This document shows positions 1 to 64,000 of a stretch of 64,000 nucleotides of DNA, piece by piece. Below the pieces are notes generated by a model, which was not told where the DNA came from, did not search any database, and saw only the letters and a list, made by a program, of their open reading frames with translations. The stretch comes from Gammaproteobacteria bacterium (lineage in GTDB: Bacteria; Pseudomonadota; Gammaproteobacteria; SURF-13), in assembly GCA_038924245.1 (NCBI GenBank), contig JBCKVB010000001.1:9798-73797 (forward strand), read 5' to 3'. The position numbers and the translations under genes were made by a program. Numbering within the stretch: the first letter of the stretch is position 1; every line of letters begins with the position of its first letter.

Positions 1-1057
1 CCGGGCAGTTTATCCATCAAGCTCCCCATGCCGCCCATGCTGCGTATCTGGCGCAACTGGTCACGAAAATCCATCAAGTCAAAACCCTTGCCCTTCTTGA
101 GCTTGGCGGCGATTTTTTCCATCTGTTGCTGATCAAGATTCTGTTCCGCCTCCTCGATCAGGCCCAGCACATCACCCATGCCCAGGATGCGTGAGGCTAT
201 GCGTTCGGGGTGAAACGCTTCCAGGGCCGTGGTTTTCTCGCCCACGCCGAGAAACTTGATGGGCTTGCCGGTGAGGTGGCGCACGGAAAGCGCCGCGCCG
301 CCGCGCGCGTCGCCGTCGGCCTTGGTGAGTATCACGCCGGTCAATGGCAGCGCGGCGTTAAACGCGGCGGCGCTGTGGACGGCGTCTTGGCCGGTCATGC
401 TGTCCACCACGAACAGGGTTTCCACCGGCTGCGCGGCCTGATGCAGGCGCTTGATTTCATCCATCATGGCGTCGTCCACGTGCAGGCGTCCGGCACTGTC
501 TATAATGACTACATCTATGAATTGAGTGCGCGCGTGTTGTATGGCCGACTGCGCGATGTGCACCGGGTCTTGATCCGTGCTGCTGGGAAAAAACGTTGCG
601 CCGACCTCGGCGGCGAGCACGCGTAACTGTTCGATGGCCGCCGGGCGGTAAATGTCGGCGCTGACCAGCAGCACGGATTTTTTCTTGCGCTCCTGCAGCC
701 AGCGCGCGAGCTTGGCCGCCGTGGTGGTTTTACCCGCGCCCTGCAAACCGGCCATGAGTATCACCGCGGGCGGCGCGACATTGAGCGTGAGTTCCTCGCA
801 GTGTTCGCCCATCAGCGCGGTCAGTTCTTCCTGTACCGTCTTGATGAGCATCTGACCGGGGCTGAGGCTGCGCATCACCTCCTGCCCCACGGCGCGCGTG
901 CGCACGCGCTCGATGAAGTCGCGCACCACGGGCAAGGCGACGTCGGCTTCGAGCAGCGCGACGCGTACCTCGCGCAGGGCGTCCTTGATGTTGTCTTCGC
1001 TTAAACGGCCTTGGCCACGCAGATTTTTTAAGGTGCGCGACAGGCGTTCGGTGAGGG
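1..1057 (-). CDS. ffh: Signal recognition particle protein Ffh, C-terminal part cut by window edge; start codon complement at 1055-1057
   Basis: Minus-strand translation MFDTLTERLSRTLKNLRGQGRLSEDNIKDALREVRVALLEADV...GLQGAGKTTTAAKLA...KLPGM matches the Ffh NG and M domains; the ORF runs off the window start so it is absent from the ORF track. Confidence 0.9.
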
Positions 1058-1078
1058 TGTCAAACATGATGAGCGGGT

Positions 1079-2359
1079 TTAGAGCGAGGCAAACACCTTT
1101 TCCGCCGCGGCCAGCGTGGCGGCGATTTCCTGATCGCCGTGCGCGCTGGAGACAAAGCCCGCTTCGAAGGCGGACGGCGCGAGGTACACGCCCTGCTCCA
1201 GCATGCCGTGGAAGAATTTCTTGAAGCGTTCCACGTTGCACGCCATGACCTGGGCGAAGGTCTCCACCCTCGGCGCATCGGTGAAAAACAAACCGAACAT
1301 GCCGCCCACCTGATTGGTAGTGAACGGGATATTGGCCTGTTTGGCGCGCTGCGCCATGCCTGCGGTGAAGCGTTGCGTGGTGGCGGTCAGGCGCGTGAAA
1401 AATTCCGGCTGTTCAATCAGCTTGAGCGTGGCGAGTCCCGCCGCCAGCGCCACCGGATTGCCGGACAAGGTGCCCGCCTGGTACACCGGGCCGAGCGGCG
1501 CGATCTTGTGCATGATGTCTCTGCGTCCGCCAAAGGCGGCCACCGGCAGGCCGCCGCCAATCACCTTGCCGAGCGTGGTGAGATCGGGCCTGACGCCGTA
1601 AACCTGCTGCGCCCCGCCCAGCGCGACGCGAAAACCCGTCATCACTTCGTCGAAGATCAACACGCTGCCGTACTCGTCACACACCTCGCGCAGGCCCTGC
1701 AAAAATCCCGGCGCGGGCGGCACGCAGTTCATGTTGCCCGCCACCGGCTCGACGATGATGCAGGCGATGTCTTTACCATGTTGTTTGAAAGCCACGCGCA
1801 CCTGATCAATATCGTTGTAGTCCAGGGTCAGCGTGTGCTGCGCCAGCGCCGCCGGCACGCCGGGCGAGGTCGGCACGCCGAGGGTGAGCGCGCCGGAGCC
1901 GGCCTTGATGAGCAGCGAGTCGGAATGGCCGTGGTAGCAGCCTTCGAATTTCACGATCTTGTCGCGCCCGGTGTAACCGCGCGCCAGGCGCAAGGCGGTC
2001 ATGGTCGCCTCGGTGCCGGAGCTTACCAGGCGCACCATTTCAATGGAGGGAACCAGCGCGCATATCTTTTCCGCCATCTCCACTTCTATCGCAGTGGGCG
2101 CGCCGAAGCCGAGGCTTTGCGCGGCGGCGTCCTGCACCGCCTTGACCACCGAGGGATGCGCGTGACCCACGATCAGCGGGCCCCAGGAGGCGACGTAATC
2201 AATATAGCGTTTGCCGTCTTCGTCTATCAGGTACGCGCCTTCGCCGCGCTTGAAAAACAACGGCTCACCGCCCACGCCGCGAAACGCGCGCACCGGAGAG
2301 TTCACGCCGCCGGGAATACGCTGTTGCGCCCTGATAAAAAGTTCATGTGACCGATTCAT
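1079..2359 (-). CDS. hemL: Glutamate-1-semialdehyde 2,1-aminomutase
   Basis: 426 aa; MNRSHELF...[10 protein letters not shown]...[14 protein letters not shown]...GTLSGNP is the HemL aminotransferase class III signature. Confidence 0.95.
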
Positions 2360-2403
2360 TGTTGTTTCTTCCCGTTAAGTGTGTGCCCTGTGTTTAAACG
2401 TAC

Positions 2404-2434
2404 TCTTTGCCGTCCCTGGCGTAACTAATCAGTT
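2404..2434. repeat. 28-31 bp motif tctttgccgtccctggcgt(aac)taatcagtt upstream of hemL; second copy at 4433-4460 upstream of gltX
   Basis: 19/19 and 9/9 identical blocks separated by a 3-bp indel between the two copies. Confidence 0.5.
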
Positions 2435-2494
2435 CTTCCCAACACCAGCCTCGCCATCCATGGCGAGTCGTTCACCGCCTTCGGCGCTTCACCC

Positions 2495-3145
2495 TTATTT
2501 AAAAAGTGTGGTGTATGTTTGTACCGTGGCGCGAATATCGTCCTGACCAAATACACCGTGAATCACCGCCAGTATATCCGCGCCCGCCTCCACCAGCAGT
2601 GCACCGTTTTGCGCCGTGATGCCGCCTATCACCGCGATGGGCAGATGAAGTTTTGCTCGCGCCTCGCGTAATAATTTTATATCCGCCTGTACCGCTTCAG
2701 GTTTGCTGCGCGAGGGGAAAAAACGCCCGAACGCGACGTAATCCGCGCCCTCCTGCTCCGCCCGCAGCGCACGCTCCAGTGAGTTATAACAGGAGACGCC
2801 GATGATGGCGCGCGGCCCCAGCGCCCGCCTTGCATGGGACACCGTTGCATCTTCCGCCCCCAGGTGGACGCCGTCCGCGCCGATAATTTTGGCCAGCGCC
2901 ACGTCGTCATTGATAATCAACGGGACGTGATGCGCGCGGCACAGCGCGAGCAGCGCGCGGCCTTCCGCTTTGCGTTGCGCGCCGCCGCACTCCTTGGCGC
3001 GATATTGTAATAGCGCCGCGCCGCCTTGCAGCGCCAATTCAGACCGCTCGACAAGCTGCGCGGCGGAAAGCAGCGCCCGGTCCGCAATGGCGTACAACCC
3101 GCGCAATACCGGAATGTGACCGGCAAGTGCGGCGGTTTCAATCAT
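2495..3145 (-). CDS. thiE: Thiamine-phosphate synthase
   Basis: 216 aa; GLYAIAD...HLGAEDA...GVSCYNSLERA...AVIGGIT is the ThiE TMP-TENI fold. Confidence 0.9.
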   Translation of the reverse strand: MIETAALAGHIPVLRGLYAIADRALLSAAQLVERSELALQGGAALLQYRAKECGGAQRKAEGRALLALCRAHHVPLIINDDVALAKIIGADGVHLGAEDATVSHARRALGPRAIIGVSCYNSLERALRAEQEGADYVAFGRFFPSRSKPEAVQADIKLLREARAKLHLPIAVIGGITAQNGALLVEAGADILAVIHGVFGQDDIRATVQTYTTLFK

Positions 3146-3148
3146 GGG

Positions 3149-4000
3149 TTATTTCCTGCCTTCACGCGCCCAATAAAACCGGTTGGGCAGCGCCTGGCCT
3201 TTTCCGATATGGTGCGCGTGCTTCAGCGTCTCCCAGGTATAGCGCTGCGCTTCATCCACGGCGCTGAACGGCTCATTACCCTGCGCGAGCAGCCCCGCGA
3301 TGGCCGAGGCCAGCGTGCAGCCGGAGCCGTGATAACTTTCCGGCAAACGCTCCCAGTTAAATGACTGCAGACGGCGCCGATTGCCGTACAGGGTGTTCAC
3401 CACATCAGGCGTGCGCTCATGCGTGCCGGTGATTAGCACGTAGTCGCTGCCGTATTCCATAAGCTGCTGCGCGCAGGCATCCAGACTGTCGGCGGAGGGC
3501 GCGAAGCGGCGCGCCTCCAGACTGTTAGGGGTGAACACCGTGGTGAGCGGCAATAATAAGGAAATAATCACTTCTTGTAACGCGCCATCGGACAGACTCT
3601 GCCCCGATCCCGATGCGAGCACCGGGTCGAGCACCACCGGCACATGGGGATGTTGCGCAAGCAGGGTATGTACCGCCTCGGCGATCAGGTGGCTGCCGAG
3701 CATGCCGATCTTGAACGCCGCCACCGGCATGTCTTCCAGCACCGCGCGCGCCTGTTCGATGACCAGCGCGGTATCCAGTATTTGATAGTCCTTCACCCCG
3801 CGCGTATCCTGCACGGTGATCGCGGTCACCACGGGCGCGGCGATACAGCCCTGGCTGGCCAGGGCCTCGATGTCTGCCTGTATGCCTGCGCCGCCGCTGG
3901 GATCATGGCCGGCGAAAACCATGACTACCGGCACGCCCGCTGTAAGGGTATTTTTCACGGCCCTGCTCATTTGAGAAATTTTATCATGAGTGATGGGCAT
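3149..4000 (-). CDS. thiD: Hydroxymethylpyrimidine/phosphomethylpyrimidine kinase (alternative start at 3970)
   Basis: 283 aa; AGHDPSGGAGIQADIEA...KIGML...HGSGCTLASAIA matches ThiD. Confidence 0.9.
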   Translation of the reverse strand: MPITHDKISQMSRAVKNTLTAGVPVVMVFAGHDPSGGAGIQADIEALASQGCIAAPVVTAITVQDTRGVKDYQILDTALVIEQARAVLEDMPVAAFKIGMLGSHLIAEAVHTLLAQHPHVPVVLDPVLASGSGQSLSDGALQEVIISLLLPLTTVFTPNSLEARRFAPSADSLDACAQQLMEYGSDYVLITGTHERTPDVVNTLYGNRRRLQSFNWERLPESYHGSGCTLASAIAGLLAQGNEPFSAVDEAQRYTWETLKHAHHIGKGQALPNRFYWAREGRK

Positions 4001-4075
4001 TATCGCCGATACATGAGAAAATAGCGCCAGCTACGCGGCGCGCGGCACTGCGCATAACCAGCCTTTGAGTCTGTC

Positions 4076-4240
4076 ATGAAAACTTACATGTGCGTTATCT
4101 GCGGCTTTATTTACGATGAAGCCAAAGGACTGCCGGAAGCCGATATCGCACCGGGAACCAAATGGGACGACCTGCCGCCGAACTGGACCTGTCCGGACTG
4201 CGGGGCGAGTAAAGACGACTTTGAAATGATTGAGGTGTAA
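4076..4240 (+). CDS. Rubredoxin (54 aa)
   Basis: [54 protein letters not shown]; CxxCG...CPxCG rubredoxin motif; below the ORF-track length cutoff. Confidence 0.85.
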
Positions 4241-4272
4241 GCGCGCTGTTACATCGGAAACAGCATGATGAA

Positions 4273-4348
4273 TGGTGGGCGATGCTGGGATTGAACCAGC
4301 GACCCCTACCGTGTGAAGGTAGTGCTCTCCCGCTGAGCTAATCGCCCC
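4273..4348 (-). tRNA. tRNA-Val (anticodon CAC)
   Basis: Reverse complement GGGCGATTAGCTCAGCGGGAGAGCAC...CTACC TTCACAC GGTAG...TCGCCCACCA; cloverleaf with CAC anticodon and CCA end. Confidence 0.85.
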
Positions 4349-4432
4349 AAATAATATAAGCGCGCACAGCGCCTCGGCTCGCCTCCCTCTCCCCTTCGGG
4401 GAGAGGGAATGAGGGAGAGGGAACCCTGCACA

Positions 4433-4460
4433 TCTTTGCCGTCCCTGGCGTTAATCAGTT
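4433..4460. repeat. Second copy of the tctttgccgtccctggcgttaatcagtt motif, about 80 bp upstream of gltX
   Basis: Near-identical to 2404-2434. Confidence 0.5.
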
Positions 4461-4542
4461 GAGATGCGGAATTCTACGGTGTGCCGCGGGCAGCGTCAAA
4501 TCGGCGTGTTTTTGTTAGAATGAGCGTTTTGAGCACTCCTGA

Positions 4543-5946
4543 ATGACCATCCGCACCCGTTTCGCCCCCAGCCCGACCGGTTATCTGCACGTCGGCGGCG
4601 CGCGCACCGCGCTTTATTCCTGGCTGTATGCGCGCAAACACGGTGGCACGTACATCCTGCGTATCGAGGACACGGATCTCGCGCGCTCCACCGCCGAATC
4701 GGTGAATGCGATTCTGGAGGGCATGACCTGGCTCGGCCTGGAATATGACGAAGGGCCGTTTTACCAGACTCAGCGCTCTGAACATTACCGCGCCGCCCTG
4801 GACAAGCTGCTCAAGGAGGGCAAGGCCTATCATTGCTATTGCTCCAGGGAACGCCTGGAGGCGCTGCGCACCGATCAGATGGCGCGCAAGGAAAAGCCGC
4901 GTTATGACCATCATTGCCGCGATTTGAAAACGCCACCGCCCGATGTGGCGCCGGTGGTGCGCTTCAAAAATCCGCTGGATGGTGAAGTCATGGTGCGGGA
5001 TGAAATCAAGGGCACGGTGGTGTTTCAAAACAGCGAACTGGATGATCTTATCATCGCGCGCTCCGACGGCTCCCCCACTTATAACTTCACCGTCTCGGTG
5101 GACGACTGGGACATGCGCGTCACGCACGTAATCCGCGGCGACGACCATCTCAACAACACACCGCGCCAGATGAACATTCTCAAGGCGCTTGGCGCCACGC
5201 CGCCCTCCTATTCACACGTGCCGATGATCCTCGGCAACGACGGCCAGCGCCTGTCCAAACGCCACGGCGCGGTGAGCGTGATGCAATACCGCGAAGACGG
5301 CTTTCTGCCGGAGGCGCTGCTCAATTACCTGGTGCGCCTCGGCTGGGCGCACGGCGATCAGGAAATCTTCTCGCTCGACGAGATGATCAAGCTGTTTGAC
5401 ATCAAAGACGTGCACCGCGCCGCGAGCGCGTTCAACACCGATAAACTGCTGTGGCTCAACCAGCACTATATCAAGACCTCCGACCCCGCTCACATCGCGC
5501 ACCATTTAAGCTGGCACATGGGCAGGCTCGGCATAGACCCCACGCAAGGCCCCGATCTGGTTGAAGTGGTAAAGGCCCTGCGCGAACGCGCCAAGACTTT
5601 AGTAAAGATGGCCGAGGCAAGCGCGATTTTCTACAAGGACTTCGATCATTACGAGGAAAGCGCACTGAAGCACCTGTCCGCGCAGGTGGCCGCCCCGTTC
5701 TCAGCGCTACGCGACGGCCTGGCCGGACTCGCCGTGTGGGAGCCGCCCGCCATCCATCAATTGATCTCCGCTACCGCCACGGCGCACGGGCTCACCTTGG
5801 GCAAGCTCGCGCAACCCCTGCGCGTCGCGGTCACGGGGAAAGCCGCTTCTCCGCCCATAGACGTCACCGTGCACTTGCTGGGGCCAGAAAAGACGCGCCA
5901 ACGCATCACCCGCGCCCTGGCGCACATTGAAAAAACCGCGTCTTGA
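4543..5946 (+). CDS. gltX: Glutamate--tRNA ligase
   Basis: 467 aa; [23 protein letters not shown]...KLSKR is the class I aaRS HIGH/KMSKS pattern typical of GluRS. Confidence 0.95.
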
Positions 5947-6011
5947 CGTGCCCAGGAACTCGCCGTGATTGACGCTATCTTGGCGGAACCCGTACAATAC
6001 GCGATTGTTTC

Positions 6012-6087
<76 letters not shown>

Positions 6088-6120
6088 ACCACCAAAGAAG
6101 AATAGCACACACCATTTTCC

Positions 6121-6196
6121 GTCCCCATCGTCTAGAGGCCTAGGACACTGCCCTTTCACGGCGGCGACAGGGGTTCGAATCCCCTTGGGGACGCCA
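6121..6196 (+). tRNA. tRNA-Glu (anticodon TTC)
   Basis: GTCCCCATCGTCTAGAGGCCTAGGACACTGCCCTTTCACGGCGGCGACAGGGGTTCGAATCCCCTTGGGGACGCCA, near-identical to E. coli tRNA-Glu. Confidence 0.9.
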
Positions 6197-6211
6197 GTTT
6201 TTCAAGTTTCG

Positions 6212-7357
6212 TTATGCAAGCAACGGCGGCAATTGCTGGGTGAGCGCGAGCTTTTCGCTCGTGGCCTTGCCGGTGAGCGCAAAGCCGTGTAAATGCTGTT
6301 GCGCATCATAAAATAACGCACGCACGCCCTCTTCGCTCTCGCTCACCTGCCACGCGCCGGGAACGTCCGCGGGCGGCGGCGATACCACGATGGGATAGGC
6401 CGGTGTCTTCACCACCACCGGCATGGCGGGATACACCACGGGCGTAGGCGTACCCGCCAGTGTCTTGGCGAGCGCGCGCGCGGCGTGCATGATGGGCGTG
6501 ACGAAGGGCAGCACCAGTCCTTCAACTTCGGCGCAATCGCCCAAGGCATACACATCCGGCGTGCTGGTTCGCAGGTAACGATCCGTTACGATGCCGCGAT
6601 TGATTTTGATTCCCGATTGTTGCGCGAGCGTCACGCGCGGCTTGAGGCCGATGGCGGACAGCACCACATCCACATCAAGCACAGTGCCATCGGATAATGT
6701 AACAAGATAGGCGTCATGCGCCCGATTGACTGACACGGCATTGCTGTTGGCGTGCCACCGCGCGCCTGCTTTCATCAGCGCGGCGCGCAATTGCGCTCCC
6801 GCCGCTTCCGGCAACAGCTGGTTGAGCGGCGCGGGGTTGGGGTCAATCACGTGCACGGTAAAACCCACGCCGCACAAATCATTGGCGAACTCGCAGCCGA
6901 TCAGGCCCGCGCCGATGATGGCGACGTTTTTACCGCCCTCCAGCGCTTGGCGCAGGCGCGCGTAATCCGCCAGGTCATTCACCGCCAGCACTTGATCCGC
7001 GGCATCACCTTGTAGCGGCGCGCGCATCGGATCCGCACCCAGGGCCAGCACCAGCCTGGAATATTCCAGCGCCTTGCCCTCACAGATCAAGGTATGACGC
7101 GCTGCATCAATACTGGTTACGCGCGCGTGCGCCAGTATCGTGGCGTTGAGCTGCGTCTGCATTTGAGCCACATCCTGCGTGGCGAGCTGTTCCGGTGTTT
7201 TGTTTTGTGCGTACGCATTGGACAGCATGGGCTTGTAATAAAAGCGGCCATCGTCCGCGCTGATGAGCGTGAGCGGTGCGTCTTTGTCGAGCTTGCGCAA
7301 CTCACGCGCCGTGGTGTAACCGGCCAATCCCGTGCCAATAATAACAATCGGGTGCAT
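6212..7357 (-). CDS. Rubredoxin-NAD(+) reductase (FAD pyridine-nucleotide disulfide oxidoreductase); start MHPIVIIGTG at 7357 with a GGGGGA RBS (long ORF runs to 7387)
   Basis: IVIIGTGLAGY...NVAIIGAGLIGCEFA...YALGDCA: two Rossmann GxGxxG motifs of the RubB/AlkT family; directly downstream of a rubredoxin gene. Confidence 0.85.
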   Translation of the reverse strand: MHPIVIIGTGLAGYTTARELRKLDKDAPLTLISADDGRFYYKPMLSNAYAQNKTPEQLATQDVAQMQTQLNATILAHARVTSIDAARHTLICEGKALEYSRLVLALGADPMRAPLQGDAADQVLAVNDLADYARLRQALEGGKNVAIIGAGLIGCEFANDLCGVGFTVHVIDPNPAPLNQLLPEAAGAQLRAALMKAGARWHANSNAVSVNRAHDAYLVTLSDGTVLDVDVVLSAIGLKPRVTLAQQSGIKINRGIVTDRYLRTSTPDVYALGDCAEVEGLVLPFVTPIMHAARALAKTLAGTPTPVVYPAMPVVVKTPAYPIVVSPPPADVPGAWQVSESEEGVRALFYDAQQHLHGFALTGKATSEKLALTQQLPPLLA

Positions 7358-7409
7358 ATCGTCCCCCGTAAAAAAACCGGGGGGCATGACCCTCCCTTTA
7401 ATTCAGAGC

Positions 7410-7586
7410 TTACACCGCAGCCTTGATTTCAACCATTTCAAAATCGGCCTTGGCGGCACCGCAGTCGGGACAGGCCCAGTTTTCCGGAATGTCCTCCCAG
7501 CGCGTGCCGGGGGCGATGCCTTCTTCGGGCAATCCGTGGGCTTCATCGTAAATAAAGCCGCATACCATACATTGCCATTTCTTCAT
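7410..7586 (-). CDS. Rubredoxin (58 aa)
   Basis: [58 protein letters not shown]. Confidence 0.85.
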
Positions 7587-7770
7587 TGTCAGCTTCTCAA
7601 TTTGAATGATATAGGAACTTCTGTTAAGCCAGAAGTTCTTGCGGCACAGGGATGTGCCGCCATTTTCAATGGCGTTTAGCCATTGAAAATGAAGAAAAGC
7701 AAAAACCACGTTTTTTGCTTTTCGTGCTCTGAGAAGTCCAGGACGGACTTATTCAGAGCTTCCTACAGCC

Positions 7771-8242
7771 TCAGGCCGTCACTTTTGCGAGCGTGGCGAG
7801 GTACTGGTTCGCATGCCGCTCCTCGACCTTGGCGAGCGCCGCGAAGCGCTTGGCGGCTTTTTCCAAGGTGGCGCGGAAGCGCTGCGCGTGCTCCCTGGAT
7901 TCGGCGATCTGCTCGTCGTACTCCGCGACGGCGGTCTGATTGCCTTCCTCCACCGCCATGTGGCGGAAGTTCGGGTACATCTCGGTGTACTCGTAGGTCT
8001 CACCGGCGATGGCCATCTCAAGACAGCGCGCCACGCTCATCTCCGGCTTGGGATACAAAAGATCAATATGGCCGAAGGCGTGTTGCACTTCCTGCGCCGC
8101 GGTTTCTTCAAACACCTTGGCGGTTTCCACGTCGCCGTGCGCGCGCGATCCCGGCGAAGTACAAATACTTGATGTGCGCCATGGACTCGCCCGCAAACGC
8201 GGCTTCAATGTTTTTTACGGTAATGGATTCAGTGTTTTTCAT
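7771..8242 (-). pseudogene. Rubrerythrin/erythrin-like diiron ferritin-fold protein without a fused rubredoxin domain, split by a frameshift in a (GC)n run near 8138-8149
   Basis: N-terminal frame MKNTESITVKNIEAAFAGESMAHIKYLYFAGIAR, then the shifted frame continues AHGDVETAKVFEETAAQEVQHA...EYTEMY...ESREHA...EERHA (four E/H diiron ligand motifs); GAGGAG RBS before the ATG at 8242. Confidence 0.7.
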
Positions 8243-8324
8243 CTCTATCTCCTCAAGTTGGCTTATCGCTCATTGCGATATGAGGAGAATGATAGGGCCG
8301 GATGGACGATTATCTAATTGATTG

Positions 8325-8355
8325 TATTAGCCATCTTAATAGATTTTAACTATCA
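8325..8355 (-). promoter_or_regulatory. Possible OxyR-type half-site ATAG-N7-CTAT upstream of the rubrerythrin-rubredoxin-reductase genes
   Basis: Minus-strand sequence gATAGttaaaatCTATtaag about 100 bp upstream of the start at 8242. Confidence 0.25.
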
Positions 8356-8450
8356 CATCCCGCCGCGCGGTTGCGCCGGGGCGCTGTCCACGCGGACACC
8401 CCTCCTAAACTTTTTGCCACAGTTGCGGCCTTCCCTGGCGCAACTTCAGT

Positions 8451-9429
8451 TTACTTATCAACACCGGCCAGGCCATCCCTGGCTTGGCGTGCAGCGCTTC
8501 GCGCTGCACCCACGCGGGTCACGCAGCGCAGCGCGCAGGCATGCACCGCCTCACGCAACACCTTGACCGCCTCGGGACGCGGAAAGCTGTCGCGCCAGGC
8601 GAGCGCGATGCGCCGTTTCGGCGCGGCCCCGGAAAACGGGCGCACGTTAAGCAGCTTGTTCTCCTGCGGGTGCACGTACACCGAACTGCAAGGCAGCACG
8701 GTGACGCCCGTGCCCGACGCCACCATGTGGCGGATGGTCTCCAGCGAGCCGCCTTCCAGCGTGCGTTGCAGGCTGCCTACCGCGCTGGAGCGGTTGAGGC
8801 CGGGGCACGCCTTCAACACCTGGTCACGGGAGCAATGGCCCGGACCCAGCAGCAACAGGTTCTCCCCGGCGAGCTCGCTCGCCTTGACGGTCTTTTGTTT
8901 TTTCCAGGGATGCGCCGCGGGCGTCACCACCACGAACGGTTCGTCATACAGCGCCTGGGTCACGATACCCGGCGCCTCGAACGGCAGCGAGATCATAATC
9001 ACGTCCAGCACGCCTTCCTTTAATAACTCGCTCAAGGCGGCGGTGTAATTCTCTTCGATCAGCAGTGGCATGCGCGGGGCGCGCTTGTGCAGCAGCGGGA
9101 GCAAATGCGGCAACAAGTACGGCCCCGATGGTGTAGATGATGCCGAAGCGCAGCGGCCCCGCCAGCGGGTCCTTGCCCTGCTGCGCGATATCCTTGATGA
9201 CGGCGGTTTGTTCCAACGCGCGTTGCGCCTGGGCGACGATGCGCTCGCCCACGGGCGTGAGCGTGACCTCCGCCATGCCGCGCTCGAACAACACCACCCC
9301 CAGCTCCTGTTCCAGCTTGCGGATCGCCACGCTCAGCGTGGGCTGGCTGACGAAGCAGGCCTGCGCGGCGCGGCCAAAATGACGCTCACGCGCCACCGCC
9401 ACGATGTAACGCAGTCCGGTGAGGGTCAT
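8451..9429 (-). pseudogene. oxyR: LysR-family peroxide regulator OxyR, interrupted by a +1 frameshift in a G/C homopolymer at about 9124-9127
   Basis: N-terminal ORF MTLTGLRYIVAVARERHFGRAAQACFVSQPTLSVAIRKLEQELGVVLFERG... (HTH); C-terminal ORF ...LPHLLPLLHKRAPRMPLLIEE...LLLLGPGHCSRDQVLKAC...; IIYTIG-GGGGCC-VLV has one G too many (GGGG) relative to the expected GPYLLPHL frame. Confidence 0.75.
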
Positions 9430-9431
9430 TG

Positions 9432-9932
9432 TCAGCCGAATCGGCCGCCGCGCACGAACCGTTCGCGCCAGTAGCGGTTGGCCAAGTTGGCCACCGTCAC
9501 CTCTTTGCCGGTCGCCGGGGCATGAATGAAGCGGCCATCGCCGATATAGAGGCCGACGTGGGAAACGGCGCGCCCGTCCAGCCTGAAAAACACCAGGTCG
9601 CCCGGCTCAAGCTCGCGCGCGGAAACGGGGCGGGTGGCCTGATACTGCGCGCGGGTGGTGCGCGGCACGCCGAGCCCCGCCTCTTGATAGCTGTAGTACA
9701 CCAGGCCGCTGCAATCAAACCCAGCGGGCGATTCCCCTCCATAACTGTACCGCACACCCAGCATTTCCCGCGCGACGCCTACCACCCGCAGGGCCGCCCG
9801 CAGGGCCGTATCCGCATCATGGGGATACGCCGCGCCCGGCGCGACGCGCGCCGTCATGGGCGCGCCGGCGCAGCCGCCGAGCAATAGCGCGGCGCACAGG
9901 AAAAGACAGGCTGAGCGCGGTTTGATAGTCAT
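9432..9932 (-). CDS. NlpC/P60 family peptidoglycan endopeptidase lipoprotein
   Basis: 166 aa; lipobox LLGGCAG; catalytic cysteine context YSYGGESPAGFDCSGLVYYSY...HVGLYIGDGRFIHA. Confidence 0.85.
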   Translation of the reverse strand: MTIKPRSACLFLCAALLLGGCAGAPMTARVAPGAAYPHDADTALRAALRVVGVAREMLGVRYSYGGESPAGFDCSGLVYYSYQEAGLGVPRTTRAQYQATRPVSARELEPGDLVFFRLDGRAVSHVGLYIGDGRFIHAPATGKEVTVANLANRYWRERFVRGGRFG

Positions 9933-9934
9933 CG

Positions 9935-12322
9935 GTGCCGGGTCATGCTAAAGCGCTCTCTACTCGAAAGCAAGTACGAGAAGCCGCAAAACGTATATAC
10001 TTGAAACTCGTACATGAAGCTCTCTGTTTTACATTCGCCTTGACCCGCCGCAAAAAAACCCTGTTGCGCCTGACCGGAAAGATGGCACTGGCCGCGGTCA
10101 TTCTCACCGCGCCTTACGTGCTGTATCTGGATTTCACCGTGCGCACTCACTTTGAAGGCAAGCGCTGGGAGTTGCCGGCGCGTGTCTATGCGCGTCCGCT
10201 GGAGTTGTTTCAGGGCATGCGCCTCAGTCCCGCGGAGCTGGGCGCGGAATTGTCCGATCTCGGCTACCGGCGCAACGCGCGCCTGGATACGGCGGGCCAG
10301 TTCAGTCCGGGCGATGACGATCTGCGCCTGGTCACGCGCGCGTTCCGCTTCTGGGACAGCGCCGAGCCCTCGCGCAAGGTGCGCGTGGCGTTTGAAGGCA
10401 GCAGCGTCCGCGAGTTGCGGGATTTTGACAGCGGCGAAACACTCGACCTGGTTCGGCTTGATCCGGTGCTGATCGGCAGCATCTACCCTGCGCACCATGA
10501 AGACCGGGTGCTGGTGCAGATCGGCGAAGCCCCTCCGCTGCTCATCAAAACCCTGATCGCCATGGAAGACCGGCACTACTACCAGCATTATGGCATCAGC
10601 CCGGTTTCCATCGCGCGCGCGCTGCTGGCCAATCTGCGCAGCGGCCGCGCGGTACAGGGCGGCAGCACGCTCACCCAGCAACTGGTCAAGAATTTTTACC
10701 TCACCTCGGAACGCACCTGGTGGCGCAAGTTCAACGAGGCCATCATGGCGCTGCTGCTGGAGGCACATTACAGCAAGGACGAAATCCTGGAGGCCTATCT
10801 CAATGAAGTATTCCTGGGCCAGGAAGGCAGCCGGGCGATACATGGCTTCAGTCTCGCCAGCCAGTTTTATTACGGCCAGCCGCTCGCTGATTTGAAGCTC
10901 CCGCAAATCGCCCTGCTGGTCGGTATGGTGCGTGGCGCTTCCCACTACGATCCGCGCCGTCATCCGGAGCGCACCCTGGCCCGGCGCAGCCTGGTGCTGG
11001 ACGTGTTGGCGGATCAGCAACTCATCACCGTGGATCAGGCTAAGTCCGCCAAGGCCGCACCGTTGGGCGTCATCGCCAAGGCGCCGAGCGGCACCTCGCT
11101 TTATCCGGCGTTCATGGATTTGCTGCGCCGCCAACTGCGGCGGGATTATAAAGAGGAGGATTTGACTTCCGAGGGCCTGCAAATCTTCACCACCTTCGAT
11201 CCGCGTATTCAGAAAAATACCGAGCAGGCGCTTGCCGCGCGTATCGCGCAACTGGAGAAGCAATATAAAATTCCCGCCGGCCGGCTGGAAGGCGCGGTGA
11301 TCGTGGCGCGCAATGACAACGGCGAAGTGCTGGCCGTGGCGGGCGGGCGCGAGGCGCGTTACTCCGGTTTTAACCGTGCCCTGGACGCACAACGCCCCAT
11401 CGGCTCCCTGGTCAAGCCCGCGGTGTACCTCACCGCGCTCAGCCTGCCGAAGCGATACACGCTCGCCACGCTGCTTGATGACAGCCCCGTCACCTTCGAC
11501 AATCCGGGCGGCAAACCCTGGGCGCCGCAAAACTACGATCATCAGAATCACGGCATGGTGCCGCTGCTCAACGCGCTCGCGCACTCCTATAATGTGTCCA
11601 CCGCGCGTCTGGGGATGGAGATTGGCGTGCCGGGCGTGGTGCGTATTTTAAAGCGCATGGGCGTGATGCGCGATATCGCGCCCTTCCCCTCCGTGCTGCT
11701 CGGCGCCGTGGAGCTCACCCCGATCGAAGTGGCGCAGATGTATCAAACCATCGCCAGCGGCGGTTTCCGCGCGCCGCTACGCTCGATCCGCGAGGTGCTC
11801 ACCGTCAAGGGAGAGCCGCTCCAGCGTTATCCGCTTTCCGTGGAGCAGGTACTCGAACCGGCCCCAGTGTTTCTGCTCACCACCGCGTTGCAACAGGCGG
11901 TCAACGCGGGTACGGCCCGTTCGGTATTAGCGCAGCTTCCCGAAGGTTTGACCGTGGCGGGTAAAACCGGCACCACCGATGATCTGCGCGACAGCTGGTT
12001 CGCCGGTTTCAGCGGCCAGCACCTGGCCGTGGTGTGGATGGGACGCGACGATAACCGCCCCACCGGCTTGAGCGGCGCGAGCGGCGCGCTCAAGGTATGG
12101 GGCGACATCATGGCCGGCATCAATACCGACCCGTTGCGTTTGATGCTACCCGCCAACGTGGAGCTTGTACGCATAGACCCGCACAGCGGCCTGCGCGCGG
12201 GCGAGGCGTGCGCCGGCGCCGTGGAGCTGCCTTTCATCGAGGGTTCCGCGCCCACCGCGACCGCCACCTGCCCCGGTGACGCAGAAAACACCATCGAGCG
12301 CTTTTTTAAGCGGTTCTTTTAA
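9935..12322 (+). CDS. mrcB: Penicillin-binding protein 1B (bifunctional transglycosylase/transpeptidase); true start may be the ATG at 10081, which has a GGAAAG RBS
   Basis: 795-aa ORF; TM segment then UB2H-like region, GT51 motifs EDRHYYQHYG...QGGSTLTQQLVKN, transpeptidase SLVKP...KTGTT; the 9935 ATG sits 2 bp from the divergent nlpC start, so a later start is likely. Confidence 0.85.
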   Translation: MPGHAKALSTRKQVREAAKRIYLKLVHEALCFTFALTRRKKTLLRLTGKMALAAVILTAPYVLYLDFTVRTHFEGKRWELPARVYARPLELFQGMRLSPAELGAELSDLGYRRNARLDTAGQFSPGDDDLRLVTRAFRFWDSAEPSRKVRVAFEGSSVRELRDFDSGETLDLVRLDPVLIGSIYPAHHEDRVLVQIGEAPPLLIKTLIAMEDRHYYQHYGISPVSIARALLANLRSGRAVQGGSTLTQQLVKNFYLTSERTWWRKFNEAIMALLLEAHYSKDEILEAYLNEVFLGQEGSRAIHGFSLASQFYYGQPLADLKLPQIALLVGMVRGASHYDPRRHPERTLARRSLVLDVLADQQLITVDQAKSAKAAPLGVIAKAPSGTSLYPAFMDLLRRQLRRDYKEEDLTSEGLQIFTTFDPRIQKNTEQALAARIAQLEKQYKIPAGRLEGAVIVARNDNGEVLAVAGGREARYSGFNRALDAQRPIGSLVKPAVYLTALSLPKRYTLATLLDDSPVTFDNPGGKPWAPQNYDHQNHGMVPLLNALAHSYNVSTARLGMEIGVPGVVRILKRMGVMRDIAPFPSVLLGAVELTPIEVAQMYQTIASGGFRAPLRSIREVLTVKGEPLQRYPLSVEQVLEPAPVFLLTTALQQAVNAGTARSVLAQLPEGLTVAGKTGTTDDLRDSWFAGFSGQHLAVVWMGRDDNRPTGLSGASGALKVWGDIMAGINTDPLRLMLPANVELVRIDPHSGLRAGEACAGAVELPFIEGSAPTATATCPGDAENTIERFFKRFF

Positions 12323-12365
12323 ACGCTGACCTGTGCGGCCGCGCTAAAAACGGTATCATTTAAGC

Positions 12366-12956
12366 GTGACCCTCTTCCCCCATCCCCTTTATCGCTCCCG
12401 CTACCCAACGCTGCTGTTTATGGCGGTGTTGTGCGCGGGATTGTCGGGCTGCGCTGCCACCGGCGGCGCGCCGGTGCAGGATCGCGCCGCGGAAACGGCG
12501 CCGCCCGTGGAGGAGCCCACCGTGAGCGTCATGGCGCTGCCGGAGACAGCGGGCGAGAACCGCGCCGAACCGCTGCCGGAAAACACGGCGCCGCAAATGA
12601 CACCCTCGGACGCCACGCCGGCGCCCAGTTCCGCCGTGGTGGCGTTGCTTGATAACGCGGACCAGCAAAGTAAAAGCGGCAGGCTGGACGCGGCGGCGGC
12701 GGCGCTGGAGCGCGCCCTGCGTCTGGAGCCGCGCAACGCCGAGGTGTGGGGCCGCCTGGCCGAGATACGGCTGCGGCAGGGTCAACTGGATCAGGCCGCG
12801 AGCCTGGCGGCCAAGTCCAATAACCTGGCGGGCAACAACGTTAGCGTACTGACGCGCAACTGGAAAACCATCGCCCAGGCGCGCGGCCGCAAGGGCGACC
12901 TCAAAGGCGCACACGAGGCACAAGAGAAGGTGCGTGAACTGGAGGGGGGGAATTAG
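12366..12956 (+). CDS. TPR-repeat lipoprotein, LpoP-like (candidate PBP1B activator); GTG start
   Basis: Signal peptide with lipobox LSGCAA, Pro/Ala-rich linker, then TPR-like helices (AAAAALERALRLEPRNAEVWGRLAEIRLRQGQLDQAASLAAKS); encoded immediately downstream of mrcB. Confidence 0.6.
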   Translation: MTLFPHPLYRSRYPTLLFMAVLCAGLSGCAATGGAPVQDRAAETAPPVEEPTVSVMALPETAGENRAEPLPENTAPQMTPSDATPAPSSAVVALLDNADQQSKSGRLDAAAAALERALRLEPRNAEVWGRLAEIRLRQGQLDQAASLAAKSNNLAGNNVSVLTRNWKTIAQARGRKGDLKGAHEAQEKVRELEGGN

Positions 12957-12974
12957 GGAACCTCTGATGTGTCA

Positions 12975-13062
12975 ATAAGCGTCATTCCCGCGCAAGCGGG
13001 AACCCAGACAATTCAATGCCTTGCTGGATTCCCGCGTGCGCGGGAATGACGAATTATTAGAG
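12975..13062. repeat. REP-like palindromic elements (aataagcgtcattcccgcgcaagcgggaac ... attcccgcgtgcgcgggaatgac)
   Basis: Two imperfect palindromes ATTCCCGCG-N-CGCGGGAAT; related copy at 15603-15642. Confidence 0.7.
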
Positions 13063-13208
13063 GTGCCCTAAAGTAAAGCCCTGACCCCCTTTAGTGCTTT
13101 AGTGTACCCCAAAGGCTGCACCGTATGCCTCAGGCGCCATGCGTGACCTGGCCACCTGCCAAGGAAAGGGCGGTTGAAATTCCTATCCTCAAACGCTTTG
13201 CGCTTAAA

Positions 13209-15425
<2,217 letters not shown>

Positions 15426-15474
15426 CTATTGGACTTGACCATAAGTTACGCCGGTTATTTTGATATTGAAAGTA

Positions 15475-15520
15475 ATTAATTTCTATCAAATTGATAGGTG
15501 GAGACTATTACTCAGAAGTC
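15475..15520 (-). promoter_or_regulatory. Putative OxyR binding site in the katG promoter
   Basis: CTAT-N7-ATAG-N7-CTAT periodicity (tCTATcaaattgATAGgtggagaCTATtac) in an AT-rich stretch about 100-130 bp upstream of the katG start. Confidence 0.4.
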
Positions 15521-15602
15521 GGTATGTTTAGCTACATGACACCCTATTCCATGCGGGTTTCAAAGCGATTTTTGTAGCCTTGGTTTCTGACTACTGAGTA
15601 AT

Positions 15603-15642
15603 TCAATAAGCGTCGTTCCCGCGCAAGCGGGAATGACGGAAA
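15603..15642. repeat. REP-like palindrome aataagcgtcgttcccgcgcaagcgggaatgacgg
   Basis: Same family as 12975-13062; the two sets flank katG. Confidence 0.7.
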
Positions 15643-15663
15643 AGGGGCTCAATTCGAGGCGCC

Positions 15664-17211
15664 CTATATCGGCTGCCCTCCCTGCGGATGGGCGCGCTCC
15701 GTGGGCAGCAGGATTTTATTGACCGCGTTGATATAGGCCTTGGCGGAGGCGATCACGATGTCGGTGTCCGCACCCTGCCCATGCACGATGCGCCCGCCCC
15801 GTTCCAGACGCACCGTCACCTCGCCTTGCGAGTCAGTGCCGGTGGTGATGTTGTTCACGGAATAGAGCAGCAACTCGGTGCCGCTTTTTACCATGCTCTC
15901 AATCGCCTTGAACGCCGCGTCCACCGGGCCGCTGCCGCTGGCGCTGGCGTGTTGCTCCGCGCCGTCCACCCACAGCGTAACCTGGGCCTCCGGCGTCTCG
16001 CCGGTCTCGGAACACACCTTGAGATATCTCAATTTAATGCGTTCGTTCTTCGCCGCCAGATTGGTTTCCGTGACCAGGGCCTGCAAGTCTTCGTCATAGA
16101 TTTCATGTTTCTTGTCGGCCAGTTCCTTGAAGCGCTGAAAGGTATCGTTCAAGTCTGCTTCCGACTCGAACGCCACGCCGATCTCCTGCAAGCGGGTGCG
16201 GAACGCATTACGCCCCGAGTGTTTGCCGAGCACCATGCGGTTCGTGCTCCAGCCCACGTCCTCGGCGCGCATGATTTCGTAGGTCGCGCGATGCTTGAGC
16301 ACGCCGTCCTGATGAATGCCGGACTCGTGCGCGAAGGCGTTGGCCCCGACGATGGCCTTGTTGGGCTGCACCGCGAAGCCGGTGATGCCGGACACCAGGC
16401 GCGAGCAGGGCACGATCTGCGTGGCGTCAACGCCGGTATCACAGGAAAACAGATCGCGGCGCGTGCGCACCGCCATCACGATCTCCTCCAGCGCCGCGTT
16501 ACCCGCGCGCTCCCCCAGTCCGTTGATGGTGCACTCCACCTGGCGCGCGCCGTTCAATACCGCAGACAAGGAGTTGGCCACCGCGAGACCAAGATCGTTG
16601 TGGCAGTGCACGGAAAAAATCGCCTGGTCTGAATTGGGCACGCGTTCGCGCAGCGTTTTAATCAACGCGCCGAACTGATGCGGCAGGTTGTAGCCCACGG
16701 TATCCGGAATATTCACCGTGCGCGCACCGGCGGCAATCACCGCCTCCAGCACGCGGCATAGAAAATCCGTCTCGGAACGCCCGGCGTCCTCCGGCGAGAA
16801 TTCCACGTCATCGGTATGCTGGCGCGCGCGTTTCACCGCGCTCACCGCGTGCTCGATGACCTGCTCCGGGGTCATCTTGAGCTTCATCCGCATATGTATC
16901 GGCGAGGTGGCGATGAAGGTGTGGATGCGCGCGCGCTTGGCGCCCTTGACCGCTTCCGCAGCGGCGTCAATATCCCTGGGCAACGCGCGCGCCAGGGCGC
17001 ACACCGTGCTGTCCTTCACCGCGTTGGCCACCGCCTGCACCGCCTCGAAATCGCCGGGACTGGCTACCGGAAACCCCGCCTCGATCACATCCACGCGCAT
17101 GCGCTCCAAGGCCTTGGCGATGCGCACCTTTTCATCGCGCGTCATGGACGCGCCGGGGCTTTGCTCGCCGTCGCGCAAGGTGGTATCGAAAATGATTAAT
17201 TTGTCGCTCAT
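15664..17211 (-). CDS. leuA: 2-isopropylmalate synthase
   Basis: 515 aa; [17 protein letters not shown]...[13 protein letters not shown]... plus a C-terminal LeuA dimerisation domain. Confidence 0.95.
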
Positions 17212-17482
17212 GTCTTAAGCTCCGCAATATATATTACACACGGCGTGCCACTTTGGACATGGCGCCGTGCTAAAAGTTTTTGGATTAGTGCGTAGTTATG
17301 TTCCCCTCGCCAGGGGTGGAGGTGTGGTCTGCCCGTCAGGGCAGCAGTCGCAGGGAGTTGAGAAGAAGTAAGGCGCGCAAGCCTACCTGCCCGGAAGGGG
17401 CCGATATGCAACTGGCACTGCGGTTTGCGTAAATCATGTTGATAAAACTATAAGGCTTATGCGATGAATTTTCAAGCACTGT

Positions 17483-18283
17483 TTATTTGAGCGAGTCGCG
17501 CAGCCTCGTCTTCTCCTTTTTTGCCGCCTGTTGCTTCTTGTAGAAGCCCATCACCACCATGCCCGGTCCGGACAGGGCGTAGAGAAAGAATACCGCGAAC
17601 AGCACCCGCGGCGGGTCAATGGCGATCAGCACGAAAACCAGCATCATCGCCAGCACCGTGACAAAGCGCACCCGGCCCTTCAAATCCAGGTCCTTGAAAC
17701 TGTAGTAATGGATGTTACTGACCATGAGGGCGCTCACCGCCAGCGTGATGATGAAGGCGGGGATTTTAGTGAGCGAGGTTGCCAGGCTGAGATCATGCCC
17801 CAGCCACACCATGCCCGCAATCACCGCCGCCGCCGCGGGGCTGGCGAGCCCTTTGAAATAGCGTTTGTCGGCGCTGCCCTGCTGCGTATTAAAGCGCGCC
17901 AGGCGCAGCGCAGCGCACGCCGCGTACACGAACGCCGCGAGCCAGCCGAAATTACCCAACTGCGACAAACTCCAACTGTAGATCACGAGTGCCGGCGCAA
18001 GGCCGAACGAGACCATGTCGGAGAGGCTGTCATATTCGGCGCCGAAATCGCTCTCGGTATGAGTCAGGCGCGCGATGCGCCCGTCTATGCCATCCATCAG
18101 CATGGCGACGAAAATCGCAACCGCCGCGGCCTCAAAGCGCCCGTTCATGGCGGCGACAATGGCGTAAAACCCGGCAAACAGCCCCGCCGTGGTGAACAGG
18201 TTGGGCAACAGATAGATGCCCCGGCGCCGTTTGGTGACGCGCGCGTCCTGCTCCGGCGGAGGCTGATCGTCAGCTATGGACAT
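17483..18283 (-). CDS. pssA: CDP-diacylglycerol--serine O-phosphatidyltransferase (CDP-alcohol phosphatidyltransferase family)
   Basis: 266 aa membrane protein; D-G-x2-A-R...G-x3-D-x3-D motif (MLMDGIDGRIARLTHTESDFGAEYDSLSD). Confidence 0.8.
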   Translation of the reverse strand: MSIADDQPPPEQDARVTKRRRGIYLLPNLFTTAGLFAGFYAIVAAMNGRFEAAAVAIFVAMLMDGIDGRIARLTHTESDFGAEYDSLSDMVSFGLAPALVIYSWSLSQLGNFGWLAAFVYAACAALRLARFNTQQGSADKRYFKGLASPAAAAVIAGMVWLGHDLSLATSLTKIPAFIITLAVSALMVSNIHYYSFKDLDLKGRVRFVTVLAMMLVFVLIAIDPPRVLFAVFFLYALSGPGMVVMGFYKKQQAAKKEKTRLRDSLK

Positions 18284-18303
18284 GAATGGCGCGCAAGGCT
18301 GGC

Positions 18304-19359
<1,056 letters not shown>

Positions 19360-19854
19360 CTATCCTACTCTAAGACTCTTCTCGCCGCGCGCGATGCCCG
19401 ACACGCCGGAGCGCACCACTTCCACAATCGCCTTCTTGTCCAGCGCATGGATAAAGCCGTCGAGCTTTTCGCCTGTGCCGGTCAACTCTATCGTATAGCT
19501 GGTGTCGGTGACGTCAATGATGTGCCCGCGAAAGATATCGGTCAGGCGTTTCAGCTCATCGCGGCCACCGTCCACGGCGCGCACCTTCACCAGCATCAAC
19601 TCGCGCTCTAGATGTTCGCCTTCGCTCAGATCCATCACCGCTACGACTTCAATCAGCTTGTTGAGCTGCTTGTTGATTTGTTCGATGACTGCATCTGAAC
19701 CACTGGTGACGATGGTCATGCGCGACAGGGTGGCGTCTTCAGTGGGCGCTACGATGAGCGACTCGATGTTATAACCACGCGCCGAGAACAGCCCGGCCAC
19801 GCGCGACAAAGCACCCGCTTCATTTTCCAGCAACAAGGAAATAATGTGGCGCAT
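19360..19854 (-). CDS. ilvH: Acetolactate synthase small (regulatory) subunit
   Basis: 164 aa; ACT domain MRHIISLLLENEAGALSRVAGLFSARGYNIESL. Confidence 0.9.
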   Translation of the reverse strand: MRHIISLLLENEAGALSRVAGLFSARGYNIESLIVAPTEDATLSRMTIVTSGSDAVIEQINKQLNKLIEVVAVMDLSEGEHLERELMLVKVRAVDGGRDELKRLTDIFRGHIIDVTDTSYTIELTGTGEKLDGFIHALDKKAIVEVVRSGVSGIARGEKSLRVG

Positions 19855-21563
19855 TATAAATCCTCCGCCATAATAATTTCAGACAAGCCCTTGCCCCCCA
19901 ACACCATGGGAAACACGTTTTCGGTCTGGTCGGTGATGAAATCCATGAATACCAAGTCCTTCTTGCGCGCGAACGCTTCCTGCAGCGCCGATTCGACATC
20001 GGATGGCTTCTCCACGCACATCCCGACATGGCCGTAAGCTTCGGCCAGCTTCACAAAATCGGGCAGCGCATCGATATAGGATTCGGCTTCGCGATTCCCG
20101 TGTATGAACTCTTGCCACTGCCGCACCATGCCCAGATAACGATTATTCAGCATGATAATTTTGAGCGGCAAATGGTATTGCTTGCAGGTGGCTAGCTCCT
20201 GGATGCACATCTGGATACTGCCTTCACCGGTGACGCAGGCAACCGTGGCGTCGGGGTGGGCAAACTGTACGCCCATGGCGGCGGGCAAGCCAAAGCCCAT
20301 GGTACCCAGGCCACCGGAATTGATCCAGCGGCGCGGTTTATCAAATTTGTAATACTGCGTAGCCCACATCTGGTGCTGGCCGACATCGGAGGTAACAAAG
20401 GCATCGCCCTTGGTCACTTCATACAGTTTTTCGATCACGAACTGCGGCTTGATAATTTCGGTGGAATTTTTGTACAGCAAGCAATTCCGGCTGCGCCACT
20501 GGTCAATTTGCTTCCACCAGTCAGCCACCTGCTTATCCGGCTTTTGCTTGCTGCTGCGCAATTCCGCCAGCATATCATCCAACACATGCGCCACATCGCC
20601 GACGATAGGCACGTCCACTTTCACCCGCTTGGAGATGGAGGTAGGGTCTATGTCTATGTGAATGATCGTGCGCTGCTGTTGATTAAAGTGGTCGACGTTT
20701 CCAACCACGCGATCATGAAAGCGCGCCCCCACGGCCAGCAACACATCGCAATGCTGTGTGGCCATGTTGGCCTCGTAATTGCCATGCATGCCCAGCATGC
20801 CGACGAATTGTTTATCCGTCCCCGGAAACCCCCCCAAGCCCATCTGGGTAAGGGTGCAAGGGAAGCCCAGCAAACGCACCAGTTCAGTCAATTGCCTGGA
20901 AGCATCCGACAGAATTACCCCACCGCCCGCATAAATCATCGGACGTTTGGCTTGCATCAATAATTGTATAGCCTGCTTGACCTGACCCAGATCGCCATGT
21001 TGTGCCGGATGATAAGAACGAATGGACACTTCGGACGGGTAATGAAACTCCGTCTTTGTATTTGACACATCCTTGGGAATATCCACCAGCACCGGGCCGG
21101 GGCGTCCGCTCCTGGCCAGATAAAACGCCTTCTTGATGGTGCTGGCCATTTGCGTGACATCCTTGACCAGGAAGTTGTGCTTCACGCAAGAGCGTGTGAT
21201 GCCGATCGCATCCACTTCCTGAAAGGCATCTTCGCCGATGGCATAGGTCGGCACCTGGCCGCTGATAATTACCAATGGAGTAGAATCCATGTAGGCATTT
21301 GCGATGCCGGTAACCGCATTGGTTATGCCGGGACCGGAGGTAACCAGCACCACCCCCACCTTGCCGGTGGAAAGCGCATAGCCCTCGGCGGCATGTACTG
21401 CGCCCTGCTCGTGCCGCACCAGGATGTGCTTGACCTTATCCTGATTGAACAAGGCATCGTAAATAAACAAGTTGGCACCGCCGGGGTAGCCGAATATATA
21501 TTCGACCCCCTCTTCTTCCAAACACTTGATGGTTATTTCTGCGCCCGTTAATTCCATACTCAC
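19854..21563 (-). CDS. ilvI: Acetolactate synthase large subunit (ThDP-dependent)
   Basis: 569 aa; TPP-binding GLGTMGFGLPAAMG...; start overlaps the ilvH stop. Confidence 0.95.
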   Translation of the reverse strand: MSMELTGAEITIKCLEEEGVEYIFGYPGGANLFIYDALFNQDKVKHILVRHEQGAVHAAEGYALSTGKVGVVLVTSGPGITNAVTGIANAYMDSTPLVIISGQVPTYAIGEDAFQEVDAIGITRSCVKHNFLVKDVTQMASTIKKAFYLARSGRPGPVLVDIPKDVSNTKTEFHYPSEVSIRSYHPAQHGDLGQVKQAIQLLMQAKRPMIYAGGGVILSDASRQLTELVRLLGFPCTLTQMGLGGFPGTDKQFVGMLGMHGNYEANMATQHCDVLLAVGARFHDRVVGNVDHFNQQQRTIIHIDIDPTSISKRVKVDVPIVGDVAHVLDDMLAELRSSKQKPDKQVADWWKQIDQWRSRNCLLYKNSTEIIKPQFVIEKLYEVTKGDAFVTSDVGQHQMWATQYYKFDKPRRWINSGGLGTMGFGLPAAMGVQFAHPDATVACVTGEGSIQMCIQELATCKQYHLPLKIIMLNNRYLGMVRQWQEFIHGNREAESYIDALPDFVKLAEAYGHVGMCVEKPSDVESALQEAFARKKDLVFMDFITDQTENVFPMVLGGKGLSEIIMAEDL

Positions 21564-21831
21564 CGCTCCTTAACGCCAGCCACCAACATTCATTCCAAGA
21601 CGGAAAGCTAGTAAGCATAAACGATACGCGCGGGAACTGCAAAAGGCTGGTTTAACAGGTAAAATTTGTGGGAATTGACCCAAGGAGAGACCATGCCCTA
21701 CCTCAAGCTACAAACCAACACCGCTGTGGATCACGCCAAGCGCGTAGGTCACGGTGCGCGCAGCACTCCGTGACACAGAGATTGTCAGGCAGCTTCGCAG
21801 CCTGACCTACGCCTGCCTTTTTAAACTGTGG

Positions 21832-22428
21832 TCACATCTCTCTTCTGCCGCTGAACGCGTAAGACAGCGTGCTGCCGTCCACGTATTCGAGTTCGCCGCC
21901 GACCGGCACGCCGTGGGCGATGCGCGTGGGCTTGATGCCACGCACGCGTACCAGTTCGCCGATATAGTGCGCGGTGGCTTCGCCTTCCACGGTGGGGTTG
22001 GTGGCGAGTATCACTTCCTTCACTCCGCCTGCGTCAAGCCGCGCGGCGAGCTTGTCCAGGCCGATTTCATTCGGGCCGATGCCGTCGAGCGGCGACAGGT
22101 GACCCATGAGCACGAAGTACAAACCCTTGTAGCCGGTGGCGCGTTCCACCGCGAGCACGTCGGGCGGGTTCTCCACCACGCACAGCAAACCGCGGTCGCG
22201 CCCCGGATCGCTGCAATGTCCGCACAGCTCGTCCTCGCACAGGGTGCGGCAGTCGGCGCAGTGCTGAACGCTGTCCACGGCGGCGGCGAGGGCGTGCGCC
22301 AGCGTGCGCGCGCCGGCGCGGTTGCGTTGCAGAAGATGGTACGCCATGCGCTGCGCGGACTTGGGGCCGACGCCGGGCAGACAGCGCAACGCCTCGATGA
22401 GCTGTTCGATAAGCGAGGACGTCATCAC
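21832..22428 (-). CDS. recR: Recombination protein RecR
   Basis: 198 aa; helix-hairpin-helix [18 protein letters not shown]4 zinc finger CxxC...CxxC, Toprim domain. Confidence 0.95.
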
Positions 22429-22429
22429 T

Positions 22430-22756
22430 TTAAAACGGCAGCTTGAAGCCTTCCGGCAGATTGATGCCGCCGGTCATGCCGGCGTATTTTTCCTTGACGG
22501 ATAGTTCCACCTTGCGCACCGCGTCGTTCACCGCCGCGGCGATTAAATCCTCGATGATTTCCTTCTCCTCTTTAAGCAGATCAGGATCGAGAGTGATGCG
22601 CTTGACGTCATAACGTCCGGTCATGATTACGCGCACCATGCCGCCGCCGGATTCACCGGGGACTTCCAGGGCCACGAGATCTTCCTGCGCCTTGAGCAGA
22701 TTGGCCTGCATCTGCTGCGCCTGTTTCATGAGACCGCCTAAACCGCCTTTCATCAT
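22430..22756 (-). CDS. ybaB: Nucleoid-associated protein YbaB/EbfC
   Basis: 108 aa; [27 protein letters not shown]... Confidence 0.9.
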
Positions 22757-22765
22757 TCTGCCTCG

Positions 22766-24340
22766 TTAATCAGTTAATCGAATCAAGTTTGGATCCACGC
22801 TGGTGTGAAACGTCTCGCACAGCGCTTGCACGTTGGGATCCGCCGTTACCGCCCGCACGGCGGCCTGCTGGCGTTCGCCAAGCATGCGTGACTGTTGTTG
22901 CGCGGGAGTTTCCTGCCCTGAGCCGCCCACCTTGATCACCAGCTTCAGCGGCGCGCCGTAATGCTGTTGCAGCGCCTGTTGCAGGCGTTCCTCCAGATTT
23001 TTGGTGTGCAGCTTGGCGTGCGCGCTGTCCAGGGCGAGATGCAGCGCCTCCCCTTCGCGCTTGCTTAAGGTGCAGTGCAGGGCGAGCTCGCGCGCCATGC
23101 CGCTGAGCTTCAACGTAGCGACGGTGTTAGCCCAGTCATTATTTTCCGCGCCGCCCGAACGTTCCGCGACGACGGCTTGCGCCTTGCCCGATGGCGCAGC
23201 GGCAGCCGCGCTTTTCACAGCAGGCATGGAGCCCGTCTCTTTCGCGCCACCGCCTTCGACTGGACGAAACGCCAGCATGCGCAGCAGCGTCATTTCAAAA
23301 CCGCTGCGGATATCGGGCGCGAACGGCAGATCGCGCCGCCCGTTGACGCCGATCTGATAGTAAAGCTGCACGTCTTCCGGTGTCATGGCGTGGGCGAGCT
23401 TGAGCACCGCCTCACGATCTTCCTGGCTGTCATCCAGCGTCTGGGGCGCAACTTGCGCGAGCGCGGTACGTTGCAAGGTGCTGAGCATTTCCGCCAGCAC
23501 GCCGGTAAAATCCAGCGCGTGCTCGGCGAGCCTTTGCGTACACGCAAGCAACGCCTGCGCGTCGGACGCGGCCAGCGCGTCGAGCAGTTCGATCACGTGC
23601 GTCTGCTCAATGCTGCCCAGCATGGTGCGCACTTCGCCGGCGCGTACGGCCCCCGCGCCGTAGGCGATGGCCTGATCGAGCAGGCTTAACGCATCGCGCA
23701 GGCTGCCGTCCGCCGCGCGCGCGAGGGCGGACAGCGCCGCTGGCTCGCTCTCGATTTTCTCCGCGGTGAGAATATCGGCAAGACGTTGTTTAATAAGCTC
23801 GACCGGCAAGCGCTTGAGATTAAATTGCAGGCAACGTGAGAGTATGGTGACCGGCAACTTCTGCGGATCGGTGGTGGCGAGCAAAAACTTCACGTGCGGC
23901 GGCGGCTCTTCCAGGGTCTTGAGCAGCGCGTTGAAGCTGTGCACGGAGAGCATGTGCACTTCGTCTATGAGATACACCTTGTAGCGCCCGCGCGTCGGCG
24001 CGTATTGTACGTTTTCCAGCAATTCGCGCGTGTCCTCCACCTTGGTGCGCGAAGCGGCGTCCACCTCGATCAAGTCCACGAAGCGCCCCTCGTCTATCTC
24101 ACGGCACGCGCTGCACACGCCGCACGGGGTGGAGCTGACACCCTTCTCGCAATTGAGGGATTTGGCCAGCACGCGCGCCAGCGTGGTCTTGCCCACGCCG
24201 CGCGTGCCGGTAAACAGGAACGCGTGGTGCAGGCGGTCATTGTCGAGCGCGTTGATGAGCGCGCGCAGCACGTGTTCCTGCCCCACCACCTCGCCGAAGT
24301 TGCGCGGGCGCCATTTGCGCGCCAGTACCTGGTAACTCAT
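22766..24340 (-). CDS. dnaX: DNA polymerase III subunit gamma/tau
   Basis: 524 aa; Walker A GTRGVGKTT, box VII, zinc module CGVCSAC. Confidence 0.9.
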   Translation of the reverse strand: MSYQVLARKWRPRNFGEVVGQEHVLRALINALDNDRLHHAFLFTGTRGVGKTTLARVLAKSLNCEKGVSSTPCGVCSACREIDEGRFVDLIEVDAASRTKVEDTRELLENVQYAPTRGRYKVYLIDEVHMLSVHSFNALLKTLEEPPPHVKFLLATTDPQKLPVTILSRCLQFNLKRLPVELIKQRLADILTAEKIESEPAALSALARAADGSLRDALSLLDQAIAYGAGAVRAGEVRTMLGSIEQTHVIELLDALAASDAQALLACTQRLAEHALDFTGVLAEMLSTLQRTALAQVAPQTLDDSQEDREAVLKLAHAMTPEDVQLYYQIGVNGRRDLPFAPDIRSGFEMTLLRMLAFRPVEGGGAKETGSMPAVKSAAAAAPSGKAQAVVAERSGGAENNDWANTVATLKLSGMARELALHCTLSKREGEALHLALDSAHAKLHTKNLEERLQQALQQHYGAPLKLVIKVGGSGQETPAQQQSRMLGERQQAAVRAVTADPNVQALCETFHTSVDPNLIRLTD

Positions 24341-24427
24341 GGAAGGGTAATTTGACTCTGACGACCGGATTGCATGACAGCGATTTTACCCCACCAAGGC
24401 GAGAATGTCGCATCGGCTATAGGAAGG

Positions 24428-24540
24428 AGGCGGCCTGCACCGGCCCGACCCCGGCACACGGACGCGATTGCTGCCGCTGCTCCCTTCCGGGTCTGACGGG
24501 GTTCACAACCTGCCGTTGCGGGAGACCGGCACAGACCACC
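24428..24540 (-). ncRNA. ffs: Signal recognition particle RNA (4.5S RNA), small bacterial type
   Basis: Reverse complement GGTGGTCTGTGCCGGTCTCCCGCAACGG...GTCAGACCCGGAAGGGAGCAGC...GCGTCCGTGTGCCGGGG... contains the conserved domain IV motifs of E. coli 4.5S RNA; the 5' and 3' ends form a long G-U-rich helix. Confidence 0.8.
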
Positions 24541-24546
24541 ATAAAA

Positions 24547-24637
24547 TGGCGGAGAGGGCGGGATTCGAACCCGCGATACGGGGTTACCGTATACACGCTT
24601 TCCAGGCGTGCTCCTTCAGCCGCTCGGACACCTCTCC
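24547..24637 (-). tRNA. tRNA-Ser (anticodon GGA)
   Basis: Reverse complement GGAGAGGTGTCCGAGCGGCTGAAGGAGCACGCCTGGAAAGCGTG...long variable arm...GGTTCGAATCCCGCCCTCTCCGCCA. Confidence 0.85.
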
Positions 24638-24883
24638 AAATTATTTTGCTTCAGTTTCGGCCATCCCTGGCCAGACCAGGGATTTTTTAAAGCGTGCAAG
24701 GGTAAACTAGATAGGCTATATCCGCAATGACCACGCGCGCCGCGCTGCCAATTCGTGCGCCGTGTGCTATACTGTTCTGTTGATATATTGACGTACAGCG
24801 GTTCGCGGTTCAGCCCGTTACCCAGCACCCTGCTTGATCGGCGTTACTCCATAAAATTCTGAATTTACAGGACATTATACTCC

Positions 24884-25891
24884 ATGCACAACGGTACCAC
24901 GCTTACTCAGTTCATCATTGAAGAGCAACGCCAGATCGGCGCAAGCGGCGATTTCAGCTCACTGCTCAACGATATCGTGACGGCCTGCAAGGTGATCTCC
25001 AACGCGGTGCATAAAGGCGCGCTGATCGGCGTCCAGGGCAGCGCGGGCAGCGAGAACGTGCAGGGTGAGACGCAAAAGAAACTGGATATCATCACCAACG
25101 AAATCTTCATCAAGTCCAATGAATGGGCGGGGCACCTGGCCGCGATGGGCTCGGAGGAGATGGACGACATCTACCTCATCCCGCGCCAGTACCCGAAGGG
25201 CAAATACCTGCTGGTGTTCGACCCGCTGGACGGCTCGTCCAACATTGACGTCAACATTTCCGTGGGCACCATCTTCTCGATTCTGCGTTCGCCCAAGGGG
25301 CTGTCGCAGGAACCGGTCACCGCGCGCGATTTTCTGCAACCCGGCACGCGCCAGGTGTGCGCCGGCTACGCGGTCTACGGCCCCTCCACCATGCTGGTGC
25401 TGACCAGCGGTCACGGCGTGAACGGCTTCACGCTGGATCAGAACATCGGCGAGTTCATCCTCACCCACCCCAAGATGCGCATTCCGGAAGATTGCACGGA
25501 GTTCGCCATCAATGCCTCGAATGAGCGTTTTTGGGAAGCGCCGGTACAGCGCTATGTGGACGAATGCCTGGCCGGTGCGGAAGGCCCGCGCAAGAAAAAT
25601 TTCAACATGCGCTGGATCGCCTCGATGGTGGCCGAGGTGCATCGCATCCTGATCCGCGGCGGCGTGTTCATGTACCCCAAGGACACCAAAGACCCCGGCA
25701 AGGCGGGCAAGCTGCGCCTGATGTATGAAGCCAACCCAATGTCGTTCATCGTCGAGCAGGCGGGCGGCGTGAGCTCCACGGGGCGCGAGCGCATCATGGA
25801 AATAACGCCCGCGGACTTACATCAGCGCGTGCCGGTGATTCTGGGCTCGAAGAACGAAGTGAACCGCATTATTTCCTATCACGGCGAGTAA
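24884..25891 (+). CDS. fbp: Fructose-1,6-bisphosphatase class 1
   Basis: 335 aa; ...[17 protein letters not shown]...GTIFSIL... FBPase I motifs. Confidence 0.95.
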
Positions 25892-26056
25892 CCCAAGGTA
25901 AGCGAGGGTGAGCCGCGAAGCGGCGAACGCCAGCACAGGGATGTGCTGGCAGGTGTCGAACAACCTCATTGAAGTAACGCCATGGAGGGCGCAAGTACAG
26001 TAATTAAAGGTTAAGGGGAGGTGTCCGAGCGGCGGCGTAGTCATAGATAGCGCCAG

Positions 26057-26770
26057 TCAGGGTATCTGCGCCGCATACATGCGCGCCTGAATCATCGCTG
26101 TTTTGCGCTCCAGCCAGGGCGTGTTGCGGTGCTTGTCGTAAAAGCGCGGCTTGGGCGTCATGGCGGCGAGACGCGCGGCCTGATAGGAGTTCAACGCGGC
26201 GGCGCTCACGCCGAAATAGTGCCGCGCGGCGGCCTCCGCGCCGAATACGCCATCGCCCCACTCGACCATATTCAGGTAAATTTCCAGGATCCGGCGCTTG
26301 CTCATCATCCGCTCCAGCATCAGCGTGATGACGGCCTCCTGCCCCTTGCGCAGCATGCTACGTTCGCCGGACAAAAATAGGTTTTTCGCCAACTGCTGGC
26401 TGATGGTCGAGCCGCCCGCCACCACTTTCCCCTTTTTTAGATTCTTCTCGTAGGCTTCCTGGATACCTTCCCAATCGAAGCCTTCGTGCTCGGTGAATTT
26501 GGCGTCTTCCGCCGCGATCATGGCGCGTTTCAAATGGATGGAGATGCGCTCATAGGGAATCCAGCGGTGCCTGAGCGAGGCAAAGGGATTCCGCTCTTGC
26601 GCGGCCTCAAGACGCCGCTCCATGAATGAGCTTTGCGCCGGATCATGATCCACCCAATACCAGATGTGCGCGAATATCCACATCTGGTACACGAGCACAC
26701 CCGCGCACAGCAGCAGCACGGCGCGCCACAGCCAGCGCCAACCCGTTTTTACCCACGCTTGCACGAGCAA
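26057..26770 (-). CDS. mtgA: Monofunctional biosynthetic peptidoglycan transglycosylase
   Basis: 237 aa; N-terminal TM helix plus GT51 motifs EDAKFTEHEGFDWEGI...GGSTISQQLAKN. Confidence 0.9.
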   Translation of the reverse strand: MLVQAWVKTGWRWLWRAVLLLCAGVLVYQMWIFAHIWYWVDHDPAQSSFMERRLEAAQERNPFASLRHRWIPYERISIHLKRAMIAAEDAKFTEHEGFDWEGIQEAYEKNLKKGKVVAGGSTISQQLAKNLFLSGERSMLRKGQEAVITLMLERMMSKRRILEIYLNMVEWGDGVFGAEAAARHYFGVSAAALNSYQAARLAAMTPKPRFYDKHRNTPWLERKTAMIQARMYAAQIP

Positions 26771-26792
26771 AAGGCGTCAGCAAAGAATTCTG

Positions 26793-27077
26793 TTACTTTA
26801 TCTTCACAACGGAGGGAGTGGCGTCCTTGGCGCAGGTCTCCGGCGCCTTTTTGCCGGTTTGCAGGTAGTTGTATTCAATCAATTGCAATTTGCCGTCGCA
26901 GTTCTTGTCCAATTGCTCGAACACCTTGGTCAATGGCCGCCAAGCCTCCGCTTCCTTGGGGCTGATGGTCTTATCACGGTTGGCGTCCATCTGTTCAAAC
27001 GGCGGCGCCGCCAAAGCAGGCGCAACCGAAGCGGCAAACAGGACTGCAAGGCAGGTGTTCAACAGGGATTTCTTCAT
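26793..27077 (-). CDS. Secreted EF-hand domain protein (two calcium-binding loops)
   Basis: 94 aa; signal peptide MKKSLLNTCLAVLFAASVAPALA; loops DANRDKTISPKE and DKNCDGKLQLIEY. Confidence 0.7.
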   Translation of the reverse strand: MKKSLLNTCLAVLFAASVAPALAAPPFEQMDANRDKTISPKEAEAWRPLTKVFEQLDKNCDGKLQLIEYNYLQTGKKAPETCAKDATPSVVKIK

Positions 27078-27122
27078 GGTATCTCCTTCAGATATATTTT
27101 ATGGCATGTATACGCCGGTGCA

Positions 27123-27907
27123 TCAGGTTTTTTCCGGGGACGCGGACAAGCTCACTGTGATGACCCCGGTCAGGATGACCGCCATGCCCATGAGTTGCAT
27201 TCCGGTCAGTGCTTCATCCAGCAACCACCGGCCGAGCAACACCGCGACGGCGGGATTCACGTAGGCGTAAGTGCCCAAGTGCGCCGGTACGACATTGTGC
27301 AGCAGCCAGATGTGGGACGCAAACCCCAGCGTGCCGAACACGATGAGATAGGTGAGCGCGCTCATGCCCTGCAAACTCCACACCCATGCGCCAGTCTCGC
27401 CACCGATCAGGCTGATGCCGCACAGGAACAAGCCACCGGTCAGCATCTGCATGGCGGCGGACATGAGCGGCGGCGTGGTCTGGGGTTGGCGCTTGCCGTA
27501 GATCGAACCCACCGACCAGAGCAGTGCCGCCAGCAAAATGCTCAGTTGACCGCCGAAGTGATCGAGTAAAAATGGTGCGCCATTGGGCAACAGCAGCAAC
27601 GCCACGCCGAGAAACCCCAGGGACAGGCCGACACTGCCTGCCGGGTAAGCGCCTGACCTTGCGCGCCGAGCGTGCCGAAGCCGGCCAGCCACAACGCGGT
27701 GGTGGCCACCAGCAACGCCGCCTGATTGGAAGGCACCCACTGCTCGCCCACCACCACCAAACCGTTGCCGCCCGCGAGCAACAATATCCCCATGATGATA
27801 ATCAAACGCCATTCACGCGGCGAATCCGGAAACGGTTGACCGCTCGCCCGCGCCAGCGCCCCCAACAGCAGGCCGGAAATGACAAAGCGCACGCCGGCGA
27901 ACAACAT
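27123..27907 (-). pseudogene. EamA/DMT-family transporter, apparently frameshifted near 27640-27670 and possibly N-terminally short
   Basis: Two overlapping minus-strand ORFs (27542-27907 and 27123-27812) each encode multi-TM EamA-like segments (…VISGLLLGALA…LLLAGGNGLVVVGEQWVP… / …LWSVGSIYGKR…VFGTLGFASHIWLL…). Confidence 0.55.
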
Positions 27908-27977
27908 ACAGTGTTAAAAAGGCGAGCGCTATTTTGTAGCGCTGGCCCGAATCAAACATGAGAATTTCTTGGAATGC

Positions 27978-29207
27978 TTATATGGACTGGCGATGGCCGT
28001 CCGGCTTCCAACTGGGGGCGATGACGTTGGGCATGGCGGAACGCTTGAGCAGGCGCGCTGGAGTCAAGGCAAACTCGCCGTAGCGCCGGTTCACCTGATC
28101 CATGACGCGCTCCACCGCCTGTTGTTTTTGATCCGTGCGGCCGAATAAATCCTGCTGCCCGGCGGGTTGCGGAACGAGCGCGGTGACCTGCACCTGAAAT
28201 ACAGGCTGCTCGCGCCAGACTTGCCGCATCATGTCACAACAAAGCCGGTAAATGGCGCGGCCTTCATTATCGGCTGTGGCCATGGAAAACGTGCCGCCGA
28301 TCCAGCCGTGCGCCACGCGCAGGCCGATGAAAAAACGCCGCGCGACAAGTTCGTGACGGCGCAGGCGCGCGCCCACTTTCTCGCTCATGTGCAGAAAATA
28401 GGTCAGCAGGACTTCCTTGTCGCGCGTGCCGGGCGGCGGCACCTTGCCGTGGCCGAGCGATTTCGGCGCGGCGACATCGGCACACACCTTGTCCGGGTCT
28501 GCGCCGCGGCACATGAGCCAGATGTGCCGCCCCATATTGCCGAAGCGCCGCGCCAGCACGCTCACCGGCAGCCGCGCCACGTCGCCGCAGGTGTGCGCGC
28601 CGTGCGCGGCGAGATAACCCCCGATGCCCTCGGCGACGCCGGACAACACCGTGACCGGCTCGTGTTCCAGACGCGCGCGCATCTCCCACGGAGGAATCAC
28701 CACAAAGCCGTCGGGCTTCATGAGGTTGGCGGCGAACTTGGCGCTGCACTTGTCGCCACTGACCCCCACGGAACAAGACAGGCCGCTCACCGCCCGCACC
28801 TGATCCGCGACCATGCGCCCCATGCGTTCGGGCGTACCGTGCAGGCTTTGGCAGTGCGTCACATCGAGAAACGCCTCGTCCACCGAGAAGACTTCGATGT
28901 CCGGACTCACATCACACAGCGACGCCATGATGGCCGTCGAGACCCGCGCGTAAACTTCAGGCCGCGCGGGGCGTTGGATAACAGCGGGACATAACTTGCG
29001 TGCTTCTTTAAGACGCATGCCGGTATGCACACCGAACGCGCGCGCCTCATAGGAACAGGTGATGATGGTCGTGCCCTGCTCGCCATTGGTCACCGCAACC
29101 GGCTTGCCGCGCAGCTCGGGGAAATCGCGCTGCTCCACCGACGCGAAGAAGGCATTCATGTCCACATGAATGATGGCGCGCGGCCAGAAGCCAGTATGAC
29201 CGTGCAT
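27978..29207 (-). CDS. dinB: Y-family DNA polymerase (DinB/Pol IV-like) with a C-terminal extension
   Basis: 409 aa; IIHVDMNAFFASVEQRDFPELRGKPVAV...SVDEAFLDVT catalytic motifs. Confidence 0.8.
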   Translation of the reverse strand: MHGHTGFWPRAIIHVDMNAFFASVEQRDFPELRGKPVAVTNGEQGTTIITCSYEARAFGVHTGMRLKEARKLCPAVIQRPARPEVYARVSTAIMASLCDVSPDIEVFSVDEAFLDVTHCQSLHGTPERMGRMVADQVRAVSGLSCSVGVSGDKCSAKFAANLMKPDGFVVIPPWEMRARLEHEPVTVLSGVAEGIGGYLAAHGAHTCGDVARLPVSVLARRFGNMGRHIWLMCRGADPDKVCADVAAPKSLGHGKVPPPGTRDKEVLLTYFLHMSEKVGARLRRHELVARRFFIGLRVAHGWIGGTFSMATADNEGRAIYRLCCDMMRQVWREQPVFQVQVTALVPQPAGQQDLFGRTDQKQQAVERVMDQVNRRYGEFALTPARLLKRSAMPNVIAPSWKPDGHRQSI

Positions 29208-29215
29208 CGTCGCCG

Positions 29216-30841
29216 CTAACCCGTGCGCGCCTCCAGGCGCTGCTTGTCCGGTTCCACGCCCTGGCTGCGCAGATAATCGTCGTAGCCGCCGCTGAAGTTG
29301 GCCACGCCTTGCGGCGTCAACTCGATGATGCGCGTGGCGAGCGACGAGACGAATTCGCGGTCGTGACTGACGAAAATCAAGGTGCCGGGATAGTTTTCCA
29401 GCGCGCCGTTGAGCGACTCGATGGATTCCATATCCAGGTGATTGGTGGGTTCGTCCATGACCAGCACATTGGGCTGTTGCAACATCAGTTTGCCGAACAG
29501 CATGCGCCCCTGTTCACCGCCGGAGATGATGTTGACTGACTTATTGATCTCATCCTGGGAAAACAGCAGCCGCCCCAGCACCGCGCGTACCGCCTGCTCA
29601 TCGTCGCGCTCTTTCTTCCACTGGCTCATCCAGTTGAATAAATTCATGCCGATGGCAAAGTCGGCCGCATGATCTTGCGCGAAGTAGCCTATTTTCACAT
29701 TCTCGGACCACTTGATCATGCCGCTGTCCGGCTTCAATTCACCCACCAGGGTACGCAGCAGGGTGGTCTTGCCGATGCCGTTGGGGCCGATCACGGCGAC
29801 GCGCTCACCCGCCTCAATCATCAGATTGAGATTGCGGAACAACGGCGTTTCGCCATAGCCCTTGACAAGACGGCGCACTTCCAGCGCCAGACGATAGAGT
29901 TTTTTCTCCTGCTCGAAGCGGATAAACGGATTGGCGCGGCTCGACAGCTTCACTTCCGCCAGCTCAATCTTGTCTATCTGCCGCGCGCGCGAAGTGGCCT
30001 GCTTGGCCTTGGAGGCATTGGCGGAGAAGCGGCTGACGAAGGTCTGTAATTCGGCGATCTGCGCCTTTTTCTTGGCGTTGCCGGACAATAGCTGTTCGCG
30101 CACCAGCGTGGCGGCGGTCATGTATTCGTCGTAGTTACCCGGATAGACGCGCAGCTCGGCGTAATCCAGGTCGGCCATGTGCGTGCACACGCGATTCAGA
30201 AAGTGGCGGTCGTGAGAAATAATCACCATCGTGCTGTTGCGCGCGTTAAGCGTATCCTCCAGCCAGCGGATGGAGTTGATGTCGAGGTTATTGGTGGGCT
30301 CGTCCAGCAGCAGGATGTCCGGGTCGGCGAACAAGGCCTGCGCCAGCAGCACGCGCAGCTTCCAGCCCGGCGCCACCGCGCTCATCGGGCCATTATGCTG
30401 TTCCAGCGGGATACCGGCGCCCATCAGCAACTCACCGGCACGCGCCTCGGCGGTGTAGCCATCCAGTTCGGCGAACTCGTGTTCCAGATCAGCCGCCTGC
30501 ATGCCGTCTTCCTCGCTCATTTCCGCGAGCGAGTAAATGCGGTCGCGCTCCTGCTTTACGCGCCACAGTCCGGTATGGCCCATGATGACCGTATCCAGCA
30601 CCGTGTAATCCTCGAACGCGAACTGATCCTGGTGCAGCTTGCCGAGACGCTCGTTGGCGTCAACGGAGACGTTGCCCGACGTCGGCTCCAGGTCGCCGCC
30701 GAGGATTTTCATCAGCGTGGACTTGCCGCAACCGTTTGCGCCGATCAAACCGTAGCGGTTCCCGTTGCCGAATTTGACCGAGATATTCTCGAACAGGGGC
30801 TTGGCCCCGAACTGCATAGTAATATTGGCTGTAGAAATCAA
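29216..30841 (-). CDS. ybiT: ABC-F family ATPase (YbiT-like, translation-associated)
   Basis: 541 aa; two ABC cassettes (GANGCGKST...LSGGE... / GPNGIGKTT...); no TM domain; N-terminus near-identical in pattern to E. coli YbiT. Confidence 0.8.
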
Positions 30842-31011
30842 GAGATTGTTCCAGAAAATGAAGTTACCAAGGAGAAGGTGAGGATGAGGGGGTGCCCTGC
30901 AATGGGTGTATTATCTCATAATTCATCCCCACACCGCGAACCGCCGGAGAACATCGGGCATGACCGCATGAGCAGAGTATTGAACGTAAGCTGAAACAGT
31001 GACTAAAAGTG

Positions 31012-32307
31012 CTACGGGAGCCTTCTAAGGCGAAACAGACCCTGGGTGTCACTATCGCTGGTGAAATACAGCGCGCCATCCGGCCCGATGGCCACACCCA
31101 CGGGCCGCGCCCAGCGTTCACCGTCCTGCATCTGAAAACCGCTGACCAGATCATCCACCCGCTGCACCCGACCCTCCTTAAACCGCACGGCGACGATCTT
31201 CGGCGGACGCCGGGTGGACGCCGCACCGAAGAAATCGCCGCCGGGCTGAGTCCCCCATGAACCGCGCAGCGCCACGATGGCAGCGCCCTCAAGTGCCTTG
31301 TCCATCGCGCCTTGCGGCACAAAGATCACGCCCATCGGCGAATTGCGCGCCGGGAAGGTCGCCACCGGCGCCACCACAGCCTCAAGCGGCCGCGGCGGAG
31401 AGCGCTTGATGCAATCATCGCGCCGGATGCGCTGACCATCGTATTGAAACCAGGGCATGCCATGAAATGACCCGGCATCAATCCGGCTGAAATACTCCGG
31501 CGGCTGCTCATAGCCCAGATGATCGGGGCCGTTATTGCTCGCGTACAACACGCCGGTGTCCGGCTGCCAGGCAAACCCCACGGCGTTGCGCAGCCCCGAG
31601 GCATAAGTTTCCCAACGCGGCTCCGCGCCCCCCCTCGCTTCGCTCACCCCATCCCCCTCACGCAACACCAGGATGCCGCCCCGGCGATCTTCAAATGGAT
31701 ACGGCTTACCCAGATATTGATCGCTGCAGTTACCGCTGATGCCGAGGCTCGCGTACACCCGGCCATCCGGCCCAACACCCACAGTGCGGCTATTGTGCCC
31801 GCCACCGCCGGGCAAGGCCGCCAGCAGTTTCACCGCAGCGGGCGCAAGCTTTCTCTGACCGGGCTTATAAGGCGCGCGGTACACGCCATCGGTGCGGGCA
31901 ATGAGGATTTCGTTGCTCCGGAACGCGACACTGTGCGGATAACCGCCCAGCGCGACCAAGACCTCCGGCGCGGTATAAGGCGGCGGCAGGCGGTACACGT
32001 TGCCGGACTTGGAGCCGATGAACAGATCGCCGTTGCCGGAAAAGGTTAACAAGCGCGGGCCATCCAACGCATCGGTCAAAAGCTCAAGCTGATAACCCTG
32101 CGGCACCCGCGCGCCCCGGCGCTCGCCGTCAAGGGTAACAGCCTGATCCTGATAGGTCAGCGCTTCAGTCGCCGCCTGCGCGAACGCCGCGGCACAACAG
32201 CAGAGAAATAAAAAGGCTGTTTTAAACACGAGGGGTTTCTCCGCTGGGGTTACCTTAATCAATAAACAGCATACTCCAACCCTTTTCATTTCAGTAGGTC
32301 GGATCAA
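31012..32307 (-). CDS. PQQ-dependent soluble sugar (glucose/sorbosone) dehydrogenase, beta-propeller; true start probably downstream of 32307
   Basis: 431-aa ORF; signal-peptide-like LFLCCCAAAFAQA; GSDH-family motifs ...GPDGRVYAS...LYASNNGPDH...GPDGALYFTSD. Confidence 0.75.
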   Translation of the reverse strand: MIRPTEMKRVGVCCLLIKVTPAEKPLVFKTAFLFLCCCAAAFAQAATEALTYQDQAVTLDGERRGARVPQGYQLELLTDALDGPRLLTFSGNGDLFIGSKSGNVYRLPPPYTAPEVLVALGGYPHSVAFRSNEILIARTDGVYRAPYKPGQRKLAPAAVKLLAALPGGGGHNSRTVGVGPDGRVYASLGISGNCSDQYLGKPYPFEDRRGGILVLREGDGVSEARGGAEPRWETYASGLRNAVGFAWQPDTGVLYASNNGPDHLGYEQPPEYFSRIDAGSFHGMPWFQYDGQRIRRDDCIKRSPPRPLEAVVAPVATFPARNSPMGVIFVPQGAMDKALEGAAIVALRGSWGTQPGGDFFGAASTRRPPKIVAVRFKEGRVQRVDDLVSGFQMQDGERWARPVGVAIGPDGALYFTSDSDTQGLFRLRRLP

Positions 32308-32411
32308 GCGTAGCGGATCCGACGTACAATGTCGGGACCGGCGCTATGCGCCTTGACCCGACCTACTTGCCAAGTGTTGTATCTCGGCACGGCAACAACA
32401 AAAGTGACTCT

Positions 32412-32969
32412 ATGGCCCTTAAAGCAACCATTTTCAAAGCCGAACTGCAAATCGCCGACATGGACCGTCACTACTACCACGACCATGCCCTCACCCTCGC
32501 CCGCCACTCATCGGAAACCGACGAGCGCATGATGGTGCGCTTATTGGCCTTTGCCCTGCACGCCCATGAGGCATTGGCATTTGGCAAAGGGCTGAGCGCC
32601 GACGACGAGCCCGATCTCTGGCAAAAGGATTTAACTGGCGTCATCGAAACCTGGATAGACGTAGGCCAACCCGACGAAAAACGCATCCGCAAAGCCTGCG
32701 GCCGCGCCAACCAGGTATTCATCTACACCTATGGCGGCCGCAGCGCCGACATCTGGTGGGAACAAAACAGCGGCAACCTCGAACGGATCAAAAATCTGAC
32801 CGTGATGAACCTGCCACTGGACACCAGCCGAGCCTTAGCGAAGCTGGCGCGGCTCAAGATGCAGTTACATTGCACCGTTCAGGATGGACAGATTTGGCTG
32901 GCCGATAACGATGACCGGGTGCAGATCGAACTGGCGACGGTAAAAACCCCATCGGCCTCTCTTCGCTGA
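32412..32969 (+). CDS. yaeQ: YaeQ family protein
   Basis: MALKATIFKAELQIADMDRHYYHDHALTLARHSSETDERMMVRLLAFAL... closely parallels E. coli YaeQ. Confidence 0.85.
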   Translation: MALKATIFKAELQIADMDRHYYHDHALTLARHSSETDERMMVRLLAFALHAHEALAFGKGLSADDEPDLWQKDLTGVIETWIDVGQPDEKRIRKACGRANQVFIYTYGGRSADIWWEQNSGNLERIKNLTVMNLPLDTSRALAKLARLKMQLHCTVQDGQIWLADNDDRVQIELATVKTPSASLR

Positions 32970-33078
32970 CGCGGCCTCAAGGCGGCGGATGATAAAATGC
33001 CAAAAGGTAAGACGCGCCCCTTTTTTATTTCTCGAACGCACCTTGTAAATATGTCAATTTGGACATATACTTAGACCA

Positions 33079-33411
33079 ATGAGTAGGCAGAGCAAGCCGT
33101 TGGTGTGGCTGCATGGCGAAGTCAAAACGCCACCTTTTTCCGCCGCCGCAAGAATTGAAGTGGGTGTTTTAATGCGACGCCTTCAAGAGGGTGCCAATAT
33201 ATCGCTGCCGCATGCAAGGCCAATACCCACCATCGGCCGCGGTTGTCATGAATTAAGAATCCCCGACGAAAATCGCACTTGGCGCATTGTGTACTACGTT
33301 GATACGGTAGCCATCGTCATTCTTGATGTGTTTGCCAAAACGACAAGCCAAACGCCTCAGACGGTAATTGACGTTTGCAAGGCGAGACTGAAACGCTATA
33401 AATCAATTTAG
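33079..33411 (+). CDS. higB: HigB-like type II toxin (Gp49/DUF891, RelE/ParE superfamily)
   Basis: 110 aa; KPLVWLHGEVKTPPFSAAARIEVGVLMRRLQEGANISLPHARPIPTIGRGCHELRIPDENRTWRIVYYV...VFAKTTSQTPQ... Confidence 0.75.
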   Translation: MSRQSKPLVWLHGEVKTPPFSAAARIEVGVLMRRLQEGANISLPHARPIPTIGRGCHELRIPDENRTWRIVYYVDTVAIVILDVFAKTTSQTPQTVIDVCKARLKRYKSI

Positions 33412-33427
33412 CATGAGGGTAAATGTC

Positions 33428-33757
33428 ATGAGTACTGACAAATTAAAGCGTCTCCGAGCCGCTGGCTGGAAAGTCGGCAGCGCAGAGGATTTTCTGCAAT
33501 TAAGTGATGAAGAGGCGCGGCTCGTCGCACTCAAGCTCGCGCTGATTAGCGCGGTAAAAAAATCGCGCATCAAACGTAAACTCTCGCAAACTGACCTTGC
33601 GCAACGCATGAAATCGAGTCAATCGCGCATTGCTAAAATTGAAGCGGGCGATTCTTCAGTTTCGCTAGATTTGATCGTACGTGCGCTCATCGCAAGCGGC
33701 GCAACAACGCGCGATATTCAGGCGGCGTTTACGTCAAAAGAACGGATGGCGGCCTAA
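33428..33757 (+). CDS. higA: HigA antitoxin, XRE-family HTH (alternative start at 33413)
   Basis: HTH KLSQTDLAQRMKSSQSRIAKIEAG; directly follows higB with a 2-17 nt spacing. Confidence 0.75.
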   Translation: MSTDKLKRLRAAGWKVGSAEDFLQLSDEEARLVALKLALISAVKKSRIKRKLSQTDLAQRMKSSQSRIAKIEAGDSSVSLDLIVRALIASGATTRDIQAAFTSKERMAA

Positions 33758-33928
33758 CTGTTGCAGCAGCAACGAATACCGCGTTTTGGCCACGCTCGAC
33801 GCGCACCAACACCATGAAGCTCGGCATCATGCGCGAAGCTCGACTTGCATTACGCGACCGTAAGACGTCTTATCAAGGCGGTGGAAGATAAAATGTCATA
33901 AGGCAAGATGTGCCCCCTTTCCCCCACG

Positions 33929-34366
33929 TCAGGTGCGGGCATGGTTTTTCAGCCAGTCCGCAGGGCTTAAGCAAGTGATGGCCGCAGGGGAACGTCCAAG
34001 CATTTCCTTGTCCAGGGTAATCAGGGGAGCGCTCATGCGGCGCGCGAGGGCGACATAAAGGGCATCAGCGCCGCGCAGGAACAAGTTTTGTGCAATGGCC
34101 TCGGCACTCGATGCCAAGTCGGAGTCAACAGGATAAAGCTCAATTTCCAGGAGGGCGCGCATTTCGCGGATGACCCGCGCGGCGTAATCAGGATTGCGCG
34201 TCGGGCGGGAAAATGCGCCTGCTATTTCGACGAACAATGTCGCCGGAGAACATAAAGTGACGGGGTGGGCAACGGTTGCTTCGAGAAAATCCGCGCTGAC
34301 CGAGTGCGCCGGCTCATTTTTCTTGAATGCCGCGACCAGAACGGATGCGTCAATAACAACGCGCAT
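33929..34366 (-). CDS. vapC: PIN-domain toxin VapC (start at MRVVIDASVL)
   Basis: PIN acidic residues (D at VIDASVL, E...D); paired with an upstream overlapping antitoxin. Confidence 0.75.
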   Translation of the reverse strand: MRVVIDASVLVAAFKKNEPAHSVSADFLEATVAHPVTLCSPATLFVEIAGAFSRPTRNPDYAARVIREMRALLEIELYPVDSDLASSAEAIAQNLFLRGADALYVALARRMSAPLITLDKEMLGRSPAAITCLSPADWLKNHART

Positions 34367-34625
34367 CGCGGTCTTCTTGAAGCTGCTGCAAGGCCGATTT
34401 TTTACTTTTCCAGGCAATTGCGTTTTGCTCGGCAAATTTTTCCAGCTTGGTGCGGAACGCCTTGGCGCGTGCCTGTTGCGGCTTGGCTGCAACCCCAGAC
34501 GGCGCGCCTTTTAGTTCCCGCTCCACCGCCGCAGTCACCAACTGCTTCAGCGTCTGACCCCGCATCAAGGCGGCAGCCTTCACCGCACGGAATAGTTCAT
34601 CGGGCATTTCAATAGTGGTTTTCAT
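34350..34625 (-). CDS. vapB: VapB-type antitoxin (start at MKTTIEMPDEL)
   Basis: Small DNA-binding N-terminus MKTTIEMPDELFRAVKAAALMRGQTLKQLV; 17-nt overlap with vapC. Confidence 0.65.
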   Translation of the reverse strand: MKTTIEMPDELFRAVKAAALMRGQTLKQLVTAAVERELKGAPSGVAAKPQQARAKAFRTKLEKFAEQNAIAWKSKKSALQQLQEDRDARCY

Positions 34626-34714
34626 GTCATCTTTCCAACAAACGTTCAGGGTGCACAAGCATCATACCCATAAATATGGGTATGTATCAAGCCGCCAGCC
34701 TGGCCCCTTTTTAC

Positions 34715-34981
34715 TTATCGGTAAATTTCGCGCCGGTTGCCGACCTGCACCACAAGGACGCGCAAAGCGCCATCCTGAATGTCGCAAATCACCCGGCAAT
34801 CGCCCACCCGGTAACGCCAGAAGCCGCCCAGCGGGCCAGTCAATGCTTTGCCTGTGCTGCGTGGGTTTTCCAGCCCGGCGATACGCTCGTCCATGAAATC
34901 AACGATGCGCCGTGCCGTCTGCTTGTCGAGCTTGCGTAGCTGCCCCTTGGCCGTCTCGGCGTAATCAATCGTCCAGGCCAA
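34715..34981 (-). CDS. RelE/ParE-family type II toxin
   Basis: 88 aa; ...GKALTGPLGGFWRYRVGDCRVICDIQDGALRVLVVQVGNRREIY matches the RelE/ParE C-terminal consensus. Confidence 0.8.
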   Translation of the reverse strand: MAWTIDYAETAKGQLRKLDKQTARRIVDFMDERIAGLENPRSTGKALTGPLGGFWRYRVGDCRVICDIQDGALRVLVVQVGNRREIYR

Positions 34982-35192
34982 GGGCTGCTCTCACGTCTGC
35001 GGCGGAATGCACCTGTTCTTGCCCCTTGCGGACACGCTCCAGCACATCAGCAGCAAGGTAGTAGTCCTCCATTTCCTCGATGCCCTGCTCGATGATTTCG
35101 CGCAGGTAGTACGCCTTTGTGCGCCCGGTATGGGATGCGAGGTAGGCTAGCCTTTGCTCGATTTCAGGAGCGAGGCGAATCGAAGTTGCCAT
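34965..35192 (-). CDS. RelB/ParD-like ribbon-helix-helix antitoxin
   Basis: 75 aa; MATSIRLAPEIEQRLAYLASHTGRTKAYYLREIIEQG; overlaps the start of the downstream toxin. Confidence 0.7.
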   Translation of the reverse strand: MATSIRLAPEIEQRLAYLASHTGRTKAYYLREIIEQGIEEMEDYYLAADVLERVRKGQEQVHSAADVRAALGLDD

Positions 35193-35347
35193 GTCAGAGC
35201 CTCCAATTAAATACGTGTATTCACTGTATCACAACACCGTTGTCTTGACCAGCCGGTGCTGCCTCGCGCCGGTTCTATGACCTCGCGCGCTGCACGCTGC
35301 TTTTAGAGCTTGCGGCGCGCCCGCGGCAAACCCACCACCCCGGCGAA

Positions 35348-35614
35348 GTGCTGCGGAAAGACGTGCTACCCGCCTTGGGCATCACCCAAACGGAATTTGC
35401 CAGCCGGCTGGGGGTATCGCGCCTCACCGTGTCGGAACTGCTGCACGAAAAGCGCGCCCTATCCCCGGATATGGCGGTACGCCTGGGCAAGCTGCTCAAC
35501 ACCACCCCGGAAAGCTGGCTGAGAATGCAATACGCCGTGGACTTGTGGGAGTTGACCCACGGCGAGAACGCCAAACGGTATCGAGGCATCAAGCCGCTGG
35601 AAATGGCGGCCTAA
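35348..35614 (+). CDS. HigA-family antitoxin homolog (HTH), orphan and apparently N-terminally truncated
   Basis: VLRKDVLPALGITQTEFASRLGVSRLTVSELLHEKRALSPDMAVRLGKLLNTTPESWLRMQ...; the conserved HPGE lies upstream in frame (…THHPGEV) but no ATG/GTG/TTG start is available there; no adjacent higB. Confidence 0.55.
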   Translation: MLRKDVLPALGITQTEFASRLGVSRLTVSELLHEKRALSPDMAVRLGKLLNTTPESWLRMQYAVDLWELTHGENAKRYRGIKPLEMAA

Positions 35615-35649
35615 GTTTCGCCAAGTGATAAAGGGTTGCGTCCACTTTG
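35506..35649. repeat. Direct repeat A (higA 3' end plus a 35-bp tail); identical copy at 37236-37379
   Basis: About 143 bp identical between the two loci. Confidence 0.8.
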
Positions 35650-35654
35650 TTTAG

Positions 35655-35800
35655 CTCCGCGGTCATCAACAAGCGCGCTGGCGGCATGGGTTTGATCTCC
35701 GGACGCAAGGCGTTCCAGAGGCCGCTGAAGGATGGCGCTGAGTTGCTGCACGCGATAACAGGATGTGTACCTGGAAAAGGTCGTGACCGTCGCGTGACGG
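35655..35800. repeat. Direct repeat B (encodes the C-terminal fragment ...[37 protein letters not shown]... of an unidentified gene); diverged copy at 36990-37135
   Basis: About 85-90% identity between copies; the copy-2 reading frame is intact to a TGA while copy 1 has a 1-bp insertion. Confidence 0.7.
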
Positions 35801-35949
35801 GCGTAGCGCGTGCAGCGTGGATACTTCCAAGGCGGAACACTTTTTCTTAGAATAGCCGTCCAGATGTGCTAAACTTAGCACGTAAGCGGCTGACATATTG
35901 CCGAATGCAGGTCAGATCGTAAACCGATCTCTTAGGAAGGAGCCAAGCT

Positions 35950-36513
35950 ATGCCACAGGTCGCCAGAGCCGAAGCCCTCATGCCCTCACAAATCAAGTTC
36001 CATTTCGATCCAGAAAAAGCCGTAGAGGTGATTCTCTACATCGCTAATCGTGTTGCCGATACGGGCTTTCACCGCATTTCCAAAATTCTTTATTTCTCCG
36101 ACCGGGATCATTTGGCGAAGTACGGGCGCTTCATCTGTGGCGACAGTTATGTCGCCATGAAGCATGGCCCAGTCCCGAGCGGTACTTACGATATCCTCAA
36201 GCACGTACGCGGTGATGGTTTACCGTGCCTTGTTCCCCATGCCGCTGAATCCTTCAGCGTCGAAAACGGCAACAGAGTTATTCCACTCAAAGACGCTGAC
36301 CTCGGCGTGCTGAGCGACTCTGAAAGAGAATGCCTGGATGCGGCGATTACCAAGTATGGAAAAATGCCGTTCAAGAAACTCACCGAACTGAGTCACGACA
36401 GGGCGTGGAATTCGGCCGATGAGAACGAGTTCATCGAGGTAGAACAGATCGTCGCCACGCTACCAGACACCAAGCATTTGCTGGAACATCTCGCCAATCC
36501 CTACCCCGATTAA
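35950..36513 (+). CDS. Panacea (DUF4065) domain protein, PanA/SocA-like candidate antitoxin
   Basis: 187 aa; ISKILYFSDRDHLAKYGRFICGDSYVAMKHGPVPSGTYDILK fits the Panacea-domain core (KLQKLLYFA...G.PL....F.A...GPV....Y); strong GGAAGGAG RBS. Confidence 0.65.
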   Translation: MPQVARAEALMPSQIKFHFDPEKAVEVILYIANRVADTGFHRISKILYFSDRDHLAKYGRFICGDSYVAMKHGPVPSGTYDILKHVRGDGLPCLVPHAAESFSVENGNRVIPLKDADLGVLSDSERECLDAAITKYGKMPFKKLTELSHDRAWNSADENEFIEVEQIVATLPDTKHLLEHLANPYPD

Positions 36514-36519
36514 GCCGAC

Positions 36520-36978
36520 GTGCAAGTCTGGGATCGTCTTCCACCAGAGGAGCAGCGCAAATACATCAGCGCACGTCTGACACCCGGCCGGGTGCTACTG
36601 CTTTACTGCGACTTCACAATACCGCCGAAGGACAAGTTTCTCGTCCTTGCCTGCATCGAACCGGAACCGTTGTTTCTGGTCATTAACTCCCAACTATCCG
36701 AGTTCATACGAAAACGGGAATGGTTGCTTCAATGCCAAGTCAGCATCAAACATGAAGACCATCCATTTCTTAAACACCATTCCTACATAGACTGTACGAG
36801 CGCCCACAAAGTCACATCGCGTGACATCTATGAACAACTCGAAAAGGACATCAAAAAGGTAAAAGACGAAATCAGCAAAGACACCCGCGATCAGATTCGC
36901 GCCGCCGTTAAATTCTCGAAGACACTGCCTGCCAGACACAAATTAGACATCCTGGCTGCGTTAGGTCAAAACACCTGA
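36520..36978 (+). CDS. Hypothetical protein, candidate toxin partner of the Panacea-domain gene (GTG start 6 nt after the upstream stop)
   Basis: 152 aa with no recognisable family; translationally coupled to the Panacea gene; the two-gene cassette is flanked by repeats B/B'. Confidence 0.45.
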
Positions 36979-36989
36979 TGCACAGGCGG

Positions 36990-37135
36990 TGCGCACCGCG
37001 GTCATCAACAAGCGCGCGGACGGTATGGGGTTGATCTCAGGACGCAAGGCGTTCCAGGGGCCGCTGAAGGGTGGCGTTGAACTGCTGCACGCGATACAGG
37101 ATGTGTATTTTGAACAAGCGGTCACCATCGCGTGA
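36990..37135. repeat. Repeat B' (diverged copy of 35655-35800)
   Basis: See repeat B. Confidence 0.7.
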
Positions 37136-37204
37136 TGCATGCAGGGCCGTAGCGCCGAATGGTTAACTTCCACATTCGGCGCAATGCCATTCGGTTATTG
37201 CGCC

Positions 37205-37345
37205 TACCGCGCTGCTGCACGAAAAGCGCGCCCTACCCCGGAAAGCTGGCTGAGAATGCAATACGCCGTGGACTTGTGGGAGTTGACCCACGGCGAGAAC
37301 GCCAAACGGTATCGAGGCATCAAGCCGCTGGAAATGGCGGCCTAA
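37205..37345 (+). pseudogene. higA remnant: 3' portion of a HigA-family antitoxin gene with an internal deletion
   Basis: ...LLHEKRALP|ESWLRMQYAVDLWELTHGENAKRYRGIKPLEMAA is identical to the 3' end of 35348-35614 but lacks about 45 bp between short ccc(c)gg repeats. Confidence 0.65.
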
Positions 37346-37379
37346 GTTTCGCCAAGTGATAAAGGGTTGCGTCCACTTT
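37236..37379. repeat. Repeat A' (identical copy of 35506-35649)
   Basis: See repeat A. Confidence 0.8.
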
Positions 37380-37656
37380 GGTCGAGGCGGTGGCATTCCA
37401 AAGAAAGGGTTGCGTCACCTTTGTGTGTGGGTAGAATCGAGCAGCAAAAGCCGGATATTTTTTTGGCAGGTCTGCTTGACAGATATAAAGTATAGGCCTG
37501 ACCGCGATGATCGGCCTGAGAACAAAATTAAACTACTAAAATATCAGTATTGATTAACATTGTTCCAATTATGAGTGTTGCAAATTGCACTTTATAGTGG
37601 ACCCCGAATTTGAGACAGTAGTTTAAGCTGTAGTCCGATGAAGAAGGAGTCGGGCG

Positions 37657-37950
37657 ATGAGCGGAACGAAGCGAAAAGTATTTGGGGCGGAATTCAAGGC
37701 CAAGGTGGGCCTGGAAGCGATCCATGGGGTCAAGACACTCAACCAGATCGCGCAGGAGCACGGCGTGCATCCGGTGCAGGTAGGCCAGTGGAAGAAAGAG
37801 ATATTGGAACGCGCTGGCAGCCTGTTTGAAGGCAAGCGCGGCCCCAAGGCGGTGAACGAGCACAGCGAGCCAGAGCGGCTCTACGGCGAGATCGGCCGGT
37901 TGAAGATGGAGTTGGACTGGCTCAAAAAAAAGTCCGGGTTGGGCCAGTAG
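37657..37950 (+). CDS. IS3-family transposase OrfA (HTH)
   Basis: 97 aa; KVFGAEFKAKVGLEAIHGVKTLNQIAQEHGVHPVQVGQWKKE...leucine zipper LKMELDWLKK. Confidence 0.85.
   Translation: MSGTKRKVFGAEFKAKVGLEAIHGVKTLNQIAQEHGVHPVQVGQWKKEILERAGSLFEGKRGPKAVNEHSEPERLYGEIGRLKMELDWLKKKSGLGQ
37924..37932 (+). promoter_or_regulatory. Programmed -1 ribosomal frameshift slippery site A AAA AAA AG
   Basis: Run of 8 A's followed by G at the orfA/orfB overlap, as in IS3/IS150-type elements. Confidence 0.7.
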
Positions 37951-37985
37951 CAAGCAGGCGCGCATGGATCGAGCCTGAAGCGGTA

Positions 37986-38867
37986 ATGCCGATGGTACGG
38001 CAGTGTGAGCTGGCGGGTGTCTCCCGCGCCACGGTGTATGCGCAGCGTGTAACCCAGCCGATAATCGAACAGGACTTGGAGTTGCTGCGCCTGATCGACG
38101 AACAGTACACCCGCCGCCCGTTTTACGGCAGCCGGAAAATGGTCTCGTTCCTGAGGGTGCAAGGCCTCCGGGTCAACCGCAAGCGTGTGCAGCGGCTGAT
38201 GCGCATCCTGGGCTTGGCGGGCACGGCGCCGGGGCCGGACACCAGCCGCCCGCACCCGCGGCACAAGGTCTATCCGTACCTGTTGCGCGGCGTGGCGGTG
38301 ACGAGACCGAACCAGGTGTGGAGCACCGACATCACCTACATCCGGCTGACGCATGGCTTCGTCTACTTGGTGGCGGTGATCGACTGGTACAGCAGAAAAG
38401 TATTGAGCTGGAGAATCAGCAACACGCTGGACACGGCGTTCTGTGTAGACTGTTTGGAAGAAGCATTACAGCGGTATGGCAATCCTGAGATATTCAATAC
38501 CGATCAGGGCTGCCAGTTCACCAGTGAGAGCTTCACTGGTGTGCTCAAAGCCAACGGCATCGCCATCAGCATGGACGGACGCGGGCGGGCACTGGACAAC
38601 ATCTTTGTGGAACGGCTATGGCGCAGCGTGAAATACGAAGACGTATATTTGAAAGGCTACGCCAACCCGATGGAATTGATGATCGGACTGACGGAATACT
38701 TTGTGTTTTACAATGGCGAAAGACCGCACCAGTCGTTAGGCAACCGTACACCGGCAGAGGTATACGCGACGGCCAGCGGGGGCGGCGCAAGGATCGTAGA
38801 CAAGTTCAGCAAGAATGGGGCAGCGCCATGCGGCTGCGAGCAGGACGGACAGACCAGCTTAAACTAG
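37986..38867 (+). CDS. IS3-family transposase OrfB (DDE/rve integrase core); expressed as an OrfAB fusion from about 37930
   Basis: 293 aa; ...WSTDITYIRL...VIDWYSRKVLSW...NTDQGCQFTS...FVERLWRSVKYE DDE motif. Confidence 0.85.
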   Translation: MPMVRQCELAGVSRATVYAQRVTQPIIEQDLELLRLIDEQYTRRPFYGSRKMVSFLRVQGLRVNRKRVQRLMRILGLAGTAPGPDTSRPHPRHKVYPYLLRGVAVTRPNQVWSTDITYIRLTHGFVYLVAVIDWYSRKVLSWRISNTLDTAFCVDCLEEALQRYGNPEIFNTDQGCQFTSESFTGVLKANGIAISMDGRGRALDNIFVERLWRSVKYEDVYLKGYANPMELMIGLTEYFVFYNGERPHQSLGNRTPAEVYATASGGGARIVDKFSKNGAAPCGCEQDGQTSLN

Positions 38868-39205
38868 ACTGATTTCTGTCTTGACGGATGGGTCCACTGT
38901 AAGCGGTCCTGCGTCAACTGAATATCTCTTTGCTGGTTCTTCTTGCTGCCACCGCCTAGAAGAATGACCAATGCATTACCCACCTGACCGAAATAAATCC
39001 GGTAGCCCGGGCCAAAATCAATTTTGTATTCGGAGATTCCCTTCGCCAAGTGTTTGGCATTTTAGAAGTTGCCCTGCTCCATCCGATAGAGTCCTGTAGC
39101 CACCTTCGCTGCGGCCACTGGATCAAGCCGACTAAACCAGCGACTGAACGGTGACTTACCGTCCGGCTCCAAGTATTCGCTAACCTGTCGTAGCGTTATG
39201 TCCAT
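38864..39205 (-). pseudogene. HigB-like 'addiction module killer' toxin gene with an in-frame TAA at 39062-39064 and its 3' end replaced by the IS3 terminus
   Basis: MDITLRQVSEYLEPDGKSPFSRWFSRLDPVAAAKVATGLYRMEQGNF*NAKHLAKGISEYKIDFGPGYRIYFGQVGNALVILLGGGSKKNQQRDI fits the family consensus (…GNFGD.K.VG.GV.E.RID.GPGYR.YF…ILLCGGDK..Q..DI). Confidence 0.7.
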
Positions 39206-39347
39206 ATGGTAACTTATAAGTTACTTTTGTCAATACGCGGAAGGGGGATTGATGAATCAGTAGCGTAGCGATACGCGCCATAGACAATCATCGCATCGCC
39301 GAGTGATAACATGCTTTCCGCGCGGCAAGTTGAGGGCCGCCCCATGC

Positions 39348-39752
39348 TCATGCCTGCCTCACCCCTTCCAGAAAATCCTTTAACGATAGCATCCGGACTC
39401 CCCGATAGACGTCCAACCGCAGCATCGCCTGATCCCCTGTTACGATCACGTCCGCCTTTCCGGTAACAGCGCACTCGAGAATCCGGTTGTCTGGCTCATC
39501 GTGCAGTATCTTGAGCCGGCGACGGGGTGTTACGACCTCTGCGAGTTCTGACAGGTATACCGCTGTACGCGCCAGTTGCTCCAGATTGCGGTCAAATTTG
39601 CGCGCCAGGACATTGAGTACTTCGTGGATGATATCCTTGGAAATAGTCAGATGCACATCGCCTTCGATCACCCTGAGGATGGCCGCCTCCGCCCGGCCAC
39701 CCGGGATGGCAAATGCTGAAATGAAAATATTGGTGTCGAAGACCGCCCTCAC
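39348..39752 (-). CDS. PIN-domain toxin (VapC-like)
   Basis: 134 aa; MRAVFDTNIFISAF...ECAVTGKADVIVTGD. Confidence 0.75.
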   Translation of the reverse strand: MRAVFDTNIFISAFAIPGGRAEAAILRVIEGDVHLTISKDIIHEVLNVLARKFDRNLEQLARTAVYLSELAEVVTPRRRLKILHDEPDNRILECAVTGKADVIVTGDQAMLRLDVYRGVRMLSLKDFLEGVRQA

Positions 39753-39997
39753 TTGCGGAGGTAACGCTCCAGGTCCTTCTCTGTAAGAAGGCCCTTTTCC
39801 TTGGCCTTGCGACTCCAGTAGCCCTGAATGCCGCGCAGGTCGGCTTTAAGCCGTGACGCGCGTGCAGCCCGCAGCGCGTCCTGCACCACGGCGCTCAGGG
39901 TTTTGCCCTCAGCGCGAGCAATGGCCTCTGCTTCTTTGGCAAGCTCGGGCGAAAGCGAGATAGTCTTTTTGACGGCGGTTCCCATAGACGGCCTCAC
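39749..39997 (-). CDS. Ribbon-helix-helix (CopG/Arc-type) antitoxin for the PIN toxin (alternative start at 39985)
   Basis: 82 aa; KKTISLSPELAKEAEAIARAEGKTLSAVVQDALR; ATGA start/stop overlap with the PIN toxin gene. Confidence 0.65.
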   Translation of the reverse strand: MRPSMGTAVKKTISLSPELAKEAEAIARAEGKTLSAVVQDALRAARASRLKADLRGIQGYWSRKAKEKGLLTEKDLERYLRK

Positions 39998-40056
39998 ATC
40001 AGATAGTATGAATAAATCATACCAGCATGGGTTGGCCTGTCAAGCAGACACCAAGA

Positions 40057-40149
40057 TGGCGGAGAGGGTGGGATTCGAACCCACGTGGCGGGATGAACCG
40101 CCCATCCGATTTCGAGTCGGCGCCGTTATGACCGCTTCGGTACCTCTCC
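40057..40149 (-). tRNA. tRNA-Ser (anticodon CGA)
   Basis: Reverse complement GGAGAGGTACCGAAGCGGTCATAACGGCGCCGACTCGAAATCGGATGGGCGGTTCATCCCGCCACGTGGGTTCGAATCCCACCCTCTCCGCCA; long variable arm. Confidence 0.85.
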
Positions 40150-40218
40150 GGGGAAATTTTGACAACGCCGTGGCGGTGCGCAACGGCTATTTTAACTTAA
40201 ATAAGGCGACCCGTCCTT

Positions 40219-40896
40219 TCAGCCATTAAGCAATTGGCGCACCAGGGGGATGGTCAGTTTGCGCTGCGCGGCGAGGGAGGCGATATCGAGGCGTTGCAGG
40301 AATTCAAGCAGCCCTGACAAATCGCGTGTTGAGCGCGCAAGCAGAAAACGTCCCACCTCATCTGGCAGTTCAATACCCCGATTGCGCGCGCGCTGTTGTA
40401 GGGCGGCCAGCTTGTCCGCATCCTGCAAGGGGTGCAGTTGCAGCACCAGCCCCCATGAGAGCCGGGAGGCCAAATCGGGCAACATGACCGGCAATACCGC
40501 TGGCGCCGTAGCGGCGGCCATGATCAGGCGCGCGCCGCTGTCGCGCACGCGGTTGTACAAATGGAACAGCGCCCTCTCCCACTCCGGATGACCGGCGATG
40601 GCTTGCACGTCATCCAGACAAATCAGCGCAAGCTGCTCCAGTCCATCAAAAACCGTAGTGGAAAGTTCCCTTATCTGAGCCAGAGGAAGATAGGCTGACT
40701 GTAACTCCTGTTGTGCCGCCGCCTGGCAAACGGCTTGCAGCAAATGAGTTTTGCCCGATGCGGGCGCTCCCCATAAATAAATCAGCGGCTGCGCGGCGTC
40801 TTGCAGCGCCGCCATGACCTCGTGATTGCCGCCTGGGATAAAATTGGCAAGGCTCGCGCTGTCGTTAAGCGTGACTTGCAGTGGCAACTGAGTCAT
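40219..40896 (-). CDS. hda: DnaA regulatory inactivator Hda
   Basis: 225 aa; AAA+ Walker A GAPASGKTHLL and DnaA domain III-like features. Confidence 0.85.
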   Translation of the reverse strand: MTQLPLQVTLNDSASLANFIPGGNHEVMAALQDAAQPLIYLWGAPASGKTHLLQAVCQAAAQQELQSAYLPLAQIRELSTTVFDGLEQLALICLDDVQAIAGHPEWERALFHLYNRVRDSGARLIMAAATAPAVLPVMLPDLASRLSWGLVLQLHPLQDADKLAALQQRARNRGIELPDEVGRFLLARSTRDLSGLLEFLQRLDIASLAAQRKLTIPLVRQLLNG

Positions 40897-40911
40897 CGGC
40901 CGTCACCCCGG

Positions 40912-41970
40912 TCACTCACGCGGCGTGCGGTCGTAGAGGTGGCTGTCGAGATAGTGTTGGCGCAGGTGGCGCAGCAGCACCACGATGACCGCCGCGGCCG
41001 GCAAGGCGAGCAGTATGCCGAGGAAGCCGAACAACTGGCCGCCCGCCATCACCGCGAAAATCACCGCCACGGGATGCAGGCCGACGCGTTTGCCGATCAG
41101 ATGCGGCGTGAGCCAGAAACTTTCGATCAACTGGCCGGCGCCGAATACCGCCAGTACCGGCAGCAAATACAGCAGGTCCTGAAACTGCACCAGTGCGGCG
41201 ATACTTGCCAACACGATGCCGATGGCGAACCCAAGATACGGCACAAAGCTCAGCAGGCCCGCGATCAGGCCGATGAGCAGCGCCAGGTCCAATCCCATGA
41301 TCCATAAGCCCGCGGTGTAAAGAACGCAGAGCGCCAGCATGACCAGTAATTGTCCACGCAGAAATGCGCCCAGCACGTCATCGCTTTCCCGCGCGAGCTT
41401 CGTCACCGTCGGCTCGACGTGGCGCGGCAGCATCTCATGGATATGCTTGAGCAGCACATTCCAGTCGCGCAGCAGGTAAAACGTGACCAGGGGAATCAGT
41501 ATCAGATTCACCAGCCAGGATAAGAATGCGAGCCCGGAGTCCGTGACCTCGCCCATCACGCTCGCGGCCAGGCCGCCCGCCTGTTGCCAGTGCGCGCGCA
41601 GGATTTCCTGCAAAGCGCTGATATCAAGCCCGATTTCTTCGATGCCCAGGCGCGCGCGCAGCCAGGGCAGCGCCGTCTCCTGCAGCCAGGCGAAATAGCC
41701 GGGCAGTTTACCGATGAAGGTGGCGATTTGCCGTTCCAGCAGCGGGACCAGGATGACCAGTGTCACCAGCACGATCAGCAGGATCAGGCCGAACACCAGG
41801 GTGGCGGAGAGCGAGCGCGACAGTTTGCGCGCCTCCAGACGGTTCACCAGCGGGTTGCCGAGGTAGGCGAACAGAGCGGCGGCGAGAAACGGGGTGAGTA
41901 CCGGGGCAAGCAGATACATGAGCAGCGCGCCGCCCGCGAGCGCGGCCAATGACAGCCACGCCTTAGTCAC
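40912..41970 (-). CDS. AI-2E family transporter (PerM/YhhT-like)
   Basis: 352 aa; 8 TM segments; conserved C-terminal FGFLGILLALP. Confidence 0.8.
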   Translation of the reverse strand: MTKAWLSLAALAGGALLMYLLAPVLTPFLAAALFAYLGNPLVNRLEARKLSRSLSATLVFGLILLIVLVTLVILVPLLERQIATFIGKLPGYFAWLQETALPWLRARLGIEEIGLDISALQEILRAHWQQAGGLAASVMGEVTDSGLAFLSWLVNLILIPLVTFYLLRDWNVLLKHIHEMLPRHVEPTVTKLARESDDVLGAFLRGQLLVMLALCVLYTAGLWIMGLDLALLIGLIAGLLSFVPYLGFAIGIVLASIAALVQFQDLLYLLPVLAVFGAGQLIESFWLTPHLIGKRVGLHPVAVIFAVMAGGQLFGFLGILLALPAAAVIVVLLRHLRQHYLDSHLYDRTPRE

Positions 41971-42532
41971 GCCGCTCCTGTGTGTTCACTTGCTGTACGC
42001 GCGTAATCCAGCTCCAGACGTAATCCAGCCAGCTCCAGAGGGTGGATACGAGTACCAGGTAAACCAAGCCGACGATGCTCCACTCCGGCAGCGGCAAGAT
42101 GCTGAGTTTCAGCATCACGACCAACACTAGGCTGATCTGTAAAACGGTATTGACCTTGCTGATCCGGGTCGGCGCCAGGTCAAAGCGCCGGACGGTGAAA
42201 TGGTAAACCAGCGCACCGCCGATAATCATCAGGTCGCGCCCCAGCACCACCGCCACCAGCCAGCCCGGCAGCAGATCGAGCCAGGCCAGCGTGACATAAG
42301 CGGAGACTAGCAATATTTTATCGGCCAGCGGGTCGAGGATGGATCCCAGCCGGCTCTTCCAGCCGTGACGTTTGGCCAGATAGCCATCCAGGGCGTCACT
42401 TAGCCCCGCCACGCCAAACAGCAGCAACGCGGTAAAATAGCGCCCATCCAGCAACGCCATGATGAAAAACGGCACCAGCGCGATGCGCACCAGGCTGATA
42501 ATATTGGGAAGGTTGTTTTTGTCCATGAACAC
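41963..42532 (-). CDS. pgsA: CDP-alcohol phosphatidyltransferase, probable CDP-diacylglycerol--glycerol-3-phosphate 3-phosphatidyltransferase
   Basis: 189 aa; DALDGYLAKRHGWKSRLGSILDPLADK matches the D-G-x2-A-R...G-x3-D-x3-D motif. Confidence 0.7.
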   Translation of the reverse strand: MFMDKNNLPNIISLVRIALVPFFIMALLDGRYFTALLLFGVAGLSDALDGYLAKRHGWKSRLGSILDPLADKILLVSAYVTLAWLDLLPGWLVAVVLGRDLMIIGGALVYHFTVRRFDLAPTRISKVNTVLQISLVLVVMLKLSILPLPEWSIVGLVYLVLVSTLWSWLDYVWSWITRVQQVNTQERRD

Positions 42533-42764
42533 TCCCGTATTTTAGCAGGGTTTGGCCGCCTACTGCGCGCGGTTTGAAGGACGTTTTATTAACCAATACC
42601 CCGCACTCTTGGAGCGGCCCCGGCAATGGGGTTCCCAAAGGGGAGTGGCGCCAGCTCGCCCCTTTGGTCGCCCGCGCGGATTCATTCCGCGCGGTGCGAA
42701 ATCTAATAGCATTTGCAGTCTGTGCGCGGGCCCGATAACATAGCCTTCTTATCTAGCGCATACC

Positions 42765-43826
42765 GTGTCCAACCCCCCTTCCAAAACCCCTCTGCGCTAT
42801 CAGGATGCCGGTGTCAGCATAGACGCCGGCAATGCGCTGGTCGAGCGCATCAAGCCCATCGCGGCGCGCACCGCCCGCCCCGGCCTGCTGGCGGGCATCG
42901 GTGGTTTCGGCGCGCTGTTCGAGATTCCGCCCGGTCGCTACCGTGAACCGGTGCTGGTGTCGAGCACTGACGGCGTGGGCACCAAGCTCAGGCTCGCCAT
43001 CGAAATGGGCCGCCACGACACCATCGGCATTGATCTGGTGGCGATGTGCGTGAACGACGTGATCGTGCAGGGTGCCGAACCCCTGTTCTTTCTCGACTAC
43101 TACGCCACCGGCAAGCTCAGCGTGGAGGTGGCCGCGCAGGTCATCCAGGGCATCGGCGCGGGCTGCGAGCTGGCCGGCGCGGCGCTGGTGGGCGGCGAAA
43201 CCGCCGAGATGCCCGGCATGTACGCGGGCGGCGATTACGATCTCGCCGGTTTCTGCGTGGGCGTGGTGGAAAAATCACGCATCCTGGACGGCTGTAAAGT
43301 GGCGCCGGGCGATGTACTGCTGGGACTCGCCTCCAGCGGCCCGCATTCCAACGGCTATTCGCTGATACGCAAAATCATCGAGGTCACCCGCAGCGATCTC
43401 AACCAGCCGTTTGACGGCAGCACCCTGGGCGCAACGCTGCTCACGCCGACGCGCATTTACGTAAAGCCGCTGTTAAAGCTCCTTAATGAGATTGAAATTC
43501 ACGCCTTGGCGCACATCACCGGCGGCGGTCTTCTGGAAAACATCCCGCGCGTGCTGCCGGAAAACACCCGCGCGGTACTCGACCACAACGCCTGGCCCAC
43601 CCCGCCTGTCTTTGATTGGCTACAGCGGCAAGGCCAGGTGAGCGATACGGAAATGTACCGCACCTTCAACTGCGGTGTCGGCATGGTGGTGTGCGTTGCG
43701 GAACAGCATGCCGCCGCCACGCAGAGCCTGCTTCAGGCCCAGGGCGAAACCGTGTGGCGCATCGGACATGTCGAGACGCGCGTGGATCAGAACACGGCGC
43801 AGGTACTCATCAAGCCCCGCTCATGA
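42765..43826 (+). CDS. purM: Phosphoribosylformylglycinamidine cyclo-ligase
   Basis: 353 aa; [15 protein letters not shown]...[10 protein letters not shown]... Confidence 0.95.
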
Positions 43827-44527
43827 AGCCGGGCGGCGCTGCGCGCAAGCTCCCCGTTGTCATACTCCTCTCCGGGCGCGGCAGCAACCTGCGCGCCATC
43901 GCCGAGGCGGCGCGCGGCGATCTGCCCATCGAGATACGCGCCGTCATCAGCAACCGTCCCGATGCGCCGGGTCTGGTTTATGCGCGTGAGTCCGGCCTCC
44001 CAACCGAGGTGCTGAGTCACACGCAATTTACAGACCGCGCGGCCTACGACAACGCACTACAGAAATTGATAGACCGTCATGCGCCGGAACTGGTGCTGCT
44101 CGCCGGTTTCATGCGCGTGCTTACACCGCAATTTGTCGCGCACTACAAAGGACGCATGCTGAACATCCACCCTTCCCTGCTCCCCGCCTTTCCCGGCCTG
44201 CGCACCGCGCAGCGCGCGCTGGAGGCGGGCGCGAGTGAACATGGCGCGAGTGTGCATTTTGTCACTGAAGAGGTGGACGGCGGCCCGGTGGTGTTACAGG
44301 CCAAGGTTCCGGTATTGCCGGGGGATACAGCGGAAACCTTGAATGCGCGCGCACTGGAACAGGAACACCGCATTTACCCGCAAGCGATAGGCTGGTTCGC
44401 CGAGGGCCGGCTGAAATTGGTCACCGACGACGCACAGGGACGTGCTAGTGTCGCGGGAGGCAGGACGCCGGGAGCGACTAATGACGGCACCTATGCCGCG
44501 CTGGATGGTCAAAGACTCAAGCCATGA
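43823..44527 (+). CDS. purN: Phosphoribosylglycinamide formyltransferase (ATGA overlap with purM; the long ORF from 43616 is rejected)
   Basis: [18 protein letters not shown]...[12 protein letters not shown]...[13 protein letters not shown]. Confidence 0.9.
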
Positions 44528-45243
44528 TAAAAAATATTTTCATCACACTGCTATTCCTGTGCGTTGCGCCAGTCTGGGCCGCGCCGGCGCCCAAACCCTT
44601 TACCGCGTATTACACGGTGACGGTGGGCAACATCCACGCAGGCGAAATCCGCCGCTCGCTGAGCGTCACGGAACAGGGGCAGTTTGTGTTTGAATCCGAA
44701 ACCAAAAGCGGCGGACTGGCCGCGCTGTTTGTAAAAGATCACATCATCGAACGCAGCGTGTGGCGCTATAACAACCGGATACCGCAACCGCTGCACTTTC
44801 AATATCAAAAAACCGGCGGCAAAAAGGAACGCAAATACGCGCTCAGCTTCGACTGGAACACAGGCGTGGTGAAGGACGAATCAACCGCCGATCCGTGGCA
44901 GGCCCGGCTTGATAAAGGCGCGCAAGACCGGCTGCTCTATCAACTCACCCTGATGTACGACCTGCAAAACGGCCGCACCGAGTTTGACTATCCGCTAGTG
45001 GACGGTCACAAGCTCAAGAATTACCGCTTCCAGAAAGTGGCGGAGGAAATGATTGAGACTCCGCTGGGCTCGCTCAAAACCGTCAAGCTTTCCCGTATTC
45101 TGGAATCGGACGATAAGACCGTGACACTCTGGTGCGCCCCCAGCCTGGATTACCTGCCGGTGCGTATCGAGCAAAACGAAAAAGACGGCAACCGCTTCAG
45201 CGCCACCATCCGCGCCGTGGAAGGCCTGCCCACTGCGCGCTAA
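44524..45243 (+). CDS. DUF3108 domain-containing secreted protein
   Basis: 239 aa with signal peptide; the conserved gene that follows purN in many proteobacteria. Confidence 0.65.
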   Translation: MIKNIFITLLFLCVAPVWAAPAPKPFTAYYTVTVGNIHAGEIRRSLSVTEQGQFVFESETKSGGLAALFVKDHIIERSVWRYNNRIPQPLHFQYQKTGGKKERKYALSFDWNTGVVKDESTADPWQARLDKGAQDRLLYQLTLMYDLQNGRTEFDYPLVDGHKLKNYRFQKVAEEMIETPLGSLKTVKLSRILESDDKTVTLWCAPSLDYLPVRIEQNEKDGNRFSATIRAVEGLPTAR

Positions 45244-45268
45244 TCAAAATGAATCCCTTAAATCGTAC

Positions 45269-45649
45269 TTACAGCAACGTAAATCCCGCCGCGTCCCTGG
45301 CGCGTTTATCAAATGAGCCTGTTTCAGTACAACCGTGTGCAACATTACGCTGCCCAATGAAGCAGTCCGTAAACCCTGCTCCGGATCGGCGGTAGTCGTT
45401 CAGGGCCGCTTGCGCGATGTCGGCGTTTTCCACCTCAATTTCATGCGTCGATAACAGCCGTTCGAGCATGATAATAATCGCCTCCTTGCCATAGCCATAA
45501 GCGGACTCCAAGACCCAAACGGTCTCGCAAAGCACGATGCAATTGACATGGATCGTGGCCGATTTGATATAGCGCTTGGCTTTTGTGGCCTGGGCCTCGT
45601 CATCAGCGACGAGGTAACGAATGAGGACGTTGGTATCAACCCCCTTCAT
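45269..45649 (-). CDS. vapC: PIN-domain toxin VapC
   Basis: 126 aa; MKGVDTNVLIRYLVADDEAQ... Confidence 0.75.
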   Translation of the reverse strand: MKGVDTNVLIRYLVADDEAQATKAKRYIKSATIHVNCIVLCETVWVLESAYGYGKEAIIIMLERLLSTHEIEVENADIAQAALNDYRRSGAGFTDCFIGQRNVAHGCTETGSFDKRARDAAGFTLL

Positions 45650-45885
45650 GGCTTCTTGAACCGCCGGCGGATCGCCTCATCCATATCCTTAACCGAGACG
45701 GGCTTCTTTCCTGCGCGATGGAGCAGACCATAGAGTTCGGAAACATGATATTTTGCCGCTTCCAAAACCACCTGGCCGGTGTCCGCAACCCGAAACCTAA
45801 GCTTATCGCCGAGCTTCAACTTTAAACGTGCGCGAATATCGCGTGGTATGGTGATTTGGCCTTTGGAGGTGAGACGAGCTTCGGA
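45646..45885 (-). CDS. vapB: AbrB/MazE/SpoVT-type antitoxin VapB
   Basis: MSEARLTSKGQITIPRDIRARLKLKLGDKL swapped-hairpin motif; overlaps the vapC start. Confidence 0.7.
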   Translation of the reverse strand, partial: SEARLTSKGQITIPRDIRARLKLKLGDKLRFRVADTGQVVLEAAKYHVSELYGLLHRAGKKPVSVKDMDEAIRRRFKKP

Positions 45886-46039
45886 CATAATTAGCAACCC
45901 AATAAGTAATGAAAATCCTTATTCATTGTAAGGAGATGGTTGAGGTTTGTCAACAGATCGTTAGCACTGCCGTGGTACGTCAATAACCGTCTTGTGCCTG
46001 CGCAAGCCCCAGGCAGGGGCTGGAGCTTACCCCGCTGAG

Positions 46040-47332
<1,293 letters not shown>

Positions 47333-48520
47333 TCAGTTCCCTGCCGCCGTCACAACCCACACGCCGTTTTGGTTCACCAGCGCGCGGTCGCACTGCATTT
47401 CGCGCGCGCCACCGTTTTGGCCGGGCAGCGCCATGACCACGCGCTCACCCTGCGCGCGCAGTTCTGAAATTTTCGCTTGCAGCGCGGCATCCTCCAACGC
47501 CGGGGCGTAAATCCCGCGCACAGTTGCGAGTGTCGCGGGCAGGAGGCTGAGCAGGGTTTTGATATCGGTGCTGAAGCCGGTGGCGGGACGCGCGCGGCCA
47601 AACACCTTGCCCACGTCGTCATAGCGCCCGCCTTGCGCGATGGCCTGGCCGTGTCCGGGCACGAAGGCGGCGAACACCATGCCGGTGTGATAGCCGTAGC
47701 CGCGCAACTCGGCCAGATCAAAGTACAACGGCACCTGCCCAAAACGCTGGCGCGCGGCTTGCGCGATTACCTTGAGCTTGGCGAGCGCGTCACCGACCGC
47801 TGGCGGCGCGCCGCGCAGACGCTGTTCCGCCTCGGCCAGGACTTCGGCGCCGCCGTTCAACTCCGCCAGGCACAGCAGGCGCGCAAGCTGTTTTTTATCG
47901 AGCTTGAGCCGCGTGAGCAATTCTTCGATCTCAGGCAGCGCCTTGCGCTGCAGGGCGTCAAACAGTTCCGACTCCTGATCCGCGCTGAGCCCGGCGTCCT
48001 TTGCCAGCGCGCGGAAGATGCCCACGTGACCCAGGTCCACATGAAAGTCTTTAATGCCGGTGACACGCAGCGTTTCCACCATCAGCGCAAGCACCTCGAC
48101 ATCGCTCTCGATACCGGCGTGACCGAACAGCTCCGCGCCCGCCTGCAAGGGGTTGCGCGTGCGCGCGAAGCCATCCGGCCGCGTGTGCAGCACGCCGCCG
48201 AAATAGCACAAGCGCGTGGGTACGTTGCGTTTCAGGTAATGCGCGTCTATGCGCGCCACCTGCGGCGTCATGTCGGCGCTCACCCCCATCAGGCGTCCGC
48301 TGAGCGGATCGGTGAGTTTGAAGGTTTTCAGATCGAGGTCATTGCCGGTGCCGGTGAGCAGCGCCTCCAGATATTCGACCAGCGGCGGCACGACCAGCTC
48401 GTAACCCCAACACTGGAACAAATCCAGCACGCGGCGGCGCAATTGCTCCAGGCGCTCCGCCTGCGGCGGCAGCACCTCTTCAATGCCTTCGGGCAGCAGC
48501 CAGCGGTCGTGAGTGGACAT
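47333..48520 (-). CDS. hisZ: ATP phosphoribosyltransferase regulatory subunit
   Basis: 395 aa; class II aaRS-like (HisRS paralog) without an anticodon-binding domain. Confidence 0.85.
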
Positions 48521-48535
48521 GGGGGAATAAAGTTA

Positions 48536-48730
48536 TCAGTGCACGATATAGAGCAAGGTTAGACCAAGCAGCATGCTCACCAGGCCAGCAATGCGCAGCG
48601 TCATATCGTCCATTTGGTTGACCATCAGTAACAAGCGCCGCACTGCGGCGGGATTGATAAACGGCGCGATACCTTCAATCACCAGCAGTAATGCGAGGGC
48701 GCTGAGCAGTGTTTCCCACATCGTCTGCAC
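48536..48730 (-). CDS. DUF2065 (YjeT) small membrane protein
   Basis: 64 aa; two TM helices; conserved position after hflC. Confidence 0.7.
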   Translation of the reverse strand: MQTMWETLLSALALLLVIEGIAPFINPAAVRRLLLMVNQMDDMTLRIAGLVSMLLGLTLLYIVH

Positions 48731-48772
48731 TAAGGCGCGGGGCGCCTACACAATGAGATCAAACGCGGAGCA

Positions 48773-49651
48773 TCACGGTTTGCCTTGAGCACTGGGGTTT
48801 TTAAAGTATTTGAAAAACTCCGAGCCGGGGTCCAGCACCAGCACGTCACTCTTGTCGCGGAAGGTGTTTTTATACGCATTCAGGCTGCGGTACAGCGAGT
48901 AGAATTCCACATCGCTGCCGAAGGCCTTGGCATAGGTGGCCGCGGCCTGCGCGTCGCCTGCGCCGCGGATTTGCTCCGCCTCGCGGTAGGCCTCGGCGAC
49001 GATCACCGTGCGCTGCCGGTCGGCATCCGCCCTGATGCCCTCCGCCGCCTCCGCGCCGCGAGCGCGGAACTCGCGCGCCGCGCGCGCACGTTCCGCGCGC
49101 ATGCGTTCATACACCGAACCGCTCACCTCTTTGGGTAAATCCACGCGGCGCAGGCGCACGTCCACCACCTCAATACCCAATTCCTTGCCCTGCCTGGCGG
49201 CAGCACTCATCACGCTATCTATGATTGCCGCGCGGTCACCCGCCACCACGTTTTGTAAGGTGCGTGCGGCGAACTCAGCGCGCAGCCCCCTCGTGATGAC
49301 CTGAAACAGATTGGCCCCGGCGCGCGCCGGATCGCCGCCGGTGGCGGTGTAGAAACGCGCCACGTCCACGATGCGCCACTTGACATAGGAATCCACCAGC
49401 ACGCTCTTCTTTTCCACCGTGAGATAGTCTTCCGGCTCGGCATCCAGCACCTGGATGCGCGCGTCAAACTTACGCACGTTGTAAAGAATCGGCACCCGGG
49501 CGTACAGGCCGGGCTTAAAATCAGTGCGCACGATCTCGCCCAGGCGGAGCAGGATGACGCGCTCACGCTCATGCACGGTAAACAGCGTGGCATAGCCCAG
49601 CACCAATACCGCCAGGCCTATAATCAAGGCCAGTGTCTTTTTATCCATCAT
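48773..49651 (-). CDS. hflC: FtsH protease modulator HflC
   Basis: 292 aa; SPFH/band-7 domain with an N-terminal TM helix. Confidence 0.9.
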   Translation of the reverse strand: MMDKKTLALIIGLAVLVLGYATLFTVHERERVILLRLGEIVRTDFKPGLYARVPILYNVRKFDARIQVLDAEPEDYLTVEKKSVLVDSYVKWRIVDVARFYTATGGDPARAGANLFQVITRGLRAEFAARTLQNVVAGDRAAIIDSVMSAAARQGKELGIEVVDVRLRRVDLPKEVSGSVYERMRAERARAAREFRARGAEAAEGIRADADRQRTVIVAEAYREAEQIRGAGDAQAAATYAKAFGSDVEFYSLYRSLNAYKNTFRDKSDVLVLDPGSEFFKYFKNPSAQGKP

Positions 49652-50832
49652 CAGCGCTCTCCTCTGTTAGGGCTGCGTTCGGGCGTATCGCCGCGCTGGG
49701 CGGCGGCATTCTGGCCTTCCTGAGTCTGGCTGGCGGCCGGAGGCAACAAGCGCTCCAGCGCCTTGTCGGCGGGCATGGCCGGTGCGCCACTCATGCGGTC
49801 AAGAGGCAGGTACAGCAGGTTGCCGCTGCCTTTGACATCCACCATCACCTTGCCTGCGCTGGACAGCACGGACTCCATCGCCTCCAGATACAAACGCTCG
49901 CGCGTTACCGCGGGCGCCTTGCGGTACTCGGCCAGCACCTGCGTAAAGCGGCTCGCCTCGCCCGTGGCCTGGGCAATCACCCTGAATTTGTAGGCTTCGG
50001 CTTCCTGTTGTTGACGCGTCGCCGCGCCGCGCGCCACCGGCACGATGCCGTTGGCGTAAGTCTGCGCCTCGTTGATCAGACGCTGCTCATCTTCGCGCGC
50101 GCGGACCACGTCCAGGAACGCATCGCGCACCTCCGCCGGGGCGGTGGCCTGCTGCATATTGACGCTGGTCATCTGTAATCCGGTGCCGTAGCGGTCCAGA
50201 ATATCCTGAATCAGTTTCTCCAGCTGCGGCTCGATCTCTTTGCGGCCCTCGGTGATGATCAAATCCATCGTGTTCTTACCGACAATCTCGCGCACCGCGC
50301 TCTCTGTAACCCGGCTCAGCGTTGCATCGGGATCGCGCACATTGAACAGATAGTCGGTCACATCCTTGATCTTGTATTGCACGGCAAGCTTAAGGTCTAC
50401 GATGTTTTCATCTTGCGTAAGAATCAACGAGCCCGGACTGTCGCTTTCCCCCCCCGCGCGTACGCCGATCTCGGCGCGCCTGATTTGATCCACGTCCACC
50501 ACCTCGACCGCTCCAATGGGATACGACCAGTTCCAGTGCGGCCCGGGCAGGGTGGTCACCATGTATTTGCCGAAGCGCATCTCCACGCCGCGCTCGGCGG
50601 GATCAATGATGTAAATGCCGGAGAGCAGCCAGATGAGCACGACAACGCCGGCCACCACCATTCCGCTACGCGCGTTCAAGCCGCCGGAATCGCCGCCCTT
50701 ATCGCCGCCAAACAGGGCGTTCAGTTTTTTCTGGAAGCGGCGCAGCATTTCATCCAGGTCAGGCGGCCCGCTCTCGGTACCGCGCTTACTCCAGGGATCT
50801 TTGCTGCCGCCACCCGGTTCATTCCAAGCCAT
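49651..50832 (-). CDS. hflK: FtsH protease modulator HflK
   Basis: 393 aa; SPFH domain; stop overlaps the hflC start. Confidence 0.9.
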   Translation of the reverse strand: MAWNEPGGGSKDPWSKRGTESGPPDLDEMLRRFQKKLNALFGGDKGGDSGGLNARSGMVVAGVVVLIWLLSGIYIIDPAERGVEMRFGKYMVTTLPGPHWNWSYPIGAVEVVDVDQIRRAEIGVRAGGESDSPGSLILTQDENIVDLKLAVQYKIKDVTDYLFNVRDPDATLSRVTESAVREIVGKNTMDLIITEGRKEIEPQLEKLIQDILDRYGTGLQMTSVNMQQATAPAEVRDAFLDVVRAREDEQRLINEAQTYANGIVPVARGAATRQQQEAEAYKFRVIAQATGEASRFTQVLAEYRKAPAVTRERLYLEAMESVLSSAGKVMVDVKGSGNLLYLPLDRMSGAPAMPADKALERLLPPAASQTQEGQNAAAQRGDTPERSPNRGER

Positions 50833-50866
50833 GATGCGCTCCTCGTTGTATTTTCTTCACCGCCGG

Positions 50867-52054
50867 TTATGAGACCGCGGCCAGTTGTGTATCGTCTTCG
50901 AGACAAGACATCTCGTCCGTCTGCCGTGTGTATCCATTTGCGGCGCGTTGCTCACCCGCGTGTTCGGCCAGCGCGAGGCGCAGCAAGTCCAGTCCCATGC
51001 CGTTCGCGGCGGACACCCAGACGCGCTTTACGCCCCCATCGCGATTGCGCTCCGAGCGCGGTGTGCCATTCTCCAATAGATCAATCTTGTTGTATACCTC
51101 AATCTGAGGAATATCCTGCGCGCCGATTTCCTGTAATACCCGGTTCACCTGCTGGCTACGCTCATGGTGCTGGGGATCGCCGACATCCACCACGTGCAGC
51201 AGCAGGCTCGCCAGGCGCGTTTCTTCCAGCGTGGCGCGGAACGCCGCCACCAGATCATGCGGCAGATCGCGGATAAAGCCCACGGTATCGGCCAGAATCA
51301 CCGGCGCGCCGCCCGCCAGCTCAATGCGGCGCAGCGTGGGGTCGAGCGTGGCGAATAATTGATTGGCGGTGTAGACCTTGGCGCCGCTGAGCGCATTGAA
51401 CAGGGTGGACTTCCCGGCATTAGTGTACCCCACCAGTGACACTGTGGGTAGCGCCACCTTGGTGCGCCGCTTTCTCCCTTGCGCGCGCTGTTTCTCCACC
51501 TTGTGCAGGCGCTTTTGCACCTGCTTGATGCGCTCGGCGATCTGGCGTCGGTCGCTTTCCAGTTGGGTTTCACCCGGTCCGCCGCGCAGACCGATACCGC
51601 CCTTTTGCCGCTCCAGGTGGGTCCAGCCGCGCACCAGGCGGGTCGAGATGTGCTGTAGCTGGGCCAGCTCCACTTGCAGTTTTCCTTCGTGGGTCTGGGC
51701 GCGGCGCGCGAAGATGTCCAGTATCAAGCCGGTGCGATCCAGCACGCGGCAGTTGAGAAAGCGTTGCAGATTGCGCTCCTGAGACGGGCTCAGCGCATGG
51801 TTGAACAACACCACCGCGGCTTGCTCGCGCGCGACCGCGTCGCGTATCTCCTCGGCCTTGCCGCTGCCGACATAGTATTGGGGGTCGGGCTTCTTGCGCG
51901 TCCCGCTTATCGAGGCCACGGGGATCACGCCCGCCGAACGCGCCAGCTCACGCAGTTCGGCGAGCTCGGCGGCCATATCCTGCCCTTGCAGGTCAAGCTG
52001 CACCAGCACCGCGCGTTCCGCTTCCAGCGGGCGGGTGCGCGCACGGTCAAACAA
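50867..52054 (-). CDS. hflX: GTPase HflX
   Basis: 395 aa; G1 GYTNAGKST, G3 DTVGF. Confidence 0.9.
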   Translation of the reverse strand: MFDRARTRPLEAERAVLVQLDLQGQDMAAELAELRELARSAGVIPVASISGTRKKPDPQYYVGSGKAEEIRDAVAREQAAVVLFNHALSPSQERNLQRFLNCRVLDRTGLILDIFARRAQTHEGKLQVELAQLQHISTRLVRGWTHLERQKGGIGLRGGPGETQLESDRRQIAERIKQVQKRLHKVEKQRAQGRKRRTKVALPTVSLVGYTNAGKSTLFNALSGAKVYTANQLFATLDPTLRRIELAGGAPVILADTVGFIRDLPHDLVAAFRATLEETRLASLLLHVVDVGDPQHHERSQQVNRVLQEIGAQDIPQIEVYNKIDLLENGTPRSERNRDGGVKRVWVSAANGMGLDLLRLALAEHAGEQRAANGYTRQTDEMSCLEDDTQLAAVS

Positions 52055-52065
52055 TCACGCGCCCC

Positions 52066-52317
52066 TCAATCAGCGGCATCAGGCTTGTCCATCTCGGCGA
52101 GCGGCAACTTGATATTGCGCGCGGGCACCACCGTGGAAATGGCGTGCTTGTAGACCATCTGGCTTACGGTATTTTTGAGCAACACCACAAACTGGTCAAA
52201 CGATTCGATTTGGCCTTGCAGCTTGATGCCGTTGGTCAGATAGACCGAAACCGGTACGCCTTCCTTGCGCAGGGTATTTAAAAAAGGATCCTGCAGTGAT
52301 TTGTTTTTGGTCATCAT
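52066..52317 (-). CDS. hfq: RNA chaperone Hfq
   Basis: [59 protein letters not shown] Sm fold. Confidence 0.95.
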
Positions 52318-52342
52318 TCACCCTCCTTTTGTTGTTTTCATA

Positions 52343-53317
52343 TCAGGGCTGCCGTTTTGCCTCTTCCACACCATCCATGAGCTTATTAGTTGTGGCGTCC
52401 ACGCAATAGTTCAATACCTTGGCCGTAATATTTGCATCCAGGCTGTCAAACCACGTCACGCCCGGCTCCGTACGCAGCCAGGTAAGCTGGCGCTTGGCCA
52501 ATTGGCGCGTGGCTATAATAGCGCGCTTTGTCATCTCCTCGCAATTGAACTCCCCGTGCAGATGCCGCCAAATCTGGCGGTAGCCGACCGCGCGCAGGGC
52601 CGGCGTGTTCAGGCTCAAATCCCCACGCTGGTCAAGGGCTTTCACCTCTTCGATGAAACCGCGCTGTAACATGTCGTGGAACCGCGCGCCGATGCGTTCG
52701 TGCAGCGCGGCGCGTTCCACGGGCATGAGGGCGATCTTGCCGATACGGTACGGCAACGGCGTGCCCGGAGCGGAGCAGTGAAGTTCGCTCATCGGCCCGC
52801 TGTGCAGCTCACACACCTCCAGCGCGCGCTGAATGCGTTGCGCGTCGTTGGGATGAATGCGCGCAGCGGACGCGGGATCCAGCCGCGCCAAGCGCGCGTG
52901 CAGCGCCGCCCAGCCGTGCCGCTCCGCTTCGGCGGCGAGGCGCGCGCGCAGCGCCGGGTCGGCGCCGGGCAACTCCGAAAGACCGTATTCGAGTGCGCGG
53001 AAGTACAGCATAGTGCCGCCCACCAGCAGGGGAATGCGCCCGCGCCGCGTAATTTCGCTCATCTCGCGCAACGCATCGGCGCAAAATTGCGCCGCCGAAT
53101 AGGGCTCGGCCGGGTCGCGGATATCAATCAAACGGTGCGGCGCGCGCGCCAGCACCTCCGGCGGCGGTTTCGCCGTGCCGATGTCCATGCCGCGGTACAC
53201 CATGCCGGAGTCCACGCTGATGATGTCGCACGGCAGCCGCCCGGCCAGACGCAGCGCGAGATCGGTCTTGCCGGAGGCGGTCGGGCCCATCAGAAAGATG
53301 GTAGGGGGGAGGGGCAT
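52343..53317 (-). CDS. miaA: tRNA dimethylallyltransferase
   Basis: 324 aa; P-loop GPTASGKT. Confidence 0.9.
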
Positions 53318-53399
53318 TTTCTTAAGGGGCTAGGGATTAGGGGCTAGGGGCTGGGGGCTCGCCTCTCCCTGGCCCCTAGTCCCCAGCCCCCACAGTTAA

Positions 53400-54780
53400 T
53401 CACCTTCCTCTCAAAAACAGTTTGTCCAGCATCGTCATATCGAGTTGCACCCAGGTGGGGCGGCCGTGATTGCACTGGTTGCTGCGCTCGGTGCGTTCCA
53501 TGTCGCGCAGCAAGGCGTTCATCTCTACGAGGTTGAGTTTACGCCGCGCGCGCACGGCGGCGTGACAGGCCATTCCGGCCAGGACCTGGTTCATCTGTTC
53601 GGCCATGCGCGCTATCTTGCGCCGGTGTTCCGTGCAGGGTGTCATACGCGCCGATCTGCTCGCGCACCTGGAGCGGCATGGCGTGCTGTGTGTATGGTGC
53701 GGCAGGGTGCGCTGATGTCACCGGCGCATCCATCCACCGCGGCCCGGCTGCGGATGCGGTCTGTCCCGCCCGCGTAGCAGCCAAGGCCTGTTGCAACGCG
53801 CGATACAGAAAATCATGCACCAGGCGGCCTTCACGGAAACGCACTTCATGTTTGGCCGGATGCACGTTCACGTCCACCTCGGCGGGCGGCAGGGTGAAGT
53901 GCAACACATAGGCCGGATGACGCCCGTGATACAGCGCGTCTTGATAGGCCTGACGCAGCGCGTGGCTGACCAGCTTGTCGCGGATCAGGCGTCCGTTGAG
54001 GTAAAAATATTGCATGTCCGGCTGGCTGCGCGAGAAGGTGGGCAGACTGCTCCAGCCGCTCACGCGCAACGGGCCGGCCTCAAATTCCAGCGCCAGCGCT
54101 TCGGCCATGAAATTTTCTCCGCACAGCGCGGCCACGCGCCGTTCGCGGCCCTCCTCGCCGCGCAGCGTGAACACCGTGCGCTCATGATGGCGCAGCGTGA
54201 ATCCCACCTCCGCGCGCGACAAGGCCAGGCGCTTTACCACCTCTTGCAGGTGATTGAACTCGGTCTGTTCGCTCTTGAGGAATTTGCGCCGCGCGGGGAC
54301 GCTATGAAACAGGTCGCGCACCTCCACCGTGGTGCCGACGGGATGCGGCGCGGGCCGCGGCGAGTCCGTGTCCTCGCCCGTGATGAGCCAGCCGTTGGCG
54401 TCTTGCGCGGTGCGCGAGGCAATGCTGAGGCGCGCCACGGAGCGGATGCTGGGCAGCGCCTCGCCGCGAAAACCCAGGCTGCTTACCTGCTCCAGATCGC
54501 GCAGACTGTGTATCTTGCTGGTGGCGTGATGGCTCAGGGCCAGCGCCAGATCGTCCTTGCGGATGCCGCAACCGTCATCGCGCACGCGCATCAGGCGTAT
54601 GCCGCCCTGCTCCACTTCGATTTCGATCTGGCGCGCGCCCGCGTCCAGGCTGTTTTCCAGCAGTTCCTTGATGACCGAGGCCGGGCGCTCAACCACCTCG
54701 CTGGCGGCGATCTGGCTTATGAGTACATCAGGAAGGCGCTGGATGCGCCGCACTTCTGACAACGGGAACTCCTCAAGCAA
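53400..54780 (-). pseudogene. mutL: DNA mismatch repair protein MutL with an apparent internal deletion in the C-terminal domain plus a frameshift
   Basis: N-terminal GHKL ATPase intact (…[11 protein letters not shown]…GFRGEAL…[10 protein letters not shown]…). After a short linker the frame changes near 53600-53650 and only the last ~80 aa follow (…ACHAAVRA…[28 protein letters not shown]…LDKLFLRGR). The DQHA(x)2E(x)4E endonuclease motif region is absent in all frames; total about 460 codons. Confidence 0.7.
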
Positions 54781-54884
54781 TACGCCTTTGATTTTGACAG
54801 TATAAGATCAAAGCGCGCGTAGAGCTAACCAGTGGCGCAAGGACGTTGCCCCAGTTGGCCAAGCTACTTTACAACAGGCGGGAA

Positions 54885-56108
54885 CTACAAACGTCGTGCG
54901 GCGGAAGTCTGGCTGTCGCTGCGCGCCACGGTGCGTTTGCGCTGAGCTTCCTCGGCGAGCACGGTACCGGGCGGGGCCTTGCGGGTGAAATACTCGCGCA
55001 CGCCATTCATGATGGCCCGCGCCAGTTTTTCCTGATGGCGCACGTCGCGTAGTTTTTGCTCTTCATGCGGATTGGAGATAAACGCGGTCTCGACCAGAAT
55101 GGAAGGAACATCCGGCGACTTCAGCACCATGAATCCGGCCTGCTGCACTTGCGACTTGTGCAAATCGCCCACACCACCCAACTCTTTCAATATATTGGAC
55201 GCCACGTCGTGGCTGGCTTCTATCGTCGCGGTCTGTGACAGGTCCAGCAGCACCGATGCGAGCAGATCATCCTTGTCACCGAGGCTCACGCCGCCCACCA
55301 GGTCGGCGGCGTTCTCGCGCTCCGCGAGCCAGCGCGCGGCCTCGCTGGTGGCGCCGCGTTCGGACAGGGTAAACACCGAGGAGCCGCGCGCTTCCGGCCT
55401 TAGAAAGGCATCGGCGTGTATGGATACGAACAGGTCGGCCTTGTGTTCGCGCGCCCTGTTGATGCGTCCGCGCAGACTCACGTAATAATCGCCGTCACGC
55501 GTCAGCACGGCCTTCATGCCGCGCTCCTTGTTGATAAGCGCGGCGAGTTTGCGCGCAATGGCGAGCGTGATGTCTTTTTCATTGGTGCCGCGCCTGCCGC
55601 GCGCGCCCGGGTCTTCGCCGCCGTGACCGGCGTCCACCGCCACCACCACATCGCGCAATTGAGTACCCGGCTTAGCCGCGCGCGGCACTGGCGGCTGCTC
55701 TAAAACAGACCCGGTCTTTGCCGTCACGGTGGGATACAAATCCACCACCAAACGGTGGCCGTATTGTTCGTAGGGTTTGAGGGTAAAGCTTTTGGTCTGC
55801 ACACCTTCCTTCAATTGCAGCAGAATGGTGGCGCCCTCCAAGACGGGCAGGCTTTCAAGTTTGGTCAGCAGGCTCTTGCGGCTGTCGAAGGCAGGCAACG
55901 GGCTCAAAAGCCGCGCCTCGCTGATTTTAATTTCAATCCACCCCCCGGTCAGCTCGGTGAGCTGATACTGCGCGGGAGCGCTCAAATCCAGCACCAGGCG
56001 GGTATTATCGGGAGCGGGCCAGATACGCACGCCCTGAATATCCACCGGCGCGGCGGCAAGCGGTGCCACCATCAGTACCAACATCAGCAATACGCCAAGA
56101 CGTCTCAT
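54885..56108 (-). CDS. amiB: N-acetylmuramoyl-L-alanine amidase (AMIN domain + Amidase_3)
   Basis: 407 aa; signal peptide, N-terminal AMIN domain, C-terminal zinc amidase (…VVAVDAGHGGEDPGA…). Confidence 0.85.
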   Translation of the reverse strand: MRRLGVLLMLVLMVAPLAAAPVDIQGVRIWPAPDNTRLVLDLSAPAQYQLTELTGGWIEIKISEARLLSPLPAFDSRKSLLTKLESLPVLEGATILLQLKEGVQTKSFTLKPYEQYGHRLVVDLYPTVTAKTGSVLEQPPVPRAAKPGTQLRDVVVAVDAGHGGEDPGARGRRGTNEKDITLAIARKLAALINKERGMKAVLTRDGDYYVSLRGRINRAREHKADLFVSIHADAFLRPEARGSSVFTLSERGATSEAARWLAERENAADLVGGVSLGDKDDLLASVLLDLSQTATIEASHDVASNILKELGGVGDLHKSQVQQAGFMVLKSPDVPSILVETAFISNPHEEQKLRDVRHQEKLARAIMNGVREYFTRKAPPGTVLAEEAQRKRTVARSDSQTSAARRL

Positions 56109-56195
56109 CGTCCTGCTCCCAGCGGGTTTTTCATTAACCTACTCTATAAAAAATTATTTTGCAACTATTTTATAGAGTTACAGTTTAAACCTCCA

Positions 56196-56660
56196 CTAAT
56201 TTGGTGGTTTTCGCCGCCAACTCGACAAGGCAGCCAGGATTTCCTCGCCCCGTGCAGTTTTTGCATTTAAATTCAATAATCTATCGTGATCGCGCAGGTC
56301 CAGTTTCAGCTCTATATCCGGCTCCGGCAGCACACCCGCGCCCCGCTCCGGCCATTCCACCAGGCAAATCGCCTGCGGCGCGAGATAATCCTCCAGCCCC
56401 ATGGAGACGAGTTCCATAGAGTTATTAACTCTATATAAATCAAAATGATAAATAGTGTGACCAGCCAACTCATAGGGCTCCACCAAGGTGAAGGTGGGGC
56501 TTTTTACCGTGCCCTGATAGCCCAAACCACGCAACAGACCACGCACCAAGGTGGTCTTGCCCGCGCCCAGTTCGCCGCTGAGATAAATCCGTTCCCCCCC
56601 ACGCAGTTCTCCGGCAAGCTCCGCCCCGAAGGCCATCATCTCGGCCTCGTTGCGTATCAC
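56196..56660 (-). CDS. tsaE: tRNA threonylcarbamoyladenosine biosynthesis protein TsaE (GTG start at 56660 preferred over the long ORF from 56864)
   Basis: …YLSGELGAGKTTLVRGLLRGLGYQGTVKSPTFTLVEPYEL…YHFDLYR…; the longer ORF would read through two strong palindromes and add about 65 aa absent from TsaE homologs. Confidence 0.8.
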   Translation of the reverse strand: MIRNEAEMMAFGAELAGELRGGERIYLSGELGAGKTTLVRGLLRGLGYQGTVKSPTFTLVEPYELAGHTIYHFDLYRVNNSMELVSMGLEDYLAPQAICLVEWPERGAGVLPEPDIELKLDLRDHDRLLNLNAKTARGEEILAALSSWRRKPPN

Positions 56661-56671
56661 ATAGTGCGCGG

Positions 56672-56707
56672 ACTTAGCAGGTTGCTGAAAAACTCGTTTT
56701 TCAGCAA
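56672..56707. repeat. Perfect 16-bp-stem palindrome gcaggttgctgaaaaa-ctcg-tttttcagcaacctgc between nnr and tsaE; a second hairpin lies at about 56820-56850
   Basis: Read directly from the sequence. Confidence 0.8.
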
Positions 56708-56856
56708 CCTGCGGCGCGGCACAGGGAAGAGCACCAGCGAAGGGTTCTGCCGCCCTTTTGCGAACACGCAAGTGTTTGGAAAAGGAAGCAAAGAAAAAAT
56801 GACATTTTTGCTTTGCGTGGCTGAAAAAGTCCTGGACGGATTTTTTCAGCATCCTA

Positions 56857-58335
56857 TTAGCCACGATTCACCAGCTTGCGTAACGGCGCAAACAAGTCGC
56901 TCGCCAGCAGACCGCGCTCGCCTTGCCGCGCGGCCTCATCCGCGGCCTGCGCGTGCAGATACACGCCCAGCCGCGCGGCATCGGCGAGGCTCATACCCTG
57001 CGCGATCAGTCCCGCAATCACGCCGGTCAGCACATCGCCCATGCCCGCGCTCGCCATGCCGGGATTGCCCGCTGTGCACACGTGAACAGGCGCGCCTTCA
57101 GCCGCCACCAGCGTACCCGCGCCTTTTAAAATCACTACGTCACCGTACTGCTCATGCAGTTTTTGCACTGCGCTGAAGCGGTCACGCTGAATGACGCTAC
57201 TCGCGCAGCCCAACAAACGCCCGGCTTCGCCGGGATGGGGCGTGAGTATCCAGTTGACACGCGTTTGCGGGTGCCGCGCGAGCAGATTGAGCGCATCGGC
57301 ATCCACCACCAGGGGCAACGAAGTCCGCACCACGGCATTGAACAGCTCGACCGCCCAGGGCGACAGGCCAAGCCCGGGGCCGATGGCGATCACATCCGCC
57401 TTGTGCAACAAGGTTTGCAGTTGTTCTGTATTTTCAACTCCGTAACACAGCAATTCCGGACGCTGCGCACTGACGTGAGGCGCATGCGCCGCACGCGTGG
57501 CGATAGTGACCAGCCCGGCCCCGGTGCGCGCGGCAGCCTCACCCGTGAGCCGCACCGCACCCGCCATGCCGTAATCGCCGCCGATCACCAGCACGCGGCC
57601 GTAATCGCCTTTATGCGAATCGCGCGCGCGCAGCTTGAGGCGCGGCAGATTGTCCGCCGTAAGCCGCGCGGCGGCAGGTGCGGCGCGCTGATAAATCTCG
57701 CGCGGCACATTCAGATCGTCAAAAACCACCTTGCCGCAGTGACTCAGCGCCGCACCGGTGAACAAACCCTGCTTGAGGGCGAGAAAACTAATGGTGATGC
57801 TCGCGCGCACCGCCGCGCCGAACACCGCGCCGCTGTCCGCATCGAGCCCGGAAGGAATATCGAGCGCGAGCACATGTTTGTGCGCATCATTCATCGCCTC
57901 AATCGCGGCGCGCCACGCGCCGGTCACTTCCCGCTCCAGTCCAATACCAAACAACGCATCCACGATCAGCTCAGCGTCTTTGAGCCGCGGCGCGGAAAAG
58001 GGCTCCACCTCCACACCTGCCGCATACAACGCTTGATGCGCCGCTCGCGCATCTCCGCGCAGCGCGCCCTTCTCCCCCACCTGTAATACGCACACATCCA
58101 GCCCGGCCTGCTTCGCCAGACGCGCCACAACAAACCCATCCCCGCCGTTATTCCCCGTGCCGCACACCACGGCGACGCGCCGCGCCTGCGGCCAATGCGC
58201 CCGCAACACCTCAAACGCCGCGCGCCCCGCACGCTCCATGAGCGTCGCGCCGGGAATGCCGCATTCCTCGATGGCGCTGCGATCAAACTCACGCACCTGC
58301 GCCGCGCGGTATAAATTGACAGGGAGATCAGACAT
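56857..58335 (-). CDS. nnr: Bifunctional NAD(P)H-hydrate repair enzyme (epimerase + ADP-dependent dehydratase)
   Basis: 492 aa; YjeF N-terminal and C-terminal (carbohydrate-kinase-like) domains. Confidence 0.9.
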   Translation of the reverse strand: MSDLPVNLYRAAQVREFDRSAIEECGIPGATLMERAGRAAFEVLRAHWPQARRVAVVCGTGNNGGDGFVVARLAKQAGLDVCVLQVGEKGALRGDARAAHQALYAAGVEVEPFSAPRLKDAELIVDALFGIGLEREVTGAWRAAIEAMNDAHKHVLALDIPSGLDADSGAVFGAAVRASITISFLALKQGLFTGAALSHCGKVVFDDLNVPREIYQRAAPAAARLTADNLPRLKLRARDSHKGDYGRVLVIGGDYGMAGAVRLTGEAAARTGAGLVTIATRAAHAPHVSAQRPELLCYGVENTEQLQTLLHKADVIAIGPGLGLSPWAVELFNAVVRTSLPLVVDADALNLLARHPQTRVNWILTPHPGEAGRLLGCASSVIQRDRFSAVQKLHEQYGDVVILKGAGTLVAAEGAPVHVCTAGNPGMASAGMGDVLTGVIAGLIAQGMSLADAARLGVYLHAQAADEAARQGERGLLASDLFAPLRKLVNRG

Positions 58336-58505
58336 AGGGGTTATCTTAAGAGATACGGCCTGCGTACACTAGCGAAACGTCATGGTTATCAAGTTGATTT
58401 CAAAATCAAACGTGGTAGGATTTTCGATAAATCCGGTTAAATGATTAGACACCGCTTGGGGTCTAGTTTGCGTTAGGCTGACAATTGTTCTGCCACATGA
58501 AATAA

Positions 58506-59022
<517 letters not shown>

Positions 59023-59094
59023 CTCAAACGGATTTTTGTTTGCCCACGCGGGTTCAGTCCCGATTCGGAACATGCAGGCAACAAGTTGTCCGCC

Positions 59095-59640
59095 TTACTC
59101 GGCTTTAAGCTTCGCGCTGTAACGCTCGCGGAACTTTTTGACTTTGGGGGCGATCACCGCCTGGCAATACGGTTGATTGCCGTTTCTGGCGTAATAGTCC
59201 TGGTGATAATCTTCCGCGCGGTAGAATGCGCTGAACGGCGTGACTTCCGTGACGATTGGATCGGGCCAGATCCGCGCTGCGTTAGTTTCCTGAATCACCT
59301 GTCCGGCAATCCGTTTCTGCTCAGGCGTGTGATAAAAAACTACTGAGCGGTATTGGGTACCGGCGTCATTGCCTTGGCGATTGAGCGTGGTGGGGTCGTG
59401 CAGGGTGAAAAATATTTCCAGCAGTTCCTGATAGCTGATAGCGCCTGGGTCGAACGTAACCTGCACCACTTCCGCGTGGCCGGTGTTGCCGGCGCAGACT
59501 TCACGGTAAGCGGGATTTTTCACCTTGCCGCCGGAGTAGCCTGACTCGGCTTTTGCCACGCCTTTAAGGGCGGCAAATAGAGGTTCCAGGCACCAGAAGC
59601 AGCCGCCACCCAGTGTTGCAAGCTCCGCGTTCGCGGACAT
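59095..59640 (-). CDS. msrA: Peptide methionine sulfoxide reductase MsrA (start MSANAELA)
   Basis: GGGCFWC active site. Confidence 0.9.
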   Translation of the reverse strand: MSANAELATLGGGCFWCLEPLFAALKGVAKAESGYSGGKVKNPAYREVCAGNTGHAEVVQVTFDPGAISYQELLEIFFTLHDPTTLNRQGNDAGTQYRSVVFYHTPEQKRIAGQVIQETNAARIWPDPIVTEVTPFSAFYRAEDYHQDYYARNGNQPYCQAVIAPKVKKFRERYSAKLKAE

Positions 59641-60239
59641 CAGGGGAGTTCGCGGTGCATGCCGATCAGGGTGAACAATTCCATGCGCGAGGAAGGATTG
59701 TTGAGGAACACGCCGTGCAGTTTGCTGGTGGTGGTCCAGGAGCCGGACTTTTTCGCGCCGCGGTAGCACATGCAGAAATGCTGGCACTGCATGATGACCG
59801 CCACGCCCTGCGGCTGCAATACCTCTTGAATCACATCCGCGACCTGCGCGGTGAGCTTTTCCTGCACCTGCAAACGCTTGGAAAAAATATCCACCACGCG
59901 CGCGAGCTTGGACAGGCCGACGATGCGCCCGTTCGGGATGTAGGCGATGTGCGCCTTGCCAACAAACGGCACCATGTGATGCTCGCAGTGGCTGTGCATC
60001 TCGATGTCGGACACCAGCACCAATTCGTCATAGCCGGGCGCGGTCTCAAATGTTTTCAGCAGATGTTCTTTCGGGTCCTGCGTATAGCCCTGGAAATGCT
60101 CCCGCAACACGCCGACCACGCGTTCGGGCGTGTCACGCAGCCCTTCGCGGTTTGGGTCTTCGCCGATGTATTCCAGCAGCGCGCGGATGTGCGCCATGAC
60201 GGCTTGGTCTTTTTTATTGAATGACGAGGAGTCAGGCAT
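59640..60239 (-). CDS. folE: GTP cyclohydrolase I
   Basis: 199 aa; …HSHCEHHMVPF…; stop overlaps the msrA start by 1 nt. Confidence 0.9.
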   Translation of the reverse strand: MPDSSSFNKKDQAVMAHIRALLEYIGEDPNREGLRDTPERVVGVLREHFQGYTQDPKEHLLKTFETAPGYDELVLVSDIEMHSHCEHHMVPFVGKAHIAYIPNGRIVGLSKLARVVDIFSKRLQVQEKLTAQVADVIQEVLQPQGVAVIMQCQHFCMCYRGAKKSGSWTTTSKLHGVFLNNPSSRMELFTLIGMHRELP

Positions 60240-60311
60240 GATGTGCGTCCCGCTGTTAACAGATATTAAAATAGTGATCGCAATACGGCGCGCTGTGCGC
60301 GCCCTTGCGGC

Positions 60312-60578
<267 letters not shown>

Positions 60579-60632
60579 TCACCTGCAACTTCATTCCGCG
60601 TTGATGAAAGTTACTGTACCTGATTAAAATAG

Positions 60633-61241
<609 letters not shown>

Positions 61242-61327
61242 TTAACGCTGGATGTGCCGCATGGTAGCTCAATTTAACAGTGATGCACAGGGCCTGAACC
61301 CTTTTGTCAAAATACATTAACGTCACC

Positions 61328-61618
61328 ATGAACGGCAAAAAACTGTTGGCGCTCGTCATTCTGCTTGCCGGATTAAGCGCGGCCTGCGCAAGCATTCCCT
61401 CGCAAGAGATGAGCGACGCGCGCCAAGCCGTACAGGCCGCCCAGGAGGCTGACGCCGAGACGCTTGCACCGCAGCAGTTTGACGACGCTAAAAAATTGCT
61501 GGATGAAGCAAAGGCCGCGCTCAACCTCGGCAACTACAGCGCGGCGCGCGCCAATGCGCTGCGCGCAAAAGAGGCCGCGATTCGCGCGCGCGAGCAGGCG
61601 CTCGACACCCAGCACTGA
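61328..61618 (+). CDS. DUF4398-domain lipoprotein
   Basis: Lipobox LAGLSAACAS; coiled-coil/Ala-rich region. Confidence 0.6.
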   Translation: MNGKKLLALVILLAGLSAACASIPSQEMSDARQAVQAAQEADAETLAPQQFDDAKKLLDEAKAALNLGNYSAARANALRAKEAAIRAREQALDTQH

Positions 61619-61658
61619 ATAAAAACACTTTCAACCCTTCGATTTTTTCATACGCTGG

Positions 61659-63359
61659 ATGCGCACCTCTCAATTACTCATTCCCACGCTCAAGGAAACA
61701 CCCTCCGACGCAGAAGTCATCAGCCATCAGTTGATGCTGCGCGCGGGCATGATCCGCAAACTCGCCGCCGGAATCTACAGTTGGCTGCCCCTGGGCTTGC
61801 GCGTGCTGCGCAAGGTGGAGGCCATCGTGCGCGAGGAAATGAACCGCGCGGGCGCGCAAGAGGTGCTGATGCCCGCCGTGCAACCCGCCGAACTGTGGCA
61901 GGAGTCCGGGCGCTGGGGGCAATACGGACCAGAGTTGCTGCGCCTGCAAGACCGGCACCAGCGCGACTTCTGTTTCGGCCCGACGCATGAAGAAGTCATC
62001 ACCGATCTGGTACGCAACGAAATCCGCAGTTACAAACAACTGCCCGCAATGTTTTACCAGATACAAACCAAATTCCGTGACGAACCGCGCCCGCGCTTCG
62101 GCATCATGCGCGCGCGCGAATTTTTGATGAAGGACGCTTATTCGTTCCACGCCGATAAAACAAGCCTGGAAAAAACCTACCAGGTAATGCATGAGGTCTA
62201 CACACGCATCTTCACGCGCCTGGGGCTTAAATTCCGCGCCGTATACGCCGACACCGGCGCCATCGGCGGCACCGGCTCGCAGGAGTTCCACGTGCTCGCC
62301 GACTCCGGCGAAGACGCCATCGCCTTTTGCCCCGGCTCGGACTATGCCGCGAACGTGGAGTTGGCCGAGGCTGTTGCACCGGCAGGAAAACGCCCCGCCC
62401 CGCAACAAAAGATACAAACCGTGGACACGCCCGGCCAGCACAGCATTGAACAAGTCAGCACCTTTCTAAAGATCGCTCCGTATCAGTGTTTGAAAACGCT
62501 GCTGGTGCAAGGTAAAGAAGGCATCGTCGCGCTGGTGTTGCGCGGCGATCACGAATTGAACACGGTGAAGGCCGCCAAGCTCGCGCAGGTTTTCGCCCCG
62601 TTGACGCTGGCCACGCCGCAGCAGATGCACGATGCAGCGGGCTGCGCGCCGGGCTCCGTAGGACCCGTGGGCTTAAAGATTCCCGTCATCGCCGACCGCG
62701 CCGCCGCGCGCACAAGCGACTTTGTGTGCGGCGCGAACCAGGATGACAAGCATCTCACCGGCGTCAACTGGGGCCGCGATCTGCCGGAACCGTTGGTCGC
62801 GGACATACGCAACGTCGTTGAGGGCGACCCCTCGCCTGATGGGCAAGGCAAGCTGTCCATCGCGCGCGGCATCGAAGTCGGGCACATTTTTCAGCTTGGC
62901 AACAAATATTCGAGCGCGATGGGGGCGAACTATCTCGACGAAAACGGCCAGTCGCAAGTGATGGAGATGGGCTGCTACGGCATCGGTGTATCGCGCGTGG
63001 TAGCCTCCGCCATCGAACAGAACCATGACGCGCGCGGCATCATCTGGCCCAACCCCATCGCGCCGTTTCACGTGGCGCTGCTGCCGATGAACATGCACAA
63101 GTCGCCGCGCGCGCGGGAAGCAGCGGACAAGCTCTACCAGGAATTAACGGATGCGGGAATAGAGGTATTGTTTGACGACCGCCCCTTGCGCGCGGGCGTG
63201 ATGTTCGCCGATATGGAACTGATCGGCATCCCGCACCGCATCGTGATCGGCGAACGCGGTCTCGACGCCGGAACAGTTGAATACCAAGGCCGCCGCGACA
63301 CGCAAAGCCAGAACGTGCCGCTTGCTGAAATCACCGGCTTTCTAAAAGCGCGCCTATAG
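61659..63359 (+). CDS. proS: Proline--tRNA ligase
   Basis: 566 aa; class II motifs plus the INS editing domain. Confidence 0.95.
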
Positions 63360-64000
63360 CCCGCCCTTCTTCCAGTCGGCCAGAAATTGCTCCAGGCCGA
63401 TGCTCGTGAGCGGATGCCTGTACATCTGCTCCAGCACCTTGAACGGCATGGTGGCGACGTGCGCGCCGATGTGCGCGGCTTCAATCACGTGGGTAACATG
63501 GCGGATAGAGGCGACCAGCACCTGCGTCTTCCATTCATAATTCCTGTAGATATCCACGATCTCCTTGATGAGACCCATGCCGTGCTCGCCGATGTCATCA
63601 ATTCTGCCCACAAAGGGTGACACAAATGTCGCGCCCGCTTTGGCGGCGAGTATCGCCTGCGCGGCGGAGAAACACAGTGTGACGTTCACCATCACGCCCT
63701 CCTTGCTCAGCACGCCGCAGGTGCGGATACCGTCAGGGGTGAGCGGGAGTTTGACCGTGACGTTCGGCGCGATTTTGGCAAGCTCGCGGCCCTGCTTCAG
63801 CATCCCTTCATAATCCGTCGCCACCACTTCCGCGCTGACCGGGCCTTTCACCATCTCGCAGATCATTGCAATCTGTTTGTGGAAACTGATGCCGGTTTCC
63901 TTGGCCAGCAGCGAAGGATTCGTGGTCACGCCGTCGGCCATGCCCAGTTCCACAGCCCTGCGTATGTCTTCAAGATGTCCCGTGTCTATAAAAAATTTCA
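63354..64000 (-). CDS. Transaldolase-family protein (fructose-6-phosphate aldolase/Tal), N-terminus cut by window end
   Basis: …GVTTNPSLL…; the start codon lies just beyond position 64000. Confidence 0.8.

Follow-up and report, generated by a model that had tools for sequence, protein, structure and literature searches.

A probable hotspot beside tRNA-Ser(CGA) at which small toxin–antitoxin pairs insert, duplicate and decay

Five intact-looking type II toxin–antitoxin (TA) pairs lie between yaeQ and tRNA-Ser(CGA) in the analysed 64-kb stretch of DNA from an uncultured gammaproteobacterium, here called the window: a Gp49/HTH higBA, a vapBC, a ParE/RelB pair, PanA/PanT and a PIN_3/RHH pair. Alongside them are two further higA loci, one a start-less orphan and the other a remnant, as well as a pseudogene of a RelE/ParE-family toxin and one IS3 element, which is intact (Table 1). 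An earlier note on this DNA had counted eight TA-related loci together with the IS3 and the tRNA, and ORF, Pfam, NCBIfam and tRNA searches recovered all of them in place. The clustering is real, since only one further TA pair (45269-45897) was noted in the rest of the window. The composition is atypical: GC is lower in the islet, at 0.549 against 0.607, and GC3 per module ranges over 0.51-0.79 against 0.66-0.82 in core genes. A scan of all six frames of 32970-40056 detected no tyrosine or serine recombinase domain, in agreement with the lack of an integrase reported in the note. The window contains no second copy of the tRNA 3' end, such as the note had suggested looking for at the yaeQ-proximal boundary.

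Table 1. Features of the variable slot and its flanks (window coordinates).
Feature	Position	Strand	Evidence and remarks
GSDH-like (soluble glucose/sorbosone dehydrogenase family) gene	31012..32307	-	Pfam GSDH
Hairpin, 75 nt, 16-bp arms	32293..32367	.	inverted repeat I6; RNAfold -42 kcal/mol
yaeQ	32412..32969	+	Pfam YaeQ, 1e-79
D3a, left copy of 48-nt imperfect direct repeat flanking higBA1	32977..33024	+	83% identical to D3b
higBA1	33079..33757	+	HigB1 33079-33411, PF05973 Gp49, E 8e-12; HigA1 33413-33757, HTH_3
D3b, right copy of 48-nt repeat	33873..33920	+	L093 homology stops exactly here
vapBC1	33929..34625	-	VapC1 33929-34366, PIN 7e-16; VapB1 34350-34625, RHH-like
ParE/RelE-family toxin + RelB-like antitoxin	34715..35192	-	34715-34981, PF05016 4e-14; 34965-35192, NF048017 2e-29
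Orphan higA2 (HigA family)	35327..35614 (ORF 35348-35614)	+	TIGR02607, 2e-29, positions 3-80 of 81; match from 35327
H copy 1 (higA2 3' 111 nt + 35-nt tail)	35504..35649	+	repeat D1; 100% identical to 37235-37380
X1, class I fructose-bisphosphate aldolase (fbaB type) 3' end	35654..35797	+	tblastn with L026 aldolase, 2e-11
PanAT cassette	35841..36978	+	panA 35950-36513, SocA_Panacea 8e-22; panT 36520-36978, 152 aa
X2, second aldolase 3' end	36980..37135	+	tblastn 5e-17, 73% identity; 85% nt identity to X1
higA2' remnant	37196..37380 (37139-37345 in the count of loci)	+	repeat D1, alignment
IS3-family element, apparently intact	37592..38902	+	Pfam HTH_Tnp_1 + rve; inverted repeats TTAYAGTGGACC
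RelE/ParE-family toxin pseudogene	38903..39205	-	TIGR02683, 5e-26
PIN_3 toxin + RHH antitoxin	39348..39997	-	PIN_3 39348-39752, 3e-20; RHH 39749-39997
tRNA-Ser(CGA)	40057-40149	-	ARAGORN, Rfam; 3' end faces islet, right boundary of variability

An operator-like palindrome, ATATGTC-N6-GACATAT (33049-33068), accompanies higBA1, whose proteins are 98% identical in L093, a relative with a ~96% identical genome. The repeat copy D3a is absent in L093, and the 9-nt microhomology seen there (GACGCGGCC / GACGCGCCC) fits a loss by slippage deletion. The two genes of vapBC1, a module not found in the L093 slot, share 17 nt; the sequence CATACCCATA-AA-TATGGGTATG at 34663-34684 is palindromic, and the matches of VapB1 are ParD/RHH-like and all weak.

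The central block is built of repeated pieces. Orphan higA2 has no higB partner, no in-frame ATG, GTG or TTG ahead of 35348 and no canonical start upstream of the conserved HPGE motif. Its 3' end belongs to a 146-nt perfect repeat, the second copy of which forms the 3' part of higA2', resulting in a circularly permuted gene order; the 5' part of higA2' is degenerate and carries a 42-nt deletion between CCCCGGA repeats. The PanAT cassette contains an operator-like palindrome, GTGCTAA-AC-TTAGCAC (35866-35881), and the PanA/PanT pair is kept in eight other loci, one of which borders a conjugative element while another lies in a different TA cluster. Homology to L083, where the pair is found inside a TA cluster, covers 35841-36964. 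PanT belongs to a large family without a Pfam model, and its predicted structure has a MazF fold (pLDDT 96.9). X1 and X2, two diverged ends comprising the last ~50 codons of fbaB (the annotation of their homologues), bracket PanAT exactly where homology to the independent PanAT locus stops. X1 retains the terminal ~47 codons and the stop, with a 1-nt insertion that shifts the frame and weak homology on to ~35830; X2 begins 1 nt past the panT stop and keeps frame and stop intact over 51 codons, with weak homology on to ~37175. Of 141 core positions, 20 distinguish the two copies; half of these are third codon positions, and the codon changes comprise 8 synonymous and 9 nonsynonymous ones. This pattern indicates that both derive from once-functional alleles rather than from neutral decay of one duplicate. 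No aldolase 3' fragment was found beside an integrase in the viral contigs, phage records and plasmids searched, nor was an aldolase gene in intact form, an integrase or a circle in excised form seen.

The IS3 element consists of orfA (37657-37950) and orfB (37986-38867) with an A-run slippery site near 37925-37934, and plasmid copies align over 37591-38901. It resembles its family in the orfA and orfB arrangement, A-rich slippery site, DDE 'rve' domain, terminal inverted repeats and 1.3-kb length, but differs in having no 3-4 bp target duplication (flanks ACT / GCG); this suggests that neighbouring DNA was deleted or that two copies of the IS recombined. The adjoining toxin pseudogene contains an in-frame TAA (39064-39062) and runs into the IS end, which takes the place of its last few codons. 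TIGR02683-type toxins are usually followed by a TIGR02684-type antitoxin, and this downstream partner is absent here. The anatomy of the junction would fit an IS-associated deletion of the antitoxin, under a presumed order of events. The PIN_3/RHH pair has a palindrome, GTATGA-N5-TCATAC, at 40006-40022. The distance from its RHH start codon to the tRNA is 59 nt, against the 50 bp given in the note. In L094 and L098, a partial T-arm-like repeat, GTGGGTTCGAAyCC, is present ~75 nt downstream of the tRNA.

Comparison with relatives, all of them MAGs, reveals how variable the locus is. Measured from the GSDH start to the tRNA 3' end, the slot ranges from 386 nt in L094-96 to 7,749 nt in the window, with L093 (3,207 nt) and L098 (3,647 nt) in between; the four lineages hold four unrelated contents, one of them nearly empty, and the sequence just past the tRNA in L101 is likewise unrelated. 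Homology to the window starts at 40057 in L094, 40053 in L098 and 40054 in L101, so that variability begins 0-4 nt from the tRNA 3' end in three relatives, bearing out the placement of the islet's end at tRNA-Ser. L093 is 94-97% identical to the window on both sides, with homology stopping at 33920 and restarting at 39446, and of the TA content it has only higBA1, RHH2 and a PIN2 remnant in common with it. The remaining 5.5 kb (vapBC1, parE/relB, higA2, PanAT, higA2', IS3 and the toxin pseudogene) are window-specific relative to L093 and known from a single metagenome-assembled contig. The PIN_3/RHH pair is represented by RHH2 and PIN2 fragments in L093 and by a 191-nt 3' PIN2 remnant, 80% identical, in L094-96. 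It is older than the other modules and the oldest resident of the slot, since remnants persist in two other lineages.

The left boundary lies further out than the earlier note assumed in treating yaeQ as a core flank. The GSDH-like gene is syntenic in L093, L094-96 and L098, and is the true conserved left flank of the slot. yaeQ is found in L093 but not in the L094-96 and L098 loci, all of which span the slot, and its nearest relatives in the species-representative collection, at 75-83%, are MAGs, several labelled Sulfuricella/Nitrosomonadales. At 78-79% Hda identity, relatives have the GSDH-like gene adjoining the tRNA slot and no yaeQ there; the variable segment therefore begins at ~32215-32289 and includes yaeQ. 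The 75-nt hairpin, unique in the window, sits where L098 homology stops (32288). These relatives show the region to be accessory, as the note had supposed, and hypervariable; the same content and order were not found in all relatives.

We consider the locus to be probably a tRNA-adjacent hotspot at which TA modules accrete and decay piecemeal. The module-by-module differences in content, even against the ~96% identical genome, together with the spread of GC3, the greater age of PIN_3/RHH and the lack of an integrase remnant or tRNA repeat, point to repeated small events. Self-contained type II TA operons and one IS3 would have filled, event by event in this lineage, the chromosomal interval that reaches from the GSDH-like gene to the tRNA-Ser(CGA) 3' end. 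By comparison with the relatives, the PIN_3/RHH pair beside the tRNA is the oldest and is decaying independently in two sister lineages; yaeQ and higBA1 were already in place when the window lineage parted from the ~96% relative. Dying modules are marked by the nonsense codon of the toxin pseudogene and by orphan antitoxins that stay behind, higA2 here and RHH2 in L093.

For the higA2-X1-PanAT-X2-higA2' block, entry by way of a cassette circle is a tentative reading; the permuted order and the perfect 146-nt repeat fit circular cassette capture. The donor might have carried small integrase-less cassettes in tandem with fbaB aldolase 3' ends (X) between them, a pattern that may be the trace of integrases targeting a gene 3' end and supplying a replacement end. 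Recombination between X copies would release a circle, PanAT-X-higA-tail-X, and a homologous crossover in the 146-nt higA 3' end would admit it to the slot, with two perfectly matching copies of the segment as the outcome. That X serves as a recombination site is conjecture.

The earlier note left the choice between a decayed integrative island and a TA graveyard. The decaying modules and lower GC uphold the graveyard; a single decayed island is not shown by the data, and we hold it unlikely. Such an island would have entered through a tyrosine integrase at the tRNA-Ser 3' end and later lost the integrase and distal att repeat, leaving TA cargo. It has in its favour the lower GC and the fact that, in three relatives, variable DNA sets in 0-4 nt from the end of the tRNA gene (3' side), and the GTGGGTTCGAAyCC motif of L094 and L098 could be an old att scar, but the six frames contain no integrase domain, the window has no tRNA-derived repeat, the ~96% genome has only both ends of the block in common, module GC3 is heterogeneous and PIN_3/RHH predates the remainder. 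An assembly chimera in part of the window-specific 5.5 kb, for instance a misjoin at the 146-nt repeat or the IS, is improbable. The source is a MAG contig, a single NCBI contig, of 79.7 kb, is the sole record with an identical PanT protein, and perfect repeats and IS elements are classic misjoin sites; however, an independent assembly confirms both flanks, junctions coincide with module boundaries, simple biology can explain the permuted order and PanAT occurs within another TA cluster too (L083).

An integron-type cassette array without integrase (CALIN), with D3 and X as attC sites and the TA pairs as cassettes, seems very improbable. TA cassettes are typical of chromosomal integrons, and short gene cassettes with repeated sequences between them are what the islet offers, but X is clearly coding sequence from the fbaB 3' end, its frame and stop codon preserved, and not an attC-type imperfect palindrome, the modules occupy both strands with their own promoters and operators, an Rfam scan of 30000-43000 matched the tRNA alone, and IntI is absent in the six-frame scan. 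A reading of the locus as part of the ordinary core genome, whose TA genes pass down vertically and keep their place, is scarcely credible: higBA1 and RHH2 are shared with the ~96% relative, but the unrelated slot contents, one nearly empty, already refute it.

Close counterparts of the islet are tRNA-adjacent genomic islets and hotspots enriched in type II TA modules (TA islands), where type II TA operons with no relation to one another likewise cluster with toxin pseudogenes and orphan antitoxins at a tRNA 3' end, content differs among close relatives and composition is atypical. It differs from these and from integron TA cassettes in having no integrase or att repeat and apparently no attC sites, and from the islands in being just 7 kb with hardly any content besides TA genes, an IS and yaeQ. 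The prophages e14 and phage 21 insert into icd and bring with them a substitute for its 3' end; as in the islet, the element ends are marked by a second, diverged copy of the last ~50 codons of a metabolic gene, but their own integrase and location at the target gene are lacking here. Streptococcal CIMEs accrete in tandem at the 3' ends of fda, rpsI and rpmG, span 1.2-13 kb, carry no recombination genes and are bounded by direct repeats from the housekeeping-gene 3' end (PMC7563491). The islet shares with them the small size, the lack of recombination genes, the tandem arrangement and a repeat that is also an aldolase gene 3' end; it departs from CIMEs in that the host is a proteobacterium and the aldolase of the class I fbaB type, that neither the intact target gene nor a partner ICE/IME is present, and that the array occupies a tRNA slot rather than the aldolase gene, and the att function of X is putative. 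PanT proteins of Pseudomonas moraviensis and Bifidobacterium ruminantium are MazF-like toxins of PanA/PanT systems (PMC8832971), to which the predicted toxin–antitoxin pair of the islet is likened by its antitoxin-first order, its Panacea domain and a partner that has no sequence domain match and is MazF-like by structure prediction.

From what is known of these families, every intact module would consist of two genes in an operon that has a promoter and an operator-like palindrome of its own, and in which the antitoxin binds the toxin and probably also the operator; the toxins are predicted RNases (two PIN, a Gp49/RelE-like and the MazF-fold PanT) or a ParE/RelE-fold protein. Comparison with relatives shows that modules are gained and lost quickly, and they may persist because their loss is penalised (addiction) or because they abort phage infection. 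The 7-kb stretch beside tRNA-Ser is a fast-changing slot in which small TA pairs are inserted, duplicated and left decaying, and the yaeQ–tRNA-Ser(CGA) islet illustrates a known phenomenon well rather than forming a new kind of system.

The interval between a GSDH-like gene (31012-32307, minus strand) and the 3' end of tRNA-Ser(CGA), here called the slot, is hypervariable, and its toxin-antitoxin (TA) modules have been gained and lost one by one, some remaining intact and others decaying. Relatives of this uncultured gammaproteobacterium were found by Hda search (identities of 96%, 81%, 79% and 78%, the next about 60%) and their loci aligned to the window. From the GSDH start to the tRNA 3' end, the window has 7,749 nt, occupied by the TA islet. 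The same interval measures 386 nt in the 78% relatives (L094-96), where 191 nt from the 3' part of the PIN_3 gene remain, and 3,207 nt in the 96% relative (L093), where it contains yaeQ, the higBA1 pair, another HigB/HigA pair, the RHH2 antitoxin and fragments of its PIN2 toxin. In L098 (79%) it is 3,647 nt long and carries six unrelated small ORFs, for which no Pfam matches were recorded and several of which have hydrophobic N-termini; yaeQ is missing from L098 and L094-96. In L101 (81%) unrelated DNA lies directly past the tRNA, and the contig stops there. Homology with the window begins at 40057 in L094, 40053 in L098 and 40054 in L101, that is, at the tRNA 3' end. Since slot contents and lengths differ among relatives, the region is accessory, as the earlier note had proposed, and the opposite view, that the same genes in the same order belong to the core genome, is refuted. 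An Hda-based metagenome scan found no close relative.

The left border needs revision. The earlier note had placed it at yaeQ, but that gene is part of the variable segment, and the flank that is conserved on this side is formed by the GSDH-like gene. A yaeQ scan of one genome per species returned 80 loci (best identity 83%) and was uninformative on the boundary, because none of them has hda, GSDH or TA genes near yaeQ; it hints that yaeQ is mobile. In a Sulfuricella MAG (L002, 3891-4979) an IS3-family element directly follows a yaeQ homologue of 77% identity, and the contig of the best match (L001, 83%) stops 277 nt past yaeQ. These neighbourhoods, and the fact that the slot of the 78-79% relatives lacks yaeQ, hint that the gene travels with mobile DNA. 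Between the GSDH-like gene and yaeQ lies a 75-nt hairpin (32293-32367; 16-bp arms, RNAfold -42 kcal/mol), present in the window as a single copy and beginning 5 nt past the end of L098 homology.

Every TA locus listed in the earlier note was recovered by ORF listing, Pfam and NCBIfam, and so was the IS3 element. The five intact pairs consist of small, adjacent, co-oriented genes spaced by 1 nt, -17, -17, 6 nt and -4 (ORF listing). Their toxins carry Gp49, PIN, ParE_toxin and PIN_3 domains or, in PanT, a predicted MazF fold; the antitoxins carry HTH_3, RelB-like, RHH and Panacea domains, VapB1 giving weak matches only, below the family cut-off. From what is known of these families, each intact pair would regulate its own expression and serve in addiction or abortive infection; orphan antitoxins may persist as harmless genes or as protection against addiction. 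A further TA pair lies at 45269-45897 (minus strand), between a DUF3108 gene and purA, and comprises an AbrB/PrlF-like antitoxin of 83 aa (45646-45897) and a PIN toxin of 126 aa (45269-45649). The window and L093 have it, and the 78% relatives L094-96 do not, their alignment showing a gap at 45238-46038; given this patchy presence, TA insertion at intergenic sites seems common in the lineage of the window.

Features of the TA islet and the adjoining tRNA gene (window positions)
Feature	Position	Strand	Basis or remark
HigB-like toxin, Gp49 family (higBA1)	33079-33411	+	ORF listing, Pfam, NCBIfam
HTH antitoxin (HTH_3) paired with the Gp49 toxin	33413-33757	+	
PIN toxin and RHH-like antitoxin (vapBC1)	33929-34625	-	
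ParE/RelE toxin and RelB-like antitoxin	34715-35192	-	
Orphan HigA-family antitoxin (higA2)	35348-35614	+	
PanA, Panacea-domain antitoxin	35950-36513	+	
PanT, 152-aa partner of PanA	36520-36978	+	
higA remnant (higA2')	37139-37345	+	
IS3 element	37592-38902	+	
RelE/ParE-family (TIGR02683) toxin pseudogene	in-frame TAA at 39064-39062	-	
PIN_3 toxin and RHH antitoxin (PIN2/RHH2)	39348-39997	-	
tRNA-Ser(CGA)	40057-40149	-	3' end toward islet, 59 nt from RHH start codon
Operator-like palindromes upstream of intact operons	33049-33068, 34663-34684, 35866-35881, 40006-40022		read from sequence

Comparison with L093 gives an order of events. The two genomes are 94-97% identical on both sides of the variable block; homology ends at 33920 and restarts at 39446. 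Common to both are yaeQ, higBA1 (proteins 98% identical), RHH2 and two PIN2 fragments, which match 39446-39495 and the sequence from 39690. At the position of the intact pair of the window, L093 thus retains the antitoxin as an orphan. Between the breakpoints L093 carries 1.15 kb with a different HigB(PF05015)/HigA pair and a truncated 102-aa ORF, and the window 5.5 kb with vapBC1, parE/relB, higA2, PanAT, higA2', the IS3 element and the toxin pseudogene. Because its remnants survive in three lineages, the PIN_3/RHH pair is the oldest module. The next arrivals were yaeQ and higBA1, and the middle of the block turned over after the two genomes of about 96% identity diverged. Elsewhere, about 2.4 kb of the window (26735-29175) is also found in L094 and L098, with a DinB-like IMS polymerase gene annotated nearby; L093 retains about 220 nt of it, which looks like a recent deletion in that genome. 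Three segments of about 75-130 nt (2409-2483, 8388-8518 and 25904-26032) match repeat copies in relatives, often at indel points (in L093 around 19506-19590, in L094 near its end); two of the three fold as strongly structured hairpins, and direct short-word BLAST gave no match among them.

A 48-nt imperfect direct repeat, D3, flanks higBA1 (32977-33024 and 33873-33920, 83% identical). Its right copy is the exact point at which synteny with L093 breaks, and the left copy is missing from L093, at a 9-nt microhomology. D3 was considered as a gene 3' end and rejected, being in L093 an out-of-family tail of the truncated 102-aa ORF. The motif TCRAGGCGGYGG, at junctions 32977, 33873 and 37382, was likewise set aside as a core site: two of these three copies belong to D3 repeats, which are homologous to each other, and one more exact copy, at 9032, seems to fall within a long ORF.

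Two other repeats, X1 (35654-35797) and X2 (36980-37135), each correspond to the last 50 or so codons and the stop of an fbaB-type class I fructose-bisphosphate aldolase (tblastn E 2e-11 and 5e-17, respectively), and homologues in plasmid records carry the fbaB annotation. The 144-nt repeats are 85% identical; a 1-nt frameshift disrupts X1, and X2 has stayed intact. Across the 47 codons present in both, 20 positions differ, and half of these are third positions; there are 8 synonymous and 9 nonsynonymous codon changes, so both copies descend from alleles that were once functional, not from the neutral decay of a single duplicate. The two copies bracket PanAT precisely: homology with another PanAT locus (L083) covers 35841-36964, and X2 begins one base past the panT stop. 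Outside this bracket the last 111 nt of higA2 and a 35-nt tail (35504-35649) recur at 37235-37380 with 100% identity, downstream of a degenerate higA with a 42-nt deletion. The resulting order, higA2-tail-X1-PanAT-X2-higA2'-tail, is circularly permuted.

Such an anatomy could arise from a donor array X-PanAT-X-higA-tail-X, in which small recombinase-less cassettes would stand in tandem with gene-3'-end copies between them. A circle, excised when one X copy recombines with another, would enter the slot by a Campbell-type homologous crossover with the resident higA2, through the 146-nt segment now duplicated; alternatively, a PanAT-X circle would insert at the X of an earlier higA-X-higA array. 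Both versions imply circular intermediates recombining at repeats. We place this cassette-circle model somewhere between doubtful and possible, as no external support was found for fbaB as an attachment site. A search with the X2 peptide (51 aa) returned hundreds of "aldolase" proteins of 50-90 aa that resembled widespread 3' fragments; they were rejected as an artefact, since both contexts checked were frameshift-split full-length genes in long-read assemblies. Viral-contig scans and tblastn against phages and plasmids found no aldolase fragment beside an integrase, and the lone "phage" match was a full-length fbaB.

By anatomy, the nearest documented analogue of the block is the CIME/accretion system of streptococci, whose integrase-less elements (1.2-13 kb) form tandem arrays at the 3' end of fda, rpsI or rpmG (PMC7563491). 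As in those elements, PanAT is flanked by direct repeats of a gene 3' end with no recombinase inside; unlike them, it is accompanied by no intact target aldolase gene in the 64-kb window and no ICE/IME genes in the islet. A wider reading, which we consider improbable, is that the higA2-X1-PanAT-X2-higA2' block is the footprint of an undescribed integrase-less TA "mini-cassette" traffic in Proteobacteria, in which the att site would mimic the fbaB 3' end and cassettes would accrete in tandem at fbaB via an integrase in trans, leave in circles of several cassettes and be taken up elsewhere through homologous recombination with TA genes already present there. Such traffic, if real, would provide a concrete mechanism for the tight-bordered movement of bare TA operons.

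The IS3 element has inverted repeats TTAYAGTGGACC, an A-run slippery site (-1 frameshift), open orfA and orfB and a DDE rve domain, and plasmid IS3 copies align over 37591-38901. No 3-4 bp target-site duplication is present, the flanks being ACT and GCG. At its right end the element has taken the place of the final few codons of the TIGR02683 toxin gene, which also has a nonsense codon. An antitoxin gene normally follows toxins of this type; here it is absent. The simplest reading is that an IS-associated deletion removed the antitoxin, the toxin having presumably been inactivated either earlier or as a consequence.

The earlier note had offered a choice between a decayed integrative island and a TA graveyard next to a tRNA gene. 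A single island integrated at the tRNA would agree with variability that abuts the tRNA 3' end (40053-40057), with variable presence among relatives and with atypical composition: the GC content of the islet is lower than that of the remaining window (0.549 against 0.607). The adjacency to the tRNA also holds, the distance being 59 nt to the RHH start codon and not 50 bp. The island reading is nevertheless weakened. A six-frame Pfam scan of 32970-40056 detected the IS3 transposase alone and no tyrosine or serine recombinase, bearing out the integrase absence noted earlier. A directly repeated copy of the tRNA 3' end, which the earlier note had proposed to look for at the yaeQ-proximal boundary, was not found; that end has no repeat within the islet, its sole other match being the paralogous tRNA-Ser(GGA). 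Composition is mixed among modules, with GC3 from 0.51 (higBA1) to 0.79 (higA2 and the IS) against 0.66-0.82 in flanking core genes, the PIN_3/RHH pair predates the other modules, and the relative of about 96% identity has only the two ends of the block in common. In L094 (reverse complement 5650-5745) and L098 (reverse complement 9760-9865) a common terminator hairpin 3' of tRNA-Ser(CGA) is followed, about 75 nt past the tRNA, by a partial T-arm-like repeat, GGTGGGTTCGAACCC...GGGTTCGTAATCC, a possible old att scar of an event mediated by an integrase; neither the window nor L093 has this segment, and in both RHH2 adjoins the tRNA instead.

An integron-like cassette array or CALIN is unlikely: X is a coding 3' end, and the modules lie on both strands, each with its own operators. 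D3 is an unstructured 48-mer, and a general Rfam scan of 30000-43000 returned the tRNA alone. An assembly chimera within the 5.5 kb specific to the window is conceivable but improbable, and the flanks are independently confirmed by another assembly. The graveyard is what stands: in a hotspot beside a tRNA gene, TA modules have piled up and some have decayed, an ordinary phenomenon unusually well resolved, and nothing in it amounts to a new kind of system.

This applies to PanAT as well. PanA matches Panacea (PF13274) with E 8e-22 and 78.7 bits against a cut-off of 25.7, and PanT has no match in Pfam, NCBIfam, PADLOC or PDB sequences. A PanA of 187-189 aa with a 152-aa partner and the same 6-nt gap occurs in eight other contexts, including a conjugative-element edge (GCA_041695325.1), restriction-modification neighbours and another TA cluster. 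At the first of these (L081; JBGFRC010000027.1, 9431-10459) PanT is 68% identical and the neighbours are TrwC relaxase, TraG/TrwB and TrbL, with DNA methyltransferase genes adjacent; the same genome has a nearly empty tRNA-Ser slot. A PanT profile search (E<=1e-3) gave 1,209 clusters at 50% identity, the best 150 of which are mostly about 150 aa long. The AlphaFold2 model from a 67-sequence alignment reached pLDDT 96.9 (42 with 15 sequences), and its top 31 Foldseek matches in the PDB are all MazF (target-normalised TM 0.53-0.72, probability 0.82-1.0). The model is a MazF-like SH3-like barrel with additional N- and C-terminal helices; K39 and S88 are invariant, and G23, F32, K37, N56, Q73, L84 and C92 are also conserved. 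From its fold, PanT is a predicted sequence-specific endoribonuclease. MazF-like PanT toxins without domain matches have already been reported, with translation blocked, and the antitoxin-first gene order is the commoner one (PMC8832971). PanAT of the window is a known kind of system, its likeness to validated PanT lying at the level of predicted fold.

The locus also flags a large PanT family of predicted MazF fold (1,200 or more clusters at 50% identity), for which Pfam, NCBIfam and PADLOC have no model. To our knowledge, the spread and accumulation of bare TA operons without a recombinase is poorly documented outside integrons. The slot presents a dated series in one place, from near-empty through 3 kb to 7.7 kb, with several steps caught in progress: a cassette bracketed by gene-3'-end mimics, a recombination scar of 146 perfectly matching nucleotides, a toxin that is already knocked out and whose antitoxin was apparently lost beside an IS, and orphan antitoxins that remain.

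Follow-up and report, generated by a model that had tools for sequence, protein, structure and literature searches.

The mutL gene of the bacterium studied here is in our judgement a true pseudogene, made by one deletion and representing a genuine loss-of-function allele; we put the probability of this reading at about 0.8. The gene lies in a 64,000-nt stretch of DNA from a Gammaproteobacteria bacterium (SURF-13; GCA_038924245.1, JBCKVB010000001.1, positions 9,798 to 73,797 of the forward strand), which as a whole is called the window in what follows. To judge from its reading frames, the locus should be unable to encode a functional MutL, because the gene is split in two frames and its endonuclease and dimerisation core is gone. 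The features at the locus are listed here with window coordinates; L081 and L083 are loci of close relatives that are presented further below.

53613..54762, minus strand: mutL 5' portion, with the TTG start and native codons 1-383 (GHKL ATPase, transducer and most of the linker).
53606..53612, minus strand: deletion junction, with the single GCGCGCA copy left (TGCGCGC on the plus strand), located by MAFFT alignment against L081 and L083.
53539..53605, minus strand: out-of-frame tail of the truncated product, 22 residues and then a stop, from translation; the recorded product P0001 ends identically.
53400..53612, minus strand: mutL 3' remnant, with the last 70 codons and the stop, in a frame disconnected from the start.
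54885..56108, minus strand: amiB, the intact upstream neighbour and a synteny anchor (Pfam Amidase_3 and AMIN).
52343..53317, minus strand: miaA, the intact downstream neighbour and a synteny anchor (Pfam IPPT across the full profile).

According to the ORF list and a three-frame translation, the long ORF at 53539-54780 on the minus strand encodes 413 aa from its first TTG, or 407 aa from the TTG at 54762, the latter being the start in the product recorded for the source contig (P0001, 407 aa). A second ORF of 81 aa, at 53400-53645 on the same strand, is read in a different frame, and only its last 70 residues are native MutL. These two ORFs stand in place of one continuous frame of about 585-605 codons, which is absent at the locus. 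When the intact 587-aa MutL of a relative (P0121) was used as a tblastn query, residues 1-392 matched 54762-53587 in frame -2, and residues 518-587 matched 53612-53403 in frame -3 with 98.6% identity. The original prediction, made from the letters of this DNA, had seen a change of frame near 53600-53650, and the junction at 53606-53612 falls within that interval. Pfam analysis of the long ORF returned HATPase_c_3 (E=1.9e-11) and DNA_mis_repair (E=1.6e-39, profile positions 2-118 of 119), in agreement with the earlier claim of an intact N-terminal ATPase domain, and MutL_C was not found in this ORF. The 81-aa ORF scored 15.9 bits against Pfam MutL_C (PF08676), below the cut-off of 25 bits, and matched profile positions 117-142 of 142 only; the intact P0121 scored 156 bits (E=5e-46, positions 1-142). 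The split frames and this residual match bear out the proposed inactivation of mutL. A regular-expression search of the same ORF identified ACH (ACR-like), CNHGRP and FLR, so the ACR-like, CNHGRP and FxR motifs that had been said to survive do survive. The estimate of about 80 remaining C-terminal residues was right insofar as an 81-aa ORF exists, but native MutL accounts for the last 70 alone. Finally, the conserved block nnr-tsaE-amiB-mutL-miaA-hfq-hflXKC, in which the gene was said to sit, was recovered by Pfam as the gene order nnr-tsaE-amiB-mutL-miaA-hfq-hflX-hflK-hflC.

The lesion itself was defined by aligning the window mutL with mutL of close relatives, a check that the original prediction had called for. 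The reference relatives are about 95-97% identical to the window in DNA, and each MAFFT alignment contained one gap: a single block of 389 nt is missing relative to L081, and a single block of 401 nt relative to L083, whose mutL is intact with 587 codons. The 12-nt difference between the two lengths is an in-frame linker indel inside the deleted block, the insert being present in L083 and L087. Outside the gap, the window mutL shares 96.8% nucleotide identity with L083 mutL and has no premature stop. In L083 mutL the heptamer GCGCGCA occurs at nt 1151 and nt 1552, exactly at both ends of the missing block. Relatives have two copies of it, 389 or 401 nt apart, while the window has one, and the window junction sequence is GATAGCGCGCATGGCC. 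Junction microhomology of at least 7 nt is found in only 0.14% of the possible 50-1500-nt deletions of this gene. From this repeat signature we infer a slipped-strand or microhomology-mediated deletion between the two GCGCGCA copies. Its length would have been 401 nt in an ancestor with the 12-nt linker insert of the L083/L087 type, and 389 nt in one without it; being of the form 3n+2 in either case, it is expected to shift the reading frame at the junction. Since 389 and 401 are both 3n+2, the gap and the frame change are a single mutation. We therefore dropped the idea that a deletion and a frameshift had arisen separately, because one 3n+2 deletion between 7-nt repeats gives both.

The deleted block corresponds to codons 384-517 of the 587-codon L083 reference, the lost residues ending in ITHGTS. 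The segment had been put at about 100 residues missing in all frames; it is indeed absent throughout the window, but its size is about 130-134 residues. The deletion took the last part of the linker and roughly two thirds of the C-terminal domain, including the endonuclease motif, QPLLLP and 116 of the 142 MutL_C positions. The endonuclease motif (12 residues) sits inside the deleted segment in both P0121 and L083. A regular-expression search for the metal-site motif D[QM]HA(x)2E(x)4E gave no match in any of the six frames of the whole 64-kb window, as had been predicted for DQHA(x)2E(x)4E, and neither blastn nor tblastn placed the missing mutL segment anywhere in the window. Taken together, these searches ruled out a relocation of the segment elsewhere in the window; an intact second mutL copy outside this one window is possible. 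In P0121, the C-terminal domain (residues 390-587) aligns over its whole length with the solved structures of Neisseria gonorrhoeae MutL (3ncv) and Bacillus subtilis MutL (3gab/3kdg/3kdk), and it carries the endonuclease motif set, whereas the window keeps only the last 70 residues of the domain, out of frame.

The C-terminal domain of MutL provides dimerisation and a metal-dependent nicking site, and it is required for incision. The predicted product of the window gene would consist of 383-384 native residues, with the ATPase and transducer domains and most of the linker, followed by 22 wrong residues. Such a product would be without the dimerisation domain, the metal-binding endonuclease site and QPLLLP, which we take to be the beta-clamp-binding motif. 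In mismatch repair of the MutH-less endonuclease type, loss of the C-terminal domain should abolish strand incision, and we infer that the cell should then be a mutator, with more transitions, small indels and homeologous recombination.

Could the gene have been remodelled instead of killed, with the N-terminal protein, or the two fragments together, still functional? The N-terminal ATPase ORF is open for 407 codons, which would suit this idea, yet we consider it barely credible. The C-terminal domain is, by established knowledge of MutL, needed for dimerisation and incision, and the 3n+2 deletion goes beyond the linker to take most of that domain together with the endonuclease motif. In addition, a G21S change strikes the conserved ATP-site motif of the part that remains. 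Relatives do not consistently keep any fragment either, L087 being without the N-terminal part and L082 without the whole gene. A precedent for remodelling is offered by Sodalis-allied louse symbionts, whose in-frame mutL linker deletions were first mistaken for inactivation and are judged compatible with function (PMC11137140). The window deletion differs from these in being out of frame and in taking away the catalytic and dimerisation core. We accordingly rejected a harmless linker deletion of that type, the 389/401 nt being 3n+2 and reaching into MutL_C. For annotation, the reading of the locus as a dead gene means that it should be labelled a pseudogene, and not a 407-aa "MutL".

Loss of mutL appears to recur in the lineage. 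A protein search found full-length relatives of 585-604 aa with 76-83% identity, plus one cluster at about 91%, and a protein scan of genome contigs with the MutL N-terminal part gave relatives with at most 63% identity among the matches listed. Seven related loci, L081-L087, come from NCBI assemblies GCA_0389237xx-0389246xx (prefixes JBCKU*/JBCKV*), which probably all belong to a single submission batch. In the flanking genes common to all, they diverge from the window by 2.7-4.5%, and the eight genomes, window included, are 2.4-5.4% apart. The state of mutL in each is as follows, codons being numbered relative to L083.

L083: intact, 587 codons.
L084 and L085: 1-nt deletion at codon 120.
L081 and L086: two 1-nt deletions, one at codon 35 and the other, shared with L084/L085, at codon 120.
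L082: near-complete deletion of 1717 nt, spanning codon 15 to the stop region; site at L082 4884-4930.
L087: 5' deletion of 769 nt that begins 32 nt ahead of the start codon and reaches codon 246, and CAA>TAA at codon 573 (Q573stop); site at L087 840-870.
Window: 389/401-nt deletion, codons 384-517.

The gene is thus broken in six of the seven relatives by at least three independent lesions, or, with the window, in seven of eight genomes by at least four events. The neighbouring genes nnr, tsaE, amiB, miaA, hfq, hflX, hflK and hflC, the DUF2065 gene, hisZ and purA have normal length in all relatives except at contig ends; the AmiB orthologues, for instance, have 406-408 aa in L081-L086. Exact-protein look-ups of the window MutL fragment, MiaA and AmiB returned no recorded match. 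Those of PurA and TsaE led to no further mutL locus, one contig stopping before mutL and the other being that of L085. A metagenome contig scan with a 23-mer common to the intact and deleted alleles found no mutL, and its one match was a chance match in a LolC/E-like permease gene. Because closely related genomes lost mutL independently, its loss appears to be tolerated or favoured in the lineage.

The same comparison bears on whether the deletion could be an artefact of assembly or consensus, the gene being intact in the cells and 389-401 nt having been dropped in the assembly. The contig does belong to a draft assembly and was judged from its assembled sequence. Against this, the 7-nt junction repeat is far below any assembler k-mer, so a collapse at the repeat is not expected, and the remainder of the window is free of broken genes. 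About 40 other large window ORFs have full-length Pfam matches, which indicates that the assembly is not riddled with frameshifts. Furthermore, mutL carries structurally different lesions in at least five other assemblies of close relatives, where about 10 kb of adjoining genes show none, and constraint is relaxed on lesion-bearing branches, as detailed next. We therefore regard an artefact as very unlikely.

Selection on a real but broken gene was assessed from the codon changes. Those private to the window mutL comprise 9 nonsynonymous to 8 synonymous changes, the corresponding figures for the intact L083 being 3 and 12. When pooled, the lesion-bearing branches show a nonsynonymous:synonymous ratio of 18:10, versus 15:36 for intact and stem branches (Fisher p=0.004). 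Constraint on mutL is relaxed on the lesion-bearing branches, that of the window included. The window-private nonsynonymous changes include R78H and the above-mentioned G21S, which falls in the motif AAGEVV at a position occupied by G in 117 of 118 homologues. The N-terminal domain of the window deviates at three highly conserved columns (control mean 0.98); an excess at conserved columns was discarded as a separate argument, since it is not significant alone, at least three deviations being present in 15 of 118 intact homologues. In the group with the codon-120 frameshift (L081, L084, L085 and L086), the variable mutL codons amount to 9 nonsynonymous to 2 synonymous, among them an E>G change within the endonuclease motif of L085. 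Pairwise dN/dS of mutL is 0.15-0.24 (0.20 for the window versus L083), similar to amiB, miaA, tsaE and hflX; for miaA, the comparisons of the window with its relatives gave 0.12-0.33. The likeness of mutL to its neighbours in this respect implies purifying selection for most of the history of the clade, and young lesions.

These data also speak to a different possibility, namely a mixed natural population: the deletion allele would exist in some cells, others would have intact mutL, and the assembler would have taken the deletion path. The source is apparently a metagenome-assembled genome, since proteins almost identical to its own bear the name 'MAG: Gammaproteobacteria bacterium'. What looks like a single batch of assemblies carries differing mutL alleles, the intact one of L083 among them, so the communities sampled do contain several alleles of this gene. 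However, the relatives with other alleles are 2.7-4.5% away from the window in the flanking genes and thus represent distinct lineages, not variants of one strain, and the nonsynonymous excess among the window-private mutL changes suggests that its lineage has carried the allele for a while. A mixture of this kind seems unlikely to us, though less so than an artefact, and a deletion allele belonging to the window lineage itself remains the preferred reading.

If mismatch repair has been lost, a trace might be expected in the mutation spectrum. Across the whole shared region, the segregating sites of the codon-120 group show 41 transitions to 5 transversions, compared with 223:75 among older fixed differences (p=0.04); set against all older differences, the same 41:5 gives p=0.015. 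The difference points modestly towards the transition bias that a lack of mismatch repair should produce. No such excess is seen among the private substitutions of the window lineage (110 transitions to 51 transversions). As there is also no other broken gene among those examined in the window, these figures do not demonstrate a long mutator history for the window genome. The gene of DinB (Pol IV), an error-prone polymerase, is intact at window 27978-29207, which is relevant only to a study of the mutation spectrum of the lineage.

Natural mutators that arose by inactivation of mutL or mutS are known in Pseudomonas aeruginosa from cystic-fibrosis lungs and in natural isolates of Escherichia coli and Salmonella, and short-repeat deletions, frameshifts and nonsense codons in mutL or mutS are the textbook route to them. 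The lineage described here resembles these cases in that an otherwise conserved mismatch-repair gene has been hit, within one species-level group, by repeated independent deletions at short repeats, by 1-nt frameshifts and by nonsense codons. It is unlike them in being uncultured, apparently environmental and known from draft assemblies alone, and in that the broken alleles are the majority (7/8) and not a minority. Vibrio cholerae hypermutators are reported to occur in patients (bioRxiv 10.1101/2020.10.11.333682). The coexistence of broken and intact alleles among close relatives is like the starting state of a further model. This is the loss-and-reacquisition model for mismatch-repair genes, reportedly set out by Denamur and colleagues in Cell in 2000. 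At variance with that model, the intact L083 allele shows no sign of re-import, its dS to the window being 0.079 versus 0.04-0.10 in the flanking genes. Lineages without MutS/MutL are also known, as are endosymbionts that erode their repair genes. As in host-restricted endosymbionts, mutL is here a recurrent target of deletion across related lineages; unlike the genomes of eroding endosymbionts, the window has about 60% GC and all its other examined genes are intact. The loss of mutL in the window thus adds one more case to a familiar class of events. It is the frequency of independent knock-outs in a high-GC, otherwise uneroded and apparently environmental lineage that is unusual.

Several other variable features were noted near the locus and in the rest of the window. 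The spacer between mutL and miaA (window 53322-53392) contains a hairpin of tandem heptamers, (AGGGGCT)x5 facing its complement, with a predicted RNA fold of -50 kcal/mol (z=-3.7), and this GGGGCT-type hairpin occurs once in the window. In the relatives, the spacer holds a hairpin of unrelated heptamers, (GTAGYAA)n...(CTTGWTA)n, variable in copy number and with a conserved core (L081 5574-5730, L083 4055-4155, L085 7210-7352). The spacer hairpin may be a terminator or a swapped small repeat cassette. In L084, an IS element consisting of a 100-aa ORF and an rve transposase lies between the broken mutL and miaA (3222-4348), another sign of structural instability at the mutL locus in the clade. 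The 3' end of miaA varies as well: its product ends in AKRQP in the window and L082, and in VDATN, about 14 codons shorter, in the other relatives, which suggests an indel or a replacement at the miaA-hfq boundary. Between msrA and nnr, a gene for a BrnT-like toxin and a small gene paired with it are found at window 58512-59022 and at L085 1129-1639, with products 97-99% identical between the two. The pair is also present in L086 and is absent at the same spot in L082 (1133-1311), so that it is a presence/absence polymorphism inside the clade. Farther away, the window stretch at about 33000-40200 has a GC content of 0.53-0.58, against about 0.61 elsewhere, and contains short ORFs; it looks like a small integrated island. 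The following genes lie in it or next to it.

33929-34492: PIN-domain toxin, in the low-GC stretch.
35950-36513: SocA/Panacea antitoxin-like gene, in the low-GC stretch.
37986-38867: IS-type rve transposase, in the low-GC stretch.
40057-40149: tRNA-Ser(CGA), adjoining the end of the low-GC stretch.

Taken by itself, one mutL pseudogene is a mutator allele of the ordinary sort, and it is the surrounding pattern of repeated loss that could matter. It is tempting to speculate that the species or species complex is largely without MutL-dependent mismatch repair, with repeated independent knock-outs and intact alleles the exception, although on present evidence we consider this doubtful. If it were true, this would be a free-living natural population with hypermutators as its norm and not as a transient minority. 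If read data and whole-genome comparisons bear out the pattern of repeated loss, the clade would be a natural system in which to ask whether, away from the clinic and the laboratory, selection favours doing without mismatch repair, merely tolerates it, or lets repair be lost and regained in cycles. It could also show the pace of change in a repair-deficient lineage, and whether an intact mutL allele spreads by recombination.
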